Origin: Candidatus Bathyarchaeota archaeon
GTDB taxonomy: Archaea > Thermoproteota > Bathyarchaeia > Bathyarchaeales > Bathycorpusculaceae
DNA: 64,000 bases
Direction of reading: 5' to 3'
Assembly (NCBI GenBank): GCA_963770935.1
Contig: CAVYRJ010000004.1
Coordinates: 1-64,000, forward strand
Both the position numbers and the translations under genes were made by a program. A model generated the notes under the pieces. That model made no database searches and had not been told where the DNA came from. It saw only the letters and a list, made by a program, of their open reading frames with translations. This document shows, piece by piece, positions 1 to 64,000 of this stretch; position 1 is the first letter of the stretch; each line of letters starts with the position of its first letter.

Positions 1-117
1 GTCATAAGTGAAACCACCTACACCCAATATTACAGGATGGCAGGTAGTGGAAGATTTGAGTCTATTGCTGATTTAGAGCGTAATTTGAAAGCTCATGATT
101 TATGGAGGAAACGATAG
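1..117 (+). CDS. rpl19e: 50S ribosomal protein L19e, C-terminal part (truncated by window edge)
   Basis: Frame 1 reads VISETTYTQYYRMAGSGRFESIADLERNLKAHDLWRKR*, resembling the L19e YRxLYRxAKGGxF segment; directly upstream of L18 as in the conserved archaeal order. Confidence 0.75.
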   Translation, partial: VISETTYTQYYRMAGSGRFESIADLERNLKAHDLWRKR

Positions 118-1048
118 ATGGCGAAAAATGCAAGTTACCGAGTAAAACTACGACGCAGACGCGAAGGAAAGACCGATTACCAAGCTCGTAAGGCTTTGGT
201 TTCTTCCAGAAAGCCACGACTTGTCACAAGGGCATCCATCAAAAATGTTGAAGTGCAAATAATTAACGCTAAGCCCCACGGAGACATGGTTTTAGCATCA
301 GCCAATAGCCGTGAGCTGATTGAGTCCATACGGTTGGAGAGCTCCAACAGGCAACATCCCCGCAGCCTACCTGACAGGGTTGCTTTGCGGTTTGAAGGCG
401 AAAGCTTCAGGCATCGAAGAAGCAATTCTTGACATCGGTTTGGGTTCTCCACTAAAGGCTCAAAAATCTTCGCCGTCTTAAGTGGAGTTGTAGACGCAGG
501 CGTTGAGGTTCCTCACAGTGAAGACAAAATCGTTAAGGACCGCATGAAAGGGGAACACGTAGCCAAATACGCGAAAAGCTTGGGCGCAGGCTCAAAAGAG
601 TACACTGCCAAATTCTCACAGTACACCGCACAAGATGTTACTCCAGAAAAAATCACTGAACACTTCACGAAAGTTAAGGCTGACATAATGGCTGGAACAA
701 AAAGCGCAAAATTACCCGTAGAAGCCGCCAAACCGAGAGTTGCCACAAAAGAGAAGGCTCCCAAAATAGCGGAAGACAGCACCCAAAGAAAAAGCTCCAG
801 CTAAGGCTGAAGAAGAAAAACCGGCAGAAGTAACACCTGCTAAAAGAAAAACTGCGCCAAAAGCACCCGAAGAGAAAGCTCCTAAAGAGAAGGCTCTAAA
901 AGCAGAAGGCAGTAGCCAAAGAGAAGGCGCCAAAGGCAAAAGCACCCAAAGAGAAAGCTCCTAAGCCAGCAAATGAAGCTGAATCCAAAATATAGAAGAC
1001 AAAGCACCCAAAGAAAAGGTTACTAAGAAAGGTGGAAAGAAAGCATGA
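118..1048 (+). CDS. rpl18: 50S ribosomal protein uL18 with long K/A/E/P-rich tail (several frameshifts)
   Basis: [22 protein letters not shown]...PRLVTR; continues via other frames (GxHVAKYA at 544 ORF) into AKEKAPK repeats; probable stop overlapping the S5 start at 1046-1048. Confidence 0.85.
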
Positions 1049-1695
1049 GTCGAAACCGAAACGAAGAAGAAAAACGTACAACTAACTAGAAGCTTACCGA
1101 TTCCAAAAACCAGGTTGGGCAAGATGATTCAGGAAGGTAAAATAACCAGCATTGAAGACGTTTTCCTAAGTCGGCATGAATACTTGAGTCCCAAATCGTT
1201 GACTCTTTGATTCCTGACCTGCAAGAAGAAGTTATAAACGTTAACTTAGTTCAGAAACAAACTGACGCAGGCGAAAAATCCCGCTTTAAAGCTATCGTTG
1301 CTGTCGGAAACCGCGACGGTTATGTCGGCTTAGGCAGCGGCAAAGCCAAGCCAAGTAGAAACGCCATCGAAAAAGCCGCAGTTAACGCCCGCCTAAATAT
1401 TATCCCTGTTAAACGTGGATGTGGAAGCTGGGAATGCGGCTGCGGTAAACCACATTCAGTTCCCTTCGAAGTGGAAGGCAAATGTGGCGGCATGAAGTAG
1501 TAATCGTTCCTGGTCCCGGCTTAGGCTTAGTTTCAAGCGAAGAATTGCCCATTCATCTCGTTTAGCAGGCGTCAAAGACCTTTGGATGGATTTTTAGGTT
1601 CAACAAGGACTGTTCCATCCTGTATAGTCGCAATCTTCGATGGAATGCGGAAGACTTATAATTTGATTACTCAAGTGGACTGGGTGAAGTCAATG
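1045..1695 (+). CDS. rps5: 30S ribosomal protein uS5 (frameshifted; ends approximate)
   Basis: PKTRLGKMIQEGKI in one frame; NLVQKQTDAGEKSRFKAIVAVGNRDGYVGLG...RGCGSWECGCGKPHSVPF in ORF 1207-1500. Confidence 0.9.
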
Positions 1696-2175
1696 TCACA
1701 GAACCTGAAGAATGCAAGCCTCTTGTTGTAGTGAGAATCAGAGGCACCGTGGAGTACTAGCGTGAAGCCAGAGAAACCCTTAATATGCTCCACTTAAGCC
1801 ATACAAACCACGCAGTCCTAATCGACAGCCGACCAGCCTACAAAGGTATGCTGCAACGCATAAACAGCTACGTCACCTACGGCGAACCCACAAAAGAAAC
1901 CGTGGCCATGATGATCCAGAAACGGGCGCTATTAGCTGGCGACAAAAAACTAACAGATGAATACATCTTAAAAATTGGGTATAAAACTGGTCAAATACGC
2001 AGCCATAGTTAGCTGTAAAGTACAATACGGCAAACTTCCAGACATACAAGCACGGTTCCGTCTACATCCACCAAGTAAAGGCTACAAGGGCAAAACCAAA
2101 AAAGGCTTCAAAGCAGGTGGCGAAGCAGGCTACCGCGGAGAAGCAATAAACGCATTAGTCCAACGCATGGTCTAA
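1693..2175 (+). CDS. rpl30: 50S ribosomal protein uL30 (frameshifted)
   Basis: VVRIRGT, YKGMLQRINSYVTYGE, and FRLHPPSKGYKGKTKKGFKAGGEAGYRGEAINALVQRM across two ORFs. Confidence 0.9.
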
Positions 2176-2267
2176 AACAGCGTTTTCCAAAAATTTTTGT
2201 TTTTAATTAACTCTTAATTCGTTTAAACTACCTTTTTATTGGAAAAATCTTTTCGTTTTTTTGATAG

Positions 2268-2458
2268 TTATTCCTTTACTAAATCTATAATTGGAGCTAC
2301 TGGAGCAACTGTCTTAACTAAATTTATTGCATCAATACAGCCTTTTTTGCTTGTATAGGATTCTGCCTGCGTAACTACATCACCGTTCAGCAACTCTCAA
2401 AACGCCAAAAAAAGCGCCCTGAATAATAGTTTTTCATTATTTCAAATTTTGCTGACAT
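2268..2458 (-). CDS. YegP/DUF1508 family small protein (frameshifted, not in ORF track)
   Basis: Manual translation: MSAKFEIMKNYYSGRFFWR / GDVVTQAESYTSKKGCIDAINLVKTVAPVAPIIDLVKE*; fits the KFEI...FxWRL..NG..I..SE.YxSKxxC...I..VK pattern. Confidence 0.7.
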
Positions 2459-3134
2459 TCAAGTTATCCCTCCTTTCAGTTTTAGGGAGCTAAATTATTC
2501 AAGCGAAGAATTGACATTATACCTAAAAGGTAATACAAATATTCAAGGGTTACTACCAGGCTGGAGGGGTTTAGGTGGTTTGTATTCTTTTAAGCCTCAT
2601 TCATCGGTGGGATGTGGAAACGTTTTCAGCACTTCAGAAACGGTTAATTTGGGTAGTTTTTCGTTGTTTTTATGGCTTCAGGTTGGGTCGAAAATAAGGT
2701 GAAAAAAGACAGGAGAAGGTGAATATTATAGTGACCACACTTTGAGCCAATGTTTTCGCCGAACACATTTAGGGGATATTAAAACTCATTTCTGAAATCT
2801 GAGAAGGCAGGCCGGTTTGGTGTTTTCTTAGGTCATTAACATGGTGAATTTCAGTGCTACTAAAATTAGGGGTTATGTGATCCAGCCCCTAAAACTTAGC
2901 GTGCAATCGCCTTTTTCATGGATATTTTGCTTCGTGTTGTTCAAGTAATTTGTCATCCTTTATGTGCGATACATTTTATAATGTCATCAGAGATTTTCGT
3001 TAGTTAATCGGAGGGGGAAAGATACATGAGTGCAAAATGGAGAAGAACCAGTAAGAACCGTAAATGGCTAGATTTTAACGAGTTAAATTACAGAGAAACC
3101 TAAAACGCCCCAGAAAAATCAACGATTAAAAAAT

Positions 3135-3470
3135 ATGCCATCACACCAAAGTTTTCGCCCGTCCAAAAGCTTTGCCAAACGCAAATTTGAAGACCAAAAA
3201 CCCCTAATCGACATCTTCCAAGAAAACAACTACGTTACCATCGTAGCGGAAATAGTAGGCTTTAATAGGGAAACCCTCAAGATATGTGTGAAAGACCAAA
3301 AAATTACGCTGTCGGCAAAATCAAAAGATCGAAGATACTATAAAAGTTTAAATCTTCCGACGGTAGTGATTCCAAACGCATTGCACACCAAATTCAAGAA
3401 CGGCGTGCTCGAAATCAAGCTTAAAAAAGCACAAACATTAGATAAAGAAGCGAATCAAAATGCCACATAA
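3135..3470 (+). CDS. Hsp20/alpha-crystallin family protein (true start possibly ATG 3026 with an indel)
   Basis: PLIDIF...VTIVAEI.G...RRYYKSLNLP...FKNGVLEIKLKK; GGAGGGGG precedes ATG 3026. Confidence 0.8.
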   Translation: MPSHQSFRPSKSFAKRKFEDQKPLIDIFQENNYVTIVAEIVGFNRETLKICVKDQKITLSAKSKDRRYYKSLNLPTVVIPNALHTKFKNGVLEIKLKKAQTLDKEANQNAT

Positions 3471-3870
3471 ATTAAGAAAAATCAGGAAAACTAGAGGCTC
3501 AAGAACACAAGGTTACGGAAGAATAGGTCAACACCGAGACAGCGGCAGTAAAGGCGCAAGAAAAGTCGGTCGCCACAAACACCTTTGGAGCTTAGTTGTC
3601 ACATCTGAACCCAACTACTTCGGAAAACACGGCTTCACCTCACCCCAAAGTCTACACACCAACGAAAACGCAATCAACCTGATAAAACTCGACCAACTAG
3701 CCCAAGGCTCTGAAATCAACCTAACCCAGCTTGGCTACACTAAACTTTTAGGCACAGGAAAAATAACCAAACCACTAACCATACAAGTAGCAACCTGCTC
3801 AAAAACCGCCCAAGAAAAAGTCACCCAAGCAGGCGGAAAAATCATAACCTCCCAAAAAAACGGAGAGTAA
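3460..3870 (+). CDS. rpl15: 50S ribosomal protein uL15
   Basis: RKTRGSRTQGYGRIGQHR..G..G...YFGKHGF; KLLGTG. Confidence 0.95.
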   Translation: MPHKLRKIRKTRGSRTQGYGRIGQHRDSGSKGARKVGRHKHLWSLVVTSEPNYFGKHGFTSPQSLHTNENAINLIKLDQLAQGSEINLTQLGYTKLLGTGKITKPLTIQVATCSKTAQEKVTQAGGKIITSQKNGE

Positions 3871-3879
3871 AGCTGCTAA

Positions 3880-5319
3880 ATGGCCGGAAGATTCCTCAGC
3901 CTCTTCAAACCAATCGGAAGAGTCTTGCCTGAAATAAAAAAGCCTGAACGTAAAGTCAGCTTTAACGAAAAAATCTTCTGGACCGCACTTGTCTTAGTCG
4001 TTTTCCTTGTTATGACTGAAATCCCGCTCTTCGGGATTGAAAAAGCAGTTTCTGACAACTTTGGATCGCTAAGAGTAATTTTCGCCTCCAACCGTGGTAC
4101 TCTGATGGAACTTGGCATTGGACCCATCGTCACGGCTGGGTTAATCTTGCAATTACTCGCAGGTTCATCAATTATCAAATGCGACATGTCAAACTCTGAA
4201 GACAGAGGACTCTTTACTTCAGCAAGCAAAGTCTTCAGTATCGTATTAACCGGTGTCCAAGCTGGCGCATACATTCTAAGCGGCATGTATGGAACAACCC
4301 TAACAGGACCAGTAATCCTTGTCATCTTTATACAATTAATATCCGCAGGCATAATCGTCATGCTAATGGATGAACTCGTCCAGAAAGGCTGGGGGCTAGG
4401 CAGCGGAATCAGCCTATTCATCATGGCAGGCGTTGCCCAAACCATATTATGGTCTATGTTCTCGCCGCCTGCAGGACTATTTGTTGGCACTCTTTCAGCT
4501 TACTTTGGTGGCGCTGAACCCTTCAATGTTGGTAATCCAATATTGACTTACATATTTGGCTCTTCAACATCAGGCATTTACCCAACACTGCTGGGGCTCT
4601 TTGCCACTATCGCAGTCTTCCTAATTGTCATTTACTTACAAGGCATAAGAATTGAGCTTCCAATGAGCTACGCAGGCTACAAAGGCTTCCGAAGCAGATA
4701 CCCAATTAAACTATTATACGTCTCAAACTTGCCCGTCATATTCGCCTCAGCCTTGTTCGCAAACGTTTACTTCTTCAGCCAGCTGCTGTGGAGCCAATTT
4801 GGACGACCTGCGCCAGGCACCAACTTATTTTTCCAAATAATAGGTGACTACAGCCAAAATGCTACTTCAGGTGCTGTTAAAACTGTAGGCGGTTTAGCCT
4901 ACTACGTTACAGCACCGCGTAGTCTGCAAGGCGTCATCGCTGCACCTTTACAAGCTGCCGCGTACCTAGGCATTATAATAGTATTCTGCGCCGTCTTCTC
5001 ACTGATTTGGCTTGAAGTAGGTGGATTAGGACCCGCAAAGGTTGCACAACAACTCATGGACAGTGGTATGCAGATTCCAGGGTACCGACGGTCAGGAAGA
5101 CCAATAGAAGCTATTCTCAAACGATACATTCCAGTTGTCACGGTGTTAGGAGGCATAATCGTTGGACTCGTAGCCGGACTCTCCGACTTCTTTGGCGCCT
5201 TCGGTACAGGTACAGGTATCTTGCTGTCAGTAGGTATCATCTACCAGTACTACGAGTTGCTGATGCGTGAGCGGGCGGCAGAAATGTTCCCGGCGTTTAG
5301 ACGAATTTTAGGCGAATAG
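3880..5319 (+). CDS. secY: Preprotein translocase SecY
   Basis: RGTLMELGIGPIVTAGLILQLL, KGWGLGSGISLFI, YPIKLLYVSNLPVI, GTGILLSV. Confidence 0.98.
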   Translation: MAGRFLSLFKPIGRVLPEIKKPERKVSFNEKIFWTALVLVVFLVMTEIPLFGIEKAVSDNFGSLRVIFASNRGTLMELGIGPIVTAGLILQLLAGSSIIKCDMSNSEDRGLFTSASKVFSIVLTGVQAGAYILSGMYGTTLTGPVILVIFIQLISAGIIVMLMDELVQKGWGLGSGISLFIMAGVAQTILWSMFSPPAGLFVGTLSAYFGGAEPFNVGNPILTYIFGSSTSGIYPTLLGLFATIAVFLIVIYLQGIRIELPMSYAGYKGFRSRYPIKLLYVSNLPVIFASALFANVYFFSQLLWSQFGRPAPGTNLFFQIIGDYSQNATSGAVKTVGGLAYYVTAPRSLQGVIAAPLQAAAYLGIIIVFCAVFSLIWLEVGGLGPAKVAQQLMDSGMQIPGYRRSGRPIEAILKRYIPVVTVLGGIIVGLVAGLSDFFGAFGTGTGILLSVGIIYQYYELLMRERAAEMFPAFRRILGE

Positions 5320-5522
5320 CCTAAAGGTTCCCCAAAAAACCCTAATGCTCTGGGGAAAATCCCTATTTATTTTTGTTACTGGTATCTAGAGCCTCAGAAA
5401 TCTGGAAATAGTTTCCTTAATTTGAAAAAAGGATTTCATGACCAATTTAATTGGTAAATAAGTGAAAATAGTTATTAACAAGAAACATGTAGGCATAGAC
5501 TTAGAGCAGCAAGAGGAAAAAT

Positions 5523-6023
5523 GTGATGTCTGTCGTTGTTACTTCGTTGCCTCTGGCAACATTAATCATTATGGCTATTGCAGCTGGAATTGCTTTCTTA
5601 AACTCTGGAATAAATAGGGTTTTGATTAACTACTTCATCGGTTGGGAACAATATCGTGTTATGCAGAGAGAAATGGCTGAATACCGCTCAGAAACCATGG
5701 CTGCCATGCGCGCAAAAGATACAAAACAGGTTGAGAAACTCAAGAGGAAAGATTCACAGATAAAAAATATGCAAGCAAAGATGATGAAGCCCCAAATGGT
5801 CCAGTTCGGAATCTCTTTCGTTTACCTCATAGTTTGGTTTTTAGTGTTAACTCCAGTATTTGGAAACACGCCGATGGCTTACATACCTGGCATCGGAACA
5901 ATGGCAAGTAGCACATCAAATGCAATTCCTGTATTCTACTGGTATCCCATTTGCTCGCTGTTCTTCGGTCTCTTGTCCTCACGCATCATAGGCATAATGC
6001 CAATAGAACAAGGCGCAATATGA
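5523..6023 (+). CDS. EMC3/TMCO1 (DUF106, Oxa1 superfamily) membrane protein
   Basis: TM1, coiled region ending MMKPQM, two more TMs, FYWYxICS; canonical position after secY. Confidence 0.85.
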   Translation: MMSVVVTSLPLATLIIMAIAAGIAFLNSGINRVLINYFIGWEQYRVMQREMAEYRSETMAAMRAKDTKQVEKLKRKDSQIKNMQAKMMKPQMVQFGISFVYLIVWFLVLTPVFGNTPMAYIPGIGTMASSTSNAIPVFYWYPICSLFFGLLSSRIIGIMPIEQGAI

Positions 6024-6658
6024 TTTCGAAACCCGGTGAACGCCAAATGGCCGAACGACAAAAAACATGCGCTGCCCCCAAAAAAACAGTAATTTGCATT
6101 TCAGGAATGGCTGGAACCGGAAAAAGTACACTATCCAAAAAACTCGCTGAACGGTATAATCTGAGATATTTTTCTGGCGGTGACGTTTTAAAAGACCTTG
6201 CAAAACACGAAGGCTATGATGTTTCCATTAGGGGTTGGTGGGAAAGTCCGGAAGGATTAAAGTTTCTTAACGAAAGAATAAATGACCCAAAATTCGACAA
6301 GTTAGTCGACGATAAACTCTTAGAGTATGCTCAACAAGGCAATGTTCTTTTGGACAGTTGGACCATGCCTTGGCTCTTAAAGGAAGGCTTCAAAATCTGG
6401 TTGGCTGCATCATTTGAGAAGAGAGCAGCAAGGGTTGCGGTAAGAGACGGAATGACTGAATCTCAAGCGCGAAAAGTGTTAAAAGAGAAGGAAACGCGTA
6501 CCAAAGCCATCTACAGAGAGCTGTATGGTTTCGGACTAGGCGAAGATTTTAAGCCATTTGACTTCATCTTAGATACCGATAATTTAAGCGCAAACGAAGT
6601 CTTCGAGGTTCTATGTAAAGTAATCGATAACGTGGCGCTTTCGCATTCTAATGCTTAG
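6020..6658 (+). CDS. cmk: Cytidylate kinase
   Basis: ICISGMAGTGKSTLSKKLA P-loop; FKIWL.AS..RA.RV..RD; DFILDT. Confidence 0.9.
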   Translation: MISKPGERQMAERQKTCAAPKKTVICISGMAGTGKSTLSKKLAERYNLRYFSGGDVLKDLAKHEGYDVSIRGWWESPEGLKFLNERINDPKFDKLVDDKLLEYAQQGNVLLDSWTMPWLLKEGFKIWLAASFEKRAARVAVRDGMTESQARKVLKEKETRTKAIYRELYGFGLGEDFKPFDFILDTDNLSANEVFEVLCKVIDNVALSHSNA

Positions 6659-6790
6659 TTTTGCCGATTACAACTTTCTTTTAGATCTAAGTTCCAGACA
6701 ACATAAAACTATAAACCAAGAAATTCGCCATCTCTTGAAATACTATCAAGCGAATAGGAATTATCCCTGCATCATTAAGAATAAGGATTC

Positions 6791-7852
6791 TTAGTCCTTT
6801 TTGAAAAGTAGCTTTGCGTTTTTCCACTGATCTTTCGCTAGTGATAAGTGACCATATGGGCTTCCGTGAATGGAATAGAACACGTAGCAGAGGTAATTGC
6901 ATTGAGTACATTCATGGTATGTTTCACGTAGCTCTTTGAATTCTGGGCTTTTCCATTTCTCAGGTAAATCAAAGATTGAACCTGCAAAGTTGTGACTATG
7001 ACAGCCCGCAACTCTGCCTAAGTGATCAACGACTAGAAACTGGTTAAGCGCTTGGCATTTCCATGTTCTTTTGCTGTCTTCCTCATAGATGCCTCGAAGC
7101 GCTTCGAGCAGAATGTTAGTCATGAGGATTTTTTTGTTTTTCTTCTTCATCTCTATCAAGGAGTTGCAGAGGTTAACCATTGCTTGATTATCAGTTATGA
7201 CAAACTCATCGTTTGCTTTACCAATCCTAAACAGCTGTTTGCTATCTGCGGAAGTATCATATGCGTAGAGGCAATACCAAACTGGGATTCCTTTTCCAGT
7301 AAAATAGTTGGTTATGTCGACAATTTCGTAAAGGTTCTTTTGTGAAATTGTTGGAGTAACACTAACTTTTATTCCTTCCTTATGTAGGGTTTCTACGGCT
7401 TGAATCGCGTTTTTCCATGCCCCCGGCACAGATTTAATATAATCATTCTTTGCTTCATCTAGGCTGTCGATTGAAATTGCAACGAAATCCACTTTCCGAA
7501 GCACATCAAGTTTCTTTTCAGCCATACTTCCGTTGTCATAAACAGTTGTGACAAATAGTCTTGAAGCATATTCTATTATTTCCCCTATGTCATCTCTTAA
7601 TAGCGGATCTCCACCTGAAAAAACGAGCTCAAATATTCCAAGTTTTTTTAGAATGCGTAGCCCTTTTTTAATTTCTTCAGTTGTGAGTTCTCTTTGGTCT
7701 TGTTCTTTCCAGACATTGCAGCCAACACAACGATAGTTGCATTTTCTTGTAACTAGCCACTGTGCATGATGAGGCCTGCCGGGAGCAAGTGAACGTGCCG
7801 CTATTGATGCTGCTTTCTTGAAACCTGACGTCAAATAGATTTCACTATTCAT
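6791..7852 (-). CDS. Radical SAM protein with C-terminal Cys-rich (SPASM/twitch-like) region
   Basis: CNYRCVGC (CX3CX2C), FSGGDPLLR, ISIDS, C-terminal CxxC..C. Confidence 0.9.
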   Translation of the reverse strand: MNSEIYLTSGFKKAASIAARSLAPGRPHHAQWLVTRKCNYRCVGCNVWKEQDQRELTTEEIKKGLRILKKLGIFELVFSGGDPLLRDDIGEIIEYASRLFVTTVYDNGSMAEKKLDVLRKVDFVAISIDSLDEAKNDYIKSVPGAWKNAIQAVETLHKEGIKVSVTPTISQKNLYEIVDITNYFTGKGIPVWYCLYAYDTSADSKQLFRIGKANDEFVITDNQAMVNLCNSLIEMKKKNKKILMTNILLEALRGIYEEDSKRTWKCQALNQFLVVDHLGRVAGCHSHNFAGSIFDLPEKWKSPEFKELRETYHECTQCNYLCYVFYSIHGSPYGHLSLAKDQWKNAKLLFKKD

Positions 7853-7971
7853 TTAATTGGTATTACCTAATCACATATTGGGACTATAAAAACCATTATT
7901 AGACTTTAGCCTTGTACTGATTGGTGAATTGAGGTTTAGGTTTTTAAGTTATCGCCAACCTATAAGGCTTA

Positions 7972-8737
7972 ATGATTAATCTGAGGGCACCTATGCAAGT
8001 TGACGTAGTACTGCTGACAAAAAACAGTGACCACCTGCTGATAAAATGCTTAACTGCCATCTACCAAAACGTGCCCCTCAAAACCTTAATCGTAATCGAC
8101 GGTTTCTCAACTGACCGCACACTTAAAATTCTGGAAAAGTTCAATCGGAAATTCGGCAATATTTTGTTGGTTCAACTGGATGGTTCAAGGGCTAAAGCCC
8201 GAACTGAAGGCATAAGGCATGTTTCCACGGAGTGGTTTATGTTTGTTGACAGCGACGTGATCCTTTGCAAAGACTGGTTCAAAAAAGTCCAGGGACGACA
8301 TAGCCGATGATGTAGGCGCGGTATGGGGTTTGAATGTCGATGTTCTACCCAACGTTAGAGACAGACGAATCCTGAAATTTCAAATATTGATTGCCCGCCA
8401 ATGCTTTAAACTGCGCGGAGGGACACATGACACTCTAATTCTGTACAAAGCAGTTGAAGGCATACAGATTCCTGACCAGTTGCACGCTTACGAAGACGCT
8501 TACATCATGCGTTGGATTAAAGCCCACGGCTACAAAATAGTTGTCGGCAACAACGTTTACTGTTTGCATTACAAGCCGCCGGAAAACTGGCAATTGCAAA
8601 ACGGCATCGCGCAAGCCATCGTTGAGTTTAAGTGCGGACTTTTATATTCACACATGTTTGAATACACATTTTTCTACCCTATCTTCATGCTTTACTGGAG
8701 CCTGCAACTTCCGCTAAGCGGTTTAAGGCATGTTTAA
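7972..8737 (+). CDS. Glycosyltransferase family 2 (split by a frameshift near 8300)
   Basis: VIDGFSTDRT, FMFVDSDV (DxD), YED in second ORF. Confidence 0.8.
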
Positions 8738-9741
8738 CGTGATAGCGCCAGCCACAAGTGGTCTGAGACAGGTCTTGGTAGCATCTCTGCAGAATCGTCA
8801 GCATGCATGAGTATGCGTTTGTTTGAGTTTGGGTTGAATTCACCGATAACGTCGGCGTAAATGTGCTCTTGACATAAGGAATCGATTATTTTATCAGCAG
8901 CTTGCGGGTCAGCTGCTATAAGCAGTGCACCTGAACTAATCAACTGTAGTGGGTCAATTTCATAGAACCTACAAATTTTAGCAGTCTCAGGCTCAACAGT
9001 AATTCTTTCCTCAAAAATCCTTACACCTAAGTCTGCCGCATCCGCCATTTCGTGGATGCCGTTTAGGATGCCTCCTTCAGTTGGGTCATGCATCCCGTGG
9101 ACTCCGCCTGATCTGTAAGCCGTTAAGGCATCTTTGACGACGCTGATTTGTTTATAGAAACCTCGAGCGCTCTCAAGTATTTCAGGATTAAAGATTTTTT
9201 CAAGTTGTGTTTGGCGGTCAGAGGCTAAGATGGCTGTGCCTTCGATTCCCGCACTCTTAGTTAAAATTAGTTTGTCGCCTGCTTTGGCACCTGCAGCTGT
9301 GACGTATTTGCCTTTTTCTGTTAAGCCCATAATGCACCCCACCACAATCGGGTTAGTTAATCCTGGTGTGGCTTCGCAGTGCCCGCCCACGATGGCTATG
9401 CCGAGTTCTTTCGCAGCGTTGTGCATTTGGGTACTTATGGTTTCGACTATTTTGCTGTCAGCGTTCTCAGGAAGCAAAATGCATGAAAAGAAAAAAGCTG
9501 GCTCAACACCGAAAGTCGCAACATCGTTCGCATTTACGTTTATGGCCTCCCAGCCGATGCGTTCAACCGCGCCTGTGATGGGATCCATCGAGACTATGGC
9601 ATTTTTGTTTCCAATGTCTAAGATTGCTCCGTCTACTCCTGCGGCTGGTCCTAATGTGACTTCGCCGCGGGGTGCGCCTAGGTTTTTGAAAACTATATCT
9701 TTTAAAATGTCAACAGGGATTTTTCCCGGGGGAAGTTTCAT
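8734..9741 (-). CDS. AIR synthase (PurM-like/HypE-related) family protein
   Basis: MDPITGA, NANDVAT.G, IVGGHCE, MHDPTEGG, DPLQLISSG. Confidence 0.9.
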   Translation of the reverse strand: MKLPPGKIPVDILKDIVFKNLGAPRGEVTLGPAAGVDGAILDIGNKNAIVSMDPITGAVERIGWEAINVNANDVATFGVEPAFFFSCILLPENADSKIVETISTQMHNAAKELGIAIVGGHCEATPGLTNPIVVGCIMGLTEKGKYVTAAGAKAGDKLILTKSAGIEGTAILASDRQTQLEKIFNPEILESARGFYKQISVVKDALTAYRSGGVHGMHDPTEGGILNGIHEMADAADLGVRIFEERITVEPETAKICRFYEIDPLQLISSGALLIAADPQAADKIIDSLCQEHIYADVIGEFNPNSNKRILMHADDSAEMLPRPVSDHLWLALSR

Positions 9742-9754
9742 GCCTTATCCTCTG

Positions 9755-10333
9755 TTAAAACTGGCTTTTAAGCTGTGGTACAACTCGGAAAACAGCGTGC
9801 ATAACCGGTACTGCAACTATTAAGCCGATGAGCATCTGTACAATGTTGAAGGGAATCTCTCCTAGAGCAAATGCGAGTGGATAGCCTATAACGAATTTTT
9901 CATAGAGAAAATATCCTACAACCATTTCTAGTCCTCCAACCGTGACTGCAACTGAGGCGCATAAAGTGAGGTTTGGTATGTATCTTCGAAGTTTCATGTT
10001 TAAAAAACCGACGATTAAGCCCTCTCCTCCCTTAATAAATAATGTACCGGGAGCAAAGAGGGCATACCCTAAGTAGATGTCTGACAGCGATGAGCCAATT
10101 CCTCCTGCCAGAACACCGACCAACGGACCAAAAACCAAGGCGGCGATGTAAATGGTTGTTTCTCCAATGTTGAAGTAACCTGATGTGGCTGGTATGGGAA
10201 TTGGGGGAATCTGCGAAGTGACCACAAACACGAGCGCAGCGAATACCGCTGCCACGGTAATTCTAAAAGTGATTGACTGCGTAAATCCCTGTTGTTTCAC
10301 ATTAGGGTTTTGCTTCTTATTCATTAGCTTCAC
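9755..10333 (-). CDS. ECF transporter S component
   Basis: IPIPATSGYFNIGE, GGIGSSLSD, APGTLFIKG.EG, EIPFNIVQ. Confidence 0.88.
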   Translation of the reverse strand: MKLMNKKQNPNVKQQGFTQSITFRITVAAVFAALVFVVTSQIPPIPIPATSGYFNIGETTIYIAALVFGPLVGVLAGGIGSSLSDIYLGYALFAPGTLFIKGGEGLIVGFLNMKLRRYIPNLTLCASVAVTVGGLEMVVGYFLYEKFVIGYPLAFALGEIPFNIVQMLIGLIVAVPVMHAVFRVVPQLKSQF

Positions 10334-10559
10334 AGCGTCATAGTTTGAGAGGTACTTATTGTTAGTATATTATAAAAACATCATTTGCTGCCCTGTTAAA
10401 ATGTATCCGAGCCAGCTTGCTTTACAAAATAACAATGGATTCTCTGTTAGAGAGGCTTATTGCAAAAAACCACGTCTGTTATGAAGGTAAGCTTTAGAAT
10501 AAAGTATTACGAAGCAAGCAAACGATTGCCTTTTAAGCGCATCTGACATTCTACCCACT

Positions 10560-12992
10560 ATGAAATCCTCGGTCTTTGAGGACGGCAACGCATTCGAAGG
10601 CTCTATATTTAACAAGGAAAAAGTATTTGAGCGGATAGCAAAAGTAAATTCTAAGACATTGTTTGAAGATAAGTCCATTTTTTTTGATGTTAAAAACAAA
10701 ATTAATCCTAAGAAATTCAGTACTGAAGTTGCTAATGGATTTTTGTTTGTTTTTAAAGGTGCGGATAGCCCAAAATTTTGTTTAAGAGAATTTGTAAGAT
10801 CTGCAAGCCTTAAGAAATTGAAAAAACCCGTAGCTCTTTGCATTAGTGTACTGTTAATCTTGAGTATGCTGTCTTTTTTTGGTAATACAGCAATTCAAGT
10901 TGCAGAGGCAACACCTGTTTCGTTTGATTTCGGAAATACATCAATCGGAACTATAACAAACTATTTTACAACTGATAGAGATGCAAGCAGATTTGAACTA
11001 ACCCAAAATGGTATACTGCAATCTATCACAGTGTATTTTACAAACGAAGGCTTCAATGCCAAAACGGCTATCTACACAGATAGCAATGGAGCGCCTTTGA
11101 TGCTAATTGCACAGAGCAATAGCCAAGAAATATCCATTAGCGGTTGGCAAACGTTTCCTGTTCCGCAAAGTTTTCTCACCGCAGGACACTATTGGCTATG
11201 TGTGGTTTCAAGTAGCGCATCTTATGGTGCAATGTCAACTACGTCTGCAAACACACACGCGTGGAAAACGACCTCTTACTCAGAAGAGTACACATCAACA
11301 TTTGGAAGCCCAAACGGATATGAAGAAACCGTCAGTAGCATATATGCTACCTGCATCGCAGAAGACTATACTCCAACGCCAACTCCAACACCAACCCCTA
11401 CTGATTTAGTTGCTGAGATGATATCGAAGATGAGCCAGACCGAAATCTACAATACCGCATATACTCTCCAGAATTTTATGACTCGCTTTTACGGAACCTC
11501 TGGAAATTTTGAGGCTGGCACCTATCTTTATAATAGATTTAGCGAAATTTCTGGGCTAAGTGTTGAGTATCAAAGTAATTACAGGAATATAGTGGCGACG
11601 CTTCCAGGTACTGACTTAACGTCTACCGCTACTTACATTGTAGGAGCGCATTACGATAGCACATCTGATAATCCTGAAAATTTTGCACCAGGTGTTACTG
11701 ACAATGGAGTTGCTGTTGCTGTAGTATTGGAGTTTGCTAGAATAATGAGTCAGTACACTTTCAGCCACACGGTAAAGTTTGCCTGTTGGAACGCTGAGGA
11801 GCAATGGGAATTAGGCAGCTTAGAATATGTGCAATATGCTTTTAGCAATAACATGGACGTGTCACTTTATATCAACCTTGATGCCATTGCTTATGACCCT
11901 TACGACCAAATGATCCTTGACATAGTGTCTAATGAACAGTCAAGTTGGGTTTCGAATATGATGACTGATTATAATACACTTTATGGGATCGACTTAACTT
12001 TGACTTATACTGATGCGGCAATTGGTAGTGACCAAAGGTCATTTTGGATTTATGGTTATCCGGCAGTGTGGCTGCGTTCACAGCCATATGGACCTATTCA
12101 TACTGAATGGGATACTGTTGACATAGTTTCAACTGAGTATGCGGAGAAAAATGGTCAAATATCTATGTCGGTGCTCGCGGCACTTGCTGAAGTTCATAGT
12201 GATGGTCCACCCCCGTCTCCAAGTCCGTCTCCTTCTCCAAGTCCAAGTCCGACTCCTACGGCTTCGCCTACTCCGTCTCCTTCGCCGTCTCCAAGTCCGT
12301 CTCCTTCTCCAAGTCCAAGTCCGACTCCTACGGCTTCGCCTACTCCGTCTCCTTCGCCGTCTCCAAGTCCGTCTCCTTCTCCAAGTCCAAGTCCGACTCC
12401 TACGGCTTCGCCTACTCCGTCTCCTTCGCCGTCTCCGTCTCCAAGTCCGTCTCCTTCTCCAAGTCCAAGTCCGACTCCTACGGCTTCGCCTACTCCGTCA
12501 CCTATACCTTCTCCAATAGGATTTGTCGTTCAAAATGGTGGAACTGGCTATACGACTCCTCATGTAGTCATTGAAGGTGGTGGAGGCACTGGTGCTACAG
12601 CAACAGCGAGAGTGTCACAAGGAACAGTTAAAGAAATAAAACTTACAAATGCAGGAATAGGTTATACTCACGCTCCAACAGTTACTCTAAGAGATCCAAG
12701 TCCTCGTGCAAAAGGCGCAGTCATAATTGTAACATTTAACAATCAACCAACGCCTACTCCTTCTCCAAGTCCAAGTCCGACTCCTACGGCTTCGCCTACT
12801 CCGTCTCCTTCGCCGTCTCCAAGTCCGTCTCCTTCTCCAAGTCCAAGTCCGACTCCTACGGCTTCGCCTAGTCCATCGCCTACTCCCACTTCATTGTCTT
12901 CACAAACTCCAACGCCTGTAAACTTGGCATTCAAATCCTTACTTTTGCTGCAACAATCTATAATGGAATTATTTATGATCCTCTACCTTTAA
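10560..12992 (+). CDS. Secreted M28 family metallopeptidase with Pro/Ser/Thr linkers (true start probably later, before the signal-like segment near 10820)
   Basis: [46 protein letters not shown]; hydrophobic signal-like segment. Confidence 0.88.
12213..12500 (+). repeat. 72-bp tandem repeat (about 4 copies) encoding PS/PT linker; related copy at about 12760-12880
   Basis: Unit ccgtctccaagtccgtctccttctccaagtccaagtccgactcctacggcttcgcctactccgtctccttcg starts at 12213, 12285 and onward. Confidence 0.95.
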
Positions 12993-13181
12993 TCGACGGC
13001 ATGGGGTCAACCTCAAACATACAATCTCTCCAAAACATTCAATTTACAAGGATAGTCAATCTAGGCTATCTTGTTTTTAGACAGTGGTTATGATTTTCTT
13101 GAACGAACTTTAGAAGTGCTTTTTGGAAGGGGAAAATTCTAAATGTGACTTCTTCTCTGAATAATATAAACACCATAAGAG

Positions 13182-13595
13182 TTGCATAAAATGAGCACGA
13201 TTAGAGAAGACCCAATAAAAATGCATAAAGACGCTAACGCGTTGATGGAAAACGGCAAATACATTGAGGCACGTGATATCTTTGTTAAAGTAGCTGAACT
13301 TTACTACAAAGGACAGAACTATTTTGGCTCTGCGGAAATGAATTATAAAGCAGGCGAATGCAGTTTCGCGCTTAAAGACTACCCAAAAGCAGCAGAACTC
13401 TTTACCAAGTCAGCAGATGTCTCCCTTAGTAAAGGCTTTGAACGTTATGGCGTTAGTGCACTTGAGCAGGCACGCGACAGCCAAAAAGCGCTGGGTAACA
13501 ATAAAGAAGTCGCGGACCTTGAAAAGAAAATTAAGGAAATCAACGATAAACAAAAAGAGCCGGAAGGCGAATCATCTTTCTCAGTGTTTTCCTAA
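13182..13595 (+). CDS. TPR/SNAP-like helical repeat protein
   Basis: Repeats of KY.EA...F.K.AELY, YKAGEC, Y.KAAELF.K.A. Confidence 0.6.
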   Translation: MHKMSTIREDPIKMHKDANALMENGKYIEARDIFVKVAELYYKGQNYFGSAEMNYKAGECSFALKDYPKAAELFTKSADVSLSKGFERYGVSALEQARDSQKALGNNKEVADLEKKIKEINDKQKEPEGESSFSVFS

Positions 13596-13638
13596 ATCTC
13601 ACTTAGTTACCCTTAGTTTTTTCTTTTGTTTTTTTGGT

Positions 13639-14406
13639 TTAAAGAATGTTATAAGTCAGATTTGTTTCTACGTTGGTTGACGTGGAATAGTCATTTACGG
13701 CTTGGGGTTCAGGGATATAATCGACGACGCCTAACATGTAAGAGGGATGTTTCTCTAGTTCTACTTCGCTTGTATAAGGGGTTTTTGTGAATCTAAGCAC
13801 CGAGGTTGCTTTCTGGTTAGTTATCTCCTGTAGAATGCTATTTCTTCGGTTGTTCTCATGTGAAAGGTAAGTTGCCACAATGATGATTCGGTGTTTTTTT
13901 GCAAAGTTTGATAGGTAACTCATGATTTGGCTGTAGACAGCTCTTGCTTCCTGGTCATCGACATTGTCGCTTAAGAATGAACAGCCGATGTCAGAAATTA
14001 CAACGAGCTTTGCATTGGATGTTTCTACGGCTTCTTGCAGTTTCTCGGTTATTATTGAGGTCAGCCGATAAGCTGTATAAGCCCGCATGTTAGTGACTCG
14101 TTTCAGCGCTGCTTTAGGTTCTAACCCTAAGTGTTCCGCTGTGTCCAATATGTCTTTTATTGACGCGCTTGTTGCGGTGTCGATGAATACCACATTGCTG
14201 TCTAAGCCTTCGTGATTTTCTGGCAGTTGTGCACGCAAGCAGAGTTTAGACATTAAAGAAGTAACAGTTTGAGGACCATAGACAACGGTGAATTCTCCTG
14301 CTTTGAATCCTGGAAAAAGCACATCAATGCTAGGCACACTAAAAGCAAACGGTTTTGTCGTTGTTTGCGCAATAGCTGATTTAAGTATTAGTTTTTGATG
14401 CATCAT
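13639..14406 (-). CDS. RadA/Rad51-like RecA-fold protein with degenerate Walker A
   Basis: SIDVLFPGFKAGEFTVVYG, LRAQLP...GLDSNVVFIDT, RAYTAY, KLVVISD; no GKT/S. Confidence 0.8.
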   Translation of the reverse strand: MMHQKLILKSAIAQTTTKPFAFSVPSIDVLFPGFKAGEFTVVYGPQTVTSLMSKLCLRAQLPENHEGLDSNVVFIDTATSASIKDILDTAEHLGLEPKAALKRVTNMRAYTAYRLTSIITEKLQEAVETSNAKLVVISDIGCSFLSDNVDDQEARAVYSQIMSYLSNFAKKHRIIIVATYLSHENNRRNSILQEITNQKATSVLRFTKTPYTSEVELEKHPSYMLGVVDYIPEPQAVNDYSTSTNVETNLTYNIL

Positions 14407-14561
14407 TACTCACAGAAACCCAGTTATCCATGATTTGCCTATTTAAGGCGTCGAAGCAACAACATAACCCAATGGTGGAGGGGTCAATGAAAGTGAATTG
14501 CTGGGGCAACCGATTATAGGCTCAAACACCTTAAACTTAATGTGGTATTTTGGGATAACTT

Positions 14562-16253
14562 ATGCCAAATTCATTCAAATCTCTCTGCATTCTGCTTGAG
14601 AAAGTTGAATCTACAAAGAAACGGCTTGAAATCATAGAGCAAACCGCAAAATACCTAAGAGCATTAAATGAAGACGAAATCGAAGCCGCCGCCAACATGA
14701 TGGTCGGAAGGGCATTTCCGAAGTCGAGCCAGAAAACCCTCGACATCAGCTGGTCAACTTTAACCCGCATCTTTGAACAGATAAGTGTGTTTGACTGGGA
14801 TATTTTCCAGCAAGCCATGGCAACCACAGGCGACATCGGCTCAGCAACCAAAACCGTCCTTGAAACTTCAAAGACAAAAAAGCAAACCCAGCTGACACAA
14901 AAGACCCTGACCATACTAGAAGTCCAAACCACTTTGAATGCCATTGCACAGGTTAAAGGTTCGGGTTCCAGAACCAAGAAAGAGCGTTTACTCACCACTC
15001 TGATAAGTCATGCAGAACCAGTCGAAGCCAAATATCTTGTCAAAATTTTTACAGGCGAAATGCGAACAGGACTTCATGAAGGGTTGATGGAGCAGGCGGT
15101 TTCGAAGGCTTTTGATGTTCCGCTTGGAAGGGTGCAGCATGCCGCTATGGTTTTAGGTGACATAGGCGAGGTTGCGGAAATCTTGAAAATCCGTGGTGGT
15201 GAAGGTTTGGATAAGGTTGGTTTTAGGGTTTTTCGGCCTGTAAAGCTTATGCTGGCGCAAACCGCGCAATCCGTTCAAGAGGCAATTGCGGAGCATGGGG
15301 GCAGAACAGCTTTGGAATACAAGTATGACGGCGCCAGAGTGCAAATCCATATGCAGGATGGCAGAGTGGAGGTTTTTAGCCGAAGATTAAGCGAAGTAAC
15401 CGAAAGTGTTCCTGAAGTTGTAGAAGCCGTAAAACAAAACATCCAAGTCGAATCCGCTATAGTGGAAGGCGAAGTTATCTCGCTGGATAGTGCTGGGTTT
15501 CCGATTGCGTTTCAGCACTTAATGCGCCGCTTTAGAAGAATCCGCAACTTGGACGATATGACAAAAAAGATCCCCTTAAGTCTCTACCTCTTCGATGTGC
15601 TCTACCTGAACGGCAAAAGCTTAGTTGCCATGCCATATACTGAGCGTCGTCGAATCCTTGTCCAAAACGCAGGAAAAATCCAGCTGTCCAAGCAAATAGT
15701 CACTGACCAAGTAGTGCAAGCTGAAGTGTTCTTTAAGGAAGCCCTTGCCGCTGGGCATGAAGGGTTAATGGCAAAAAAAACTGATAGCCCCTACACGCCA
15801 GGGCGCAGGGAAAAACGGTGGTTAAAAATCAAAACAATCCTTGAACCCTTAGATCTTGTTATTACGGCTGCCGAATACGGTTACGGAAGAAGAAAGGGTT
15901 GGTTATCTGACTACTACCTTGCTGCAAAAGATCCTAAGACAGGTGAGTTTTTGAATATCGGCAAGACGTTTAAGGGTTTAACTGACGCAGAAATTATTGA
16001 GTTAACTAAGCGGCTTAAGGAATCTGCGGTAAGCCAAGAAGGGTACCGCGTCAATGTTATCCCAAAAATCGTAGTGGAGGTTGCCTACAATGAAATCCAA
16101 AAGAGTCCCCGTTACAGAAGCCAAATGGCGCTGCGGTTTGCTCGAATCATGCGAATCCGTGATGACAAAACCTCCGATGAAGCCGACACGATAGGACGAG
16201 TTAAGGAAATATATGATAAGCAGTTTCGCAATAAAGGCAAATATAATATTTAG
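14562..16253 (+). CDS. lig: ATP-dependent DNA ligase (archaeal type with N-terminal DNA-binding domain)
   Basis: EYKYDGARVQIH, VEGEV, YLFDVLY, EGLMAK, WLKIK, ALRFAR..RIRDDK. Confidence 0.97.
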   Translation: MPNSFKSLCILLEKVESTKKRLEIIEQTAKYLRALNEDEIEAAANMMVGRAFPKSSQKTLDISWSTLTRIFEQISVFDWDIFQQAMATTGDIGSATKTVLETSKTKKQTQLTQKTLTILEVQTTLNAIAQVKGSGSRTKKERLLTTLISHAEPVEAKYLVKIFTGEMRTGLHEGLMEQAVSKAFDVPLGRVQHAAMVLGDIGEVAEILKIRGGEGLDKVGFRVFRPVKLMLAQTAQSVQEAIAEHGGRTALEYKYDGARVQIHMQDGRVEVFSRRLSEVTESVPEVVEAVKQNIQVESAIVEGEVISLDSAGFPIAFQHLMRRFRRIRNLDDMTKKIPLSLYLFDVLYLNGKSLVAMPYTERRRILVQNAGKIQLSKQIVTDQVVQAEVFFKEALAAGHEGLMAKKTDSPYTPGRREKRWLKIKTILEPLDLVITAAEYGYGRRKGWLSDYYLAAKDPKTGEFLNIGKTFKGLTDAEIIELTKRLKESAVSQEGYRVNVIPKIVVEVAYNEIQKSPRYRSQMALRFARIMRIRDDKTSDEADTIGRVKEIYDKQFRNKGKYNI

Positions 16254-16283
16254 CTAACAAAGATAATTTAGGATTGACTAAAG

Positions 16284-17321
16284 TTGGATGCGGCAGAACA
16301 GAAAACATTTGCAAAAGAATTCTACAGTCGCCAGACAATACTTAATGAGCTTGGCGAAAAGGGGCAGCAAAAGCTCGCTAAATCGAAAGTTGCAGTCGTA
16401 GGTGCAGGTGGACTTGGCACTGTATCCTCATTATACCTCGCATTGGCTGGAGTTGGGTACATCCGTTTAATCGACCAGGACACTATAGAAACCCATAACC
16501 TGCATCGTCAAATCCTCTACACTTCCGATGACCTACATTATCCAAAAACAGAGGTTGCCGCTAAAAAATTGGAAAAACAAAACCCGCTGATTACAGTTGA
16601 GGCAATTCCAGAAAATGTCCATGCGGGAAACGTTGAGAGGCTCTTAAAAGGCGTAGACTGTGTGGTTGATGGGTTAGATAACATGGTTACTCGTTACCTT
16701 GTTAACCGCGCTTGCGTAAAACTTGGCATCCCTTACGTTTTTGGCGCAGCAATAGGAATCGAAGGAAACCTCTCTTTGTTTGCTCCGCCAGAAACAGGTT
16801 GCCTAGAATGTTTAATGCCTAACCTTTCAGATTCAGATTTGCTAACCTGCAACACTCGCGGTGTCCTTGGCGCCACAACAGGGGTAATCGGAGCATTGCA
16901 AGCGATGGAAACCGTAAAGCTCTTGGCTGGTATGGGCTCAACTTTGAAAGGTATGCTTTTGGTCTGTGATTTCAGAGACATGGATTTCACAATTATTGAT
17001 ATTTCAAAAAATACTCATTGCCCAGTTTGCCACGGCGAAATCGCAGAGATTGCTGGTGGCGAACGGTTGGTTTGGCTCTGCGGCAAAGAAACAGCCAACA
17101 TCAACCCGGAAAAACCCCTAAAAATCAACCTCGAGGAAATCTACCCACAACTCAGCAAGCAGTTCAACGTGCGCCTGAAATCGCGGTTAGCTCTGATGTT
17201 TGACTACGAAACTTACGAGGTCAGCCTGTTTAACGGTGGGCGTATGCTCATAAAAGGGGTAATGGATGAAAAAATCGCTTTGGCTGTGTACAGGGAAATT
17301 CTGAAGAAAATAGGAATATAA
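16284..17321 (+). CDS. HesA/MoeB/ThiF (E1-like) adenylyltransferase with C-terminal extension
   Basis: YSRQ, VVGAGGLG, NLHRQ, VDGLDN, CLEC, TCNTRGVLG, CPVC, WLCG. Confidence 0.93.
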   Translation: MDAAEQKTFAKEFYSRQTILNELGEKGQQKLAKSKVAVVGAGGLGTVSSLYLALAGVGYIRLIDQDTIETHNLHRQILYTSDDLHYPKTEVAAKKLEKQNPLITVEAIPENVHAGNVERLLKGVDCVVDGLDNMVTRYLVNRACVKLGIPYVFGAAIGIEGNLSLFAPPETGCLECLMPNLSDSDLLTCNTRGVLGATTGVIGALQAMETVKLLAGMGSTLKGMLLVCDFRDMDFTIIDISKNTHCPVCHGEIAEIAGGERLVWLCGKETANINPEKPLKINLEEIYPQLSKQFNVRLKSRLALMFDYETYEVSLFNGGRMLIKGVMDEKIALAVYREILKKIGI

Positions 17322-17480
17322 TGTGGTATTTAGATAGGGATGCAAAGATTTTTTTTGTTTTTTTGGATTTCATGTTTTGTTGGGGAACTTTCTGATTGAA
17401 CAACAACAATTGAATTTGCATTTTTGTAGCATTGTGTTTTGGGTTGCTTTTTTGGTTTGGGCTTTGATTTGTTTGCAGAT

Positions 17481-17550
17481 TGAGTCAGTAATAGTCTGTA
17501 ATAGTCCTTAGTAGTCTGTAGTAGTCTTTAATAGTTGTTAGTAGTTTTGT
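17481..17550 (+). repeat. Seven degenerate 10-bp tandem units (consensus RTAGTCTKTA)
   Basis: tgagtcagta atagtctgta atagtcctta gtagtctgta gtagtcttta atagttgtta gtagttttgt. Confidence 0.85.
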
Positions 17551-17564
17551 GTTTGGGGAATTCT

Positions 17565-17645
17565 ATGCCTTTGACCACAAAGGTTTCCTTTGATACGGTG
17601 CTTGAAAAAGGCAAAAGGCTGCAGATTAAAAAGTTGATAAAATGA
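17565..17645 (+). pseudogene. Truncated AbrB/MazE-like DNA-binding protein fragment
   Basis: MPLTTKVSFDTVLEKGKRLQIKKLIK*; resembles the start of swapped-hairpin proteins (F.T.L.KG.R.Q.P); GGGG SD-like motif upstream. Confidence 0.45.
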
Positions 17646-17677
17646 ACAAAAAAGAAAATAAAAGATAGAAAAGAAAT

Positions 17678-18745
17678 TTACTCTGGCTTTTTCTGCTTTC
17701 CAGGACGAAGTGAGCGCACAGTTGCGCCTGCACGCCACATTTCACTATTACCCATTTCTTTGAGCTCGTCAGCGAGTTTCTGGCGGTAGTCTGGTGCTTT
17801 GCTCTTTTCGAGGACAATACGTGTTTCCTCGCCTGCAGCGACAAGCTCGTAGAGGGAATCAAATACTGGTTGGGTTGCTTCGCGGAAGCGGCTTCTCCAG
17901 CGTAGTGCGCCGATGCGTGCGGTTTCACTGCAGTTGCAGTACATCCAGTCCATGCCGTTTTCGTCGACAAGACGGATTAGGCTTTGTGTGAGTTCTTCGA
18001 CGCTTTCATTAAATGCCTCACTTGGGCTGTGTCCATGTTCTCGTAAAGTTTTGTATTGTGCTTCTAATATGCCTGCGAGCGCACCCATCAATGTGCCTCG
18101 TTCACCTGTTAAGTCACTGTAAGTTTCTTTCTCAAATGTTGTTGGAAAGAGATATCCTCCGCCAATGGCGATGCCAAGAGCCTTTGCGCGTTCTTCGGCT
18201 TTCCCTGTTGCGTCTTGGAAGACTGCAAAGCTGCAGTTTATGCCGCTGCCATCAATAAAGTTTCTGCGCACAGATGTGCCAGAGCCTTTTGGTGCAACAA
18301 GAATTACATCTATGTCTTTTGGTGGTATAACGCCTGTTTGTTCTTTGTAGACGATGCTAAAGCCGTGGCTGAAGTAGAGTGCGTCTCCTTTTTTGAGGGT
18401 TTCTTTGATTTTAGGCCATACTGCTTTTTGTGCTGCGTCCGTGAGTAAGAACATTTTGACGGTGCCTTTTTTAGCTGCTTCTACCATTGGGAACAGGTTT
18501 TTGCCTGGAACCCAGCCATCTGCGACTGCTTTATCCCATTCTTTTTTGAATACGCCTTCTTTTTCTTGTCCGATAATTACTTTTATTCCTTGATCTCTCA
18601 TATTGAGTGATTGGGCTTGACCTTGTATACCGTAGCCGAGTGATACGACAACTTCATCTTTTAGGATTTTTTGGGCTTGCGCTAATGTGAACTCTTCACG
18701 TGTAATGACGTCCTCTTTGACGCCACCGAAATCCATTTTTACCAT
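17678..18745 (-). CDS. ilvC: Ketol-acid reductoisomerase
   Basis: LGYGIQGQAQSLNMRD, YFSHGF, VAPKGSG, SDLTGERG.LMG, AFNESVEE. Confidence 0.97.
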   Translation of the reverse strand: MVKMDFGGVKEDVITREEFTLAQAQKILKDEVVVSLGYGIQGQAQSLNMRDQGIKVIIGQEKEGVFKKEWDKAVADGWVPGKNLFPMVEAAKKGTVKMFLLTDAAQKAVWPKIKETLKKGDALYFSHGFSIVYKEQTGVIPPKDIDVILVAPKGSGTSVRRNFIDGSGINCSFAVFQDATGKAEERAKALGIAIGGGYLFPTTFEKETYSDLTGERGTLMGALAGILEAQYKTLREHGHSPSEAFNESVEELTQSLIRLVDENGMDWMYCNCSETARIGALRWRSRFREATQPVFDSLYELVAAGEETRIVLEKSKAPDYRQKLADELKEMGNSEMWRAGATVRSLRPGKQKKPE

Positions 18746-18790
18746 TTTATAGTTACCTCAGCCACTCCATTAGCAAATGCGGTAATTAAG

Positions 18791-19021
18791 AATTATGTTG
18801 GTAAAACAAGCGATAATTATGAGATAAGTATACCCAAATGGCGTTAGTGGTTATTTAAAATTATAGTGATAAAATAGCGGATAATTATTTTTTTTATTAT
18901 TACTTTCTTCCAAGCTATCAAAAAATTATGTTAATAAATACTGCGATAATTATGCTACAGAGATATCGGTTTAGTTAGTGTGATTATTTAAAATTAATAG
19001 CCAAATAGCCAAAAATAGCGG
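18791..19021 (-). promoter_or_regulatory. Duplicated ~90-100 bp promoter/operator module upstream of ilvC
   Basis: Two copies (18791-18880, 18924-19021) sharing aattatgtt...gcgataattatg...gttagtg..ttatttaaaatta...aaaatagcgg; minus strand contains TATA-like TTTAAATA. Confidence 0.6.
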
Positions 19022-19030
19022 GCAACAGCT

Positions 19031-19471
19031 TCACTTGGATTCTTCTGGAAAGAGTTGCTTTCCATTTTCTGTGACTTTGACGGCACCAACTTGCTTTAAG
19101 ATATTAATGTTGTCAGTGACGTTCCAGTACTCTACAAGTTTGCCATTAACTACCCGATAGATATCGACAGCTTTCGATGTTATCTTCTTTCCAGTAGGAC
19201 TTAGTCCCATGAATTCGCCTTTATGGGTTCCAGTATAGGTGAGGCGAACCCACACCTTGTCACCTTCAGCAATAATATCTTCAATAGTTTCATGCCAATC
19301 GGGAAAGGCATTAAGACCCATAGCGATTAGTTTTTTGAGACCTTCTCGACCTACATTATTGGAATGGTCAAGATAATCTGGCGATACAAAAGCATCTATT
19401 AAATGCAGCTTCCTTTCATTGTATGCTTCAATAAACCCACAAACTACCGCTTTATTCTTTTCCATCGACAT
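19031..19471 (-). CDS. SnoaL-like ester cyclase (NTF2 fold)
   Basis: NKAVV..F, AFPDW..TIEDIIAEGDKVWVR.T.TGTH.GEFMG..PTGK. Confidence 0.92.
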   Translation of the reverse strand: MSMEKNKAVVCGFIEAYNERKLHLIDAFVSPDYLDHSNNVGREGLKKLIAMGLNAFPDWHETIEDIIAEGDKVWVRLTYTGTHKGEFMGLSPTGKKITSKAVDIYRVVNGKLVEYWNVTDNINILKQVGAVKVTENGKQLFPEESK

Positions 19472-19598
19472 ATATCATCCACACTCTAATTCTCTTTTTC
19501 AATCTAAAAGGTTACTTTTCTCATTTTTCTTAATACCGTTACTCAACCTTTTCCAACATTGGTTGAATTGCAGATTAAATGAACATCTGTGATTTGGT

Positions 19599-20447
19599 TT
19601 AGCGTGCGCCTAATCGATTTTTCTTGACGCTTTCCATCCATATAATCCCACTGGGATAATGCTGATGACGAAGAGCAGATAAATCCAGCTGCCAGCCGTG
19701 GACCAGTTGACCTCTCCGGCGTAACGAACCAAAGATACTGCTTGAAGTATCCCTAGCAGGGCGTAACTTATGTATGCAATCCTGTTGCGTTGATGGTCGT
19801 TTTCCCACGTCATATGCAATGCTATAACGCCAATTCCGATGAGCCAGGCTCCAATTGCGCGGCTTGTAAGTGGGGTGAGCGCCCAGGGCCAGAAGGTGGA
19901 GGCTGTAGCTGGAGATAGGAATAATGTAATGCCTGTAACCAGCATTATTGTTCCTTGGGCTAACGAGTACGAGGCGCATCCAGATGTATAGTGTGGCTTT
20001 TCGTTTCGGTGTCGAGCCTTGGAGCCTGATTTGGTAGATAAGCAGTATCAGCAAGGCAATCGGAACTGCGATGTAAATGGCTAACCAAAGGTAAGCGGCT
20101 ACCATAGCTGAAACTACGGGGCTGTTGAGGTGGAATTTATCGAGGTGCAATAAGGTTGCAACCAAAGTGAGAGTTGTGAATAAGAAAACTGAAGGTACAG
20201 CTACCCGGGCGTTGGCCCATGTCTTCTCTCGATACGCGAGATATTCAAGGAGGAAGCTGGCGAGGTACCCCGCGCCGAGGAAGGCGGCTGTCATTGAAGA
20301 CTGGATTGTCCAGGCGAAGCTTGTGGCAGTCTGCTCGGTGAGGAGGGTGAGATCGAGTCCCGCTGCCAAAACAAGAATGCTGGCTGCCAGCAATATAATG
20401 CGCATGCCTTTCGAAAACTTAGACGGTTGTGCCTGAAAAATAGTCAT
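19599..20447 (-). CDS. Multi-pass membrane protein with internal duplication (frameshift near 19960)
   Basis: FAWTI..MTAAFLGAGY and FWPWALTPLTSRAIGAW halves in two frames. Confidence 0.7.
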   Translation of the reverse strand: MTIFQAQPSKFSKGMRIILLAASILVLAAGLDLTLLTEQTATSFAWTIQSSMTAAFLGAGYLASFLLEYLAYREKTWANARVAVPSVFLFTTLTLVATLLHLDKFHLNSPVVSAMVAAYLWLAIYIAVPIALLILLIYQIRLQGSTPKRKATLYIWMRLVLVSPRNNNAGYRHYIIPISSYSLHLLALGAHPTYKPRNWSLAHRNWRYSIAYDVGKRPSTQQDCIHKLRPARDTSSSIFGSLRRRGQLVHGWQLDLSALRHQHYPSGIIWMESVKKNRLGAR

Positions 20448-20633
20448 TATGCTTCGTATTTTTATTGACTGTTGTGGGATATTAAAGTTTCAGTATTTCA
20501 CGCGCGCGAGTTTGAACTTAATGGAACCGACACTAATCGTCAAGCCTTCTGCATAAGAACTATCCTAATTATCTAACTTGATAATGGCGCAGCAAACGTA
20601 AACCACTTAAACTGGGTTCGCCAAATACAACTT

Positions 20634-21110
20634 ATGAGTAAAACCCCCTTCAAGACTGAACTCATAGCGCCCTGCGGTATGAACTGCGGAATATGCAAAG
20701 CATATCTTGCCTATTCGCGAGGTGTGCCCTACAAGAAAGGCGAAGTATCACATTGCACAGGTTGCTTAGTACGCAACAAGAACTGTGCGTTCATCAAGCG
20801 CGATTGCCCCAAAAAAGTAGGTAAACAACTAAGGTTCTGCTATGAATGCACAGACATGCCCTGCAAAGAACTAGTAAAAATAGACGAGCTATACAGAGCA
20901 CGTTACGGCATGAGTATGATTGAAAATCAGAAAATGATCCGCGAAAAAGGCATGGATGAATTCCTTAAAAGTCAAGCTGAAAAATACCGCTGTCCAAGTT
21001 GCGGTGACGTGGTTTCTGTGCATGATGGGAAATGTTATGCATGCGGCTTTCAAGGAGAAAAGCCGAAACGCTCCAATCCTAAGCGGCGGTGGGTACCCAA
21101 CCAAAAATAG
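20634..21110 (+). CDS. DUF3795 Cys-rich protein with C-terminal zinc ribbon
   Basis: IAPCGMNCGIC, C.GC, FCYEC.DMPC, RARYGMSMIEN, CPSCG...CYACG. Confidence 0.8.
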   Translation: MSKTPFKTELIAPCGMNCGICKAYLAYSRGVPYKKGEVSHCTGCLVRNKNCAFIKRDCPKKVGKQLRFCYECTDMPCKELVKIDELYRARYGMSMIENQKMIREKGMDEFLKSQAEKYRCPSCGDVVSVHDGKCYACGFQGEKPKRSNPKRRWVPNQK

Positions 21111-21550
21111 CTCCTACTCTGTAACTTTTCCCCCATCTATTTAGGAACAATATACATTGTTGGAACCACGCGATGTCTCGAGCAAACCTGTCCCGCTTTA
21201 TTTGTAAGAGCTCAAAATTTTTTGAAGAGTTAGAGTTGTTACAAGGTTATCGTTTTTTTGGTCTTGGGTGGATTGTGTGTGATTGTTGCAACTATTCGCA
21301 GAGGCAGTTGCAACAACATCAGCAACAACAACTTCTCTTCATTGCGGTGATTTGGGCTGGTTTTTGTTTGTTGTTTAGTTTGTAGTGTATAGGGTCTCTG
21401 GAGAGGCTCTTGCGGAAATGCTTGGAGATTGTTTTAGATGTGGATTTAGTTCTCTAAGTATTCAAGCTTTTAATCTACTGTTGAAGCAAATATCGTTGAC
21501 AAAATGAGTGAAGGAGTTGGACTTAGTGTCAACTAACTTAGCAACTAAAC

Positions 21551-22463
21551 TCAAGAACCTATCAACTTGAGGAAAATGGCTTTTGCTGAATAAAGCCTGT
21601 TTTCGGCTTGCTCATAAATCACCGACTTTGGGGCTCTGAATGGCTTCTGCGCTGATTTCGTAGCCGCGGTGGATGGGCATGTCATGCATGATGTACGCGT
21701 TGCTGCCCTGTAGCAGTTGGCCGTTGATTTGGTAGGGCATCATGAGCTTGATGCGTTTCTCTTTTTCCTGCGGCAAACTTGGGGTCAGTGAAAAACTCCA
21801 TATCAATCCAGGTGTCGGTGTAAACAAAATCTGCATCTGCAACCGCTTTCTTTACATCTAAAGTTGATTGCCAAAGCCCAGTTTTCTTCGCTTCAGAGAG
21901 TAAATCGTCGTCTCTTGCCGCTTCATTAATAATTGGCGTAACTGTGGTGAGTTTGACTCCTGTTTTGGTGCAGCCTTCAATAAGGAGTTGGTTACGTTGT
22001 TGTGGACGCCGATGTAAACTAGTTTTGCGCCTTTGAGTTTGCCATGTTTTTCTTTAATGGTGATTAGGTCTGCTAAGGCTTGGCTTGGATGATACTTCTC
22101 ATCGCAACCGTTGATGATTGGAACACGTGAAGCTTTCGCCATTTTCAGTAAATCCGAATCGCACAGCAGTCGCGCCATGATGCAATCGACGTTGCGCGAC
22201 AAATACTGTATCTCATCGGTTATGTCGGCTAAGGCAAAGTTTGTTGTTCGCCAATCAATGTACAATGCATGACCGCCTAACTGTGTCATGGCGACTTCAA
22301 ATGAAATCCTTGTGCGCGTTGATGTTTTCTGGAAAATTAAAGCCGCCGACTTACCCTCAAAGGTTTTGAGGTACTTTTTAGGGTTACTTTTGACTTCAAT
22401 GCCTAAATCAACTAGGCTGGACAACTCTTGACCTGAGAGTTCTTTGAAATTTATCAGATGCAT
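21551..22463 (-). CDS. argF: Ornithine carbamoyltransferase (multiple frameshifts)
   Basis: FQKTSTRTRISFE, HPSQALAD, MHDMPIHRGYEI, C-terminal IYEQAENRL. Confidence 0.9.
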
Positions 22464-22562
22464 CTTTCTAGGCCTTCAATAAACGCAAAACCAAGCATGC
22501 AATTATAAGCTTTATGCAAAACCTTTTTCCACTACAAGCATAAACCAATTAAAAGAACAAGT

Positions 22563-23387
22563 ATGATTCTGCTGGTTGCCTCAAACAAGGATGCCGCAAG
22601 CCTAAACATAAAAGAACAAATCCTCAGTCACTACCCTTTCCGCAAAATGGCTAAAGAATTCCAGCATTGCCCTGTCTACACCGCAGGCATAAGCGGCAAA
22701 ACATTGAATCTTGTCACTTTGAAAGATGAGTTAGTAAAAGCCCAAGATTTGCCAAAAAAGTTTCCAACAGCAAAATTAATCGTTTTCATCTCAAGACACA
22801 GCAGCCAAAGCGGAAAACCCACCCTTTCTGTTCATGTGCCTGGAAACTTTGGCGACGCGGAACTCGGCGGATTACCCCGCAAACTTTCGTTTTCACCTGC
22901 TTATGCAATGCAGAATGCCCTAAAAGCGTTAACGTACTACAAAGAAAAGTTAAACCTCAAGTACGAGGTATCGTTCGAGTGTACACATCATGGACCCAGC
23001 TTAGATGTTCCCTCTATGTTTGTTGAGTTAGGAAGTTCGCCAGAGCAATGGAACGATTTGAAGGCTGCAGAAGCCGTCGCACACTCCGCAATCTACGCAG
23101 TTGCCAACTTCATAGCACCCACAAGCCCTGTAGTTCTCGGTATTGGCGGACCTCACTACAACCAAAGGTTCACAGTCATGGCTTTAGTTGGCGAATTTGC
23201 TTTCGGTCACATAATTCCCAAGTACGCTACCCACTTAGTTGATGATGAGATGTTGTCTCAGTGTGTTGAGAAGAATTTGGAGAAGGTGCAACTTGCTATT
23301 CTTGATTGGAAAGGAATTAAAGGCGAAGACAAACCAAACTTGCTGTCTACGCTGGAAACTATGGGGTTACCGTTCAAGAAAGTGTAA
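22563..23387 (+). CDS. dtdA: D-aminoacyl-tRNA deacylase (archaeal DTD2/GEK1 type)
   Basis: FISRHSS..GKPTLSVH.PGN, ECTHHGPS, FVELGS, GIGGPHY, GHIIPKY, DWKG. Confidence 0.93.
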   Translation: MILLVASNKDAASLNIKEQILSHYPFRKMAKEFQHCPVYTAGISGKTLNLVTLKDELVKAQDLPKKFPTAKLIVFISRHSSQSGKPTLSVHVPGNFGDAELGGLPRKLSFSPAYAMQNALKALTYYKEKLNLKYEVSFECTHHGPSLDVPSMFVELGSSPEQWNDLKAAEAVAHSAIYAVANFIAPTSPVVLGIGGPHYNQRFTVMALVGEFAFGHIIPKYATHLVDDEMLSQCVEKNLEKVQLAILDWKGIKGEDKPNLLSTLETMGLPFKKV

Positions 23388-23497
23388 GTATGCATTTTTA
23401 AAGCAACATTTAAAAGGTTTGATACAGTAGTTTTTAAACTAAAAAGTTACAGTAACGTTTATTATATAATAGTGAAATCTTGAGTGTGCGGTAAAAT

Positions 23498-23692
23498 ATG
23501 GGCGTAAAAGATTGGTTACAACAGGCAGCAAGAACCTTAAAGCTAGCTGTAAAACCAGGGCGTGAAGAGCTTTGGCTCTCGATAAAAATTAGCCTTCTAG
23601 GTATTGGTGCAGTCGGCTTAATAGGGTTCGTAATTAAACTCTTATCTTACGCAACAGGCGGCGCAACTTCAGGCGCAGGCGCAACAGCATAA
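23498..23692 (+). CDS. secE: Protein translocase SecE/Sec61-gamma
   Basis: RTLKLAVKP.REE...KISLLG...VGLIGF; upstream of spt5. Confidence 0.92.
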   Translation: MGVKDWLQQAARTLKLAVKPGREELWLSIKISLLGIGAVGLIGFVIKLLSYATGGATSGAGATA

Positions 23693-23705
23693 GGAAGCTT
23701 GAATT

Positions 23706-24176
23706 ATGGACAAGCAAGAAGAGTTTAATCAAGTAAAAATTTTCGTTGTTAAAACAACAACCGGTCAAGAACGCAACGTAGCGCGTTTGATCGCGTCAAA
23801 AGTGGAGATGGCTCATATTCCAATAAAGGCTCTTCTTGTACCAGACACACTCAAAGGTTACGTTTTCATTGAAGCAGATGGACCACACCTAGTGGAAGAA
23901 GCAATCACAGGAGTAAGACACGTACGCTCCAGAATCCCGGGGCTCGTAAGCTTTGCTGAAATAGAACGGTACATAGTGCGTAAACCAGTCATGGAAGACC
24001 TCAACGAAGACGACGTCGTCGAAATCACCGGCGGACCCTTCAAAGGCATGCGCGCTAAAATCACAAGACTCGACAAGTCAAAAGGCGAAGTCACACTTGA
24101 ATTATTGGAGGCAACGTTCACTTTGCCTATCACAGTACATTCAGACTATGTAAAACTAGTTGAAAAAGCAAAATAA
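23706..24176 (+). CDS. spt5: Transcription elongation factor Spt5 (NusG)
   Basis: KTTTGQERNV, LKGYVFIEA, KOW GGPFKG. Confidence 0.97.
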   Translation: MDKQEEFNQVKIFVVKTTTGQERNVARLIASKVEMAHIPIKALLVPDTLKGYVFIEADGPHLVEEAITGVRHVRSRIPGLVSFAEIERYIVRKPVMEDLNEDDVVEITGGPFKGMRAKITRLDKSKGEVTLELLEATFTLPITVHSDYVKLVEKAK

Positions 24177-24188
24177 ACGTGAGACAAA

Positions 24189-24680
24189 ATGGCAGATAAA
24201 AAAGTTGTAGAATTAATTGTCAGCGGCGGACAAGCCAATGCAGGTCCACCATTAGGTCCAGCTCTTGGTCCACTAGGCGTCAACATAGTGGCTATTGTCA
24301 ATAAAATCAACGAAATCACAAAAGAATATGCTGGTATGAAAGTTCCAGTAAAAATCAGCGTTGACACAGAAGAAAAAACCTTCGAGGTTACCGTCGGTAC
24401 CCCCACGGCATCCGCACTTATAGTGGCTGAACTCAAAGTAGAGAAAGGCTCAGGTACACCCAACACCGTCAAAATTGGTGACTTATCCATGGAACAGATG
24501 GTGAAGATAGCAAAAATTAAAGGTCCTCAACTTTTAGCCCCAACTCTCAAGAAGGCAACTAAAGAGTTGCTCGGCACTTGCGTGAGCCTAGGTGTTACCG
24601 TGGAAGGAAAAGACCCCCGAGAAGTCCAGAAAGATGTCGATGCTGGCAATTACGAACAACTATTCGGTACTGAACAATGA
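24189..24680 (+). CDS. rpl11: 50S ribosomal protein uL11
   Basis: GGQANAGPPLGPALGPLGVN, GMKVPVK, GTCVSLGV. Confidence 0.97.
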   Translation: MADKKVVELIVSGGQANAGPPLGPALGPLGVNIVAIVNKINEITKEYAGMKVPVKISVDTEEKTFEVTVGTPTASALIVAELKVEKGSGTPNTVKIGDLSMEQMVKIAKIKGPQLLAPTLKKATKELLGTCVSLGVTVEGKDPREVQKDVDAGNYEQLFGTEQ

Positions 24681-24735
24681 TAAGCGAATATTTTTATAAT
24701 GGGTTTCCAATCCCTCATTGGCACGAGGCTTAAAA

Positions 24736-25389
24736 ATGCCCCTAGACAACAAGACCATAACCGAAGCAATTAAACAGGCAAAGGCAAAGTCTGGACAGAA
24801 AAAATTCAACCAGACTGTAGATTTGATTCTCGACATCGTCGAGATCGATATGAAGGCGCCAGAAGGCAAAATTCAAGAAATTGTAGAACTTCCTCATATA
24901 ACGGGTAAACCCAACAAAATCTGTGTTGTTGCTTCCAGCGGAGACTTCATCGTAAAAGCAAAGAATTCTCAAGCTGACAAAGTAATCGAACGCGCCGACT
25001 TAGACGCACTCAGCGGCAAAAAGAAAGAATTACGCAAACTCGCTACTGAGTACGATGTATTCATCTGCGAAGCCCCCCTAATGCCGCTTGTAGGCAAAAC
25101 GCTCGGTCCAGTTTTAGGTCCAAGAGGAAAAATGCCTATTCCAGTTCCACCAAACGCAGACATCGCAGCCCTAATTAAAAAGCATCGCAAAACCGTCGTT
25201 GTGAGAATGCGTAGCCAACCAATTATTCAAGTTTCTGTCGGCTCCGAACAGATGAAAGATGAAGAACTAGTCGAAAACACCATGACTGTTCTCCGAGTGT
25301 TGGATGGAAAATTGAAGCGCGGGTTGAAAAACGTAAAGTACGCGTTCATCAAAACATCCATGGGTGAACCAGTCAAAATTAAAGCTTAA
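24736..25389 (+). CDS. rpl1: 50S ribosomal protein uL1
   Basis: KFNQTVDL, LGPVLGPRGKMP, IKTSMG. Confidence 0.97.
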   Translation: MPLDNKTITEAIKQAKAKSGQKKFNQTVDLILDIVEIDMKAPEGKIQEIVELPHITGKPNKICVVASSGDFIVKAKNSQADKVIERADLDALSGKKKELRKLATEYDVFICEAPLMPLVGKTLGPVLGPRGKMPIPVPPNADIAALIKKHRKTVVVRMRSQPIIQVSVGSEQMKDEELVENTMTVLRVLDGKLKRGLKNVKYAFIKTSMGEPVKIKA

Positions 25390-25404
25390 ACGAGAAGAAA
25401 AATT

Positions 25405-26271
25405 ATGCCGTCCCAACAAGTATTAGAAGCAAAATCAAGCGAAGTAGAATCGATAAAAGACATACTCAAAGAGTACAAATCCATCGGCATCGCCAGTCTC
25501 AAGAAAGTTCGCGCTTCCCAGCTTCAAGAACTAAAGAAAAGCATGACTGGCAAAGTATACCTCCGCGTCTTAAAGAATACTCTTATCAAAATCGCATTAG
25601 AAGAGATGAATCAGGCAGAACTCAAGAAGCTTGAAGCATACTTGGACGGATCAAACGTTTTCTTATTCACAGACCTTAACCCATTCAAACTGGCATTATT
25701 GCTGGAACACGGCAAAGTTAAAACAACCGCTAAATCAGGCGACATAGCCGCGATGGATGTGGTTATTCCAGCAGGAAACACAGGTCAACCTCCAGGTCCA
25801 GTAATCAGCCAACTAAACGCAGTCGGCTTGCCAACAAGAATAGAATCAGGCAGCGTCTATATTAGCAAAGACACATTAGTTGTGCGAAGAGGCGAAATCA
25901 TAAACGAACGCCTCGCAGGCGTCCTCTCAAAATTAGGCATTAAAGCAGTTGAACTCGGTATATCTATGCGGGCAGTCTTCGACAATGGCTTAATCATTAC
26001 TGGGGACCAACTCAAAGTTGATGTTGACGCGACACGCAAGAGTGTTCAAGCAAGCAACGGGGAAGCCTTCGCATTGGCACTTGAAATTGGCTATGCAAGC
26101 AAAGACACTATTAAACCACTACTCCAGCGAGCTCACCAGAAAGCCGTCGCACTATCCGTAAGCGCAACCATACCCACAAAAGACACTATCGCCGACATAA
26201 TCCGCAAAGCCAACGCAGAAATGACCAGCCTAAGCGGCGCTGCTGATAAAGTTAAGCCCAAAGCTGCCTAA
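25405..26271 (+). CDS. rpl10: 50S ribosomal protein uL10 (P0)
   Basis: LRVLKNTL, FTDLNPF, PAGNTGQPPGP, LSKLGIK. Confidence 0.96.
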   Translation: MPSQQVLEAKSSEVESIKDILKEYKSIGIASLKKVRASQLQELKKSMTGKVYLRVLKNTLIKIALEEMNQAELKKLEAYLDGSNVFLFTDLNPFKLALLLEHGKVKTTAKSGDIAAMDVVIPAGNTGQPPGPVISQLNAVGLPTRIESGSVYISKDTLVVRRGEIINERLAGVLSKLGIKAVELGISMRAVFDNGLIITGDQLKVDVDATRKSVQASNGEAFALALEIGYASKDTIKPLLQRAHQKAVALSVSATIPTKDTIADIIRKANAEMTSLSGAADKVKPKAA

Positions 26272-26385
26272 ACAACTTCTTTTTATTATTTTTTTAAAAA
26301 GAATTATTCGCTTTTAATGTCAGTTGTTAGTCGATGTGTTTTAGATATTTCAATTAACTGTTGAAATGAAGATAATTCTGATTGT

Positions 26386-26841
26386 TTATTGGTTTAATCT
26401 TTGTCTGTAGCTGTCATAGTCTGGCAGGATACGCTGGTATTCTTGGCACATCATTGGGGAAGAGATCAGAAAGTCGGCTGAAGAGCGGTTACATGCTATT
26501 GGAATGTTCCAAACAGCCGCTATTCTCAGAAGCGCTTTAACATCTGGATCATGGGGAAGTTGGGTTAATGGATCCCAGAAGAAAACGAGAAAGTCAATTT
26601 CGCCATTGGCTATGCATGCGCCGATTTGCAGGTCGCCGCCCAAAGGTCCTGACTCCAAGACTGTAATTTCTAAGCCCAATTCCTTCTCAAGAAGTCTACC
26701 AGTTGTTCCAGTTGCGAAGAGTTGATGCAGCTTTAGGGTTTCGATGTTGAATTTTGCCCATTGTAGCATATCTTCTTTTTTGTTATCGTGTGCGATGAGA
26801 GCGATTTTCTTTTTGCTTTTGATAAGTGCTATTTTTGTCAT
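26386..26841 (-). CDS. mgsA: Methylglyoxal synthase
   Basis: [33 protein letters not shown]...[18 protein letters not shown]. Confidence 0.97.
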
Positions 26842-27330
26842 ATTGTGTTCCCTGTTTAGAAGTTTGGGGTGGTGGCTATAATTGTTGCGCTGTGGAACAG
26901 CTGCCTTGAGGTTGGGTTTTTGGGAATGGAGGTTGTATAAGTTAATTTTTGATAAGCGAACTGTAAGCTAAATCGATATTATGAAGGGATTAGCCGTAAG
27001 GCTTTCTGGTTGATACAGGTTTAATCTGGTTTTTCAAAAGTTGCGCTCATTCTTGGTGGTGACGCATGTCTGGTTCTTACAGCTTGGCAGTTGTTGCCTG
27101 TTGTATCAAACATGCAACAACATTATTTTATATCTCTTGCAAAACTACAGTATTTGGTAAGGAGATCGCTCGAAAATAGTTAAGCAGGTCAAGCTGCTGA
27201 CAAAAGGTGAGGTTCTTTCTATTTGTCTTTCCTCCTCTTCCTGTGTCATGGTCTGGCAAGACCTGCTTAACCCCATTTAACCATAGTTTCGCATCGGGCT
27301 GAAAGAATTTTTTCTTACAAGAAGGAAATG

Positions 27331-27810
27331 TTAGGTTAGTCTCTTTGTCATAACATATGCATCTTCGCCATCAGAGTAGTAGCCATTAACCGTTCGGGTT
27401 ATCTCAAAGCCCAGTTTCTTATAGAGTGAGATGCCACCTTCGTTTGTTACACGCACTTCAAGAAAACCTTGCTTTGCCTTGTAGTACCCCATACCTTCCA
27501 GCGCCCGTTTGATTAATGCTGAAGCTATTCCTTTTCGCCTGCCCAGAGGCAACACTGCGATAGAAACTACGTGTCCCTTACGTATTAAGCCGCCAAAACC
27601 ATAATTTGACAATCCTACTTCGATGCGTGACATGATGTACCCCATGACTTTTCCGTTTTCTTCTGCTACAATGAAGGTTTCCGGGAACCTTTGATGCAAA
27701 TCTACAAAGAAGAAGTCCGTATAGTTTTCTGGGAGGCAGACACGGTTGATTTGCATTACGCTCTGCAAGTCGTCGGGAACAAATTTTCGCAACGTAAAGG
27801 TTTGTTGCAT
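27331..27810 (-). CDS. Ard1/RimI-type N-acetyltransferase
   Basis: CLPENY, GYIMSRIE, GHVVSIAV...RRKGIA, LEVRVTN, YYSDGEDAY.M. Confidence 0.93.
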   Translation of the reverse strand: MQQTFTLRKFVPDDLQSVMQINRVCLPENYTDFFFVDLHQRFPETFIVAEENGKVMGYIMSRIEVGLSNYGFGGLIRKGHVVSIAVLPLGRRKGIASALIKRALEGMGYYKAKQGFLEVRVTNEGGISLYKKLGFEITRTVNGYYSDGEDAYVMTKRLT

Positions 27811-27908
27811 CGTTTCGCCTTGCCTAAACCAAATTTCAATGTTGAAACTTAAAGGTTACGCTTAAAGAATCAACCGATTGCTTTGCTGCTGACTTGGGCA
27901 GAAGTTTT

Positions 27909-29192
27909 TTAGGTTTTTGTTTCTTCCGGCGATTTAAACACAGGCAGAGTGTAGCTTCCCTGCGGCATCGCCCAAACTCTAGATGCTGAACCCGCAATTT
28001 TAAGCGCTTCTGCCAAAGCGTCGTTGACTGCACGTGCGGTTTTTAGTTTAAAGATGCTTGTTGCGTAGTAGTCGGGCATGGATGAGACCAATATTATTTG
28101 GTGGTTTTGCAGCGCTTTTAGGAGATAGTATGCTTTATGCCCGCCCATAACAAAGTTGCGTTTAACTTCGCGTTCAACGTTCTTGAGGTCGCCCAGACGT
28201 GTCATCCAATCGTAGAACACTTGGTTTCCGTGTCCCTCGGGGCATTCAGCGACTAGAATTATGACTCCGCCGCGTTTAACTGCGTCCAAGGCGTTGTCTA
28301 AGCCTTTGTAGGCTTGGTAGAGATTCATGTCTGCTGGGTGCCCACCAGCGCTTACTACGATGATGTCTGCTCGGCGATCTATGGTTACACGATACATTTC
28401 ATCGACCAGTTTCACTGCTTCCAAAAATGCCTGCTCCAAGTCGCCCGCGAAGGCTTTAACGATTTCGCCCTTTTTGTTCTCAACAACATTAACAATAAAA
28501 TCCACCTTGGCCAGCTTAGCAGCCTCAGTCATATCCACATGCACGGGGTTATCCTCTAAAATTCCTGTTCTCGCACTGGCGTGCAGCAGTAAGGCGTGGT
28601 TTTGCTTGATGGTTTCTTCACCACACACAGCAGGCAAAATGCTTTTTCTTCCCCCACCATAACCAGCATAATAGTGATAGCCAACATCGCCGAGGAGCAC
28701 TTTAAAGTCCGCTTCAGCGAAAGCGCGGTTAAGGTGCACTTTGTTGCCATGTGTCTTTGTCGTGCCTACGTAAACTGAATCTGTTGCGGTGCAGCAATGG
28801 CTGATTGTTTTCACTCTTTTTAGGGCTTCCTCACCGAGCAGTGCCGCAACTTCTTCCGGCTGAACTGCCCTGTGGGTTCCACAACCGAAAATGACTGTGA
28901 CGTTCTCATCTTTTACGCCCGCTGCATTGAGTTCGGCTAGCACTGGCAAAAGCATAGCTTCACTTGGAGCTTTCCGCGTAGCATCGTCCACTACGATGGC
29001 GACTTTGCTCTCAGGCTTAACAATCTCAGACAGGCGTTTGCTGCCGATGGGTTCATTTAGGGCACGTTGAACCTCAAGCTTAGCATCCACCGCTCCTGGT
29101 CGGTCTTTGGGTTCAATTGTGCCAAGCAAATTTCGGGCTGGAACTCGCACACATACGTCCGTTTTTCCATAGGGAAGCCAAACATCAACCAT
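27909..29192 (-). CDS. larA: Nickel-pincer-dependent lactate racemase family (LarA)
   Basis: DDATR, GTHR, HYYAGYGGGRKSILP, NLYQAYK, ECPEG.G, F.MGGHKA. Confidence 0.9.
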   Translation of the reverse strand: MVDVWLPYGKTDVCVRVPARNLLGTIEPKDRPGAVDAKLEVQRALNEPIGSKRLSEIVKPESKVAIVVDDATRKAPSEAMLLPVLAELNAAGVKDENVTVIFGCGTHRAVQPEEVAALLGEEALKRVKTISHCCTATDSVYVGTTKTHGNKVHLNRAFAEADFKVLLGDVGYHYYAGYGGGRKSILPAVCGEETIKQNHALLLHASARTGILEDNPVHVDMTEAAKLAKVDFIVNVVENKKGEIVKAFAGDLEQAFLEAVKLVDEMYRVTIDRRADIIVVSAGGHPADMNLYQAYKGLDNALDAVKRGGVIILVAECPEGHGNQVFYDWMTRLGDLKNVEREVKRNFVMGGHKAYYLLKALQNHQIILVSSMPDYYATSIFKLKTARAVNDALAEALKIAGSASRVWAMPQGSYTLPVFKSPEETKT

Positions 29193-29478
29193 GACAGGTC
29201 ACGTAATTTAGAATGTACTCGACGTAAGAAACTATTAAGCCTTATCAAACTGTGGAGGATTTTTTGAACACTGGTGGGAGTTTCTGCGTTTAGGTAGTGG
29301 ATAGGGGGAAGTATAATGCTAAGTGACCAACCAAAAATTCTCCATAAAATAATTGGTCTTTAGCAAGGTAGAGAAGATAGATGCATGTTAGCTAAAAGGT
29401 AAAGAATCATAAATTCAAATTCCAGTAGCACAAAAAAAGATTGAGAGTTAGGAAGAAATTACGTAGTTTGAAAGAATT

Positions 29479-29871
29479 TTAAACGTATTTTTTGTCGTTG
29501 TAGCAGTACCAGCGTTGGTATTGGGGAATCCATGTTAGTGGTCTTCCACAGGTTGGGCACATAGGTTGTGTTGACTGCGACGTTGCTTGCTGTGCTGGTT
29601 GAGCTGCGGCTTGAGCAGGTTGCTGATATGTAGCTTGCTGATAGGTGCTTTGCGGAACGGGTTTTAGGATTATAAAGTCTGCGGCGGCTTGCACGTCTTC
29701 CCATGCGACAGTTTGGATTTCACCGTTTTCATTTTCAATGGTTAAGGCTATTCCACTTTTTCCAACGGAGAAAGCAAGATCCTTAACTTTTCCGACAAGT
29801 TGACCTTTCGCATTTATAACTTGCATGGAGACTAATGCGTCTCTAGTTAGGGGCTTATCAGTTTTTTCCAT
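29479..29871 (-). CDS. PRC-barrel protein with Gln-rich linker and C-terminal zinc-finger-like motif
   Basis: LVSMQVINAKGQLVGKVKDL...W..VQAAADFIILK; CPTCGRPLTWIPQYQRWYCYND. Confidence 0.8.
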   Translation of the reverse strand: MEKTDKPLTRDALVSMQVINAKGQLVGKVKDLAFSVGKSGIALTIENENGEIQTVAWEDVQAAADFIILKPVPQSTYQQATYQQPAQAAAQPAQQATSQSTQPMCPTCGRPLTWIPQYQRWYCYNDKKYV

Positions 29872-29946
29872 AATGGCTCACTCTGCTTTTGAATTAGCCT
29901 TTCTGGCTTAAAGTTTTTTCGTTTCCACACATAAACCGCCAACCTA

Positions 29947-30471
29947 CTACAGTGGGATTTCCCAGTAACTGATTATGTCGCCTTTAACCCATTTGCCCCC
30001 TAAACTCCGAACAACCTCATTGATGTCTTCCCATTCAGCCTTCAAAAACATCACAGGTTTAACCACAACCCGGTCTTCCTTGACTGTGAAGCTAAGCAGT
30101 TTGCGCTGTTCAGGACTAAACTCATTCTCCATTTTTGACGCCATACGACTTGGCTGCGGCTGTGGCAATTTTGCAATCATGGATTTAGGCTCAGACACAG
30201 ACATGTTTTGAGGTTTTATTGGCTCAATTGGTTTAGGTTTACTTTTGAATTCGGTAGACTTTGTCAGCTGAAACTCTGGGAATGGCATGGCTTCGGCAAC
30301 ATCCTCAAAACTGTCACTCCTAATGACCATAGAAACCTGTTTGGAAAATAAGTCCATTTTTATGTCCAGAATTTCAGCATCGCCAGGCAGATTGGAAGAG
30401 AAAGTGGATGCTTTGCCCTGCAGCAATCCAACAAGGGATTCAGGAGTTAATTTTAGGATTCTGACTTTCAA
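29947..30471 (-). CDS. Hypothetical two-domain protein
   Basis: Intact 174-aa ORF; Pro/Lys linker; C-terminal domain ending LGGKWV...WEIP. Confidence 0.65.
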   Translation of the reverse strand: MKVRILKLTPESLVGLLQGKASTFSSNLPGDAEILDIKMDLFSKQVSMVIRSDSFEDVAEAMPFPEFQLTKSTEFKSKPKPIEPIKPQNMSVSEPKSMIAKLPQPQPSRMASKMENEFSPEQRKLLSFTVKEDRVVVKPVMFLKAEWEDINEVVRSLGGKWVKGDIISYWEIPL

Positions 30472-30552
30472 GTTAAACAGCTCAAGGTTGGTTTAGAGAC
30501 TAGAACTTAAAAATATTTTCTATCCTGAAGAAAAATAAGGTTTAAAAGAAAT

Positions 30553-31146
30553 TTAAGTAGGTTTTGCAGTACGACGACTTCGCCACTCAGCAAAGTTGCC
30601 GGAGTACATACCCCAAGTTCTTAGTTTAGGCGACACCGCCCTAATCAACGCAGGACAAGCAATCAGAGCAAAAGGCAAGTTTAGTGCAAAGGTTCCCGGT
30701 AATAGTGGCCACGCAATTTCTGCAGTTAACAGTCCAACAAACGTGAACTGATACAAAATTGCGACAGTTCCAACAAACAGTGTTAAGGCATAGATGCAGG
30801 AGATTATGATGAGACCTTTTTTTGTGTTGGCTTCTGATGCGATTTTCGGGATAAGTAACCAATTTAAGCCAAAAATAAGGAGCGCAGTTGTAACTTCTAC
30901 CCATGCAAGATGTAAGGGCAAGTTTTCAACGTATACTCCGCCTATAAACGCTCCAATCATGCTGCCGATTAAACCGCCCCAGCCGAACCAGAGTGGAAAG
31001 ACTCCTAGTAATATTATAGGTAGATAGAGAACAGTGAAGTTTGGCACTGGAGTTGCGAATGAAAGAAAAAAGAACACGGTATACAGTGCTGCTGTCACGG
31101 CGATTATTGAGGCTCGTTTTGCGCTACTTTGTTTTGGTGTTAACAT
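30553..31146 (-). CDS. QueT/ECF-S-like membrane protein
   Basis: IAVTAALY, LGVFPLWFG.GG.IG.MIGAFIG; 5-6 TM segments. Confidence 0.55.
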   Translation of the reverse strand: MLTPKQSSAKRASIIAVTAALYTVFFFLSFATPVPNFTVLYLPIILLGVFPLWFGWGGLIGSMIGAFIGGVYVENLPLHLAWVEVTTALLIFGLNWLLIPKIASEANTKKGLIIISCIYALTLFVGTVAILYQFTFVGLLTAEIAWPLLPGTFALNLPFALIACPALIRAVSPKLRTWGMYSGNFAEWRSRRTAKPT

Positions 31147-31215
31147 TTGAGAGTTACAATCCTTCAGTTGTTATTTGAGGCTTCAAAGCGGGTATTCAAT
31201 AAAAGCATTTTCATA

Positions 31216-31235
31216 TGTATTACATTTGTAATACA
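31216..31235. promoter_or_regulatory. 9-2-9 perfect palindrome between divergent genes (probable operator)
   Basis: TGTATTACA-TT-TGTAATACA. Confidence 0.55.
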
Positions 31236-31323
31236 ACTGTCACTAACTACTTCTCAACAACCAAGTATAAAAGTTGCTAACACAGTCAAATAAAACCATA
31301 AACACGCTAATCACTGAGAAAAA

Positions 31324-32256
31324 ATGACTAAACCAAGTCCAACCAAGACTATTTTCCTTATCGGAATCGTCATATTAATCATCTTAAACCTCTACACCTT
31401 CATAGTTGCATATCCAGAAACATACACGCCAAGCCCAGGCATCACTACTTCGGGCAGCATACTGGCAAAAGACTTCTCAGCCTACTACATTAGCGCTTGG
31501 AGACTCTGGCACAACCCAGGGCAGATTTACCATTTCGGTGCTTTAGGCGGCGCAGAACCAGTCATTTCGCCATATCCTCAAGCCTACAAGTACCTGCCCT
31601 CTTTTCTGCTAATTGTCTCACCCCTGCTCACGTTGGATTATCAGCAAGCGCTGCTTGCTTTTAATGTAGTCCAGTTTTTGCTTCTTCCCGCAATAGCCTA
31701 TATCCTCTATGTGCTCTTAGGAAGCAAGAATCTTGCCGTCACTTTTGCCGTGATGACAATCGCTTTGCTGCTGCCATTCCCAACAGTGAATTGGGGCATG
31801 TCTCCTAGTTACTATTGGCAATGGGGCGAAGGACAAGCTAAAGTTTTCGTCACGTTCCTGCTTCTGGTCAGCTTTTACTTTGCCAGCAAAAACAGACCTA
31901 TCCTGTCAGGAATTGCTTTTGCTGCAGGGTTTTTTGACGTTAGATTCGGATTGCTGGCTATTCCGCTATACATCATGTATAACCGCAAAAACCTTAAAGT
32001 GGCAATAATAAGCGCCATTAGCGCGTTAACATTATCAAACCTGATGCTGCTTTACCCGGGCATGGGTCTGGGGTTTGTAAGCATGGTTTTTGGTTCGGGC
32101 ATAACAACGCCAATGTACTATTACGCCTTTGTGCCTTTCTTGACTTTGATGGCGCTAATCATTATTAATTTCAAAGAATTAGTTGCAGCATTCGACTACA
32201 AAGGAATCTTTGCAGACTTCACAGATGTATCGAAACGGCAAGATAAGAAGCCATGA
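31324..32256 (+). CDS. GT-C fold (GT87-like) membrane glycosyltransferase
   Basis: KDFSAYY, YKYLPSFLL...PL, WGEGQ; multiple TMs. Confidence 0.7.
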   Translation: MTKPSPTKTIFLIGIVILIILNLYTFIVAYPETYTPSPGITTSGSILAKDFSAYYISAWRLWHNPGQIYHFGALGGAEPVISPYPQAYKYLPSFLLIVSPLLTLDYQQALLAFNVVQFLLLPAIAYILYVLLGSKNLAVTFAVMTIALLLPFPTVNWGMSPSYYWQWGEGQAKVFVTFLLLVSFYFASKNRPILSGIAFAAGFFDVRFGLLAIPLYIMYNRKNLKVAIISAISALTLSNLMLLYPGMGLGFVSMVFGSGITTPMYYYAFVPFLTLMALIIINFKELVAAFDYKGIFADFTDVSKRQDKKP

Positions 32257-32368
32257 AGCAAACGGTTGCTTTCCAATAAAAACGAATATTCAAAGGCGTT
32301 TACTGATTAGATTTATTTTTCTCAATAACTATAGATATTAGCTTGGTAGGTCATTTCATTACACGTGG

Positions 32369-32794
32369 GTGTTCCATATGAAGTTCAAGTTACAGATATT
32401 TACTCAAGATAACATTGAAGGCAATTGTGTGGGCAGGCACTACCGCTTTGCAGTTGTGGATTCAGACAAGTCAAAGAGTTATCCATCGAATTTTATCTGC
32501 ATGTTGCCTTCTCAAATAAGTGTTGATCAAAAAAAGAACAATGTCTTTTCAAAGATGTTTGGCGACCAATGTGAAGAGCAAGCAAAAACTCTGCTAACAC
32601 ATGCTTTAGTGAATGAGAACGATTTGGATGTTAAAAACGAGATCGAAAGAAGACTCAAACTGCTTGACCCTAAAACAGTTAACCAAATAAAGTGCAGTTC
32701 ATGCGGAAAACTCTTTCAGCCTCGGCGAATAAAAAGGTTCAAGCGGAACTACTGTCAGGACTGCATGAACAAAAGCTACGGCAACCGCGGGTAA
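32369..32794 (+). CDS. Hypothetical protein with C-terminal C4 zinc ribbon
   Basis: CSSCGKLF...YCQDC. Confidence 0.7.
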   Translation: MFHMKFKLQIFTQDNIEGNCVGRHYRFAVVDSDKSKSYPSNFICMLPSQISVDQKKNNVFSKMFGDQCEEQAKTLLTHALVNENDLDVKNEIERRLKLLDPKTVNQIKCSSCGKLFQPRRIKRFKRNYCQDCMNKSYGNRG

Positions 32795-33084
32795 AAATAA
32801 GGATAAATGGTGAGTCCGTTCCTACTTCGCGATTAAAAAAACCCCGATTGAGAGGCTTTCCAACCGCTTCACAGGCTCTCCTCACCAACCAACTAAGCAT
32901 TTACACGCCTGATTTAAAGCTTGGTAAACTTCAAAGCAAACCCCAAAAAGGTTTCTTAAACCAATAAAGGAAGAAAAGCCTTTGGGACATTAAACCTGAA
33001 ATTTCCAGCTAACTACAACACCTTTTTGACCCATCGGTAAATAAGGTGAAAAATGCACCGTTTTGTTCTGAAGATTATATGGTC

Positions 33085-33759
33085 TTAGGCACTAATTTTC
33101 GTTTTACTTTGAACGCTCGAAGCAGCTGCCGAAGCCGAAATACTTGATTTATCGCTGGCTCCCTGAAGACTAGCCTGCCCAGTTTGCAGCTTGTAGGCAT
33201 CAACCAAGGTTACTCGCACATTCTCATGACTTAAACAGACATCGCGGGCTCCCGGATTGTTACCAATCTCTGCGACACCAAGCACTCTCAAACACAAGCT
33301 AACGGTTGCCCTCGTCGGGTTCAAGGTTACATCAAAGGACTTTTCTTCGACACTCATGCTGACAAAACGTACAGCCACTGATCGTTTTGCTCCCCATTTG
33401 AATACTACGATAGGCATGGACGTTTTTCCAGCGGCAATCTGTGGCTTCATCATTAACTCCAGTATTGCTAAAGCTGGGTGGAGGCCGAGGTTTGCTGAAC
33501 TCTGATTTTGAGAGGATGCATCAATTTCTATACTGTCTAGATCTAATGTTAGGTAGAATAGTTCTGTTGGGGTGTCTTGTAGGTTTGCGGACGGGTTTGC
33601 TCCTATTGCAGAAGCTGCAGCTTGATTGAAGGTGTGCAGGAGTTTCTCTGGATTGTATTGAAAAGCAAAAAAAATATTTTTTGGAGAGATAGATGCACCT
33701 TTAGCGTTTGGCGCAAGCAGGATTAGGGTTCCTCTGTTCATGTTAGGTTGGCTGGGCAA
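33085..33759 (-). CDS. Contractile injection system tube/initiator-like protein (CIS_tube, Afp7/Pvc7-like)
   Basis: FQYNPEKL.H, L.LDLD, GLHPALA.LE, PIVVFKWG..R...V....SVEEK.FD..LNPTRATVSL.L.VL. Confidence 0.8.
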   Translation of the reverse strand: MPSQPNMNRGTLILLAPNAKGASISPKNIFFAFQYNPEKLLHTFNQAAASAIGANPSANLQDTPTELFYLTLDLDSIEIDASSQNQSSANLGLHPALAILELMMKPQIAAGKTSMPIVVFKWGAKRSVAVRFVSMSVEEKSFDVTLNPTRATVSLCLRVLGVAEIGNNPGARDVCLSHENVRVTLVDAYKLQTGQASLQGASDKSSISASAAASSVQSKTKISA

Positions 33760-33781
33760 ATACTGGACCTACCTATACGTT

Positions 33782-34279
33782 TTATGATTCTTGGGGTTCA
33801 GCTACTGCGGTATCTCTTTCCCAACCCTCATTCTCAATGGTTATACTTTGAATGGCAACTGCGTTTTGCCCCGCATCCAAATCAGGTAGAGCAACGTACT
33901 CTGAGACCCAGCATCGATAAACCCTGTAAACTAACACTATAACTCCCGCCTCGTTAAGTAATTCTATGATTATGTCTTTTCGGAAGTTTTTAAGAGACAT
34001 CGAACCGCTTCCTTTGTTAAAAACCAAATTCGCCCAAGTCTCAAACTCAAGATCATGTGTCACGCCTCGCTCCAAAACAATAGGCGCATAATGGGTTTTT
34101 CCCGGAGATTTCCGTTCAACGCTGGCGTCGCCTCCCTCTCTATATGTGATGACGTCTGTAGTTCGTTTCAGCGGACTCATCTTGGAGACACCCGCAACGA
34201 CTTTACCATCCCACTTGACTCTGAACTTAAATTTCTTGTATGGATCAACTCGACCTGGATTAACTGTAAACTGTGGCAT
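33782..34279 (-). CDS. T4 gp19-like phage tail tube protein (eCIS Afp1/5-like)
   Basis: DPYKKFKFRVKWDG..VAGVSK...LKRTT.VI.YREGG...RKSPG.T.Y..I.LERGVT.D..FE.W, FRKDIIIELLNEAG, CWVSEY.ALPDLDA..NAVAIQ.I..ENEGWERD. Confidence 0.93.
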   Translation of the reverse strand: MPQFTVNPGRVDPYKKFKFRVKWDGKVVAGVSKMSPLKRTTDVITYREGGDASVERKSPGKTHYAPIVLERGVTHDLEFETWANLVFNKGSGSMSLKNFRKDIIIELLNEAGVIVLVYRVYRCWVSEYVALPDLDAGQNAVAIQSITIENEGWERDTAVAEPQES

Positions 34280-34433
34280 AATCTTTTCACTGCTTCTCAT
34301 CTTTCGCAAATAGGCATATTACGTTTGTGGTTTGACCCATGGCCAATTATTGCGACTTCAAAAAAAACTTCCCGCGAGAGGATTTAAGGGTAATTAGGCA
34401 CAAACTAAATACTTCATAACGCTACGTTTCTCT

Positions 34434-35294
34434 ATGGGATATCAGCCTAGGAAGTTGCCTAAAAGCGGGATTCACGAATACAAAAAGCCTCTTCGTGAAA
34501 AAGGTAAAAATAGAAAACATATTCGTAAACGTGGGGAACTAAGACTAGAAGAGAATCATATTGCTACTGAAAGAGAGATTTCAGAAGCAACCCTTAAGCG
34601 ACTGCATACTTTGGGTATCCAGAAGTTTGGTTCTTCCCCATTTAGCGAACATTTCGACCGTTGGTTACAAAATGTGGCGGCTGTTTTGGACGAGTTTAAA
34701 TCAAACCCTAATTTAGGCGTCGATGACCAATTCGTGAAAGAGTGTTCACAGGTGCTTTCTATCATTAAACATCAACTTGAAGTTATATGTCGAAAGGAAG
34801 CCACGCTTAACCGAGAACTAAGTAATTTGTCGGATTGGAAAAGTCGCCTTAAACAAATCAACAAGGAATACTCAACTTTAGCAGGGGCAATTAAGAGTCA
34901 AAGAAATCGCGAAATCAAACATCTCCAAAGCGGCATAAACCGTCTGAACAGGGACCAGGACGAGATAATTCGTATGAAAACCGGATTTTTCCGCGGAGTT
35001 TCCAAGAAGAAGAGAGAGCAGAAAGAAATAGCAGTAGTGAAGGAATTAAATGATAGGCAGACTGAACTTGAATTGGTTCTGTTAAATTTTAGTGTCAAGC
35101 ATAAGGAACTGCGAGCTGAATATGAACGAAGAAGGGAGCCAGTAATGGGGGAAATAAAGAAATTCCGCAGAATAATTCAGAACTTGGAAACAGATGATTC
35201 CTTGGAGCAGCGTTGGTTTGCTTGTGAAGCTCTCATAGATGCAGTGAACACTTTTCTACAAAGAAAAGCTGACCCAGCTGCGTCAACTCGTTAA
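34434..35294 (+). CDS. Long coiled-coil hypothetical protein
   Basis: Intact 286-aa ORF, K/E/R-rich heptad pattern. Confidence 0.7.
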   Translation: MGYQPRKLPKSGIHEYKKPLREKGKNRKHIRKRGELRLEENHIATEREISEATLKRLHTLGIQKFGSSPFSEHFDRWLQNVAAVLDEFKSNPNLGVDDQFVKECSQVLSIIKHQLEVICRKEATLNRELSNLSDWKSRLKQINKEYSTLAGAIKSQRNREIKHLQSGINRLNRDQDEIIRMKTGFFRGVSKKKREQKEIAVVKELNDRQTELELVLLNFSVKHKELRAEYERRREPVMGEIKKFRRIIQNLETDDSLEQRWFACEALIDAVNTFLQRKADPAASTR

Positions 35295-35456
35295 AAACTG
35301 ATGCAAAAATGAGGTGAGTTGGGGTTTGAACTCCTTCCCAAGAGACATCATCCGCAAATTCCTTTATTGTTATTTATATTCCTAAAGCTGGTCTATTTGT
35401 TCCGTATTGAATTTGGGTAGCTTTTAATAGACAGAAGAACGCCTTATAGAAATAGG

Positions 35457-35798
35457 GTGGACGACTTGCTTTTTAAACATAAGAGCGTCGTGAAAGTGGA
35501 CATGGCGGATTTAGACGGCGAGAAAGAGGGCCTCGCAAATTTCTTGCTTAGCAAATTCAAATTAAATTCATCCGTAACTCCTAAAGGCTTGGATTTAAAT
35601 ATGGAAGATGTTCCGACTTACCAATTGGCAATAATTGTAAAGAAGTTTATTTATCACAAGAATCTAAACAGCACACATTGGGTTACCGCAGAAAATAACG
35701 TAGTCAAAATCAACAGATTCAAAGGCAACACCCAGAAAAAAGAAAAAAACAAGAAAAGCAATCCCCATCAAAACATTACACAAAGCTGGGGACTTTAA
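35457..35798 (+). CDS. Ribosomal protein eL22 (L22e)-like protein
   Basis: VKVD...LANFL..K; QLAIIVKKFIYHKNL...HWV resembles eL22 [20 protein letters not shown]. Confidence 0.55.
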   Translation: MDDLLFKHKSVVKVDMADLDGEKEGLANFLLSKFKLNSSVTPKGLDLNMEDVPTYQLAIIVKKFIYHKNLNSTHWVTAENNVVKINRFKGNTQKKEKNKKSNPHQNITQSWGL

Positions 35799-36048
35799 AA
35801 TTACATTTCTCCATATATTGGCTATGAAGTAATGAACCTGCGGTGTAGTGCCTGTTGTAGACTTGAATCTACACTCCATTGGAGACCTCACCTGGATTTC
35901 CATCTTTGATTGAAAGCAGGTTTTCCATTTTGATCATTAGTTTGTTTAATACACTAGAAAAGAGAGAGTGCACGATTTACTTCTATTTTCCGATAACCTC
36001 ATAAGCAGTGTGAATTCAAAGAGGATTTGCTAAAAAGAGGCTGGGAAG

Positions 36049-36558
36049 ATGGGTAGTTCATTTCAGGAATTAATGAATGAGTATAGAAAACAGCTGGATA
36101 AGGGACAAATTCAAAAGGCATACCACGGATTAATGGATTATATTTTGTGGTTGAGGTCGCATCTTGAAAACCAGTATCCTGAATATACGGTGTCGGGGAG
36201 TGTATATTTTGGATACATGGATATGACGTATTTTTCCTTTTTTCCCGAATCATTGAAACTTCGAGGATTAAAAGTTGGGGTTGTTTTTATTCATGGCACA
36301 TTTAGATTTGAAGTCTGGCTGTTCGGATATAACAAAGGTGTTCAAGCAAAGTATTGGAAGATGTTTAAAGAAAGTGGCTGGAACAAGTACAAGATTCCAT
36401 CAACGACAAAAGGTGTTGATTCTATTATTGAGGGCGTTTTGGCTGAAAACCCAGACTTCAGTGATTTGGATACCTTAACCGAGAAAATAGAGAAAGGGAC
36501 ATTGAGGTTTATTGATGATGTCGAGAACTTCTTATCCGAAAATCGCGAACGGGGATAA
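36049..36558 (+). CDS. Conserved hypothetical protein (bacterial-like)
   Basis: IQKAY.GLM.YI..LR, Y.GYMDMTYFSF.P..LK...LK...VF.H...RFEVWL.G.NK. Confidence 0.75.
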   Translation: MGSSFQELMNEYRKQLDKGQIQKAYHGLMDYILWLRSHLENQYPEYTVSGSVYFGYMDMTYFSFFPESLKLRGLKVGVVFIHGTFRFEVWLFGYNKGVQAKYWKMFKESGWNKYKIPSTTKGVDSIIEGVLAENPDFSDLDTLTEKIEKGTLRFIDDVENFLSENRERG

Positions 36559-36869
36559 TAAATGGAAGAAGCAATCAAGACACTGTTGGACTCAGGCAAT
36601 GAGGCAATAATAGTATTCACAAAACGTAACTTGCTTGGAGAAAAAGTGGACATAGAAGAATTATGACCCCTGGCAATTGGAGCCTGAATAGATTCTCGTT
36701 TGAAGCAATGGGTGAGACTGATAGTTCAACGATGCTTGAAGATGAATAGGGACAACCAAATTATTACAAAATTTAAATGTTTATATCAATAGATCGCCAT
36801 CAAAAGTTCTGTTGAAAGCTTACACCACTTGCAGGTGTTGAATTTGGAAAAAACCTCTTTAAAGTTGAG

Positions 36870-38157
36870 TTGGATATGATGAAACATAAATTGCTCATAA
36901 TCATTCTCATGACTATTCTTCTTGCATCATCTTACGTTGCTTTTACTGAGCCACTTCAAGCTAGTTCCACTGATGACTGGCCAATGTTCCACCACGATTT
37001 AACTCACTCAGGTTATTCAGCCACCACAGCTGCAGCAACTTCCGCCACTTTGCTATGGAACTTTACAACTGGAAGCGTGATTTGGGCTTCTCCGGCAATC
37101 GTTGATGGTCGGGTCTACATACCTTCTGATGACGGAAACGTCTATTGTCTTGACGCGTTGACTGGCAACAAAATATGGAACTACACAACCTCCACACTAC
37201 GTCGCGAAAGAGGTATAGGTTCTTCTGTTGCCTTTGCTGACGGCTACATCTATTTTGGAGGTTATGACCGTAATGTTTATTGTTTGAGTGCCTCAACTGG
37301 CAACAAAATATGGAATTATACAACTGGAAATACCGTGGAATCTTGCCCTGCAGTTAACGGTGGCTACGTTTATGTGGGATCCTGGGACGGTAACATTTAT
37401 TGTTTTGATGCATTGACTGGGAACAAAATATGGAATTATTCAGTAGGCGGTCTTGTGGAGTCTTCTCCGGCGGTTGTGGACGGACATGTTTATGTGGGAT
37501 CAACAAACAGTAATGTTTACTGTCTTAGATGCTTTGACAGGCGAGATCATATGGAATTTCACGACTGGCAACATAGTTCAATCTTCTCCCGCAGTCGTCA
37601 ACAACCGTGTTTACATAGGGTCTGAAGACAATAATGTCTATTGCCTCGACGCTTCTAACGGTGGGTTAGTTTGGAACTACACAACTCAAGGTTGGGTTGA
37701 CTCTTCACCCGCGGTTGCTAACGGATACGTCTACGTGGGGTCTTTAGTTTTAGACGCGAACCAAACGTATAAAGCCTCGGACATTTACTGTCTCGACGCG
37801 TCAACTGGAGAGAAAATTTGGAATTTCACTGCAAACGGAGGAGTTAATTCTTCTCCTGCCATTGCAGGGGGGTTCGTGTATGTGGGTGATTGGAATAATA
37901 ATGTTTATTGCCTTAATGCCTCAACAGGAAGCGAGATATGGTCCTACCTAACTAAAAGTCATGTTAATTCGTCTCCAGCTGTTGCGAACGGAATTGTTTA
38001 CGTGGGTTCATGGGACCATAACGTGTACGCTTTTGGTATTCCTTCGAATACAAGCGCAATTTCCAAACCCATAGAAACTATTTACCTATTAGCTATCTTA
38101 ATCGTTGCAGTTTTGATCGTTGCTGCAATAATTGTACTTAAACGAATAAAACAGTAA
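36870..38157 (+). CDS. PQQ-like/BamB-type beta-propeller repeat surface protein (frameshift near 37525)
   Basis: Signal peptide, DWPMFHHD, about 8 repeats of SSPAV..G.VYVGS.D.NVYCL.A.TG..IWN.T, C-terminal TM anchor. Confidence 0.9.
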
Positions 38158-38183
38158 ACAAAGGTCTTCAAAAGATTAATTAG

Positions 38184-38408
38184 TTGATAGTTGCCAAAAA
38201 AAACCAAATACTTGACTTTAACTCTGCTTTATTTTTGGGAACCTTGTTGGACCACCCTTCTTGTGAGAAACAAAGTTGCATAAATTGGAAACAGGGGCAC
38301 TGTTCCCTTACCAACCCAGAAAAGGTCTGCGATTTCTGCTTTGACTTCGAAGATGCGGCGGATTTTCTCAGATTAAAAGCAGATGGAATAAAAGGAACGC
38401 TTAGCTAA
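38184..38408 (+). CDS. Small Cys-rich hypothetical protein
   Basis: CEKQSCINW..GHC.L..PE...DFCFDFE. Confidence 0.45.
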   Translation: MIVAKKNQILDFNSALFLGTLLDHPSCEKQSCINWKQGHCSLTNPEKVCDFCFDFEDAADFLRLKADGIKGTLS

Positions 38409-38488
38409 ACAAAACATTGTGCTGGGTCAAATGCTCTTTATTTTTATCAAAAGTCTAATAAGCACTTTCAGGTGAAAGAAAGACTAAA

Positions 38489-39064
38489 GTGAAAATCATG
38501 GCTCATAGTTGGGGAGAGGGAAAGGTAGCTGAGGGAATATTTGGAATCGTTGTTCCATCTTTTGTTGCATTTTTAATTATAGGAGTTTCAATGTTGTCTA
38601 CACCCTCACTTGTAGGTCTAAAGTATCCACTCTTAGAAGCAATTGTTATCATAGGCGTTCCGATGTTGATTGGGTTCATTTGGAATCAGTGGGCTGGAGG
38701 AGCGTCTGGTTTTCTCTTGGGCAGTCTTTATGCTCTCTTTTACTCGGATCAACTATACGCTGCTCAAGGCTCAGCTGACATTAGTTTGTTAAGTAATCTG
38801 GTAAGTGCCATGTTGATAGGGTATATTGCAGGTGCGGTGGGGAAACGTTCTACCAACGTTCGTCGATTAATGTTTGCAGGGGTGACATCCGGACTTATGG
38901 GATCTGTGCTGATTATCGTGGTTAGCCAGTTTTCACCTATCATAGGCACAAGTGCATATGGTACCTTGCTTATTTTCCTCCCGAGAATACTTGCTGGGTT
39001 TATAGTTCCGTTCATAGCAAGATCTTTCTTGCAGCATGGGGCTAATCATAGCAAGCCACAATAA
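38489..39064 (+). CDS. Hypothetical membrane protein (ECF-S-like topology)
   Basis: About 6 hydrophobic segments; GGASGFLLG. Confidence 0.65.
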   Translation: MKIMAHSWGEGKVAEGIFGIVVPSFVAFLIIGVSMLSTPSLVGLKYPLLEAIVIIGVPMLIGFIWNQWAGGASGFLLGSLYALFYSDQLYAAQGSADISLLSNLVSAMLIGYIAGAVGKRSTNVRRLMFAGVTSGLMGSVLIIVVSQFSPIIGTSAYGTLLIFLPRILAGFIVPFIARSFLQHGANHSKPQ

Positions 39065-39141
39065 ACTGGAACGAATTTAGGTATGGACACTTAGATTAGT
39101 GCCCGCGCTTAAAACAGAGGACACATAGAGAGTGAAATATA

Positions 39142-39426
39142 CTACTTAAATTCCGTCTTTAGCTTGTCGATTACTTTTTGGGTTTCCTCTTCTGATGGAT
39201 GTGTGATTGCGCCGACTGAGCAGATGTCTTCGCAGCCTCTACAGAATACGATACAAGAATTTGGGTTTACTATTGTTTTCTTTTTACTGTTTTTTTCTTC
39301 AAGTCTAAAGGACTTTGTGTGGCAGAAGTCGACGCATTTGCCACAGGTAATGCATTTATCGTAGTCTATCTTTGGATCCCAAGGAATTTTGTTACGAGTA
39401 ATTCCTTCATATGTTTCTTCAGCCAT
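39142..39426 (-). CDS. 4Fe-4S ferredoxin family protein
   Basis: IPWDPKIDYDKCITCGKCVDFC; CIVFCRGCEDIC..GAI. Confidence 0.9.
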   Translation of the reverse strand: MAEETYEGITRNKIPWDPKIDYDKCITCGKCVDFCHTKSFRLEEKNSKKKTIVNPNSCIVFCRGCEDICSVGAITHPSEEETQKVIDKLKTEFK

Positions 39427-39459
39427 TTATGTGACTTTCCTTTGGTTAAAATCGATCAC

Positions 39460-39481
39460 TAACAATATTTAAATATTGTTA
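39460..39481. promoter_or_regulatory. 22-bp perfect palindrome overlapping TATA box (probable ArsR-type operator)
   Basis: TAACAATATTT-AAATATTGTTA upstream of ferredoxin; related AATATTTAAATATT at 40139-40152. Confidence 0.6.
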
Positions 39482-39647
39482 TTAACTTGTCATTAATGCG
39501 ATATGTTGAGACAAATGGAAAACAAACTCTTGTGTCAAAAATTGCAAGATATCTTAGGCTAAATTCGCTGCCAGAGCTGATGTTGGATACCAAGGTATTT
39601 TATTTCGAGGAACGCTATGAAATTTGTTTTCTGACAAATAATCACCG

Positions 39648-39971
39648 CTAAGCTGTCCAGAATGAGTAGACTTCCAAGTCTTCGAACTGTTTTTTTAGAA
39701 AGGCCTTGACTTCATCTTCGTCTAGGTTAGGTATGCCCTTCTTGTCCTTATGAAGTGCTATTCCAGTTTCTCGTAGATTTTCACCTTTAGGGAAATCATA
39801 GAACATGTAGTAGCGCTTGTCATGTAGCATTATTAGTTTTAGAGTTGAAAGTTCTTTATTTGGCGAGAAGCCGTTCTGTTCAAGAATAAAAACGATTGAT
39901 CCTGGTTTCTTTTCATTAACAAGACTTTTGAACTCTTTCCAACTTCTAAGCCTTACGTGACCTTCACTCAT
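39648..39971 (-). CDS. Hypothetical protein
   Basis: Intact 107-aa ORF. Confidence 0.65.
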   Translation of the reverse strand: MSEGHVRLRSWKEFKSLVNEKKPGSIVFILEQNGFSPNKELSTLKLIMLHDKRYYMFYDFPKGENLRETGIALHKDKKGIPNLDEDEVKAFLKKQFEDLEVYSFWTA

Positions 39972-40173
39972 TATTTATTACCATAGTTTTTGTTTGCAAA
40001 CATGCGTTGGATGGTTAAAGCCTTATCGCTACTTTTTCTACATCTGTTATCGAGAGATATGGCAATATTTAAATTTTAATATGGATTTTACTTAAAACAA
40101 TCAGCGCATAATGCGCTTTTGATAGCCAAAAATATAGCAATATTTAAATATTTAGCTTTGAGTAAATTGAATA

Positions 40174-40497
40174 ATGGTCCTCACAAAAGATAAAGAAACC
40201 AGATTTAAAGCCAAAATATTCAGAGCCCTCTCAGACCCAATCAGGCTTAAAATACTCAATTTTCTACGCGACGGCGAAAAATGCGTATGTGAGATTATAC
40301 CTCATGTGGCAATAATACAGCCAGTAGTATCTCGTCATCTTAAAATCTTAAAAGACAGCGGAATAGTCAGAGGTAGAAAAGATGGAACTAGAAGACTTTA
40401 TTCAATTACCGACCAGCGGATTTTCCAGATTATCGACGACATAACTCCTGACCTCGTCGATAAATACACCACCAGAATACTTGAACAAATGACATAG
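40174..40497 (+). CDS. arsR: ArsR/SmtB family metalloregulator
   Basis: FRALSDPIRLKIL..L..GEKCVCEI, QP.VSRHLKILK. Confidence 0.92.
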   Translation: MVLTKDKETRFKAKIFRALSDPIRLKILNFLRDGEKCVCEIIPHVAIIQPVVSRHLKILKDSGIVRGRKDGTRRLYSITDQRIFQIIDDITPDLVDKYTTRILEQMT

Positions 40498-40747
40498 ACT
40501 CTAAAGAAGATCAAACACAAAGATGATAATGGCTTAGTTTAGTTTCTCCACATGCTAATTCACCCATTGCCTTGCCATATTTCTGTGTGTCCTCCATTGT
40601 CTTGAATGGTCCAAAAGCAAAGTCGTATTGTGGATGGCTCTCTTTTGTGGGGGAATTTCAGATTGGATATTCTCGGGTTTTGTTTTTTCTTTTAGTCCAA
40701 CAAATATTTGCAATATTTTTTCCCTTTTATCAGTTGAGCGTTCAAAT

Positions 40748-41143
40748 CTAAACTTGTTCATCTACCAGTTGCTTGACTCTTCGTTGGATTTCATCTCTTA
40801 TTTCTCTTACTTTCTCGATGGGTTTACCTTTTGGATCTTCAAGCTTCCAATCGATTGTCGGCTTGAAAAAAGGGCCTGGGCATATACCTTGGTCGTTACA
40901 ACCCATTGTAATAATTAGGTCTGCGTCTTGCGCCATCTGGAAATTAAGCAGCTTTGGTTTGTTGGTTGATATGTCAATACCCTTCTCCTGTAACGCTTCA
41001 ACTACTACAGGGTTAACCCTGTCAGCAGGTTTGTTACCTGCACTCGAGACTAATAGCTTTCCTTTTCCATAATAATTTCCGAAAGCCTCTGCCATTTGAC
41101 TTCTTCCAGCATTTTCCACACAAACAAAAAGAATATGTTTCAT
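40748..41143 (-). CDS. arsC: Arsenate reductase (LMW-PTP fold)
   Basis: ILFVCVENAGRSQMAEAF, ITMGC...CP, DWKLEDP.G, VREIRDEI. Confidence 0.92.
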   Translation of the reverse strand: MKHILFVCVENAGRSQMAEAFGNYYGKGKLLVSSAGNKPADRVNPVVVEALQEKGIDISTNKPKLLNFQMAQDADLIITMGCNDQGICPGPFFKPTIDWKLEDPKGKPIEKVREIRDEIQRRVKQLVDEQV

Positions 41144-41211
41144 TAATTGTCTAAAAAAAGCAAGTAAAAAACGTATTTAAATATATTGTTATCCTAATAT
41201 TTTTGAGGTCA

Positions 41212-41571
41212 ATGAGTCAACTCAAAAATCAGATAAGCGATTGAAGCGATTGCGGAATCAGGCATTTGTTCTTGCGAAAAAGCCTCCGAATATGCAGGAT
41301 GAATTAAAAGAGCTGGCTGATAAGAACTTAAGCATAGAAAAGCAGTGAAGTAAAAGCAAGCTCTTCAAAGCTCTTGCAGATCTCATCAGGTTGAGAATTT
41401 TAGGGTTGCTTTCATTCCGGGAAATGTGTGTTTGTGAGGTGATGGTTGCTTTAGGATCTCACTCAACCGACTGCTTCTCATCATCTTAGGATTCTTAGAA
41501 AATGTTAGCTTAGTGAAAGATCGAAAGGAAGGAAAATGGGTTTTTTATAATCTTTGGAAGCCTAAAAATAA
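41212..41571 (+). pseudogene. Second ArsR/SmtB regulator, multiply frameshifted (end approximate; may be sequencing error)
   Basis: Fragments LFKALAD..RLRILGLL..REMCVCEVMVAL, TQPTASHHL, VKDRKEGKWVFY. Confidence 0.75.
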
Positions 41572-41596
41572 CAAACCGTCTTTTGAAAACTGTAAC

Positions 41597-41622
41597 AACA
41601 TATTTAAGTATTTGAATATGTT
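41597..41622. promoter_or_regulatory. 12-2-12 inverted repeat, ArsR/SmtB-type operator upstream of acr3
   Basis: AACATATTTAAG-TA-TTTGAATATGTT (10/12 symmetric). Confidence 0.65.
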
Positions 41623-41650
41623 ATTAAGCAAATCGTATAAGGTGGGTCTC

Positions 41651-42709
41651 ATGGAAACAAAAAAAGAGCATGCTGAACACGTAAAACAAGAATTATCTCT
41701 TGGTTTATGGGAGAAATACTTGACTGTATGGATAGCCATATGCATAGTTGTTGGCTTGCTTGTTGGCAGGTTCATACCAGCATTTGGCGAGTTCATGGAT
41801 TCGCTAAAATTTGCACACCTCTCCATACCCATCGGCATACTTTTGTTTTTCATGATGTATCCAACTGTTTTGGGCATTCGATTTAGCGATGTGAAAATGG
41901 CTTCCAAAAACCCCAAACCACTAATGGTTACTCTAATTGCCAACTGGGTTGTGGCCCCAATCATAATGACAATCTACGCTAATTATTTTCTCGCTGGAAA
42001 CCCCCAGTATATCGCCGGAGTTATACTTCTCGGCTTATCACCTTGTACTGCCATGGTTATGTGGTGGATGCTTCTAGCAAAAGGAAACATGGCTCAGGGT
42101 TTGATCAACACTGCCGTAAATGCCATGATTATGCTGGTTTTGTATGCTCCTCTTGCAGCGTTGTACTTAGGGGTTAGCAGTATTCCGGTTCCTTGGGATT
42201 TAATAGCGCTTAGTGTTTTAGCATTTATTGCGCTTCCAATAGCGGCAGGCGCGTTATCGCGACGGTACATAATTCGTAAGAAGGGTGAAGAATGGTTCCA
42301 TAATGTGTATACTGCGGCTGTCGGCAAGGTTTCTATCGTCGCTCTGCTTTTAACCTTGATAGTACTTTTCTCTTTTGCAGGTCAAACAATCCTAAATGAT
42401 CCTCTTCTTGTAGGTTACATTGCAATACCCAATCTGTTGCACTATGCAACCATGATTGCATGGACATATCCTCTGGGGTATTTCTTAGGCTGGAAGTATG
42501 AAACTGCAATCGACACAACACTCATTGGCAGCAGCAGTCATTTCGAAGTTGCAATAGCCGTAGCAGTAACGCTTTATGGTATTGGTTCAGGAGCTGCACT
42601 TGCGACGGTAATCGGTCCACTGTTCGAGGTGCCTTTGATGCTATCACTTGTGTGGCTAGGATTACGTACAAGAAAGTATTTCCCAAGAAAGAAACGTGAG
42701 AAAGTTTAA
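41651..42709 (+). CDS. acr3: ACR3 family arsenite efflux transporter
   Basis: EKYLTVWI, MMYP, NWVVAP, LGLSPCTAMV..W, SSHFEVAIAVA..LYG..SGAALATVIGPL.EVP; start taken at ATG 41651. Confidence 0.95.
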   Translation: METKKEHAEHVKQELSLGLWEKYLTVWIAICIVVGLLVGRFIPAFGEFMDSLKFAHLSIPIGILLFFMMYPTVLGIRFSDVKMASKNPKPLMVTLIANWVVAPIIMTIYANYFLAGNPQYIAGVILLGLSPCTAMVMWWMLLAKGNMAQGLINTAVNAMIMLVLYAPLAALYLGVSSIPVPWDLIALSVLAFIALPIAAGALSRRYIIRKKGEEWFHNVYTAAVGKVSIVALLLTLIVLFSFAGQTILNDPLLVGYIAIPNLLHYATMIAWTYPLGYFLGWKYETAIDTTLIGSSSHFEVAIAVAVTLYGIGSGAALATVIGPLFEVPLMLSLVWLGLRTRKYFPRKKREKV

Positions 42710-42721
42710 AGAGAACAAGTC

Positions 42722-43498
42722 ATGGTGAATAAAATGAAAGACAAAAATGAAGAAGTAAAAAGAACTGTTAGAAAAGCGTACTCAAAAGTAGCGACCAATA
42801 GCAATTCTTGCTGTTGCTCCTGCGGATGCGGAAGTGCCGATCAACAAACCATTAAGAAAATATCTAAAAGAGTAGGCTATTCAGAAGAGGAAATGAATGC
42901 TGTTCCAGAAGCCAATCTTGGATTAGGCTGTGGAAACCCAACAGCATTTGGTAACATCAAAGAAGGCGACGTTGTCCTTGATCTTGGAAGCGGCGCCGGA
43001 TTTGACTGCTTCTTAGCCTCGAAAAAGGTTGGTAAAAATGGAAAAGTTATTGGCGTTGACATGACTGAAGAAATGATAGCTAAGGCCAGAATCCTTGCTA
43101 AGGAGAATGGTTACTCAAACGTTGAGTTTAGGCTTGGCGATATTGAAAAACTTCCCCTCGATGACAATTCTGTTGATGTAATAATTAGCAATTGCGTGAT
43201 TAACCTTGCGCCAGACAAATTGCAGGTATTCAAAGAAGCATATCGTATTCTGAAAAGCAGTGGCAAAATGTACGTTTCTGACATTGTTCTCCTCGGGAAA
43301 CTAACGGAAGAGCAGCTAAAGGACGAAGATTTGCTTACCGGCTGCGTAGCAGGCGCTTTACACAAAGATGATTACTTAGCCAAGCTCAAGCAAGCAGGAT
43401 TTAGAGTTAACATCATTGCGGAAGACAAAGAACTAAGCAAAACACAATACAACGAATTGCCTATTGAGAGCATTAAGATTGAGGCAATGAAGCCTTAA
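42722..43498 (+). CDS. arsM: Arsenite S-adenosylmethionine methyltransferase
   Basis: [51 protein letters not shown]. Confidence 0.95.
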
Positions 43499-43620
43499 CT
43501 TTCTATTATTTTTAATGAAGTGCTGATTGGCGCTGTTTTTTTACTAAAGCTGTTTCAGTATAAAACAAAGTTAAAATCAAAAATATAGGCGACGACTTCA
43601 ACAGCTTTCCTCATTGCAAA

Positions 43621-44889
43621 TTAAAGCGGGTAGGTGGGTATGTAGTCGGGTGCGTTTGTGTCTTCTTCTGTTGTACATGTTGCTTCTTCAGGGGGGTCTT
43701 TTTCGTATGCTCTTCTTAGAAGAAGCGGCGCCAAAACAGTTGTTATCATGATCATCCCTAAGATAGCAGCATAAGTACTCTGGGTGATGGCGCCTGCCGA
43801 GATGGCTACTCCAGCCACTATAAGACCCACTTCACCACGTGAAATCATTCCATAACCTACTTTAGCCCCTTTTGATCGATCTTTCAAGAAAAAGGCAGCT
43901 GGGATCCCGCAGCCGATCAATTTGCTTATTATAGCTACTATCACCAATGCTGCAAAGAAGGCGTAGAAGAACCAGTCAGAAGTAATAAAGCTCCTAATAT
44001 CAAATTGTGCCCCCGCTAACCCAAAGAAAACCGGCGAAAATATTACGCTTATTTTCTTCGTATAATCCTTTATTTTCTCAATCGTGTGGGAACTAGCAAT
44101 AGCCATGCCTGCGGCAAAAGCTCCCACGATAGGTGACAAACCAAGGACAGCAGCTAATGCGGAGGCGCCAAAACATGACGCTGTAGCTGCTGCCTCCACG
44201 GTTCCTTCTTTTCCTTTCGAGGTAAAATTAATTATTTTTGGAAGAACAATTGCCGCAAAAACTGTCAAGGCAAGCCATAATGCAAGAGAGGTGGAAACTA
44301 GGGCAATCACGCTTAATGCAGTAATAGGAGTTGAGGTGGAAATGAATGAAACAATCACACCTAAAATTGCCAGCCCCAACACGTCATCGACAACTGCAGC
44401 ACTAATCATCATTCTTGATTCTATCTTGTTGCATTGATTGAGTTCTTGCAGTACGAGCGCTGTTATAGAGATGCTTGTGGCCACAAGGGCTGCACCAACT
44501 ACTAAACCTGTTATGGTGCTTAACCCAAGAGCCAGTGCAAGTCCGTAACCCATTATGAAGGGAATTATGACCCCTAATGTTCCAATGACAAATCCGGCTG
44601 TGCCGACCTTTCTGAAATCTCTAAACGTCATCTCTAAACCCGCCACAAACAAGATCAGTATGCCCCCTATCTCTGCGAATGCTTGAACAATTTCATTTAT
44701 TTCAATTATTGGCGATCCATTTATGGCGATTAGGGAGCCAAAAGCGAATGGTCCAAGAAGGATTCCAGCGAGCAATTCACCTAGAACTGAGGGAATTTTT
44801 CTCCACGAAAAAATTTCGCCCAGCACCTTGGCTGAGAAAACCAAAATGCAAATAGTTACTATTGCCCTCAACGCTGGATCTAAAGCCAA
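43621..44889 (-). CDS. Cation:proton antiporter (CPA2/Kef-like)
   Basis: GELLAGILLGP, LF.AGLE, ATSISIT, AAVVDDV.G, GAF.AG, MISRGEVGLI. Confidence 0.93.
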   Translation of the reverse strand: MALDPALRAIVTICILVFSAKVLGEIFSWRKIPSVLGELLAGILLGPFAFGSLIAINGSPIIEINEIVQAFAEIGGILILFVAGLEMTFRDFRKVGTAGFVIGTLGVIIPFIMGYGLALALGLSTITGLVVGAALVATSISITALVLQELNQCNKIESRMMISAAVVDDVLGLAILGVIVSFISTSTPITALSVIALVSTSLALWLALTVFAAIVLPKIINFTSKGKEGTVEAAATASCFGASALAAVLGLSPIVGAFAAGMAIASSHTIEKIKDYTKKISVIFSPVFFGLAGAQFDIRSFITSDWFFYAFFAALVIVAIISKLIGCGIPAAFFLKDRSKGAKVGYGMISRGEVGLIVAGVAISAGAITQSTYAAILGMIMITTVLAPLLLRRAYEKDPPEEATCTTEEDTNAPDYIPTYPL

Positions 44890-45024
44890 TTACTACACCT
44901 TTCATCGGTCGCCATCAATTCATTTTGCATACTTTTGGGCTCAGTTAACGTTAGGCTTGAGGATGTACTTAAGACGATTGCTGATCAGTGTGGTTGATGT
45001 TTTGGCTCGCCTTAGGGTCAAGCA

Positions 45025-45732
45025 GTGATGGGACGAATCATGGTATTCATGCGATTTGTTTATGCGTCCGCCGAAAATGTCGATGGCGTTCGTTCTGTGA
45101 AGTGGTGTGTTTTCGCAGGATTTATTAAGAAAAATGGTAGTGACGTTGCTGAACGATACCTAAATCACAATGTAATCGAATCTCACAAGGTCTTAGCCGA
45201 GTATCAAAAGTATCAGCAAAGATTAGGACTAGAGCCCATTGAAGCATCTGAGATCGAAAGTATAACTGAAAAACGCCAACAGTTAATTGAGAAATATGGC
45301 GAGCATTACAAAAATAATTACGGTTGGGCAGCTTCAGTTCTTAAAAATCCAAATCCAACATTTACAGATATAGAGAGAGCTGACGAATCTAGCCATTTTA
45401 GACCGTATTATCGTTTGGCAAGTCATCACATACACTCAAATCCTAAGTGCATTCTCTGCAAACTTGGAACATCGACTTCCAATACAAGAATGATTCTTGT
45501 TGGACCAAGTAACGCGGGTTTGGCTGAACCTGGTCAAGGTATGGCAATATCCTTAGGTAAAATTGATGCTTTGCTAATAGGGATAGAACCAAGCTTTACT
45601 GGGATTACGATCCAAAAAGTGATCCAGCTTGGGGTGGGCATTTGTGGTCAGAGGTTTATACTGTTAGGACTGCGGGCGATGGAACTGGAGCAAAGATTGA
45701 AGAATACATCAACAGAAAATAGACCCGACTAA
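45025..45732 (+). pseudogene. DUF5677-like (HEPN-like) protein fragment, termini apparently degenerate
   Basis: Core AERY..H..IE....Y, YG..Y...YGWA, RPYY.LASH.IHS; N- and C-terminal parts look unrelated. Confidence 0.5.
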
Positions 45733-45752
45733 GTGAACGTTAGTTTCTTGGA

Positions 45753-45784
45753 GATGCTCACCACGAAAGTGGCGAGTAGTTCAC
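45753..45784 (+). mobile_element. IS200/IS605- or IS607-like right-end remnant
   Basis: GATGCTCACCAC-GAAA-GTGGCGAG-TAGTTCAC: subterminal hairpin followed by TAGTTCAC, as at tnpB-element right ends; no tnpA/tnpB nearby. Confidence 0.5.
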
Positions 45785-45791
45785 TTATAAG

Positions 45792-45913
45792 TGGTGCCGG
45801 GGGTGGGACTTGAACCCACGAAGGCCTGCGCCAGAGGATCTTAAGTCCTCCTCCATATCTTAGGCAATCAAATTATCTGGCCGCCTATTTAGACCTGGCT
45901 CGGATACCCCGGC
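45792..45913 (-). tRNA. tRNA-Leu(UAA) with 34-nt intron in the D arm (45855-45888), CCA encoded
   Basis: Spliced: GCCGGGGTATCCGAGCCAGGTCTAA^GGAGGAGGACTTAAGATCCTCTGGCGCAGGCCTTCGTGGGTTCAAGTCCCACCCCCGGCACCA; GTCT/AGAT helix with 3-nt bulges and TAGGC/GCCTA stem. Confidence 0.93.
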
Positions 45914-46080
45914 ACCAGCACCGATACAGTCAACATTGTCTTGTTTAAGTTTTTTGTATCTGGTTTGAAGGTATTGTTTGGTCACTTGGTCGTTAGATAA
46001 TTTGCCAGATGGTGTGGTTATTTGTTCTTTTTTCGTTACGGAGGGAGATAACTAGCAGGAGATTGTGAGGTTCCCAAAAA

Positions 46081-48957
46081 TTATCTGAAGCGTCTACTTA
46101 GTACCTTTCGTTCAGCTTCCAAAACCAACTCATAGAACTTGTCGGTGAGTTTTGGTTCCTTCTCCAAAACAGATTTGACATCCGCAGCGGAAACGCGTCT
46201 CGCACTAAGCGCTACCGCAGCTGGTTTGCCGTATTTTTCAATCAACTCCGCAGTCTGTTTAGCGTGCACTTGCATTTTCTCCTCGTTCTTGCCCAATTTT
46301 TCGCCCTTTTTTTCTATCAGGGGCAAAGCTTTCTCTTCCTCAATCTTGAGCATTCCAATCGCAAAAGACCCACACCTTGGGCATTTAGGTTTGTCGGGCA
46401 AGTCTTTGATGCATATCGACTCCATGTAGTCCCAACAGCTTGTGCATACAAAGTTACCTGTTTCGTTTAGCAATCTTGCTTTTGCAGATTCTACTAGGAC
46501 AGCGCGCATCTGCTCTGGAGGAATAAGATCAGTCTTCATACTAACGCGTTCAATCCCCACGCGAGCCACAGGCGTTGCGTTGCCACCAGTTTCAACAACC
46601 TGCAGCCTAACCTTACCATCACGAAGTCGCCCCAGCACCATAACCAGCCCATCACCGTCGATGTCTTTAGAAAAAACCTCTTTTAGCCCTTCCTCGTAAA
46701 TAGGGGTTCCCTCAAAACTCGTAATCAACTTTTGGATGCTTACGTTGCTAAAGTCAGCCCACTTCTTGAGCGCTCCAAAACGCCTAGCCACCTGAATCAC
46801 ACGACGCTTAAACAACCCGGTCTTCACCGTTGACAACGTAAGCGTGTTCCGTATGGCTTGCTCACCCATAACCTGAATTTCTTTTAAAACTTCAACAAGC
46901 CGCTCAGCAGTCATAGCGCCCATAGTTTGCACAAAAATCCGATATGGGTCATGCTGAACCACAATTCCACGACCAAGCTTATCAGACAACACCTGACCCA
47001 AAAGCTGAGCCAAAGCCCGATTAGTCAGCGAACCAAAATTCGAATGAACAATAACGAATTCGCCCCAATCCTCAACCACAATCCGCTCGGGAGTGGGAAC
47101 AGGAAAGCCGCTATGCACCTGCTCCAAAGTTTCATCTAAAGCATGAAGAATCGTCTCTCTGTCAGCTGGGTAACGTTCAGCAAGCAACGCGCTGATTTGC
47201 TCACCTGAAAAGCCGCTTTGGTTTTTCTCTTCCACAAAACCTCGGATTTCCGCTAGTTCCTGCGCCACCTCGTAGGGCACGGGGATTTCTTCTCCAATCC
47301 AGCTAGGTATGGAGCCTGTGGGGTCATCAACTGGTCGAACGTAAACTTTGTCTTCGGTGGTGTGGATTATTTGCCATGGGCTGCCGCGAATAATGAATTT
47401 TGTGCCTGGTTTGCCATATTCTGCCATGAAAGCTTCGTCTAAAACGCCGATGGAAGAATCCATGGATTCGTCGATGACAAGGAACTGTTTTTCCTCGGGA
47501 ATCATAGATAAATTGTCAAAATAATACTCAAACAGCGCTTTAGTCCGCTGGGGTCTTAGCACTACTTGGTCCTCAAATGATGCCCAAGCTAATCGGGGAA
47601 AACGATTGTGCATGTATTTGAGAATCTTCTCTACGTCAGCTATCGTGAGGTTCTCAAACGGTGCAGCATTTTTGAATATTCCTAAAATCTCGTTGAACGC
47701 TAATCGACGGTTCTTAAGCAATAACCCAGCGATTTGATGAGCTAAAACATCATAAGGTTTGTCAGGAATCGTAAGCGGCTCCAACTCTTCCGATAAAGCT
47801 CGTCGTGCAATAACTAACGCTTCAAGCGTGTCATCAGAGTCCATGCCGATAATTATACCCTCAGACAATTTCCCATAGGTGTGTCCTGCTCTGCCAGCAC
47901 GCTGAATAAGACGTGAAACTTGCCTTGGGCTCATATATTGGATTACAAGGTCGATATGCCCAACGTCAATCCCGAGTTCAAGACTGCTTGTCGCTATTAA
48001 CCCCTTAAGAGCCCCTTTTTTGAGCCCAGTTTCCGCGGCAATACGTGAGGGCTTAGCTAACGAGCCATGGTGAATTGAGATAGGAAAATCCACGTCCCAA
48101 ACTTTGAAGCGCGAAGCCAACACCTCCGAAACCGAACGTGTGTTTGTGAATAGGAGCACGGATTTGCGTTTGCTCATGTAGTCGCGGATAATGCGCAGCC
48201 TAGCCGCTACCTCTGGGTGGGTGTAGATTTTGGAGGCGAATTGTGCGTCCTCTTCAGTCGGTTTGGGATAAATAACCTGAAGTTTTACCATTTTAGCAAC
48301 GGGAACACGGATGATTTCAACAGGGCGTTTATCGCCAACAAGGAACTGGGCTACTTTGTCTGGGCTACCAACAGTGGCAGATAAGCCGACCATTTGGAAG
48401 TCTTTACCGATTAAATCGCGGATACGCTCCAGCGCCAATGATAGCTGACTTCCACGTTTGCTATCTGCTAACTCATGCACTTCATCGATTACTATCCAAC
48501 GCAGACTCTGCAGACTCTGACGCAGTAACCACCCAGTAAGAATCGCCTGCAACGTTTCAGGCGTTGTTATAAGGATGTCTGGGGGACATTGAGATTGGCG
48601 AGTGCGTTCTTTGGTTTCGGTGTCACCATGCCGAACAGCCAATTTAATGTCAAGGTTGTTGCACCACCACTGCAGCCGTTCCAGCAAATCCCGGTTTAAC
48701 GCTCGAAGCGGCGTTATGTAGAGGACTTTTATTCCTGGAGTTTTCGGTAACTGCAAAAGCATGCTTAAAATGGGCAGGAAAGCAGCTTCAGTTTTGCCTG
48801 TGGCTGTAGGCGAGATTAAGAGAACGTTTTTGCCGTCAAGGATTTTCGGTATGGTTTTTTCTTGGGGGTCAGTCGGTTTTAGGAATCCTTTTTGTTCCAC
48901 GAGCCTTCGAACTGGCTTTACAAGCATTTCAAAAGCGTTTTCAGAAGTGGCTTGCAA
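46081..48957 (-). CDS. lhr: Lhr family SF2 helicase with C-terminal zinc ribbon
   Basis: SPTATGKTEAAFLP, YITPLRALNRD, ITTPETL, IDEVHE, GLSAT, HHGSL, SSLELGID, QRAGRAGH, C..C...CPRCG. Confidence 0.95.
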   Translation of the reverse strand: MQATSENAFEMLVKPVRRLVEQKGFLKPTDPQEKTIPKILDGKNVLLISPTATGKTEAAFLPILSMLLQLPKTPGIKVLYITPLRALNRDLLERLQWWCNNLDIKLAVRHGDTETKERTRQSQCPPDILITTPETLQAILTGWLLRQSLQSLRWIVIDEVHELADSKRGSQLSLALERIRDLIGKDFQMVGLSATVGSPDKVAQFLVGDKRPVEIIRVPVAKMVKLQVIYPKPTEEDAQFASKIYTHPEVAARLRIIRDYMSKRKSVLLFTNTRSVSEVLASRFKVWDVDFPISIHHGSLAKPSRIAAETGLKKGALKGLIATSSLELGIDVGHIDLVIQYMSPRQVSRLIQRAGRAGHTYGKLSEGIIIGMDSDDTLEALVIARRALSEELEPLTIPDKPYDVLAHQIAGLLLKNRRLAFNEILGIFKNAAPFENLTIADVEKILKYMHNRFPRLAWASFEDQVVLRPQRTKALFEYYFDNLSMIPEEKQFLVIDESMDSSIGVLDEAFMAEYGKPGTKFIIRGSPWQIIHTTEDKVYVRPVDDPTGSIPSWIGEEIPVPYEVAQELAEIRGFVEEKNQSGFSGEQISALLAERYPADRETILHALDETLEQVHSGFPVPTPERIVVEDWGEFVIVHSNFGSLTNRALAQLLGQVLSDKLGRGIVVQHDPYRIFVQTMGAMTAERLVEVLKEIQVMGEQAIRNTLTLSTVKTGLFKRRVIQVARRFGALKKWADFSNVSIQKLITSFEGTPIYEEGLKEVFSKDIDGDGLVMVLGRLRDGKVRLQVVETGGNATPVARVGIERVSMKTDLIPPEQMRAVLVESAKARLLNETGNFVCTSCWDYMESICIKDLPDKPKCPRCGSFAIGMLKIEEEKALPLIEKKGEKLGKNEEKMQVHAKQTAELIEKYGKPAAVALSARRVSAADVKSVLEKEPKLTDKFYELVLEAERKVLSRRFR

Positions 48958-49244
48958 TATAAAGTGACCTTCGACTATAAAATGTAAGTTTAATTCGGCT
49001 ATAAAAGAAGTTGGGGATGAAAATCAACATTAACAGGTTAAATTGCGATTTATTGGCATTGTTCCATGCGAATAACCATGCTTTCAATATGTGCTTTCGA
49101 CACTTCTTTTACCATGGTTTGGCTGCATAGACAAAAAAATGTTTAATCTCCATGATGAAAAGAAAAATATCTATGCGAAAGCTACGGAAAGTTATTTATC
49201 CTATCAGCCTAAAGCATGGAAGCAACAACACGGAGGAAAATTAA

Positions 49245-49415
49245 ATGGGTAAATGTCCAAAATGCGGAACAGAAGTAGCAAAGCCAAAAAAGACATGGAA
49301 AATGGCAGGTCGTCCAGATAAAGCTGGAAAACGTATGCAACTAGAAATCGGACTCTACGAATGCCCAAAATGCGGCAACGTATTCCGCGAAGTGCTAAGT
49401 AAACAAAAAATCTAA
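49245..49415 (+). CDS. Cren7-like chromatin protein with four Cys (56 aa, not in ORF track)
   Basis: MGKCPKCGTEVAKPKKTWKMAGRPDKAGKRMQLEIGLYECPKCGNVFREVLSKQKI; GGAGG SD upstream; T-rich tract downstream. Confidence 0.75.
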   Translation: MGKCPKCGTEVAKPKKTWKMAGRPDKAGKRMQLEIGLYECPKCGNVFREVLSKQKI

Positions 49416-49534
49416 ACCTTGCAACCTAACAGAAAATAGTTGCATAGTATTTGCACTCTCTATTTTTTCTTTTTCTAAAGCGGTAGTTTTAAAACCAAGC
49501 GTTTGTTAATGAACTGACACGTCAGGTTCTGCAG

Positions 49535-50200
49535 ATGGCAAAAGTAATTGATTTAAAGAAACTCTTGAAGAACGATTATTTTAAAACTGTAATGGCCATC
49601 GTTTTGATTGTTTTTATTATTGTAGGTTTTTTCTTCGGTATGACACTTGTTCTCGGGTCTGCTGTTCCAATTAGGGTTGTGGAAAGCGGTAGTATGTGTG
49701 TTCCCTTTGACGGCGGTTGCGACGGTTGGAGCCATCCCTTTGACCATACTTTGCATGTTGGAGATATAATAGTAATTCAACAAGTGAACCCAGCGGACCT
49801 TAAAGCCAACTACCCCGACAGCGACGTCATCGTTTACAGAAACCCCAACGGCGTCACACCCATAGTTCACCGCATAGTTGCGAAACAAGAAATCAACGGT
49901 ACACTTTATTTTAAAACTAAAGGTGACGGCAATGGACCTGTAACGTGGCCTGATGTTCCTAACTATTACGATAACATTCCCGATGCAAGAGGCGTTCCAC
50001 AAAACCTTATTGAAGGTAAGGTTATTTTACGGGTTCCCTGGTTTGGATGGATAACTCTTTTTATGAGGGGAAATCCTTGGGCTTTGCCCCTGATTATTGC
50101 CCTTATAATATTGCTCGTGGTTATCGAGTTTGTACTTCCTGTGGTTAAAGAAAAGAAGAGAAAAACTGCACAACAACCCGATAAAAATGTTCAACCATAG
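49535..50200 (+). CDS. Signal peptidase I (Sec11 type)
   Basis: VVESGSM, GDIIV, PIVHRI, FKTKGD.N, GKV...VPW.GW. Confidence 0.93.
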   Translation: MAKVIDLKKLLKNDYFKTVMAIVLIVFIIVGFFFGMTLVLGSAVPIRVVESGSMCVPFDGGCDGWSHPFDHTLHVGDIIVIQQVNPADLKANYPDSDVIVYRNPNGVTPIVHRIVAKQEINGTLYFKTKGDGNGPVTWPDVPNYYDNIPDARGVPQNLIEGKVILRVPWFGWITLFMRGNPWALPLIIALIILLVVIEFVLPVVKEKKRKTAQQPDKNVQP

Positions 50201-50270
50201 ATGTCTTTATAAAGAAAGCCTTTGATAAATGAACATTCAGGAAACACGATATGCAAGAGGGAAAAATTGT

Positions 50271-50831
50271 TTGCCCAAAACTAAAGCTACATTAAGCATA
50301 GAGAACGTGGTCGCATCTGCAACGCTCAACCAGAAAGTCGATTTAAACGCTGTTGTTAAGGGCTATCCAGGTGTTGAATACCGTCCTGAACAGTTTCCAG
50401 GCTTAGTTTTCCGATTGAAACGCCCAAAAACTGCCACTTTGATTTTTAATTCTGGAAAGATGGTTTGTACAGGCGCTAAATCAGAGAAAGAAGCACGTCG
50501 AGCCGTCATGAAAGTGGTTAAGGAACTCAAAAAAGGCGGCATAATAATCATCAGTAAACCAGAAATGAAAATCCAAAACATCGTTGCCTCAGGCGGACTC
50601 GGCGGCATGATTGATTTAGAAAAAGCGGCATACACGCTGGAGCATGCGATGTATGAGCCTGAACAGTTTCCAGGCTTAATTTACCGTATGGCAGAGCCTA
50701 AAGTTGTAATTCTGCTTTTTGCCAGCGGCAAACTGGTTTGCACTGGCGCTAAAAAAGAGCAAGACGTTTATGATGCAGTGGATAAATTGCATACGCTGCT
50801 TGAAGAAACCAGCCTAATTTTCTATGAATAA
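50271..50831 (+). CDS. tbp: TATA-box binding protein
   Basis: Two repeats: IENVVAS...Y.PEQFPGLVFR...LIF.SGKMVCTGAKS; start taken at TTG 50271. Confidence 0.98.
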   Translation: MPKTKATLSIENVVASATLNQKVDLNAVVKGYPGVEYRPEQFPGLVFRLKRPKTATLIFNSGKMVCTGAKSEKEARRAVMKVVKELKKGGIIIISKPEMKIQNIVASGGLGGMIDLEKAAYTLEHAMYEPEQFPGLIYRMAEPKVVILLFASGKLVCTGAKKEQDVYDAVDKLHTLLEETSLIFYE

Positions 50832-50836
50832 CCCTT

Positions 50837-51469
50837 TTATTGCCTTTTTTTAGCTTGCTTTAGAATGGTCTTTAAGCTTTCTTGGTCGATTGCACCCATC
50901 TCAAAGAGTGTATTCGCTATTTCACTTATTTTCAGTAATGAATGAATTTTTATTCCATTCTTCTCTAGTAGTTGTCCTCCGCCTTCTTCTCGGTCAAGGA
51001 AAACCACAGCTTCAGTAACTATGCCACCTTCGGCTCTTACGGCATCAGCAGCTTTTTTTAGCGTTAAACCTGTTGTGAGTAAATCATCGATCAGCAAAAC
51101 CTTGTCTCCAGAAACCAGTATTCCTTCTACTCTGCGTTCTCTCCCATGCAAGTGGATGCCTTTCCGCACATAAAGGAAGGGTTTTTTGAGGTTGTAAGCG
51201 ATTTGGGAGGCGAAGGGGATTCCTGCTAAAGGTATGGCTGCGATTCGGTCGAAGTTTTTGTTTCCAATTTGGTTGGTTATATATTGGGCATAGGATTCGC
51301 AGATTTCTCGGAAGGCATCGGGGAAGCTTGGGATTACTCTTAGGTCGATGTAATACGGGCTTGATTTTCCGCTGGTGAGTTTGTAGACTCCGAATTTTAT
51401 GGCGTCGAGTTTGAAGAGTATGTTTGCCATTCTCTCTTTCGGGGTTAGGCTTGTGGTTGGGGATTTCAT
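50837..51469 (-). CDS. pyrE: Orotate phosphoribosyltransferase
   Basis: KFG.YKLTSGK.SPYYIDLR, YVRK, LLIDDLLTTG.T. Confidence 0.95.
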   Translation of the reverse strand: MKSPTTSLTPKERMANILFKLDAIKFGVYKLTSGKSSPYYIDLRVIPSFPDAFREICESYAQYITNQIGNKNFDRIAAIPLAGIPFASQIAYNLKKPFLYVRKGIHLHGRERRVEGILVSGDKVLLIDDLLTTGLTLKKAADAVRAEGGIVTEAVVFLDREEGGGQLLEKNGIKIHSLLKISEIANTLFEMGAIDQESLKTILKQAKKRQ

Positions 51470-51475
51470 ATTTTT

Positions 51476-52180
51476 TCACTTCCTCTTTGAAACTTGGTAA
51501 ATTTTGTTCTGTTCAGGAATCAAGCATGCAGTTCTCGGCAACTCCTTTTTTAATAATTCTGCAAACTCCTTTTGGCTTGCCGATGTTGCGGTGTGGTATG
51601 GGACTGCAACTTGTGGCTTAGTTAACCACGCAATTTCAAAACCTGTTTGTGGTGTAGCGCCTGGAGCAATGCCAACTGTGCAGAAAACCACGTCGAACTT
51701 TTCTTTTTGGCCGAGCTTTGCAAGTTCAGGGAAGGGTAAACTGTCAGAGGTGTGATAGACTTTGACTTGGTCTTCGCTGGTTATTATATATGTTACGGGT
51801 GCTTGCGCGGGGTGGTTGCTTTTTTCTGCTTTCACCGAGACTTCGCCTATTTTGATTTCTGCGCCCGGTTTGATTTCAGTGAGTTTCTCGTTGGGTATGG
51901 CGTGTTGGAGTTTTTTTGTTGAAGCTGAATCAGCAATTATGGTGCAGTTGGTTTCTTTTTGGATTTCTATAATTAATCGTGGGTCAAGGTGGTCGTAGTG
52001 TTCATGGGTTAATAGGATGGCATCTACGTTTTGGAGGGTTTTAGGTTTGACGTCAACAGGGTCTATGGCAAGCGTTTTAGTTGGTGTTTTGAGAAGAATT
52101 CCAGCATAGTTGTTGAGCCATACAAAGAGGATGCTGTTTCTCTCTGGCGTTTTTTGAATGGACATAACTTGATTCCTCAC
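51476..52180 (-). CDS. MBL-fold metallo-hydrolase (UlaG-like)
   Basis: ILLTHEHYDHLD, YHTSDS, AVPYH. Confidence 0.88.
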   Translation of the reverse strand: MRNQVMSIQKTPERNSILFVWLNNYAGILLKTPTKTLAIDPVDVKPKTLQNVDAILLTHEHYDHLDPRLIIEIQKETNCTIIADSASTKKLQHAIPNEKLTEIKPGAEIKIGEVSVKAEKSNHPAQAPVTYIITSEDQVKVYHTSDSLPFPELAKLGQKEKFDVVFCTVGIAPGATPQTGFEIAWLTKPQVAVPYHTATSASQKEFAELLKKELPRTACLIPEQNKIYQVSKRK

Positions 52181-52337
52181 AAACTAGTATGCAAGGAGCG
52201 TTTTAAAGAAGTTATGGCTCCTCTTGTATGAACATTCAATTTTAGGTTTACTGAAAAATCATTTGTAAAACTATCGTCGGGGAGAAATTAAAAATTTTAT
52301 TTCTACAAAGAAATTAAGGTGTTTGCTTGTTTAGGGT

Positions 52338-52961
52338 CTAATTTCCTATGGGATTTTCGAGTACGGTTATTGTCCCGTTTTTTCCCAACCGAAGCTGCTT
52401 TTCGCCTTTAAACATTGCTACATGTGCATTCTTTATTTCTATGCAATCCCCTGTATGGACACTATTTATCTGTTGGTCCCAGAGGCAAAGCAGGATTTTT
52501 CCTGTTTCATCCCCAATCGAGGCATTCGAAACAACCGCGTTGTCCCTAAATTGGGTGTGAACTTTAGATGGTTCAGCAGTCTGCAAAACTTCTGCTGTAA
52601 CGTTAATTTTTTTCATGCCAACACGTAAATTCTCAATCTTTAAGTGTGAAGGGGCTGGGTTTTGTCTGGCTATTTCTTTGCGGACTTTGCTGGAATCCAT
52701 TGAGTTATCGAATGAAACATCGGTTCTTGCGAGTGTTTCATCTGGTACTCTGAACTGAGCTATTACTTTGCTGTCTTTTGTTATCAGGAAGATTGCTTGG
52801 TTAGTTACGTTCCCGCGGTATTCAACCATTAAATCGGAAACAACGACTTTGCCCTGTTCTTTTGAATCTATTAAGGCTTGGAAGAGCTCTGTTGGGTAAA
52901 TTTCATGCTGTGTTGCAATGAAGGCAAGCTGGTCTTCTAAGGTGGGCTTTTTTGGTTTCAT
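52338..52961 (-). CDS. OB-fold single-stranded DNA binding protein with N-terminal extra domain
   Basis: KIENLRVGMKKINV.AEV, IGDETGKI.L.LW, IEIKNA.V..FKGE.QL.LG..G.I. Confidence 0.85.
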   Translation of the reverse strand: MKPKKPTLEDQLAFIATQHEIYPTELFQALIDSKEQGKVVVSDLMVEYRGNVTNQAIFLITKDSKVIAQFRVPDETLARTDVSFDNSMDSSKVRKEIARQNPAPSHLKIENLRVGMKKINVTAEVLQTAEPSKVHTQFRDNAVVSNASIGDETGKILLCLWDQQINSVHTGDCIEIKNAHVAMFKGEKQLRLGKNGTITVLENPIGN

Positions 52962-53225
52962 ACTTTATATTCTCCTTTTGATTTAGCGAAAAATCTTGAA
53001 AATAGCAAACTAGTTAGCCCCTAAAATTTACTTTTTCCAGATTAAATTCCGCAATTAATTACTAAAGACCCTTGGCTATATAGGTGTAACTGCTAAAAAG
53101 CTCTTTTTTCAATGAGGAAACTGCACAGTTGTTCATACTCCCCATATTTCATAGTTGGATTTTCCAAAAAGCAAAAAGCCTTGCTCCACAATACATCTAG
53201 ATAGAGCTTATTTTGGAGCAAAATT

Positions 53226-54101
53226 ATGACCGAAAACCTCAAAGATTTAACCAAAGTGGCCTTAAAAAACCTTGACAAAATCTTTTACCCAAAAAACAAA
53301 GTAACCAAGGGACAAGTTATCGAATACTACATAAGGATAGCTCCTAAACTGCTTCCCGTCATAGCTGACCGCCCCTTAGTTTTAACCAGATACCCTGACG
53401 GAATTGAGGGGGAAACTCAGAGTTTTTTTGAGAAAAACGCTCCCGGAGGTACACCCAACTGGGTTAAGATAAAAACTATCTATTCTTCCGCATCAAAACG
53501 AGACGTTAACTACATCGTCGCTAACGACTTAGACACGCTCATTTGGCTGGCGAATTTGGCGGCGCTGGAAATCCACATGCCCTTCTCCAAGATCAATGCA
53601 CTGGACAAACCTGACTTTCTTTTCTTCGACGTGGATCCTGAACCTCCAGCAACGCTCAGCGACGCCGCCGAGGTAGCTCTTCTTCTTAAAGATAAACTAG
53701 TGGAATTAAGGCTCACACCATACATTAAAACTTCAGGAAAAAAAGGCTTACACGTAGTAATCCCGATAGTGCCGGAACACAGTTTTGAGAAAACGAGGGC
53801 GTTTGTACATGAAGTAGGCATTGAACTGGCAAAAGAAAACGACATTGTTGTTTCCGAATTTAAAGACACCAAAAAACCTGGCAAAGTTTTCGCTGATTAC
53901 CTGCAGAATTCCCCTATGCGAACCATGGTTGTTCCCTACAGTTTGCGCCCAACGCCTGATGCCACCGTCTCGGCGCCTCTGGAGTGGAGTGAGGTTAAGA
54001 AAGGCATAAACCCAACTGATTACAATATTTTTAGTGTGGTAAAACGGAGTAGTAATCCGTGGAAAGATATTTTTGAGAAGAGATGTAAGCTGGAGATTTA
54101 A
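53226..54101 (+). CDS. Stand-alone LigD polymerase (AEP primase-polymerase) domain
   Basis: KIFYP....TK...I.YY, RP..L.RYPDG, FFEKN, ANLAALEIH, FDVDP, KTSGKKGLHV, FADYLQN, PYSLR....ATVS.PL.W. Confidence 0.95.
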   Translation: MTENLKDLTKVALKNLDKIFYPKNKVTKGQVIEYYIRIAPKLLPVIADRPLVLTRYPDGIEGETQSFFEKNAPGGTPNWVKIKTIYSSASKRDVNYIVANDLDTLIWLANLAALEIHMPFSKINALDKPDFLFFDVDPEPPATLSDAAEVALLLKDKLVELRLTPYIKTSGKKGLHVVIPIVPEHSFEKTRAFVHEVGIELAKENDIVVSEFKDTKKPGKVFADYLQNSPMRTMVVPYSLRPTPDATVSAPLEWSEVKKGINPTDYNIFSVVKRSSNPWKDIFEKRCKLEI

Positions 54102-54104
54102 ATT

Positions 54105-54929
54105 ATGGAACAAGAAAACATAGAAGAAACCCAAACCGAAAAAACCAGTGCATCTGCCCCAAGCAGATCTATTTGGTCAGGAAATATCACCATTGGCTTG
54201 GTGAATGTTCCTGTAAAGTTGTTCTCGATGATTTATGATAAGGGTATCGCCTTTCATTTCTTGCATAAGGTTGATGGTCAACCCCTAAAGTACGTTAAGA
54301 TGTGTACTAAAGACGATAAAATCGTGCCTTGGAACGAAGTTGTCCGCGGCTACGAAGTTGCAAAAAACGAATACATAACTTTTGACCAAAAAGAGCTTAA
54401 CGCTGCAAAACCCGAATCTGATAGGCGAATTCGAATAAGCAAATTTGTTGATTACTTCTCTGTAGACCCAGTATACTTTGATAGAACCTACGCGTTATTA
54501 CCTGACAAAAGCAAAGACGCTTACAGCTTACTTTTTAAAGCATTAGAAAAAACCAACAAAGCGGGCGCTGCGCGCATAACACTAAGAACCAAAGAATACC
54601 CAGCGCTACTGCATACATACAAAGGTGCATTAGTCCTTACAACACTCCGATATGCCTATGACGTTGTAAACCCCCAAGACTTTGAACCTCTACATAAACT
54701 TGAGACACCTCAGAAAACCGAATTAGACCTAGCCGTAAAAATCGTCACCGATCTCTCAGGCGAATTCGATATCACAGAATTTGAAGACACTTATATGAAA
54801 CGGCTCCAAGAAATAGTTAAACAAAAGGTAAAAGGCGAAAAAATTCACATCGAGAAAGCCCCAGAAATCGAAGCAAAAGGTCTTATGGTTGCCCTACGGG
54901 AAACCCTCAAACAGTTGGAGCAGAAATGA
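54105..54929 (+). CDS. ku: Ku protein (NHEJ DNA end-binding)
   Basis: RSIWSG.I.IGLVNVPVKL, V.RGYE, VDPVYFD..Y.L.P, AY.LL..AL, F.DTY...L.E.V..K, LM.ALR. Confidence 0.96.
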   Translation: MEQENIEETQTEKTSASAPSRSIWSGNITIGLVNVPVKLFSMIYDKGIAFHFLHKVDGQPLKYVKMCTKDDKIVPWNEVVRGYEVAKNEYITFDQKELNAAKPESDRRIRISKFVDYFSVDPVYFDRTYALLPDKSKDAYSLLFKALEKTNKAGAARITLRTKEYPALLHTYKGALVLTTLRYAYDVVNPQDFEPLHKLETPQKTELDLAVKIVTDLSGEFDITEFEDTYMKRLQEIVKQKVKGEKIHIEKAPEIEAKGLMVALRETLKQLEQK

Positions 54930-56350
54930 GCCGCCACATCTACCGACCAATGCTTGCAAAGGTTGCCGAGGAAGCTTTTTCGGATAAGGACTGGATTTTT
55001 GAAATAAAATGGGACGGGTTTCGAGCAATAGCCTACATTGAGGAAACTTTGAGCCTAAAGAGTCGAAACGAGAAAGAGCTAAAACAAAATTTTCCCGAAC
55101 TACAGGAACTAAGTAAACTTGCCAGCAACATTGTGGTTGACGGCGAAATCATTGTAATGCGGGAAGGCAAACCCGATTTCCAATCACTGCTCGAACGAGG
55201 GCAAGCAGTCTCGACAGGAGAAATCCAAAGACAAGAAAATCGGGCACCAGCCGTCTACATAGTCTTTGATATAATAGAAAAAGACGGAAAACCACTCACA
55301 AAATTGCCTTTGATTGAACGAAAAACGATCCTTAAAGATACGTTAAAAGAGGGATCGAATGTGCTTTTGTGCGATTTTATTGAGGAGAAAGGTGAAACCT
55401 ATTTCCAGCTAGCTTTGGAGAAGGGTTTGGAGGGGGTTGTTGCTAAAAGGAAGGATAGTGAGTATGAGGAAGGTTTGCGGACTGGGAGTTGGCTGAAAAT
55501 AAAGAAACTTAAAACATGTGACTGCGTAATCTTTGGTTATACACGTGGGACAGCCGTTAGGGCTAAAACTTTTGGCGCGCTGCTGCTTGGAGTTTACGAT
55601 AAAATGGGTAATCCTATTTACGTTGGCAAGGTTGGCACAGGCTTCACGCAACAAACGATTGGAGTTTTAACTGATAAATTTGAAAAAATAAAAACAGACA
55701 TCGCTCCCTTTAAGGCCGAAGCGGGTGATGTTGTAACTTGGCTTGAACCCAAACTCGTCTGTGAGGTTGCCTATCAAGTCTTGACAAGGGACATGAGGCT
55801 TCGCATGGCACGGTTTAAACGTTTAAGAGACGACAAAACACCCTCAGACTGTACTATCGACCAAATCATCGAAACCAAAACAACAGAAGCAAACGGCAAA
55901 GACAAGCTTTCTGAATATGCTTCAAAAAGACACTTCGAAAAAACCCCAGAGCCAAAAGCGACAGTAGAAAAAAAGGCAGGTAAGCTAATTTTTGTTATTC
56001 AAGAGCACCATGCTCGAAGACTTCATTATGATTTACGACTGGAAAAAGACGGTGTCCTGAAGAGTTGGGCTGTTCCAAAAGGAATTCCTGAGGCTGGACA
56101 GAAGGTTTTGGCAGTGGAAACCGAAGACCATCCATATGAATATGGTAGTTTTGAGGGAGAAATTCCCAAAGGTCAGTATGGCGCTGGCACCGTTAAAATC
56201 TGGGATAAAGGACACTATGAGACTAAATTTTGGGGAGGCGACAAAATCGAAGTCACCTTGGACGGTCAGCGTCTTAACGGGCGTTACGTTCTGGTGCGTC
56301 TTAAGAGGGCTGGTGATAGGGATTGGCTGCTCTTGAAGGGAAAAGAATAG
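54926..56350 (+). CDS. ligD: LigD ligase domain fused to C-terminal 3'-phosphoesterase domain
   Basis: EIKWDGFRA, VDGEI, FDII, EGVVAKR..S.Y..G.R...WLKIK, VGKVGTGF; PE: Y..KR.F.KTPEP, FVIQEHHARRLHYDLRLE, SWAVPKG, EDHP..Y..FEG.IP.GQYGAG.V.IWD.G. Confidence 0.96.
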   Translation: MSRHIYRPMLAKVAEEAFSDKDWIFEIKWDGFRAIAYIEETLSLKSRNEKELKQNFPELQELSKLASNIVVDGEIIVMREGKPDFQSLLERGQAVSTGEIQRQENRAPAVYIVFDIIEKDGKPLTKLPLIERKTILKDTLKEGSNVLLCDFIEEKGETYFQLALEKGLEGVVAKRKDSEYEEGLRTGSWLKIKKLKTCDCVIFGYTRGTAVRAKTFGALLLGVYDKMGNPIYVGKVGTGFTQQTIGVLTDKFEKIKTDIAPFKAEAGDVVTWLEPKLVCEVAYQVLTRDMRLRMARFKRLRDDKTPSDCTIDQIIETKTTEANGKDKLSEYASKRHFEKTPEPKATVEKKAGKLIFVIQEHHARRLHYDLRLEKDGVLKSWAVPKGIPEAGQKVLAVETEDHPYEYGSFEGEIPKGQYGAGTVKIWDKGHYETKFWGGDKIEVTLDGQRLNGRYVLVRLKRAGDRDWLLLKGKE

Positions 56351-56351
56351 C

Positions 56352-57104
56352 ATGCAAAACCTGTATCTTGGTACGATTGGTTGGAGCTACAATTTTTGGA
56401 AGGGAAAATTCTATCCAAACAAAACCGCCTCAAAAGACTACCTATCCTATTATGCTACGCAGTTTAATTCGGTTGAAGTCGACAGCACGTTCTACCGATA
56501 TCCAACTCAGCAAACAGTAGAGAACTGGAAGCAGCAAACTACAGAAAGCTTCAGATTCTCACTCAAGTTTCCTCAGATAATAACGCATGTTAAAATGCTC
56601 AGGGACTGCCAGTACGAGACGGATGTTTTCCTCGATAGGGTTAGTCTGCTGGGCGAAAAGCTTGGCGTCTTGCTTTTGCAGTTTCCGCCAAACTTTGGAG
56701 TTGAACGTTTGCCTGATTTGGAGACTTTTCTGCAGAAACTTCCAAGCCAACACAGTTACGCTGTTGAAGTCAGAAATAAAAGCTGGCTCAACAAGACGTT
56801 CTTTTCCGTCCTGCAAAATAGCAAGGTTGCTCTGGCATGGGCAGATAGTTCCCTTATGGCTCCGATTAACGAGGTAACTTCGAATTTTCTTTATATTAGA
56901 TGGGAGGGAAATAGAAAAAAAGTCAATGGCACTTTGGGTATGATAGAAGCTGCAAGAGATGAAGACCTGAAATTGGAAGCAGAAAAAATCAAGCCTTTCC
57001 TCGGTAAAATGGACGTTTTCGGCTACTTCGGCAAATACTACTCAGGGTATCCGCCCTCGGACGTAGCCATCTTACGGACCAACATGAATGCGCCTCAACC
57101 GTAA
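56352..57104 (+). CDS. DUF72 family protein
   Basis: LGT.GWSY..W.G.FYP, YA..FNSVEVDSTFYR.P, F.FSLK....ITH, LLQFPP.F, AVEVRN.SW, YIRW.G. Confidence 0.93.
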   Translation: MQNLYLGTIGWSYNFWKGKFYPNKTASKDYLSYYATQFNSVEVDSTFYRYPTQQTVENWKQQTTESFRFSLKFPQIITHVKMLRDCQYETDVFLDRVSLLGEKLGVLLLQFPPNFGVERLPDLETFLQKLPSQHSYAVEVRNKSWLNKTFFSVLQNSKVALAWADSSLMAPINEVTSNFLYIRWEGNRKKVNGTLGMIEAARDEDLKLEAEKIKPFLGKMDVFGYFGKYYSGYPPSDVAILRTNMNAPQP

Positions 57105-57330
57105 CAGCTCCAAAAAAACAACTCAAACAAAAAACACAAACCAATTACATAACCACCAAACTAACTTGCGCATGAAAAACAATTCAACATTAACAACAAG
57201 AACTTTCTTAGGACGGTCCATTACATTCAATCTTCGCATCAAATCCCAAGCACCCCATAGCAGTATTTCAATGACACAAAGAGAATTCTAATAAACAGCT
57301 AAATAACCAGCCAACACGAAAGTATAAGCT

Positions 57331-57837
57331 GTGGAAGGGTATAAAATGGACACGTGCAAACTCTTTGAATTAGCCAAGCCTTATCTGGAAAAAAACGATT
57401 TTGGCATGGCTCATACCCAGCGGGTTTTTGAGATTGCTAAAAAGAACTTTCCGGTCAAGCCTGAACTTGAAGAGCTAACTTATACCGCGATTATTTTTCA
57501 TGACATTGGCGGCTGCACCATTAAAGACCAATATGAGAAAGGACCTCAAATTACATCGAATATCCTGAAAAAGTTAGGTTTGCCGGATCATTTCATCAAC
57601 GAGGTTTGCAGGATAATCAGCACACACCATGATCATCCACAAAACCCTTCCGAAGCTTTCAAGACACTCTATGACTCGGATAAGTTGGTGATGTTTTCCC
57701 AAGAAGAATATCCCTACTACAACGCGCGGGAAGGTTTTGACTGGGACAAAATCGTTTCACTCATCTACTCTGCTAGAGGACGAGATTTAGCCAAAAAAGC
57801 TTTGGCACAGAGAAGAAAAGAGAATGGGAAGCGGTAG
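57331..57837 (+). CDS. HD domain protein
   Basis: HTQRV, IFHDIG, II.THH, LYDSDKL. Confidence 0.85.
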   Translation: MEGYKMDTCKLFELAKPYLEKNDFGMAHTQRVFEIAKKNFPVKPELEELTYTAIIFHDIGGCTIKDQYEKGPQITSNILKKLGLPDHFINEVCRIISTHHDHPQNPSEAFKTLYDSDKLVMFSQEEYPYYNAREGFDWDKIVSLIYSARGRDLAKKALAQRRKENGKR

Positions 57838-57842
57838 AAACC

Positions 57843-58457
57843 ATGTTTTTTAAGCAAATTCAGCGGCATAGCGACAATTTCTCATATATAATAGCTGATG
57901 AAAGTAGCGGGGAAGCGGCGGTTGTTGACTCAAGCTACAATGCTGACGAACTGATTAAAATAATAAAGACTGAAAAGTTCCAACTAAAATATATCATAAA
58001 CACCCATGGCCACTCTGACCACACTGCCGGAAATATAGAATTAACTTCTATCTTTGGAGCAAAATTGGTTTCTCACAAGCTATCAAAGACTCCTCATAAC
58101 ATTTCAGTCGGTGAGGGCGACGAGCTTAGTGTAGGTAAAATCTCCATAAAAATCATTTACACACCAGGACACACTGCCGACAGCATATGTCTTCTTATAG
58201 ATAACCAGAAACTGTTGACGGGCGACACATTATTTGTTGGCGAATGCGGAAGAACGGATTTTCCTGGAGGTAACTCAAAAAGTATGTACGAGAGCCTTTT
58301 TAACAAACTTACGAACCTAAACGATGATGTTGAAGTTTATCCGGGGCATGATTATGGACTTAAGCCTTCATCAACTATTGGTGAAGAAAAAAAGTTAAAT
58401 TACACCTTGCAACCAAGAAGCCTCAAAGATTTCCTCGAATTCATGAGTCAACCCTAA
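57843..58457 (+). CDS. MBL-fold hydrolase (glyoxalase II / persulfide dioxygenase-like)
   Basis: NFSYII, NTHGHSDH, TPGHT, TGDTLFVG.CGRTD.PGG, VYPGHDY, STIG.EK. Confidence 0.92.
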   Translation: MFFKQIQRHSDNFSYIIADESSGEAAVVDSSYNADELIKIIKTEKFQLKYIINTHGHSDHTAGNIELTSIFGAKLVSHKLSKTPHNISVGEGDELSVGKISIKIIYTPGHTADSICLLIDNQKLLTGDTLFVGECGRTDFPGGNSKSMYESLFNKLTNLNDDVEVYPGHDYGLKPSSTIGEEKKLNYTLQPRSLKDFLEFMSQP

Positions 58458-59364
58458 CCTCAACGCCGCGTTTTCTTCTTTTAGGAATCAAAGCAACCGC
58501 AACTAAGAAAACAAAGAACAATATGACTATAGTTAAAATTTCAGGATGAAGTAAAATCTCAATCATAAGTACCAAAAACTGAACCACTGGATTGTTAGAA
58601 AGCTTTTGAGGCGAAGCGTTTTCGGATGACACAGGCAAATCTTGATAAGAAACGTCGGCGGGCAAACTCACCGAGCTCACATTTAGCCAACTACTAACCG
58701 GATAAAAGCTGGTGGCATTTAGCTTCATCCAAGCAAAAACCGTGGCAACTCCGTAAACATCTAACGTGGAAACACTTTCACCGGAGCTTCCTAAATTATA
58801 AGTTGAATGCATTAAATCACCCGTGTAATTGCTATGACCCAATCCTAAGTTATGACCTAACTCGTGTAAGGCAACATTCTGCATGTCTACCTCGTTCAAC
58901 AGTTCTCCATGGTTAGTGCGCACTGCAAGAGTAGCCGTACAATTCTTAATGGTTCCCCTAAAAGTTGGGGTAACTTGTGATAAACCAGCCACATCAGTAT
59001 AATTGCTTAAGGCAGAATCAGTCCAATTCACATACATATCAAAACCCTTCTGTGACTCATTTGTGACTGTTGATTTCATCCGTAGGCTAGACAAATACGA
59101 AAAGTCAGAGTTGTTTGAAGCAAAACCCGCTATAGCCTCATTCCATTGTCCGATCGCACGAAGCGTAATGTTAAGGTAATTTGGATCCCACCAAGATTCA
59201 TTATCAGCTGTAACAATCAGAACATTCAGCGATGAATGGTCCCAAACAAAACCTTGAAGCTGCACGGTATAAATGTCGGAACTTTGACCTTGAACTCCGT
59301 TGCTAACTAGACAAGCCGCTAAAAACAAACTTGAAATCCACAAAAACAACAAAAATCTACTCAT
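58441..59364 (-). CDS. Matrixin (M10-like) zinc metalloprotease, signal peptide plus C-terminal TM anchor
   Basis: HELGHNLGLGHS...DLM (HExxHxxGxxH + Met-turn). Confidence 0.9.
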   Translation of the reverse strand: MSRFLLFLWISSLFLAACLVSNGVQGQSSDIYTVQLQGFVWDHSSLNVLIVTADNESWWDPNYLNITLRAIGQWNEAIAGFASNNSDFSYLSSLRMKSTVTNESQKGFDMYVNWTDSALSNYTDVAGLSQVTPTFRGTIKNCTATLAVRTNHGELLNEVDMQNVALHELGHNLGLGHSNYTGDLMHSTYNLGSSGESVSTLDVYGVATVFAWMKLNATSFYPVSSWLNVSSVSLPADVSYQDLPVSSENASPQKLSNNPVVQFLVLMIEILLHPEILTIVILFFVFLVAVALIPKRRKRGVEVRVDS

Positions 59365-59795
59365 TTGCCGCTTCCTACAATAAAGAGGAATTTGCTCCCT
59401 TTAAGTTTTGTTGCAAGCGTCCTTTTTTGGATGGCAAAACTAGAAAAGCAACATTAAGAACTCAGCATAATTTTTAGAGGCAAGTATACTCACCTTAACT
59501 TTCATTTCAGAGCAAGATAATTGGTGTTTATTCAGATACTTTTTTATTAGTCCTGCTATAAACATTGGATCAAAAGATTATGTGAAACCTGAAAGAAAAA
59601 CAAAACTTAAAAGGTTTAAAAAAGTATATGTGAGTCTGTAATGAAAGATAGATCTATCTACCATAGCGAAGCTCGAATTGTAAGATTTAAGGCTGTTAAC
59701 TCTTTCACAAACATCAAAACGCAATCAGAGATATGTCCAGCAATCCGACCGTTTGCCCTATTATCCAGTAAACTATTAAATGAGGCTGGATACCT

Positions 59796-61058
59796 TTGAT
59801 AGTTTTTGAAATCATTTCCATAATATTGCTGTCAGTATTGCTTTTTTGGACAATCTACAATGGCTCCATAATATACATAGGAATAAGAAGTAAACGCAAA
59901 CAACTGTCTATGCCAACAGTTAACAAAAATGCTGAACTTCCAAAATTTTCAATCATCATCCCGACAAAAAATGAGGAAATCGTTATCCGACGCTGCCTCG
60001 ACGGCATCCTTAATACAGATTATCCGAAAGAAAAAATGCAAATAATAGTAGTAGACGGAAAATCTGATGACAATACACGCAAAATATGCTCAGAGTTTTC
60101 CGAGAAATATCCCGAAAACATCAAAGTTATTTGCGAAAAAACAGCGAAAGGCAAGCCAGCAGCACTCAACCTTGCCCTGACATACGTTACCGGCGAAATA
60201 GTTGGCGTTTTTGACGCGGACAGCCTTCCAGAAAAGGACGTACTATCAAAAGTTGCCTTCTACTTTGCCGATAAAAAAGTAATGGCTCTACAAGGAAGAA
60301 CAATTTCACTAAACGAAAAAAGCAACGTTCTCACAAGAGTCATCGCCGCGGAAGAAAAAGCATGGTTCCAAGCGCTACTTAGTGGAAGAGAAAAACTACA
60401 ACTATTCGTTCCTCTAACTGGAAGCTGCCAATTTGTAAGACGCAACGTAGTTGATGAATTAAACGGCTGGGACGAGGATTCCCTAACCGAAGATGTAGAA
60501 TTTGCATTAAGACTAGTCGAAAAGAAACATCTCATCAAATATGCTCCCGATGTTTGCTCAGGACAGGAAACACCGAACAGCCTAGGCCCCCTAGTTAAGC
60601 AACGAGTTCGCTGGTACAGAGGATATATGGAAACAGCCATAAAATACGGGCGTCTTCTTGATACGCTAAATAAAAGAACTGTGGATGCGGAAATTTCTAT
60701 GGCAGGACCGTTTATGATGGTTGTGTCACTGCTTAGCTATATAAACTGGTTCTTTTTAGCGCTTTTCCTTTCTCAAAACACTCCAATCATAAACTTTACT
60801 GGACTCGTTATAGCCTTAACTGCCGTATCGCTATTCACGATTGGTATTGCCTTAACTGCATCAGAGCGTCCTTATAGACTGCGCAATCTTCTTTGGATCC
60901 CTTCTATTTACGTTTACTGGATTATTCAAATGTTCATCGCAGGATTTGCATTTCTAAAACTTATATTTAGACGGAAAAGAGATTGGTCAAAAACAGTTAA
61001 AAAAGGTTCTTTTGCTCCAAATGACGCTCCAAGCAGTGGTCTATTCCTAAATAAATGA
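59796..61058 (+). CDS. Processive-type glycosyltransferase family 2 (cellulose synthase-like)
   Basis: IIIP.KNEE, GKPAALN, FDADS, LTED, QRVRW. Confidence 0.93.
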   Translation: MIVFEIISIILLSVLLFWTIYNGSIIYIGIRSKRKQLSMPTVNKNAELPKFSIIIPTKNEEIVIRRCLDGILNTDYPKEKMQIIVVDGKSDDNTRKICSEFSEKYPENIKVICEKTAKGKPAALNLALTYVTGEIVGVFDADSLPEKDVLSKVAFYFADKKVMALQGRTISLNEKSNVLTRVIAAEEKAWFQALLSGREKLQLFVPLTGSCQFVRRNVVDELNGWDEDSLTEDVEFALRLVEKKHLIKYAPDVCSGQETPNSLGPLVKQRVRWYRGYMETAIKYGRLLDTLNKRTVDAEISMAGPFMMVVSLLSYINWFFLALFLSQNTPIINFTGLVIALTAVSLFTIGIALTASERPYRLRNLLWIPSIYVYWIIQMFIAGFAFLKLIFRRKRDWSKTVKKGSFAPNDAPSSGLFLNK

Positions 61059-61223
61059 TTTAATCTCAAGGGAGACAAAGGTGCGTCCAAATTGAACTTC
61101 AATAAATTTCTTTTAATCAATTGGCAAAATGAAATATAATTAGTTTTTTTAGCGCAAGGCATTTAGCAGGCGCTCAACAGTTTATAAACCAATAATTTCC
61201 TTCGTGTCTTTGGAGACTAAAAG

Positions 61224-62739
61224 GTGGGTCAGGCTCTCAACTCAATTAAAAGTCGGTTTCGCCAATATGGATATCTTATTTTTCCATTATTGGCATTTGC
61301 TATACCAATAGCTGTGCGAGCCATACCTGAAATATTGATGGGTCAATTCTTGGTTGGATTTGACACGATGGGCTATTATGTGCCAAATACAATTGCATGG
61401 TTAAGAAGTGGTGTTAGTTTTTGGGCTTTAATTTCATCCGCTCCTCTACTCTACATACTGCTAATGGGCGCTACTTCCATTGGAGCTTCAATTGTTATTA
61501 TCCTAAAAATAATGGGTCCTTTAATTCTAGGTCTTCTAGGATTAGCAGCCTACCTCTACGCCAATAAAGCCTTATTGTGGTCATCCAAAAAAAGCCTGAT
61601 TGTGGCCATCCTTTCCACATTGTATTTTGTAGCCTTAAGAATATCATGGGATATGTTTCGAAGCGAAATAGCATTAATTTTCCTGTTTTTAACCCTAACT
61701 ATTCTTCAAAAAAATGGGCACAGCCTAAGAAATGCCTTTTTGCTTTCGTTAACGATGGCTTTGGTTGTTTTTTCCCACCAACTTATCGCAATTATTATGT
61801 TTGCAATAATAATTGCAACAATAGCAAATACTGTCACTGAAAAAGAAAAAAGCCGAATTAAAAAGAATTATCATCTGCTCTATTCCCGCTACCTTTCTGC
61901 TTCTCTTAATAATTTACATCAACTACTTTGTTTTTTCATCACCAATTCTGGGTTATTCGATCAATTACTCTGGAGGGTTTGAAGGACTCGCTACTATTTC
62001 TCACATAAACTTAATTTTAGAAACTCTAGGATTCCTTGCATTCTGCTACTTGCCACTAGTTCCTCTGCTTATCTTTGGCTTTAGAAAGCTAAAGACCAAT
62101 TTTCAACTTAAAGCTTGGATAATTTGGCTATTCATTCCATTATTATTAATAATAATTAGTCCAAACTCTTTTTTTATAGGAGGGGTTCTTCCATTCCGTT
62201 GGATTCTACTATTAACTTACCCTCTGTCTTTCTATGCTGTTGAAGGCCTTTTCGCCATCAAATGGAATTGGTACAAAATTATTTACAAGATCGCAGTCGG
62301 CTTCATTTTAGTGCTATTAAGTGTTAGTTTTCTAGTTTTGCCCAACAGTGGCGCGCTTGAATACTTTGGTGGTTATCCAACGTATGTGCCAAAATCAATG
62401 CTGCAGAATACTTTGCAGTTAAGCGATTGCCAGGATACTGTTAACGCGCTACTTTGGGCACGAAATAACCTACCCGGCAATGGGCACTTGCTTGTTCATG
62501 AAGTCTTTTACGGTTGGGCAATTCTAAGTTTTGATAACAACCGATTAAATCCATACTTCTTCGGAAATTTGACCGATGTAACTAACACGTTGAAAGAAGA
62601 CAATTCCACAAGTGCCCTGTATCTGATTTGGTGGGTTAACGGCACCGGGTGGTACGGACAACTAAATGTGCCTTCAGAATTCAAGGAACTCTACCATTCC
62701 GGAAACATTGCCTTATACAAATTCTCTTCAGATAGTTAA
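61224..62739 (+). CDS. Multi-pass membrane protein, GT-C-like (split by frameshifts about 61840-62050)
   Basis: GFDTMGYY, LRISWD.FR, SHQL, many TMs; second ORF continues with TMs and a soluble C-terminal domain. Confidence 0.65.
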
Positions 62740-62879
62740 AACATGAGCAAAATCAATTTTAAGATTAAAACATGTAATATGTTCATGACCGTGATCTTTT
62801 TGGGAAACTTGCAAATATGGGTAAATGTTAAAAGCAATCAAGTGATTAACCTTCAACAAAAGAAAGTCTGACATCGATT

Positions 62880-63143
62880 GTGACAGAATTCTCCAAATGC
62901 TTTAATCAAGTTCAGCAAGTGGTTAGGCGACATACTAACGGTAACTGGGGTTTTCCCTTTATAGGTGGGTTTATTGTGCTCTTGTGTACTGCAGCAGTTC
63001 TATTGGCTGCTGGATGGGCTTCAGTTGCTGAAGTAACCGCAACCTGTGCCTATTTAGCACTAGCTGTCGGCGTTGTATTACAGCTTATCTGCCTCGGAAA
63101 AAACAGAGTAAAAAATGGAGGTGTGTTACATGGGTCAGGTTGA
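62880..63143 (+). CDS. Small membrane protein
   Basis: NWGFPFI.GF..LL..AA, AY.AL.VGVVLQL. Confidence 0.65.
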   Translation: MTEFSKCFNQVQQVVRRHTNGNWGFPFIGGFIVLLCTAAVLLAAGWASVAEVTATCAYLALAVGVVLQLICLGKNRVKNGGVLHGSG

Positions 63144-63876
63144 ATTGTCATTCGTTATTCCCGCTTACAACGAAGAAGTTTTTATCGAGAATACACTCGG
63201 CACATTAGATTTAGCTATTAAGGAAAAAGTGGTCCAATATGAAATCGTTGTAGTTGATGATGGAAGCAGAGATAAAACCTTTACTAAAGCAATGAAATAT
63301 GCAAAAAGAAATGGTCATGTCAAGGTTATTCGTTATGACAGAAATGTCGGAAAAGGGTTCGCAATTAAAACTGGTGTATTGAATTCAGTCGGAGATGCGG
63401 TAATTTTTATCGATGGCGACATGGAAATTGATCTGAATACTGTTTCTACATATGTCAAAGCTTTGAAGTTTGCTGATATAGTTATTGCCACAAAATGGCA
63501 TCCAGATTCCTTGGTTTCAATGCCTTTTAGTCGAAAGATAATGAGTCGAACTTTTAATGTTTTAGTAAGAATACTGACAGGGTTCAGTCTCAAAGATACT
63601 CAGGTTGGCTTAAAAGTCATGAACAGGAGGGCTGTAGATATTATTTTCCCCAAATTGGCGGTTAAACGTTACGCCTTCGACGTTGAACTGCTAACGGTAG
63701 CTAAATTAAGCGATCTGAAAGTTGTAGAGATGCCAGTTAAACTAAAATTAGCCTCTTCCTTTAAACCTAAAGACACTTGGCACATGTTTATCGATTTGCT
63801 CGGAATCGCCTACAGGCTAAGAATAATCCGCTGGTACCAACGTCAAATCTCTCCTAAAAACAATTTGAGAAAATAG
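63130..63876 (+). CDS. Glycosyltransferase family 2 (polyprenol-phosphate glycosyltransferase-like)
   Basis: SFVIPAYNEE, VVVDDGS.D.T, N.GKG.AI, FIDGD, DTQ.GLK, AFDVELL. Confidence 0.93.
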   Translation: MGQVELSFVIPAYNEEVFIENTLGTLDLAIKEKVVQYEIVVVDDGSRDKTFTKAMKYAKRNGHVKVIRYDRNVGKGFAIKTGVLNSVGDAVIFIDGDMEIDLNTVSTYVKALKFADIVIATKWHPDSLVSMPFSRKIMSRTFNVLVRILTGFSLKDTQVGLKVMNRRAVDIIFPKLAVKRYAFDVELLTVAKLSDLKVVEMPVKLKLASSFKPKDTWHMFIDLLGIAYRLRIIRWYQRQISPKNNLRK

Positions 63877-63897
63877 GCTTCTTTCAAAGTGAACTTC

Positions 63898-64000
63898 ATG
63901 AAAATACTTTGGCTAAATTGGCGTTGCTGGCTCAACCCAGCGATGGGGGGTGCCGAAGTTTTTACCTATGAAGTAGCTAAACGATGGGCTACCTATGGGC
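63898..64000 (+). CDS. Glycosyltransferase family 4, N-terminus (truncated by window edge)
   Basis: MKILWLNWRCWLNPAMGGAEVFTYEVAKRWATYG. Confidence 0.8.
   Translation, partial: MKILWLNWRCWLNPAMGGAEVFTYEVAKRWATYG

What the first reader, a model, noticed from the sequence alone, without database searches (positions are those of the whole stretch)
33085..34279. Orphan two-gene contractile-injection tube module (tail tube + tube initiator) with no sheath, baseplate or spike
Seen: two co-oriented, intact ORFs 22 nt apart, one a clear gp19-type tail tube (YREGG, ERGVT, FRKDIIIE, ENEGWERD), the other a CIS-tube/Afp7-like protein (FQYNPE, F.WG, FD..LNPTRA.V.L). Flanks are unrelated hypothetical genes. 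Known: in eCIS loci (Afp, PVC, MAC) these genes sit with sheath, baseplate wedge, VgrG/PAAR, AAA ATPase and cap genes; none is in this 64 kb. Inference: the retained pair is the polymer subunit plus its likely nucleator, and neither is decayed, so this may be a domesticated sheath-less tube or filament in an archaeon, or part of a CIS scattered across the genome. A deletion relic is the simpler alternative.
Basis: partly seen in the sequence, partly recalled or inferred. Interest (0 to 1): 0.78.

Follow-up and report, generated by a model that had tools for sequence, protein, structure and literature searches.

The report
Reduced tail-like tube, initiator and sheath set
An archaeon keeps only three parts of a phage-tail-like injection machine (tube, tube starter and, elsewhere in the genome, sheath) under strong selection but without any baseplate or spike, which suggests a stripped-down filament rather than a broken injector.

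Summary
Window 33782-34279(-) encodes a gp19-type tail tube (Pfam E 1e-42). 22 nt downstream, 33085-33759(-) encodes a tube-initiator-fold protein of the Afp7/Pvc7 class.

- **Sheath:** this genome does have one, a solitary 358-aa Pvc2/Afp2-like gene on another contig.
- **Other parts:** I found no gp25, baseplate J, spike, cap or Afp15-type ATPase. Searches used were Pfam-based genome searches, phmmer, and 13 custom profiles built from canonical loci.
- **Distribution:** the pair is adjacent in 22 of 120 genomes of this Bathyarchaeota genus, in at least three genomic contexts. 14 of the 22 also have the unlinked sheath, up to 732 kb away in single-contig genomes.
- **Selection:** dN/dS is about 0.07 for the tube, 0.17 for the partner and 0.12 for the sheath, which excludes a neutral relic.
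- **Origin:** pair tubes and pair initiators each form one clade, apart from the canonical eCIS genes of the same genus.
- **Linked forms elsewhere:** tube-initiator-sheath operons, and sheath plus tube plus an initiator-AAA fusion.

Best reading: a reduced, baseplate-less tube/sheath polymer seeded by the initiator. Its cellular role is unknown. I found no paper describing such sets.

The parts
33782..34279 (-). Tail tube gene (165 aa), gp19/Afp1-type
   Evidence: PF06841 at 145.5 bits, E 1e-42; PHROG 4542 'tail tube protein' E 4e-22. 71% identical to the tube of a complete eCIS in the same genus (G029) and 54-70% to bacterial eCIS tubes. Median dN/dS 0.070.
33760..33781 (-). 22-nt spacer between tube stop and partner start, with a purine-rich TAGGTAGG stretch about 10 nt before the TTG start
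   Evidence: Read directly from the sequence. Adjacency is conserved in 22 of 22 genus genomes that have the partner. Co-transcription is inferred, not shown.
33085..33759 (-). Tube-initiator-like gene (224 aa): tube-fold core (about residues 1-165), a conserved C-terminal helix (169-193) and a disordered Ser/Ala-rich tail (199-224)
   Evidence: PF19266 at 23.2 bits, below the cut-off of 27. 85 of the 120 listed relatives carry a precomputed PF19266 hit. A custom profile of 53 initiators scores it E 3.1e-77. AF2 model pLDDT 76.5. Top Foldseek PDB matches are baseplate tube-initiator chains: 9qgl_7A, 6rbk_A, 6rao_G (Afp7), 8kea_P 'tube initiator', 6j0n_b, 9gtp_M and 7b5h_AK, at E 9e-8 to 7e-7. 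Median dN/dS 0.171.
34280..34433 (-). Upstream intergenic region shared with the divergent 286-aa gene; the promoter is presumed to lie here
   Evidence: Sequence only. No promoter test was made.

Best explanation
The window's two genes, together with a solitary sheath gene on contig C8, are a reduced set derived from an extracellular contractile injection system (eCIS). The set has been kept by selection after all baseplate, spike, cap, length-ruler and ATPase genes were lost.

Shown:
- The three proteins are a gp19-type tube, an Afp7/Pvc7-class tube-initiator fold and a Pvc2/Afp2-class minimal sheath.
- Tube and initiator are always adjacent.
- The set is conserved and under purifying selection.
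- It forms its own clade, apart from the complete eCIS of the same genus.
- The same three parts occur as compact operons in other organisms.

Inferred mechanism: a ring of the initiator-like protein seeds stacking of tube hexamers in the cytoplasm (no signal peptide is apparent by eye), and where the sheath is present it polymerises around the tube. With no tape measure, terminator or baseplate, the product would be a tube or sheathed-tube filament of unregulated length that cannot be aimed or loaded like an injector. Its role would then be structural or stress/conflict-related, not effector injection. The sheath is a frequent but not obligatory partner.
For: **Identity of the parts**
- Searches cover the tube and the initiator.
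- The sheath carries PF04984 (E 1e-21) and PF17482 (E 1e-16). It matches Pvc2 end to end (6j0b_A, residues 9-356 against 8-352, E 1.4e-57) and Afp2.

**Nothing else found in G000**
- Pfam genome searches for gp25, Baseplate_J, Phage_GPD and Pvc16_N returned nothing.
- phmmer with 22 proteins of the complete eCIS of G029 hit only tube, initiator, sheath and one AAA protein. That AAA protein is CDC48.
- Custom profiles for 13 other eCIS components (3-46 sequences each) gave no hit better than E 0.05, apart from CDC48 and two weak AAA hits (E 0.007 and 0.014) to the ATPase profile.

**Same picture in relatives**
- gp25 was found in 3 of 37 genus genomes (G006, G017, G029). Phage_base_V was found in those three plus G025. 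None of these four carries the pair.
- Baseplate_J was absent from single-contig G014 and G241 and from G001 and G010, while the control G029 matched.

**Conservation**
- The pair-type partner occurs in 22 of 120 genus genomes, with the tube adjacent in 22 of 22.
- Across 22 Bathyarchaeota loci plus the window, only the pair is shared. It sits in at least three different contexts.

**Selection**
- Median dN/dS is 0.070 for the tube (132 pairs), 0.171 for the partner (69 pairs) and 0.118 for the sheath (5 pairs).

**Link to the sheath**
- An intact orthologous sheath occurs in 28 of 120 genomes and in 14 of the 22 pair genomes.
- 10 of the 14 sheath-only genomes have a second type of tube elsewhere.
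- The sheath is syntenic in G001 and G002.

**Clades**
- Pair tubes form one clade (SH-aLRT 99).
- Pair initiators, the initiator-AAA fusions and the initiator of the g50 pair (L072) form one clade (SH-aLRT 99), apart from all canonical initiators, including that of G029.

**Linked versions**
- L182 and L183: a tube-initiator-sheath operon among housekeeping genes.
- G274 and G259: sheath next to tube plus a CIS_tube-AAA fusion.
- Gemmatimonadota L097: sheath, tube, then the same kind of fusion.
Against: - No assembly, filament or expression has been shown.
- The only RNA hint is one short contig in each of two soil RNA-library runs of a single study, 94-95% alike, spanning the tube/partner junction. 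It could be DNA carry-over.
- The sheath link is not obligate. 8 of 22 pair genomes lack an intact orthologous sheath. In two of them (G012, G260) that sheath is a pseudogene while the pair is intact. Genomes G289 (Ignavibacteria) and G290 have a pair but no sheath or gp25 hit.
- Co-occurrence counts are not phylogenetically independent.
- Absence rests on sequence profiles. The genome search missed even the window's own weak CIS_tube match, so very divergent baseplate proteins could escape detection. G000 is 91% complete.
- In textbook T4 assembly (recalled), tube and extended sheath need a baseplate. A baseplate-free assembly is therefore an extrapolation.
- dS is near saturation (about 1.4), so the dN/dS values are rough.
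Confidence: 0.55

Rival explanations
1. A complete contractile injection system whose baseplate, spike and cap genes are scattered and too divergent, or non-homologous, to be recognised. The window pair would be just one of its pieces.
For: Sheath and tube really are unlinked: 506 kb apart in G014 and 732 kb in G241. Other genus members carry a tube+Pvc16_N cap pair with the same solo sheath (G008), so CIS genes do occur as small dispersed units here. The genome search first look misses weak matches. G292 has one weak gp25-like ORF at 29.9 bits.
Against: The complete eCIS of the same genus (G029, G006, G017) is found easily with the same queries. Profiles built from 13-46 bacterial and archaeal sequences per component find nothing in G000. 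Compact three-gene operons flanked by housekeeping genes (L182, L183, L108, L109) show the trio standing alone within about 4-8 kb on each side.
Confidence: 0.12
2. The tube+initiator pair works on its own, without any sheath, for example as a non-contractile tube or Hcp-like ring. The sheath gene would then be an independent leftover or serve another tube.
For: 8 of 22 pair genomes lack an intact orthologous sheath, and two of them have sheath pseudogenes beside an intact pair. Pair-only genomes exist in another Bathyarchaeota genus (G290) and in an Ignavibacteria MAG (G289), with no sheath or gp25 hit. 10 of the 14 sheath-only genomes use a different tube type.
Against: 14 of 22 pair genomes keep the sheath, against 14 of the 98 genomes without the pair. 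The sheath is itself under purifying selection. Linked tube-initiator-sheath operons exist. Several of the pair-only genomes are incomplete: G239 is 61% complete, and G007, G015, G273 and G215 are 90-92%.
Confidence: 0.15
3. The genes act in trans on foreign machines. They could be spare parts for a mobile eCIS or tailed virus, or dominant-negative subunits that poison tail assembly of invading elements (a defence).
For: Distribution within the genus is patchy (22 of 120), with repeated loss and pseudogenes in G210, G024 and G032. The pair sits in at least three genomic contexts. In Ignavibacteria L089 the pair lies between a D-serine-dehydratase-like gene and a duplicated fragment of that gene, as after an insertion. 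The tube is 71% identical to eCIS tubes that occur in the same genus.
Against: No defence-island neighbours were seen. No close relative was found on viral contigs; there was one distant hit at 32% identity. Composition is ordinary for the contig. Complete eCIS and the pair were not seen together in the 37 genomes examined for both.
Confidence: 0.13
4. A neutral relic of a deleted eCIS that merely happens to be intact.
For: Complete eCIS loci exist in the genus, and decayed copies occur: the tube with 5 stops and the sheath with stops in G032, and a partner fragment with 2 stops in G210.
Against: There are 22 intact adjacent pairs at 50-79% partner identity. dN/dS is 0.07-0.17. The pair forms a monophyletic clade separated by long branches from canonical genes. 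Clade-specific features are conserved: loss of a segment of about 15 residues, and a C-terminal helix with near-invariant Y189, T193 and Q195.
Confidence: 0.03

Closest known systems
Extracellular contractile injection systems (Afp, PVC and lineage II eCIS; Chen et al. 2019, PMC6899500, passages read)
   Same: Tube, initiator and sheath are homologous. The tube is 71% identical to the tube of the complete eCIS in G029. The initiator scores E 1e-18 against G029's. The sheath matches Pvc2 and Afp2 end to end.
   Different: eCIS are defined there by eight core components and are found as one locus or a 'split locus'. Here only three parts exist. They are unlinked, and gp25, baseplate J, spike, cap and Afp15-type ATPase were not found. 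The initiator also lacks a segment of about 15 residues present in at least 70% of 32 canonical initiators.
Haloarchaeal CIS/T6SS of Halogeometricum borinquense (PMC11566945, passages read)
   Same: An archaeal host, with sheath and tube of the same superfamily. Among solved structures, the best sequence match of the solo sheath is 9ezm_A (E 2.5e-111), which the tool labels only 'Phage tail sheath protein FI'.
   Different: That system has 14 structural genes in two sub-clusters plus a membrane anchor, and it injects toxins. The set here has no baseplate, spike or effector genes.
Cytoplasmic CIS of Streptomyces (PMC12237407 and PMC10286715, search listing and abstracts only)
   Same: Tail-like assemblies that stay in the cytoplasm and act in stress or cell death rather than in attack. 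The Streptomyces sheath (8bky_A) and initiator (9gtp_M) are among the closest solved relatives.
   Different: The Streptomyces system is a complete CIS; its baseplate complex has been solved (9gtp).
Orphan hcp/vgrG/PAAR islands of T6SS (PMC13098142, abstract only)
   Same: Small dispersed units of tail-like genes lying away from a main cluster.
   Different: Those islands hold hcp, vgrG and/or PAAR, the spike-end parts. Here it is the tube, initiator and sheath that remain, with no spike part and no main cluster found.

Membership tests
Phage_T4_gp19 tail tube (PF06841) | Profile score over Pfam's gathering cut-off across the whole domain | tested here: met
   145.5 bits against a cut-off of 28.2, covering profile positions 2-134 of 134.
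CIS tube initiator (Afp7/Pvc7 class, PF19266 CIS_tube) | Profile score over Pfam's gathering cut-off | tested here: not met
   23.2 bits against a cut-off of 27. However, 85 of the 120 listed relatives carry PF19266, and a custom profile of 53 initiators gives E 3.1e-77.
CIS tube initiator (Afp7/Pvc7 class, PF19266 CIS_tube) | Tube-like fold closest to solved initiator chains | tested here: met
   The top 9 Foldseek PDB matches are initiator-sized chains (223-281 residues) in baseplate entries of PVC, AFP, cyanophage A-1(L), Streptomyces, Anabaena and Algoriphagus, at E 9e-8 to 6e-6 and TM 0.41-0.46. One search names 6rao_G as Afp7 and 8kea_P as 'tube initiator'. The model has pLDDT 76.5.
CIS tube initiator (Afp7/Pvc7 class, PF19266 CIS_tube) | Encoded next to the spike/hub genes, as in canonical loci | tested here: not met
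   Spike or baseplate genes follow the initiator in 29 of 34 non-Bathyarchaeota loci. Of the other five, three are cut contigs and two are reduced sets. In 22 of 22 Bathyarchaeota pair loci no such gene lies within 10 kb.
Minimal tail sheath (Pvc2/Afp2 class; PF04984 + PF17482) | Both sheath domains over cut-off, and an end-to-end match to one-domain sheaths | tested here: met
   G000:C8:117745-118821 scores 77.8 and 61.3 bits. It aligns to Pvc2 over residues 9-356 against 8-352, E 1.4e-57.
eCIS (core set of Chen et al. 2019) | gp25-like sheath initiator (Afp9) | tested here: not met
   No PF04965 hit in G000. The custom gp25 profile (29 sequences) found nothing. It is absent from the 8 pair genomes among the 37 genus genomes searched.
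eCIS (core set of Chen et al. 2019) | Baseplate J wedge proteins (Afp11/12) | tested here: not met
   No PF04865 hit in G000, G014, G241, G001 or G010; the control G029 matched. Custom profiles of 46 and 45 sequences found nothing.
eCIS (core set of Chen et al. 2019) | Spike (VgrG / Phage_base_V, Afp8) | tested here: not met
   No PF05954 hit. PF04717 occurs only in G006, G017, G025 and G029 of 37 genomes. The custom profile of 29 sequences found nothing.
eCIS (core set of Chen et al. 2019) | Cap (Pvc16_N) and Afp15-type AAA ATPase | tested here: not met
   No PF14065 hit in G000. The only strong AAA hit is CDC48 (CDC48_N plus two AAA domains).
Myovirus prophage tail | Capsid, portal and terminase genes in the genome | not tested
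   No search was made. The tube's closest relatives are eCIS tubes, and only one distant relative of the partner lies on viral contigs.

The most novel reading that the evidence does not exclude
Tube, initiator and minimal sheath form a self-sufficient, baseplate-free and spike-free polymer. This would be a new class of minimal tail-derived filament, possibly still contractile. It has arisen or spread in Bathyarchaeota and in several bacterial phyla. It exists as an unlinked set, as a three-gene operon, and with the initiator fused to an AAA ATPase.
Probability: 0.35. Interest if true: 0.8.

Novelty: new variant of a known kind. Interest (0 to 1): 0.62.

Why it matters
Every characterised contractile injection system (phage tails, tailocins, eCIS, T6SS) is built on a baseplate, which starts assembly and triggers firing. 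A three-part set that is conserved and under selection without one raises two questions.

- Can tube and sheath be seeded by the initiator ring alone?
- What would such a polymer do inside a cell: act as a scaffold, a stress or lysis device, or an interference factor?

The question is directly testable by co-expressing three small genes. The set also shows that surveys requiring many core genes overlook reduced derivatives. Such derivatives appear here in uncultured soil and sediment archaea and in bacteria.

Tried and rejected
- **Complex prediction, tube alignment plus partner residues 1-198:** verdict 'no answer' (score 0.02; controls not run). This is neither for nor against binding.
- **The genome search with PF19266 on the own genome at E up to 1:** it found nothing, not even the window's own weak match. 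Negative family searches with that tool are therefore of limited weight, and I backed them with phmmer and custom profiles.
- **RNA evidence:** six runs hold only small shares (0.05-0.19) of the sampled words. Only contigs were available, not raw reads. Parts of the stretch without cover mean nothing, and expression is not shown.
- **Earlier notes of this scan:** nothing to show.
- **Viral contigs:** one distant hit only, so there is no sign that the pair is viral.
- **Neighbours as hidden parts:** the 141-aa and 286-aa flanking genes and three upstream genes of another context (an HTH regulator, a peptidase S51 protein and one with no family) are each conserved in only 4-6 of 23 loci. I rejected them as parts of the module.
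- **The 181-aa ORF 8 nt upstream of the solo sheath:** it has no Pfam family. The Atlas places it in small archaeal hypothetical-protein clusters that are also common in Nitrososphaerota. It is absent beside the sheath in G014, so I do not count it as a part.
- **Supplementary tables of the eCIS surveys:** I could not see them. They might list partial loci.
Full report
**1. What is in the window**

Two intact genes lie head to tail on the minus strand. The first ORF spans 33782-34309. Its homologues begin at the ATG at 34279, which gives 165 aa. It is a gp19-type tail tube: PF06841 at 145.5 bits (cut-off 28.2, E 1e-42) and PHROG 4542 'tail tube protein' at E 4e-22.

After a 22-nt spacer, 33085-33759 encodes a 224-aa protein with a TTG start. 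It reaches only 23.2 bits on PF19266 CIS_tube, below the cut-off of 27. The flanking genes show no CIS relation, and base composition is ordinary for the contig.

**2. Identity of the second protein**

- 145 relatives were found at E <= 0.001. 85 of the 120 listed carry a precomputed PF19266 hit.
- An AlphaFold2 model built on 35 sequences (pLDDT 76.5, pTM 0.71) shows a beta-rich core, a helix at 169-193 and a disordered Ser/Ala-rich tail at 199-224.
- The best Foldseek matches in the PDB are baseplate tube-initiator chains. They come from PVC (9qgl_7A, 6j0n_b), AFP (6rbk_A, 6rao_G = Afp7), cyanophage A-1(L) (8kea_P, named 'tube initiator'), Streptomyces (9gtp_M), Anabaena (7b5h_AK) and Algoriphagus (7aeb_M). 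E-values run from 9e-8 to 6e-6 and TM from 0.41 to 0.46.
- A sequence profile reaches the same class weakly: 9rce_H at E 1.3e-5, with 8kea_P, 9gtp_P and Afp7 above 0.08.
- It is homologous to the initiator of a complete eCIS in the same genus (E 1e-18, 29% identity).

The Pfam threshold is not met.

**3. Is the rest of a CIS in this genome?**

The genome (G000) has 1.98 Mb in 18 contigs and is 91% complete.

- *Sheath:* a sheath gene exists at C8:117745-118821(-), 358 aa. It carries PF04984 and PF17482. It matches Pvc2 (355 aa) and Afp2 (354 aa) from end to end. Its neighbours are NurA/HerA, a NUDIX enzyme, an Fe-S assembly protein and ABC transporters, and none is a CIS gene.
- *Family searches:* searches for gp25, Baseplate_J, Phage_GPD and Pvc16_N found nothing. 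That tool also missed the window's own weak CIS_tube match, so I added two further searches.
- *phmmer:* I used 22 proteins of the complete eCIS of relative G029. Against all 8044 ORFs of at least 50 aa, they hit only tube, initiator, sheath and one AAA protein.
- *Custom profiles:* profiles for 13 other eCIS components, each built from 3-46 homologues taken from canonical loci, gave no hit better than E 0.05. The exception is the ATPase profile, which hit the same AAA protein and two weak AAA ORFs (E 0.007 and 0.014).
- *The AAA protein:* it is CDC48.

**4. Relatives**

Record titles label the relatives' genomes Candidatus Bathyarchaeota.

- *The pair:* in the whole genus (120 genomes including G000), the pair-type partner is present and intact in 22. 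In G238 it is cut by contig ends. The tube is adjacent in 22 of 22.
- *The sheath:* an intact orthologous solo sheath (58-73% identity over nearly the full length) is present in 28 genomes. 14 genomes have both pair and sheath, 8 have the pair only, 14 have the sheath only and 84 have neither.
- *Pair-only genomes:* G012 and G260 carry pseudogenes of that sheath. G239 is only 61% complete.
- *Sheath-only genomes:* 10 of the 14 have a second, more distant type of tube elsewhere. In G008 that tube is followed by a Pvc16_N cap gene. The same tube+cap pair occurs in G030, whose own sheath is more distant (38% identical).
- *Unlinked layout:* sheath and pair are unlinked even where they share a contig. 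They lie 506 kb apart in single-contig G014, 732 kb in single-contig G241, 491 kb in G252 and 249 kb in G266. The solo sheath sits at a syntenic site in G001 and G002.
- *Context of the pair:* across 22 Bathyarchaeota loci plus the window, only the two genes are shared. They occur in at least three different contexts, and no other CIS gene lies within 10 kb.
- *Contrast with canonical loci:* in 29 of 34 non-Bathyarchaeota loci the initiator homologue is followed by spike and baseplate genes. Of the other five, three are cut contigs and two are reduced sets.
- *Complete eCIS in the genus:* in the 37 genus genomes examined, gp25 was found only in G006, G017 and G029, which have long sheaths adjacent to the tube. 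Phage_base_V was found in those three plus G025. None of these carries the pair. Baseplate_J is missing from G014, G241, G001 and G010, while G029 matches as a control.
- *Outside the genus:* in 150 other genomes of the family, drawn from 70 genera, close partner relatives appear only in this genus and at 34-36% identity in one other genus, g50.

**5. Selection and origin**

Pairwise Nei-Gojobori dN/dS has a median of 0.070 for the tube (132 usable pairs of 190), 0.171 for the partner (69 of 190) and 0.118 for the sheath (5 of 28). Median dS is about 1.4, near saturation, so the values are rough.

Decay does occur in some lineages: a partner fragment with 2 stops in G210, a degraded tube in G024, and both tube and sheath with stops in G032. 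The set is therefore dispensable, but it is maintained where it is present.

In a tube tree, the 21 pair tubes form one clade (SH-aLRT 99). The only intruder is the degraded G024 copy. A branch of 0.35 separates this clade from eCIS tubes of bacteria, of Methanoperedens and of the same genus. The tube stays very close to eCIS tubes: 71% identity to G029 and 54-70% to bacterial ones.

In the initiator tree, three groups form one clade (SH-aLRT 99) on long branches, apart from all canonical initiators including that of G029. The three groups are the pair proteins, three initiator-AAA fusions of the same genus, and the initiator of the pair in the other Bathyarchaeota genus (L072). That clade has three specific features:
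- it lacks a segment of about 15 residues present in at least 70% of 32 canonical initiators;
- it has a 4-residue insertion at residues 20-23;
- it has a conserved C-terminal helix followed by the Ser/Ala tail.

**6. Linked versions of the same three parts**

- *G274 and G259:* a 382-aa sheath lies divergently next to a tube, which is followed by a 382-384-aa protein. In the G274 copy (the one scanned against Pfam) the N-terminal half is CIS_tube-like and the C-terminal half is an AAA domain. In G268 the tube and fusion lie about 50 kb from the sheath.
- *Gemmatimonadota contig L097:* sheath, tube, then the same kind of fusion.
- *Metagenome contigs L182 and L183:* a tube-initiator-sheath operon. 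In L182, the copy examined, the flanking genes are housekeeping ones: an ABC-F ATPase, an old-yellow-enzyme-type reductase, a DEAD-box helicase and acetyl-CoA synthetase. No other CIS gene lies within 4.5 kb upstream or 6.7 kb downstream.
- *Ignavibacteria MAG (L089, also L161):* only tube + initiator. The pair lies between a D-serine-dehydratase-like gene and a duplicated C-terminal fragment of that gene. That genome gave no sheath or gp25 hit.

These arrangements argue that tube + initiator, usually with a minimal sheath, is a working unit in its own right.

**7. Mechanism**

*Shown:* the identity of the parts, their conservation, the selection on them, the absence of recognisable partner genes, and the linkage patterns.

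*Inferred from established knowledge of tail assembly (recalled):* in tail assembly an initiator ring templates tube hexamers, the sheath polymerises on the tube, and the tape measure and terminator set the length. On that basis the initiator here would seed a tube and the sheath, where present, would coat it. With no ruler, cap, baseplate or spike, the product would be a filament of unregulated length that cannot be anchored, triggered or loaded like an injector.

Neither protein shows an obvious signal peptide by eye, so I take the site of assembly to be the cytoplasm.

The biological role is open. Candidates are a structural role, a stress or lysis role by analogy with Streptomyces cytoplasmic CIS (abstracts only), or interference with foreign tails. 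I put 0.55 on this overall reading. The rivals are given in the Rival explanations section.

**8. Expression**

Two soil RNA-library runs of one study each hold one short contig (237 and 249 nt, 94-95% alike) that spans 33587-33838, across the tube stop and the partner start. These are contigs, the source organism is a relative, and DNA carry-over cannot be excluded. This is a hint only.

**9. Literature**

- Evseev et al. 2022 (PMC9230969, passages read) noted a 321-aa one-domain sheath homologue in a Bathyarchaeota MAG. The passages read contain no genomic-context analysis.
- Chen et al. 2019 (PMC6899500, passages read) define eCIS by eight core components and list complete 'split loci'.
- The haloarchaeal CIS (PMC11566945, passages read) is complete.

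Five full-text searches turned up no description of a sheath-tube-initiator set without a baseplate. I could not see supplementary tables, which might list partial loci.

**10. Verdict**

The 'no sheath' part of the claim is wrong for this genome, and the 'relic' alternative is rejected. What remains is a reduced CIS derivative that has not been described, as far as my searches reach. It is conserved in a Bathyarchaeota genus and echoed in other lineages. I rate it a new variant of a known kind, with moderately high interest.

Noticed in passing
L108 10957-12105 (G274), L109 10847-12001 (G259), L111 8465-9640 (G268), L097 3034-4176 (Gemmatimonadota contig): Proteins of 380-391 aa that fuse an N-terminal CIS_tube/initiator-like domain to a C-terminal AAA ATPase domain. 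Each is encoded directly after a gp19 tube gene. In G274, G259 and L097 a minimal sheath lies beside them. The two Pfam domains were confirmed for L108 and L097. L111 gave only the AAA domain in Pfam, and L109 was not scanned.
   Followed up: partly
L089 4231-7392 (Ignavibacteria MAG contig): The tube+initiator pair sits between an Ala_racemase_N/D-ser_dehydrat gene and a 169-aa ORF that repeats only the D-ser_dehydrat domain. This looks like an insertion with partial target duplication, which hints that the pair can move as a cassette.
   Followed up: partly
L040 (G012:C13) 9801-11398: A second kind of minimal unit: sheath (382 aa) plus a distant tube (150 aa), adjacent. It is embedded among five surface-type proteins of 864-976 aa, four of them with PQQ beta-propeller and Ig-like domains. 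No baseplate gene lies nearby.
   Followed up: partly
L015 891-1965 (G008), L011 (G030): A distant gp19 tube gene directly followed by a 192-aa Pvc16_N (cap) gene. In G008 the sheath is encoded on another contig. This is another dispersed reduced set in the same genus.
   Followed up: partly
G004, G009, G013, G016, G020, G028, G031, G035 (places listed): Pvc16_N-domain ORFs (open frames of 171-314 aa) occur in genomes where neither tube nor sheath was found. This may be a separate exaptation of the cap domain.
   Followed up: no
L042 and L048 (G029:C2:452700-492699): A complete eCIS split into two sub-clusters about 10 kb apart. One holds sheath, tube, T4_baseplate/DUF6760, Pvc16_N and AAA. 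The other holds initiator, spike, gp25, two Baseplate_J genes and DUF6519. PKD-domain proteins lie upstream. The same genome also holds two gp19 pseudogene fragments and an extra 518-aa sheath.
   Followed up: partly
window 36870-38157: Two overlapping ORFs in different frames (251 aa and 234 aa) both encode PQQ-like beta-propeller repeats of one family. This may be a frameshifted gene or an assembly error. Relatives have single long genes of this family.
   Followed up: no
L003 10831-11376 (G000:C8), 8 nt upstream of the solo sheath: An ORF 96-97% identical between species whose sheaths are only 68-69% identical. Its true start is probably residue 60. It belongs to small archaeal hypothetical-protein clusters, one of which has a weak link to Penicillinase_R-type repressors. 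It may be a regulator co-transcribed with the sheath.
   Followed up: partly
window 1-2000, 24001-26000, 54001-58000: Strong positive AT skew (0.15-0.28) in these 2-kb bins compared with the rest of the window. I did not examine the cause.
   Followed up: no
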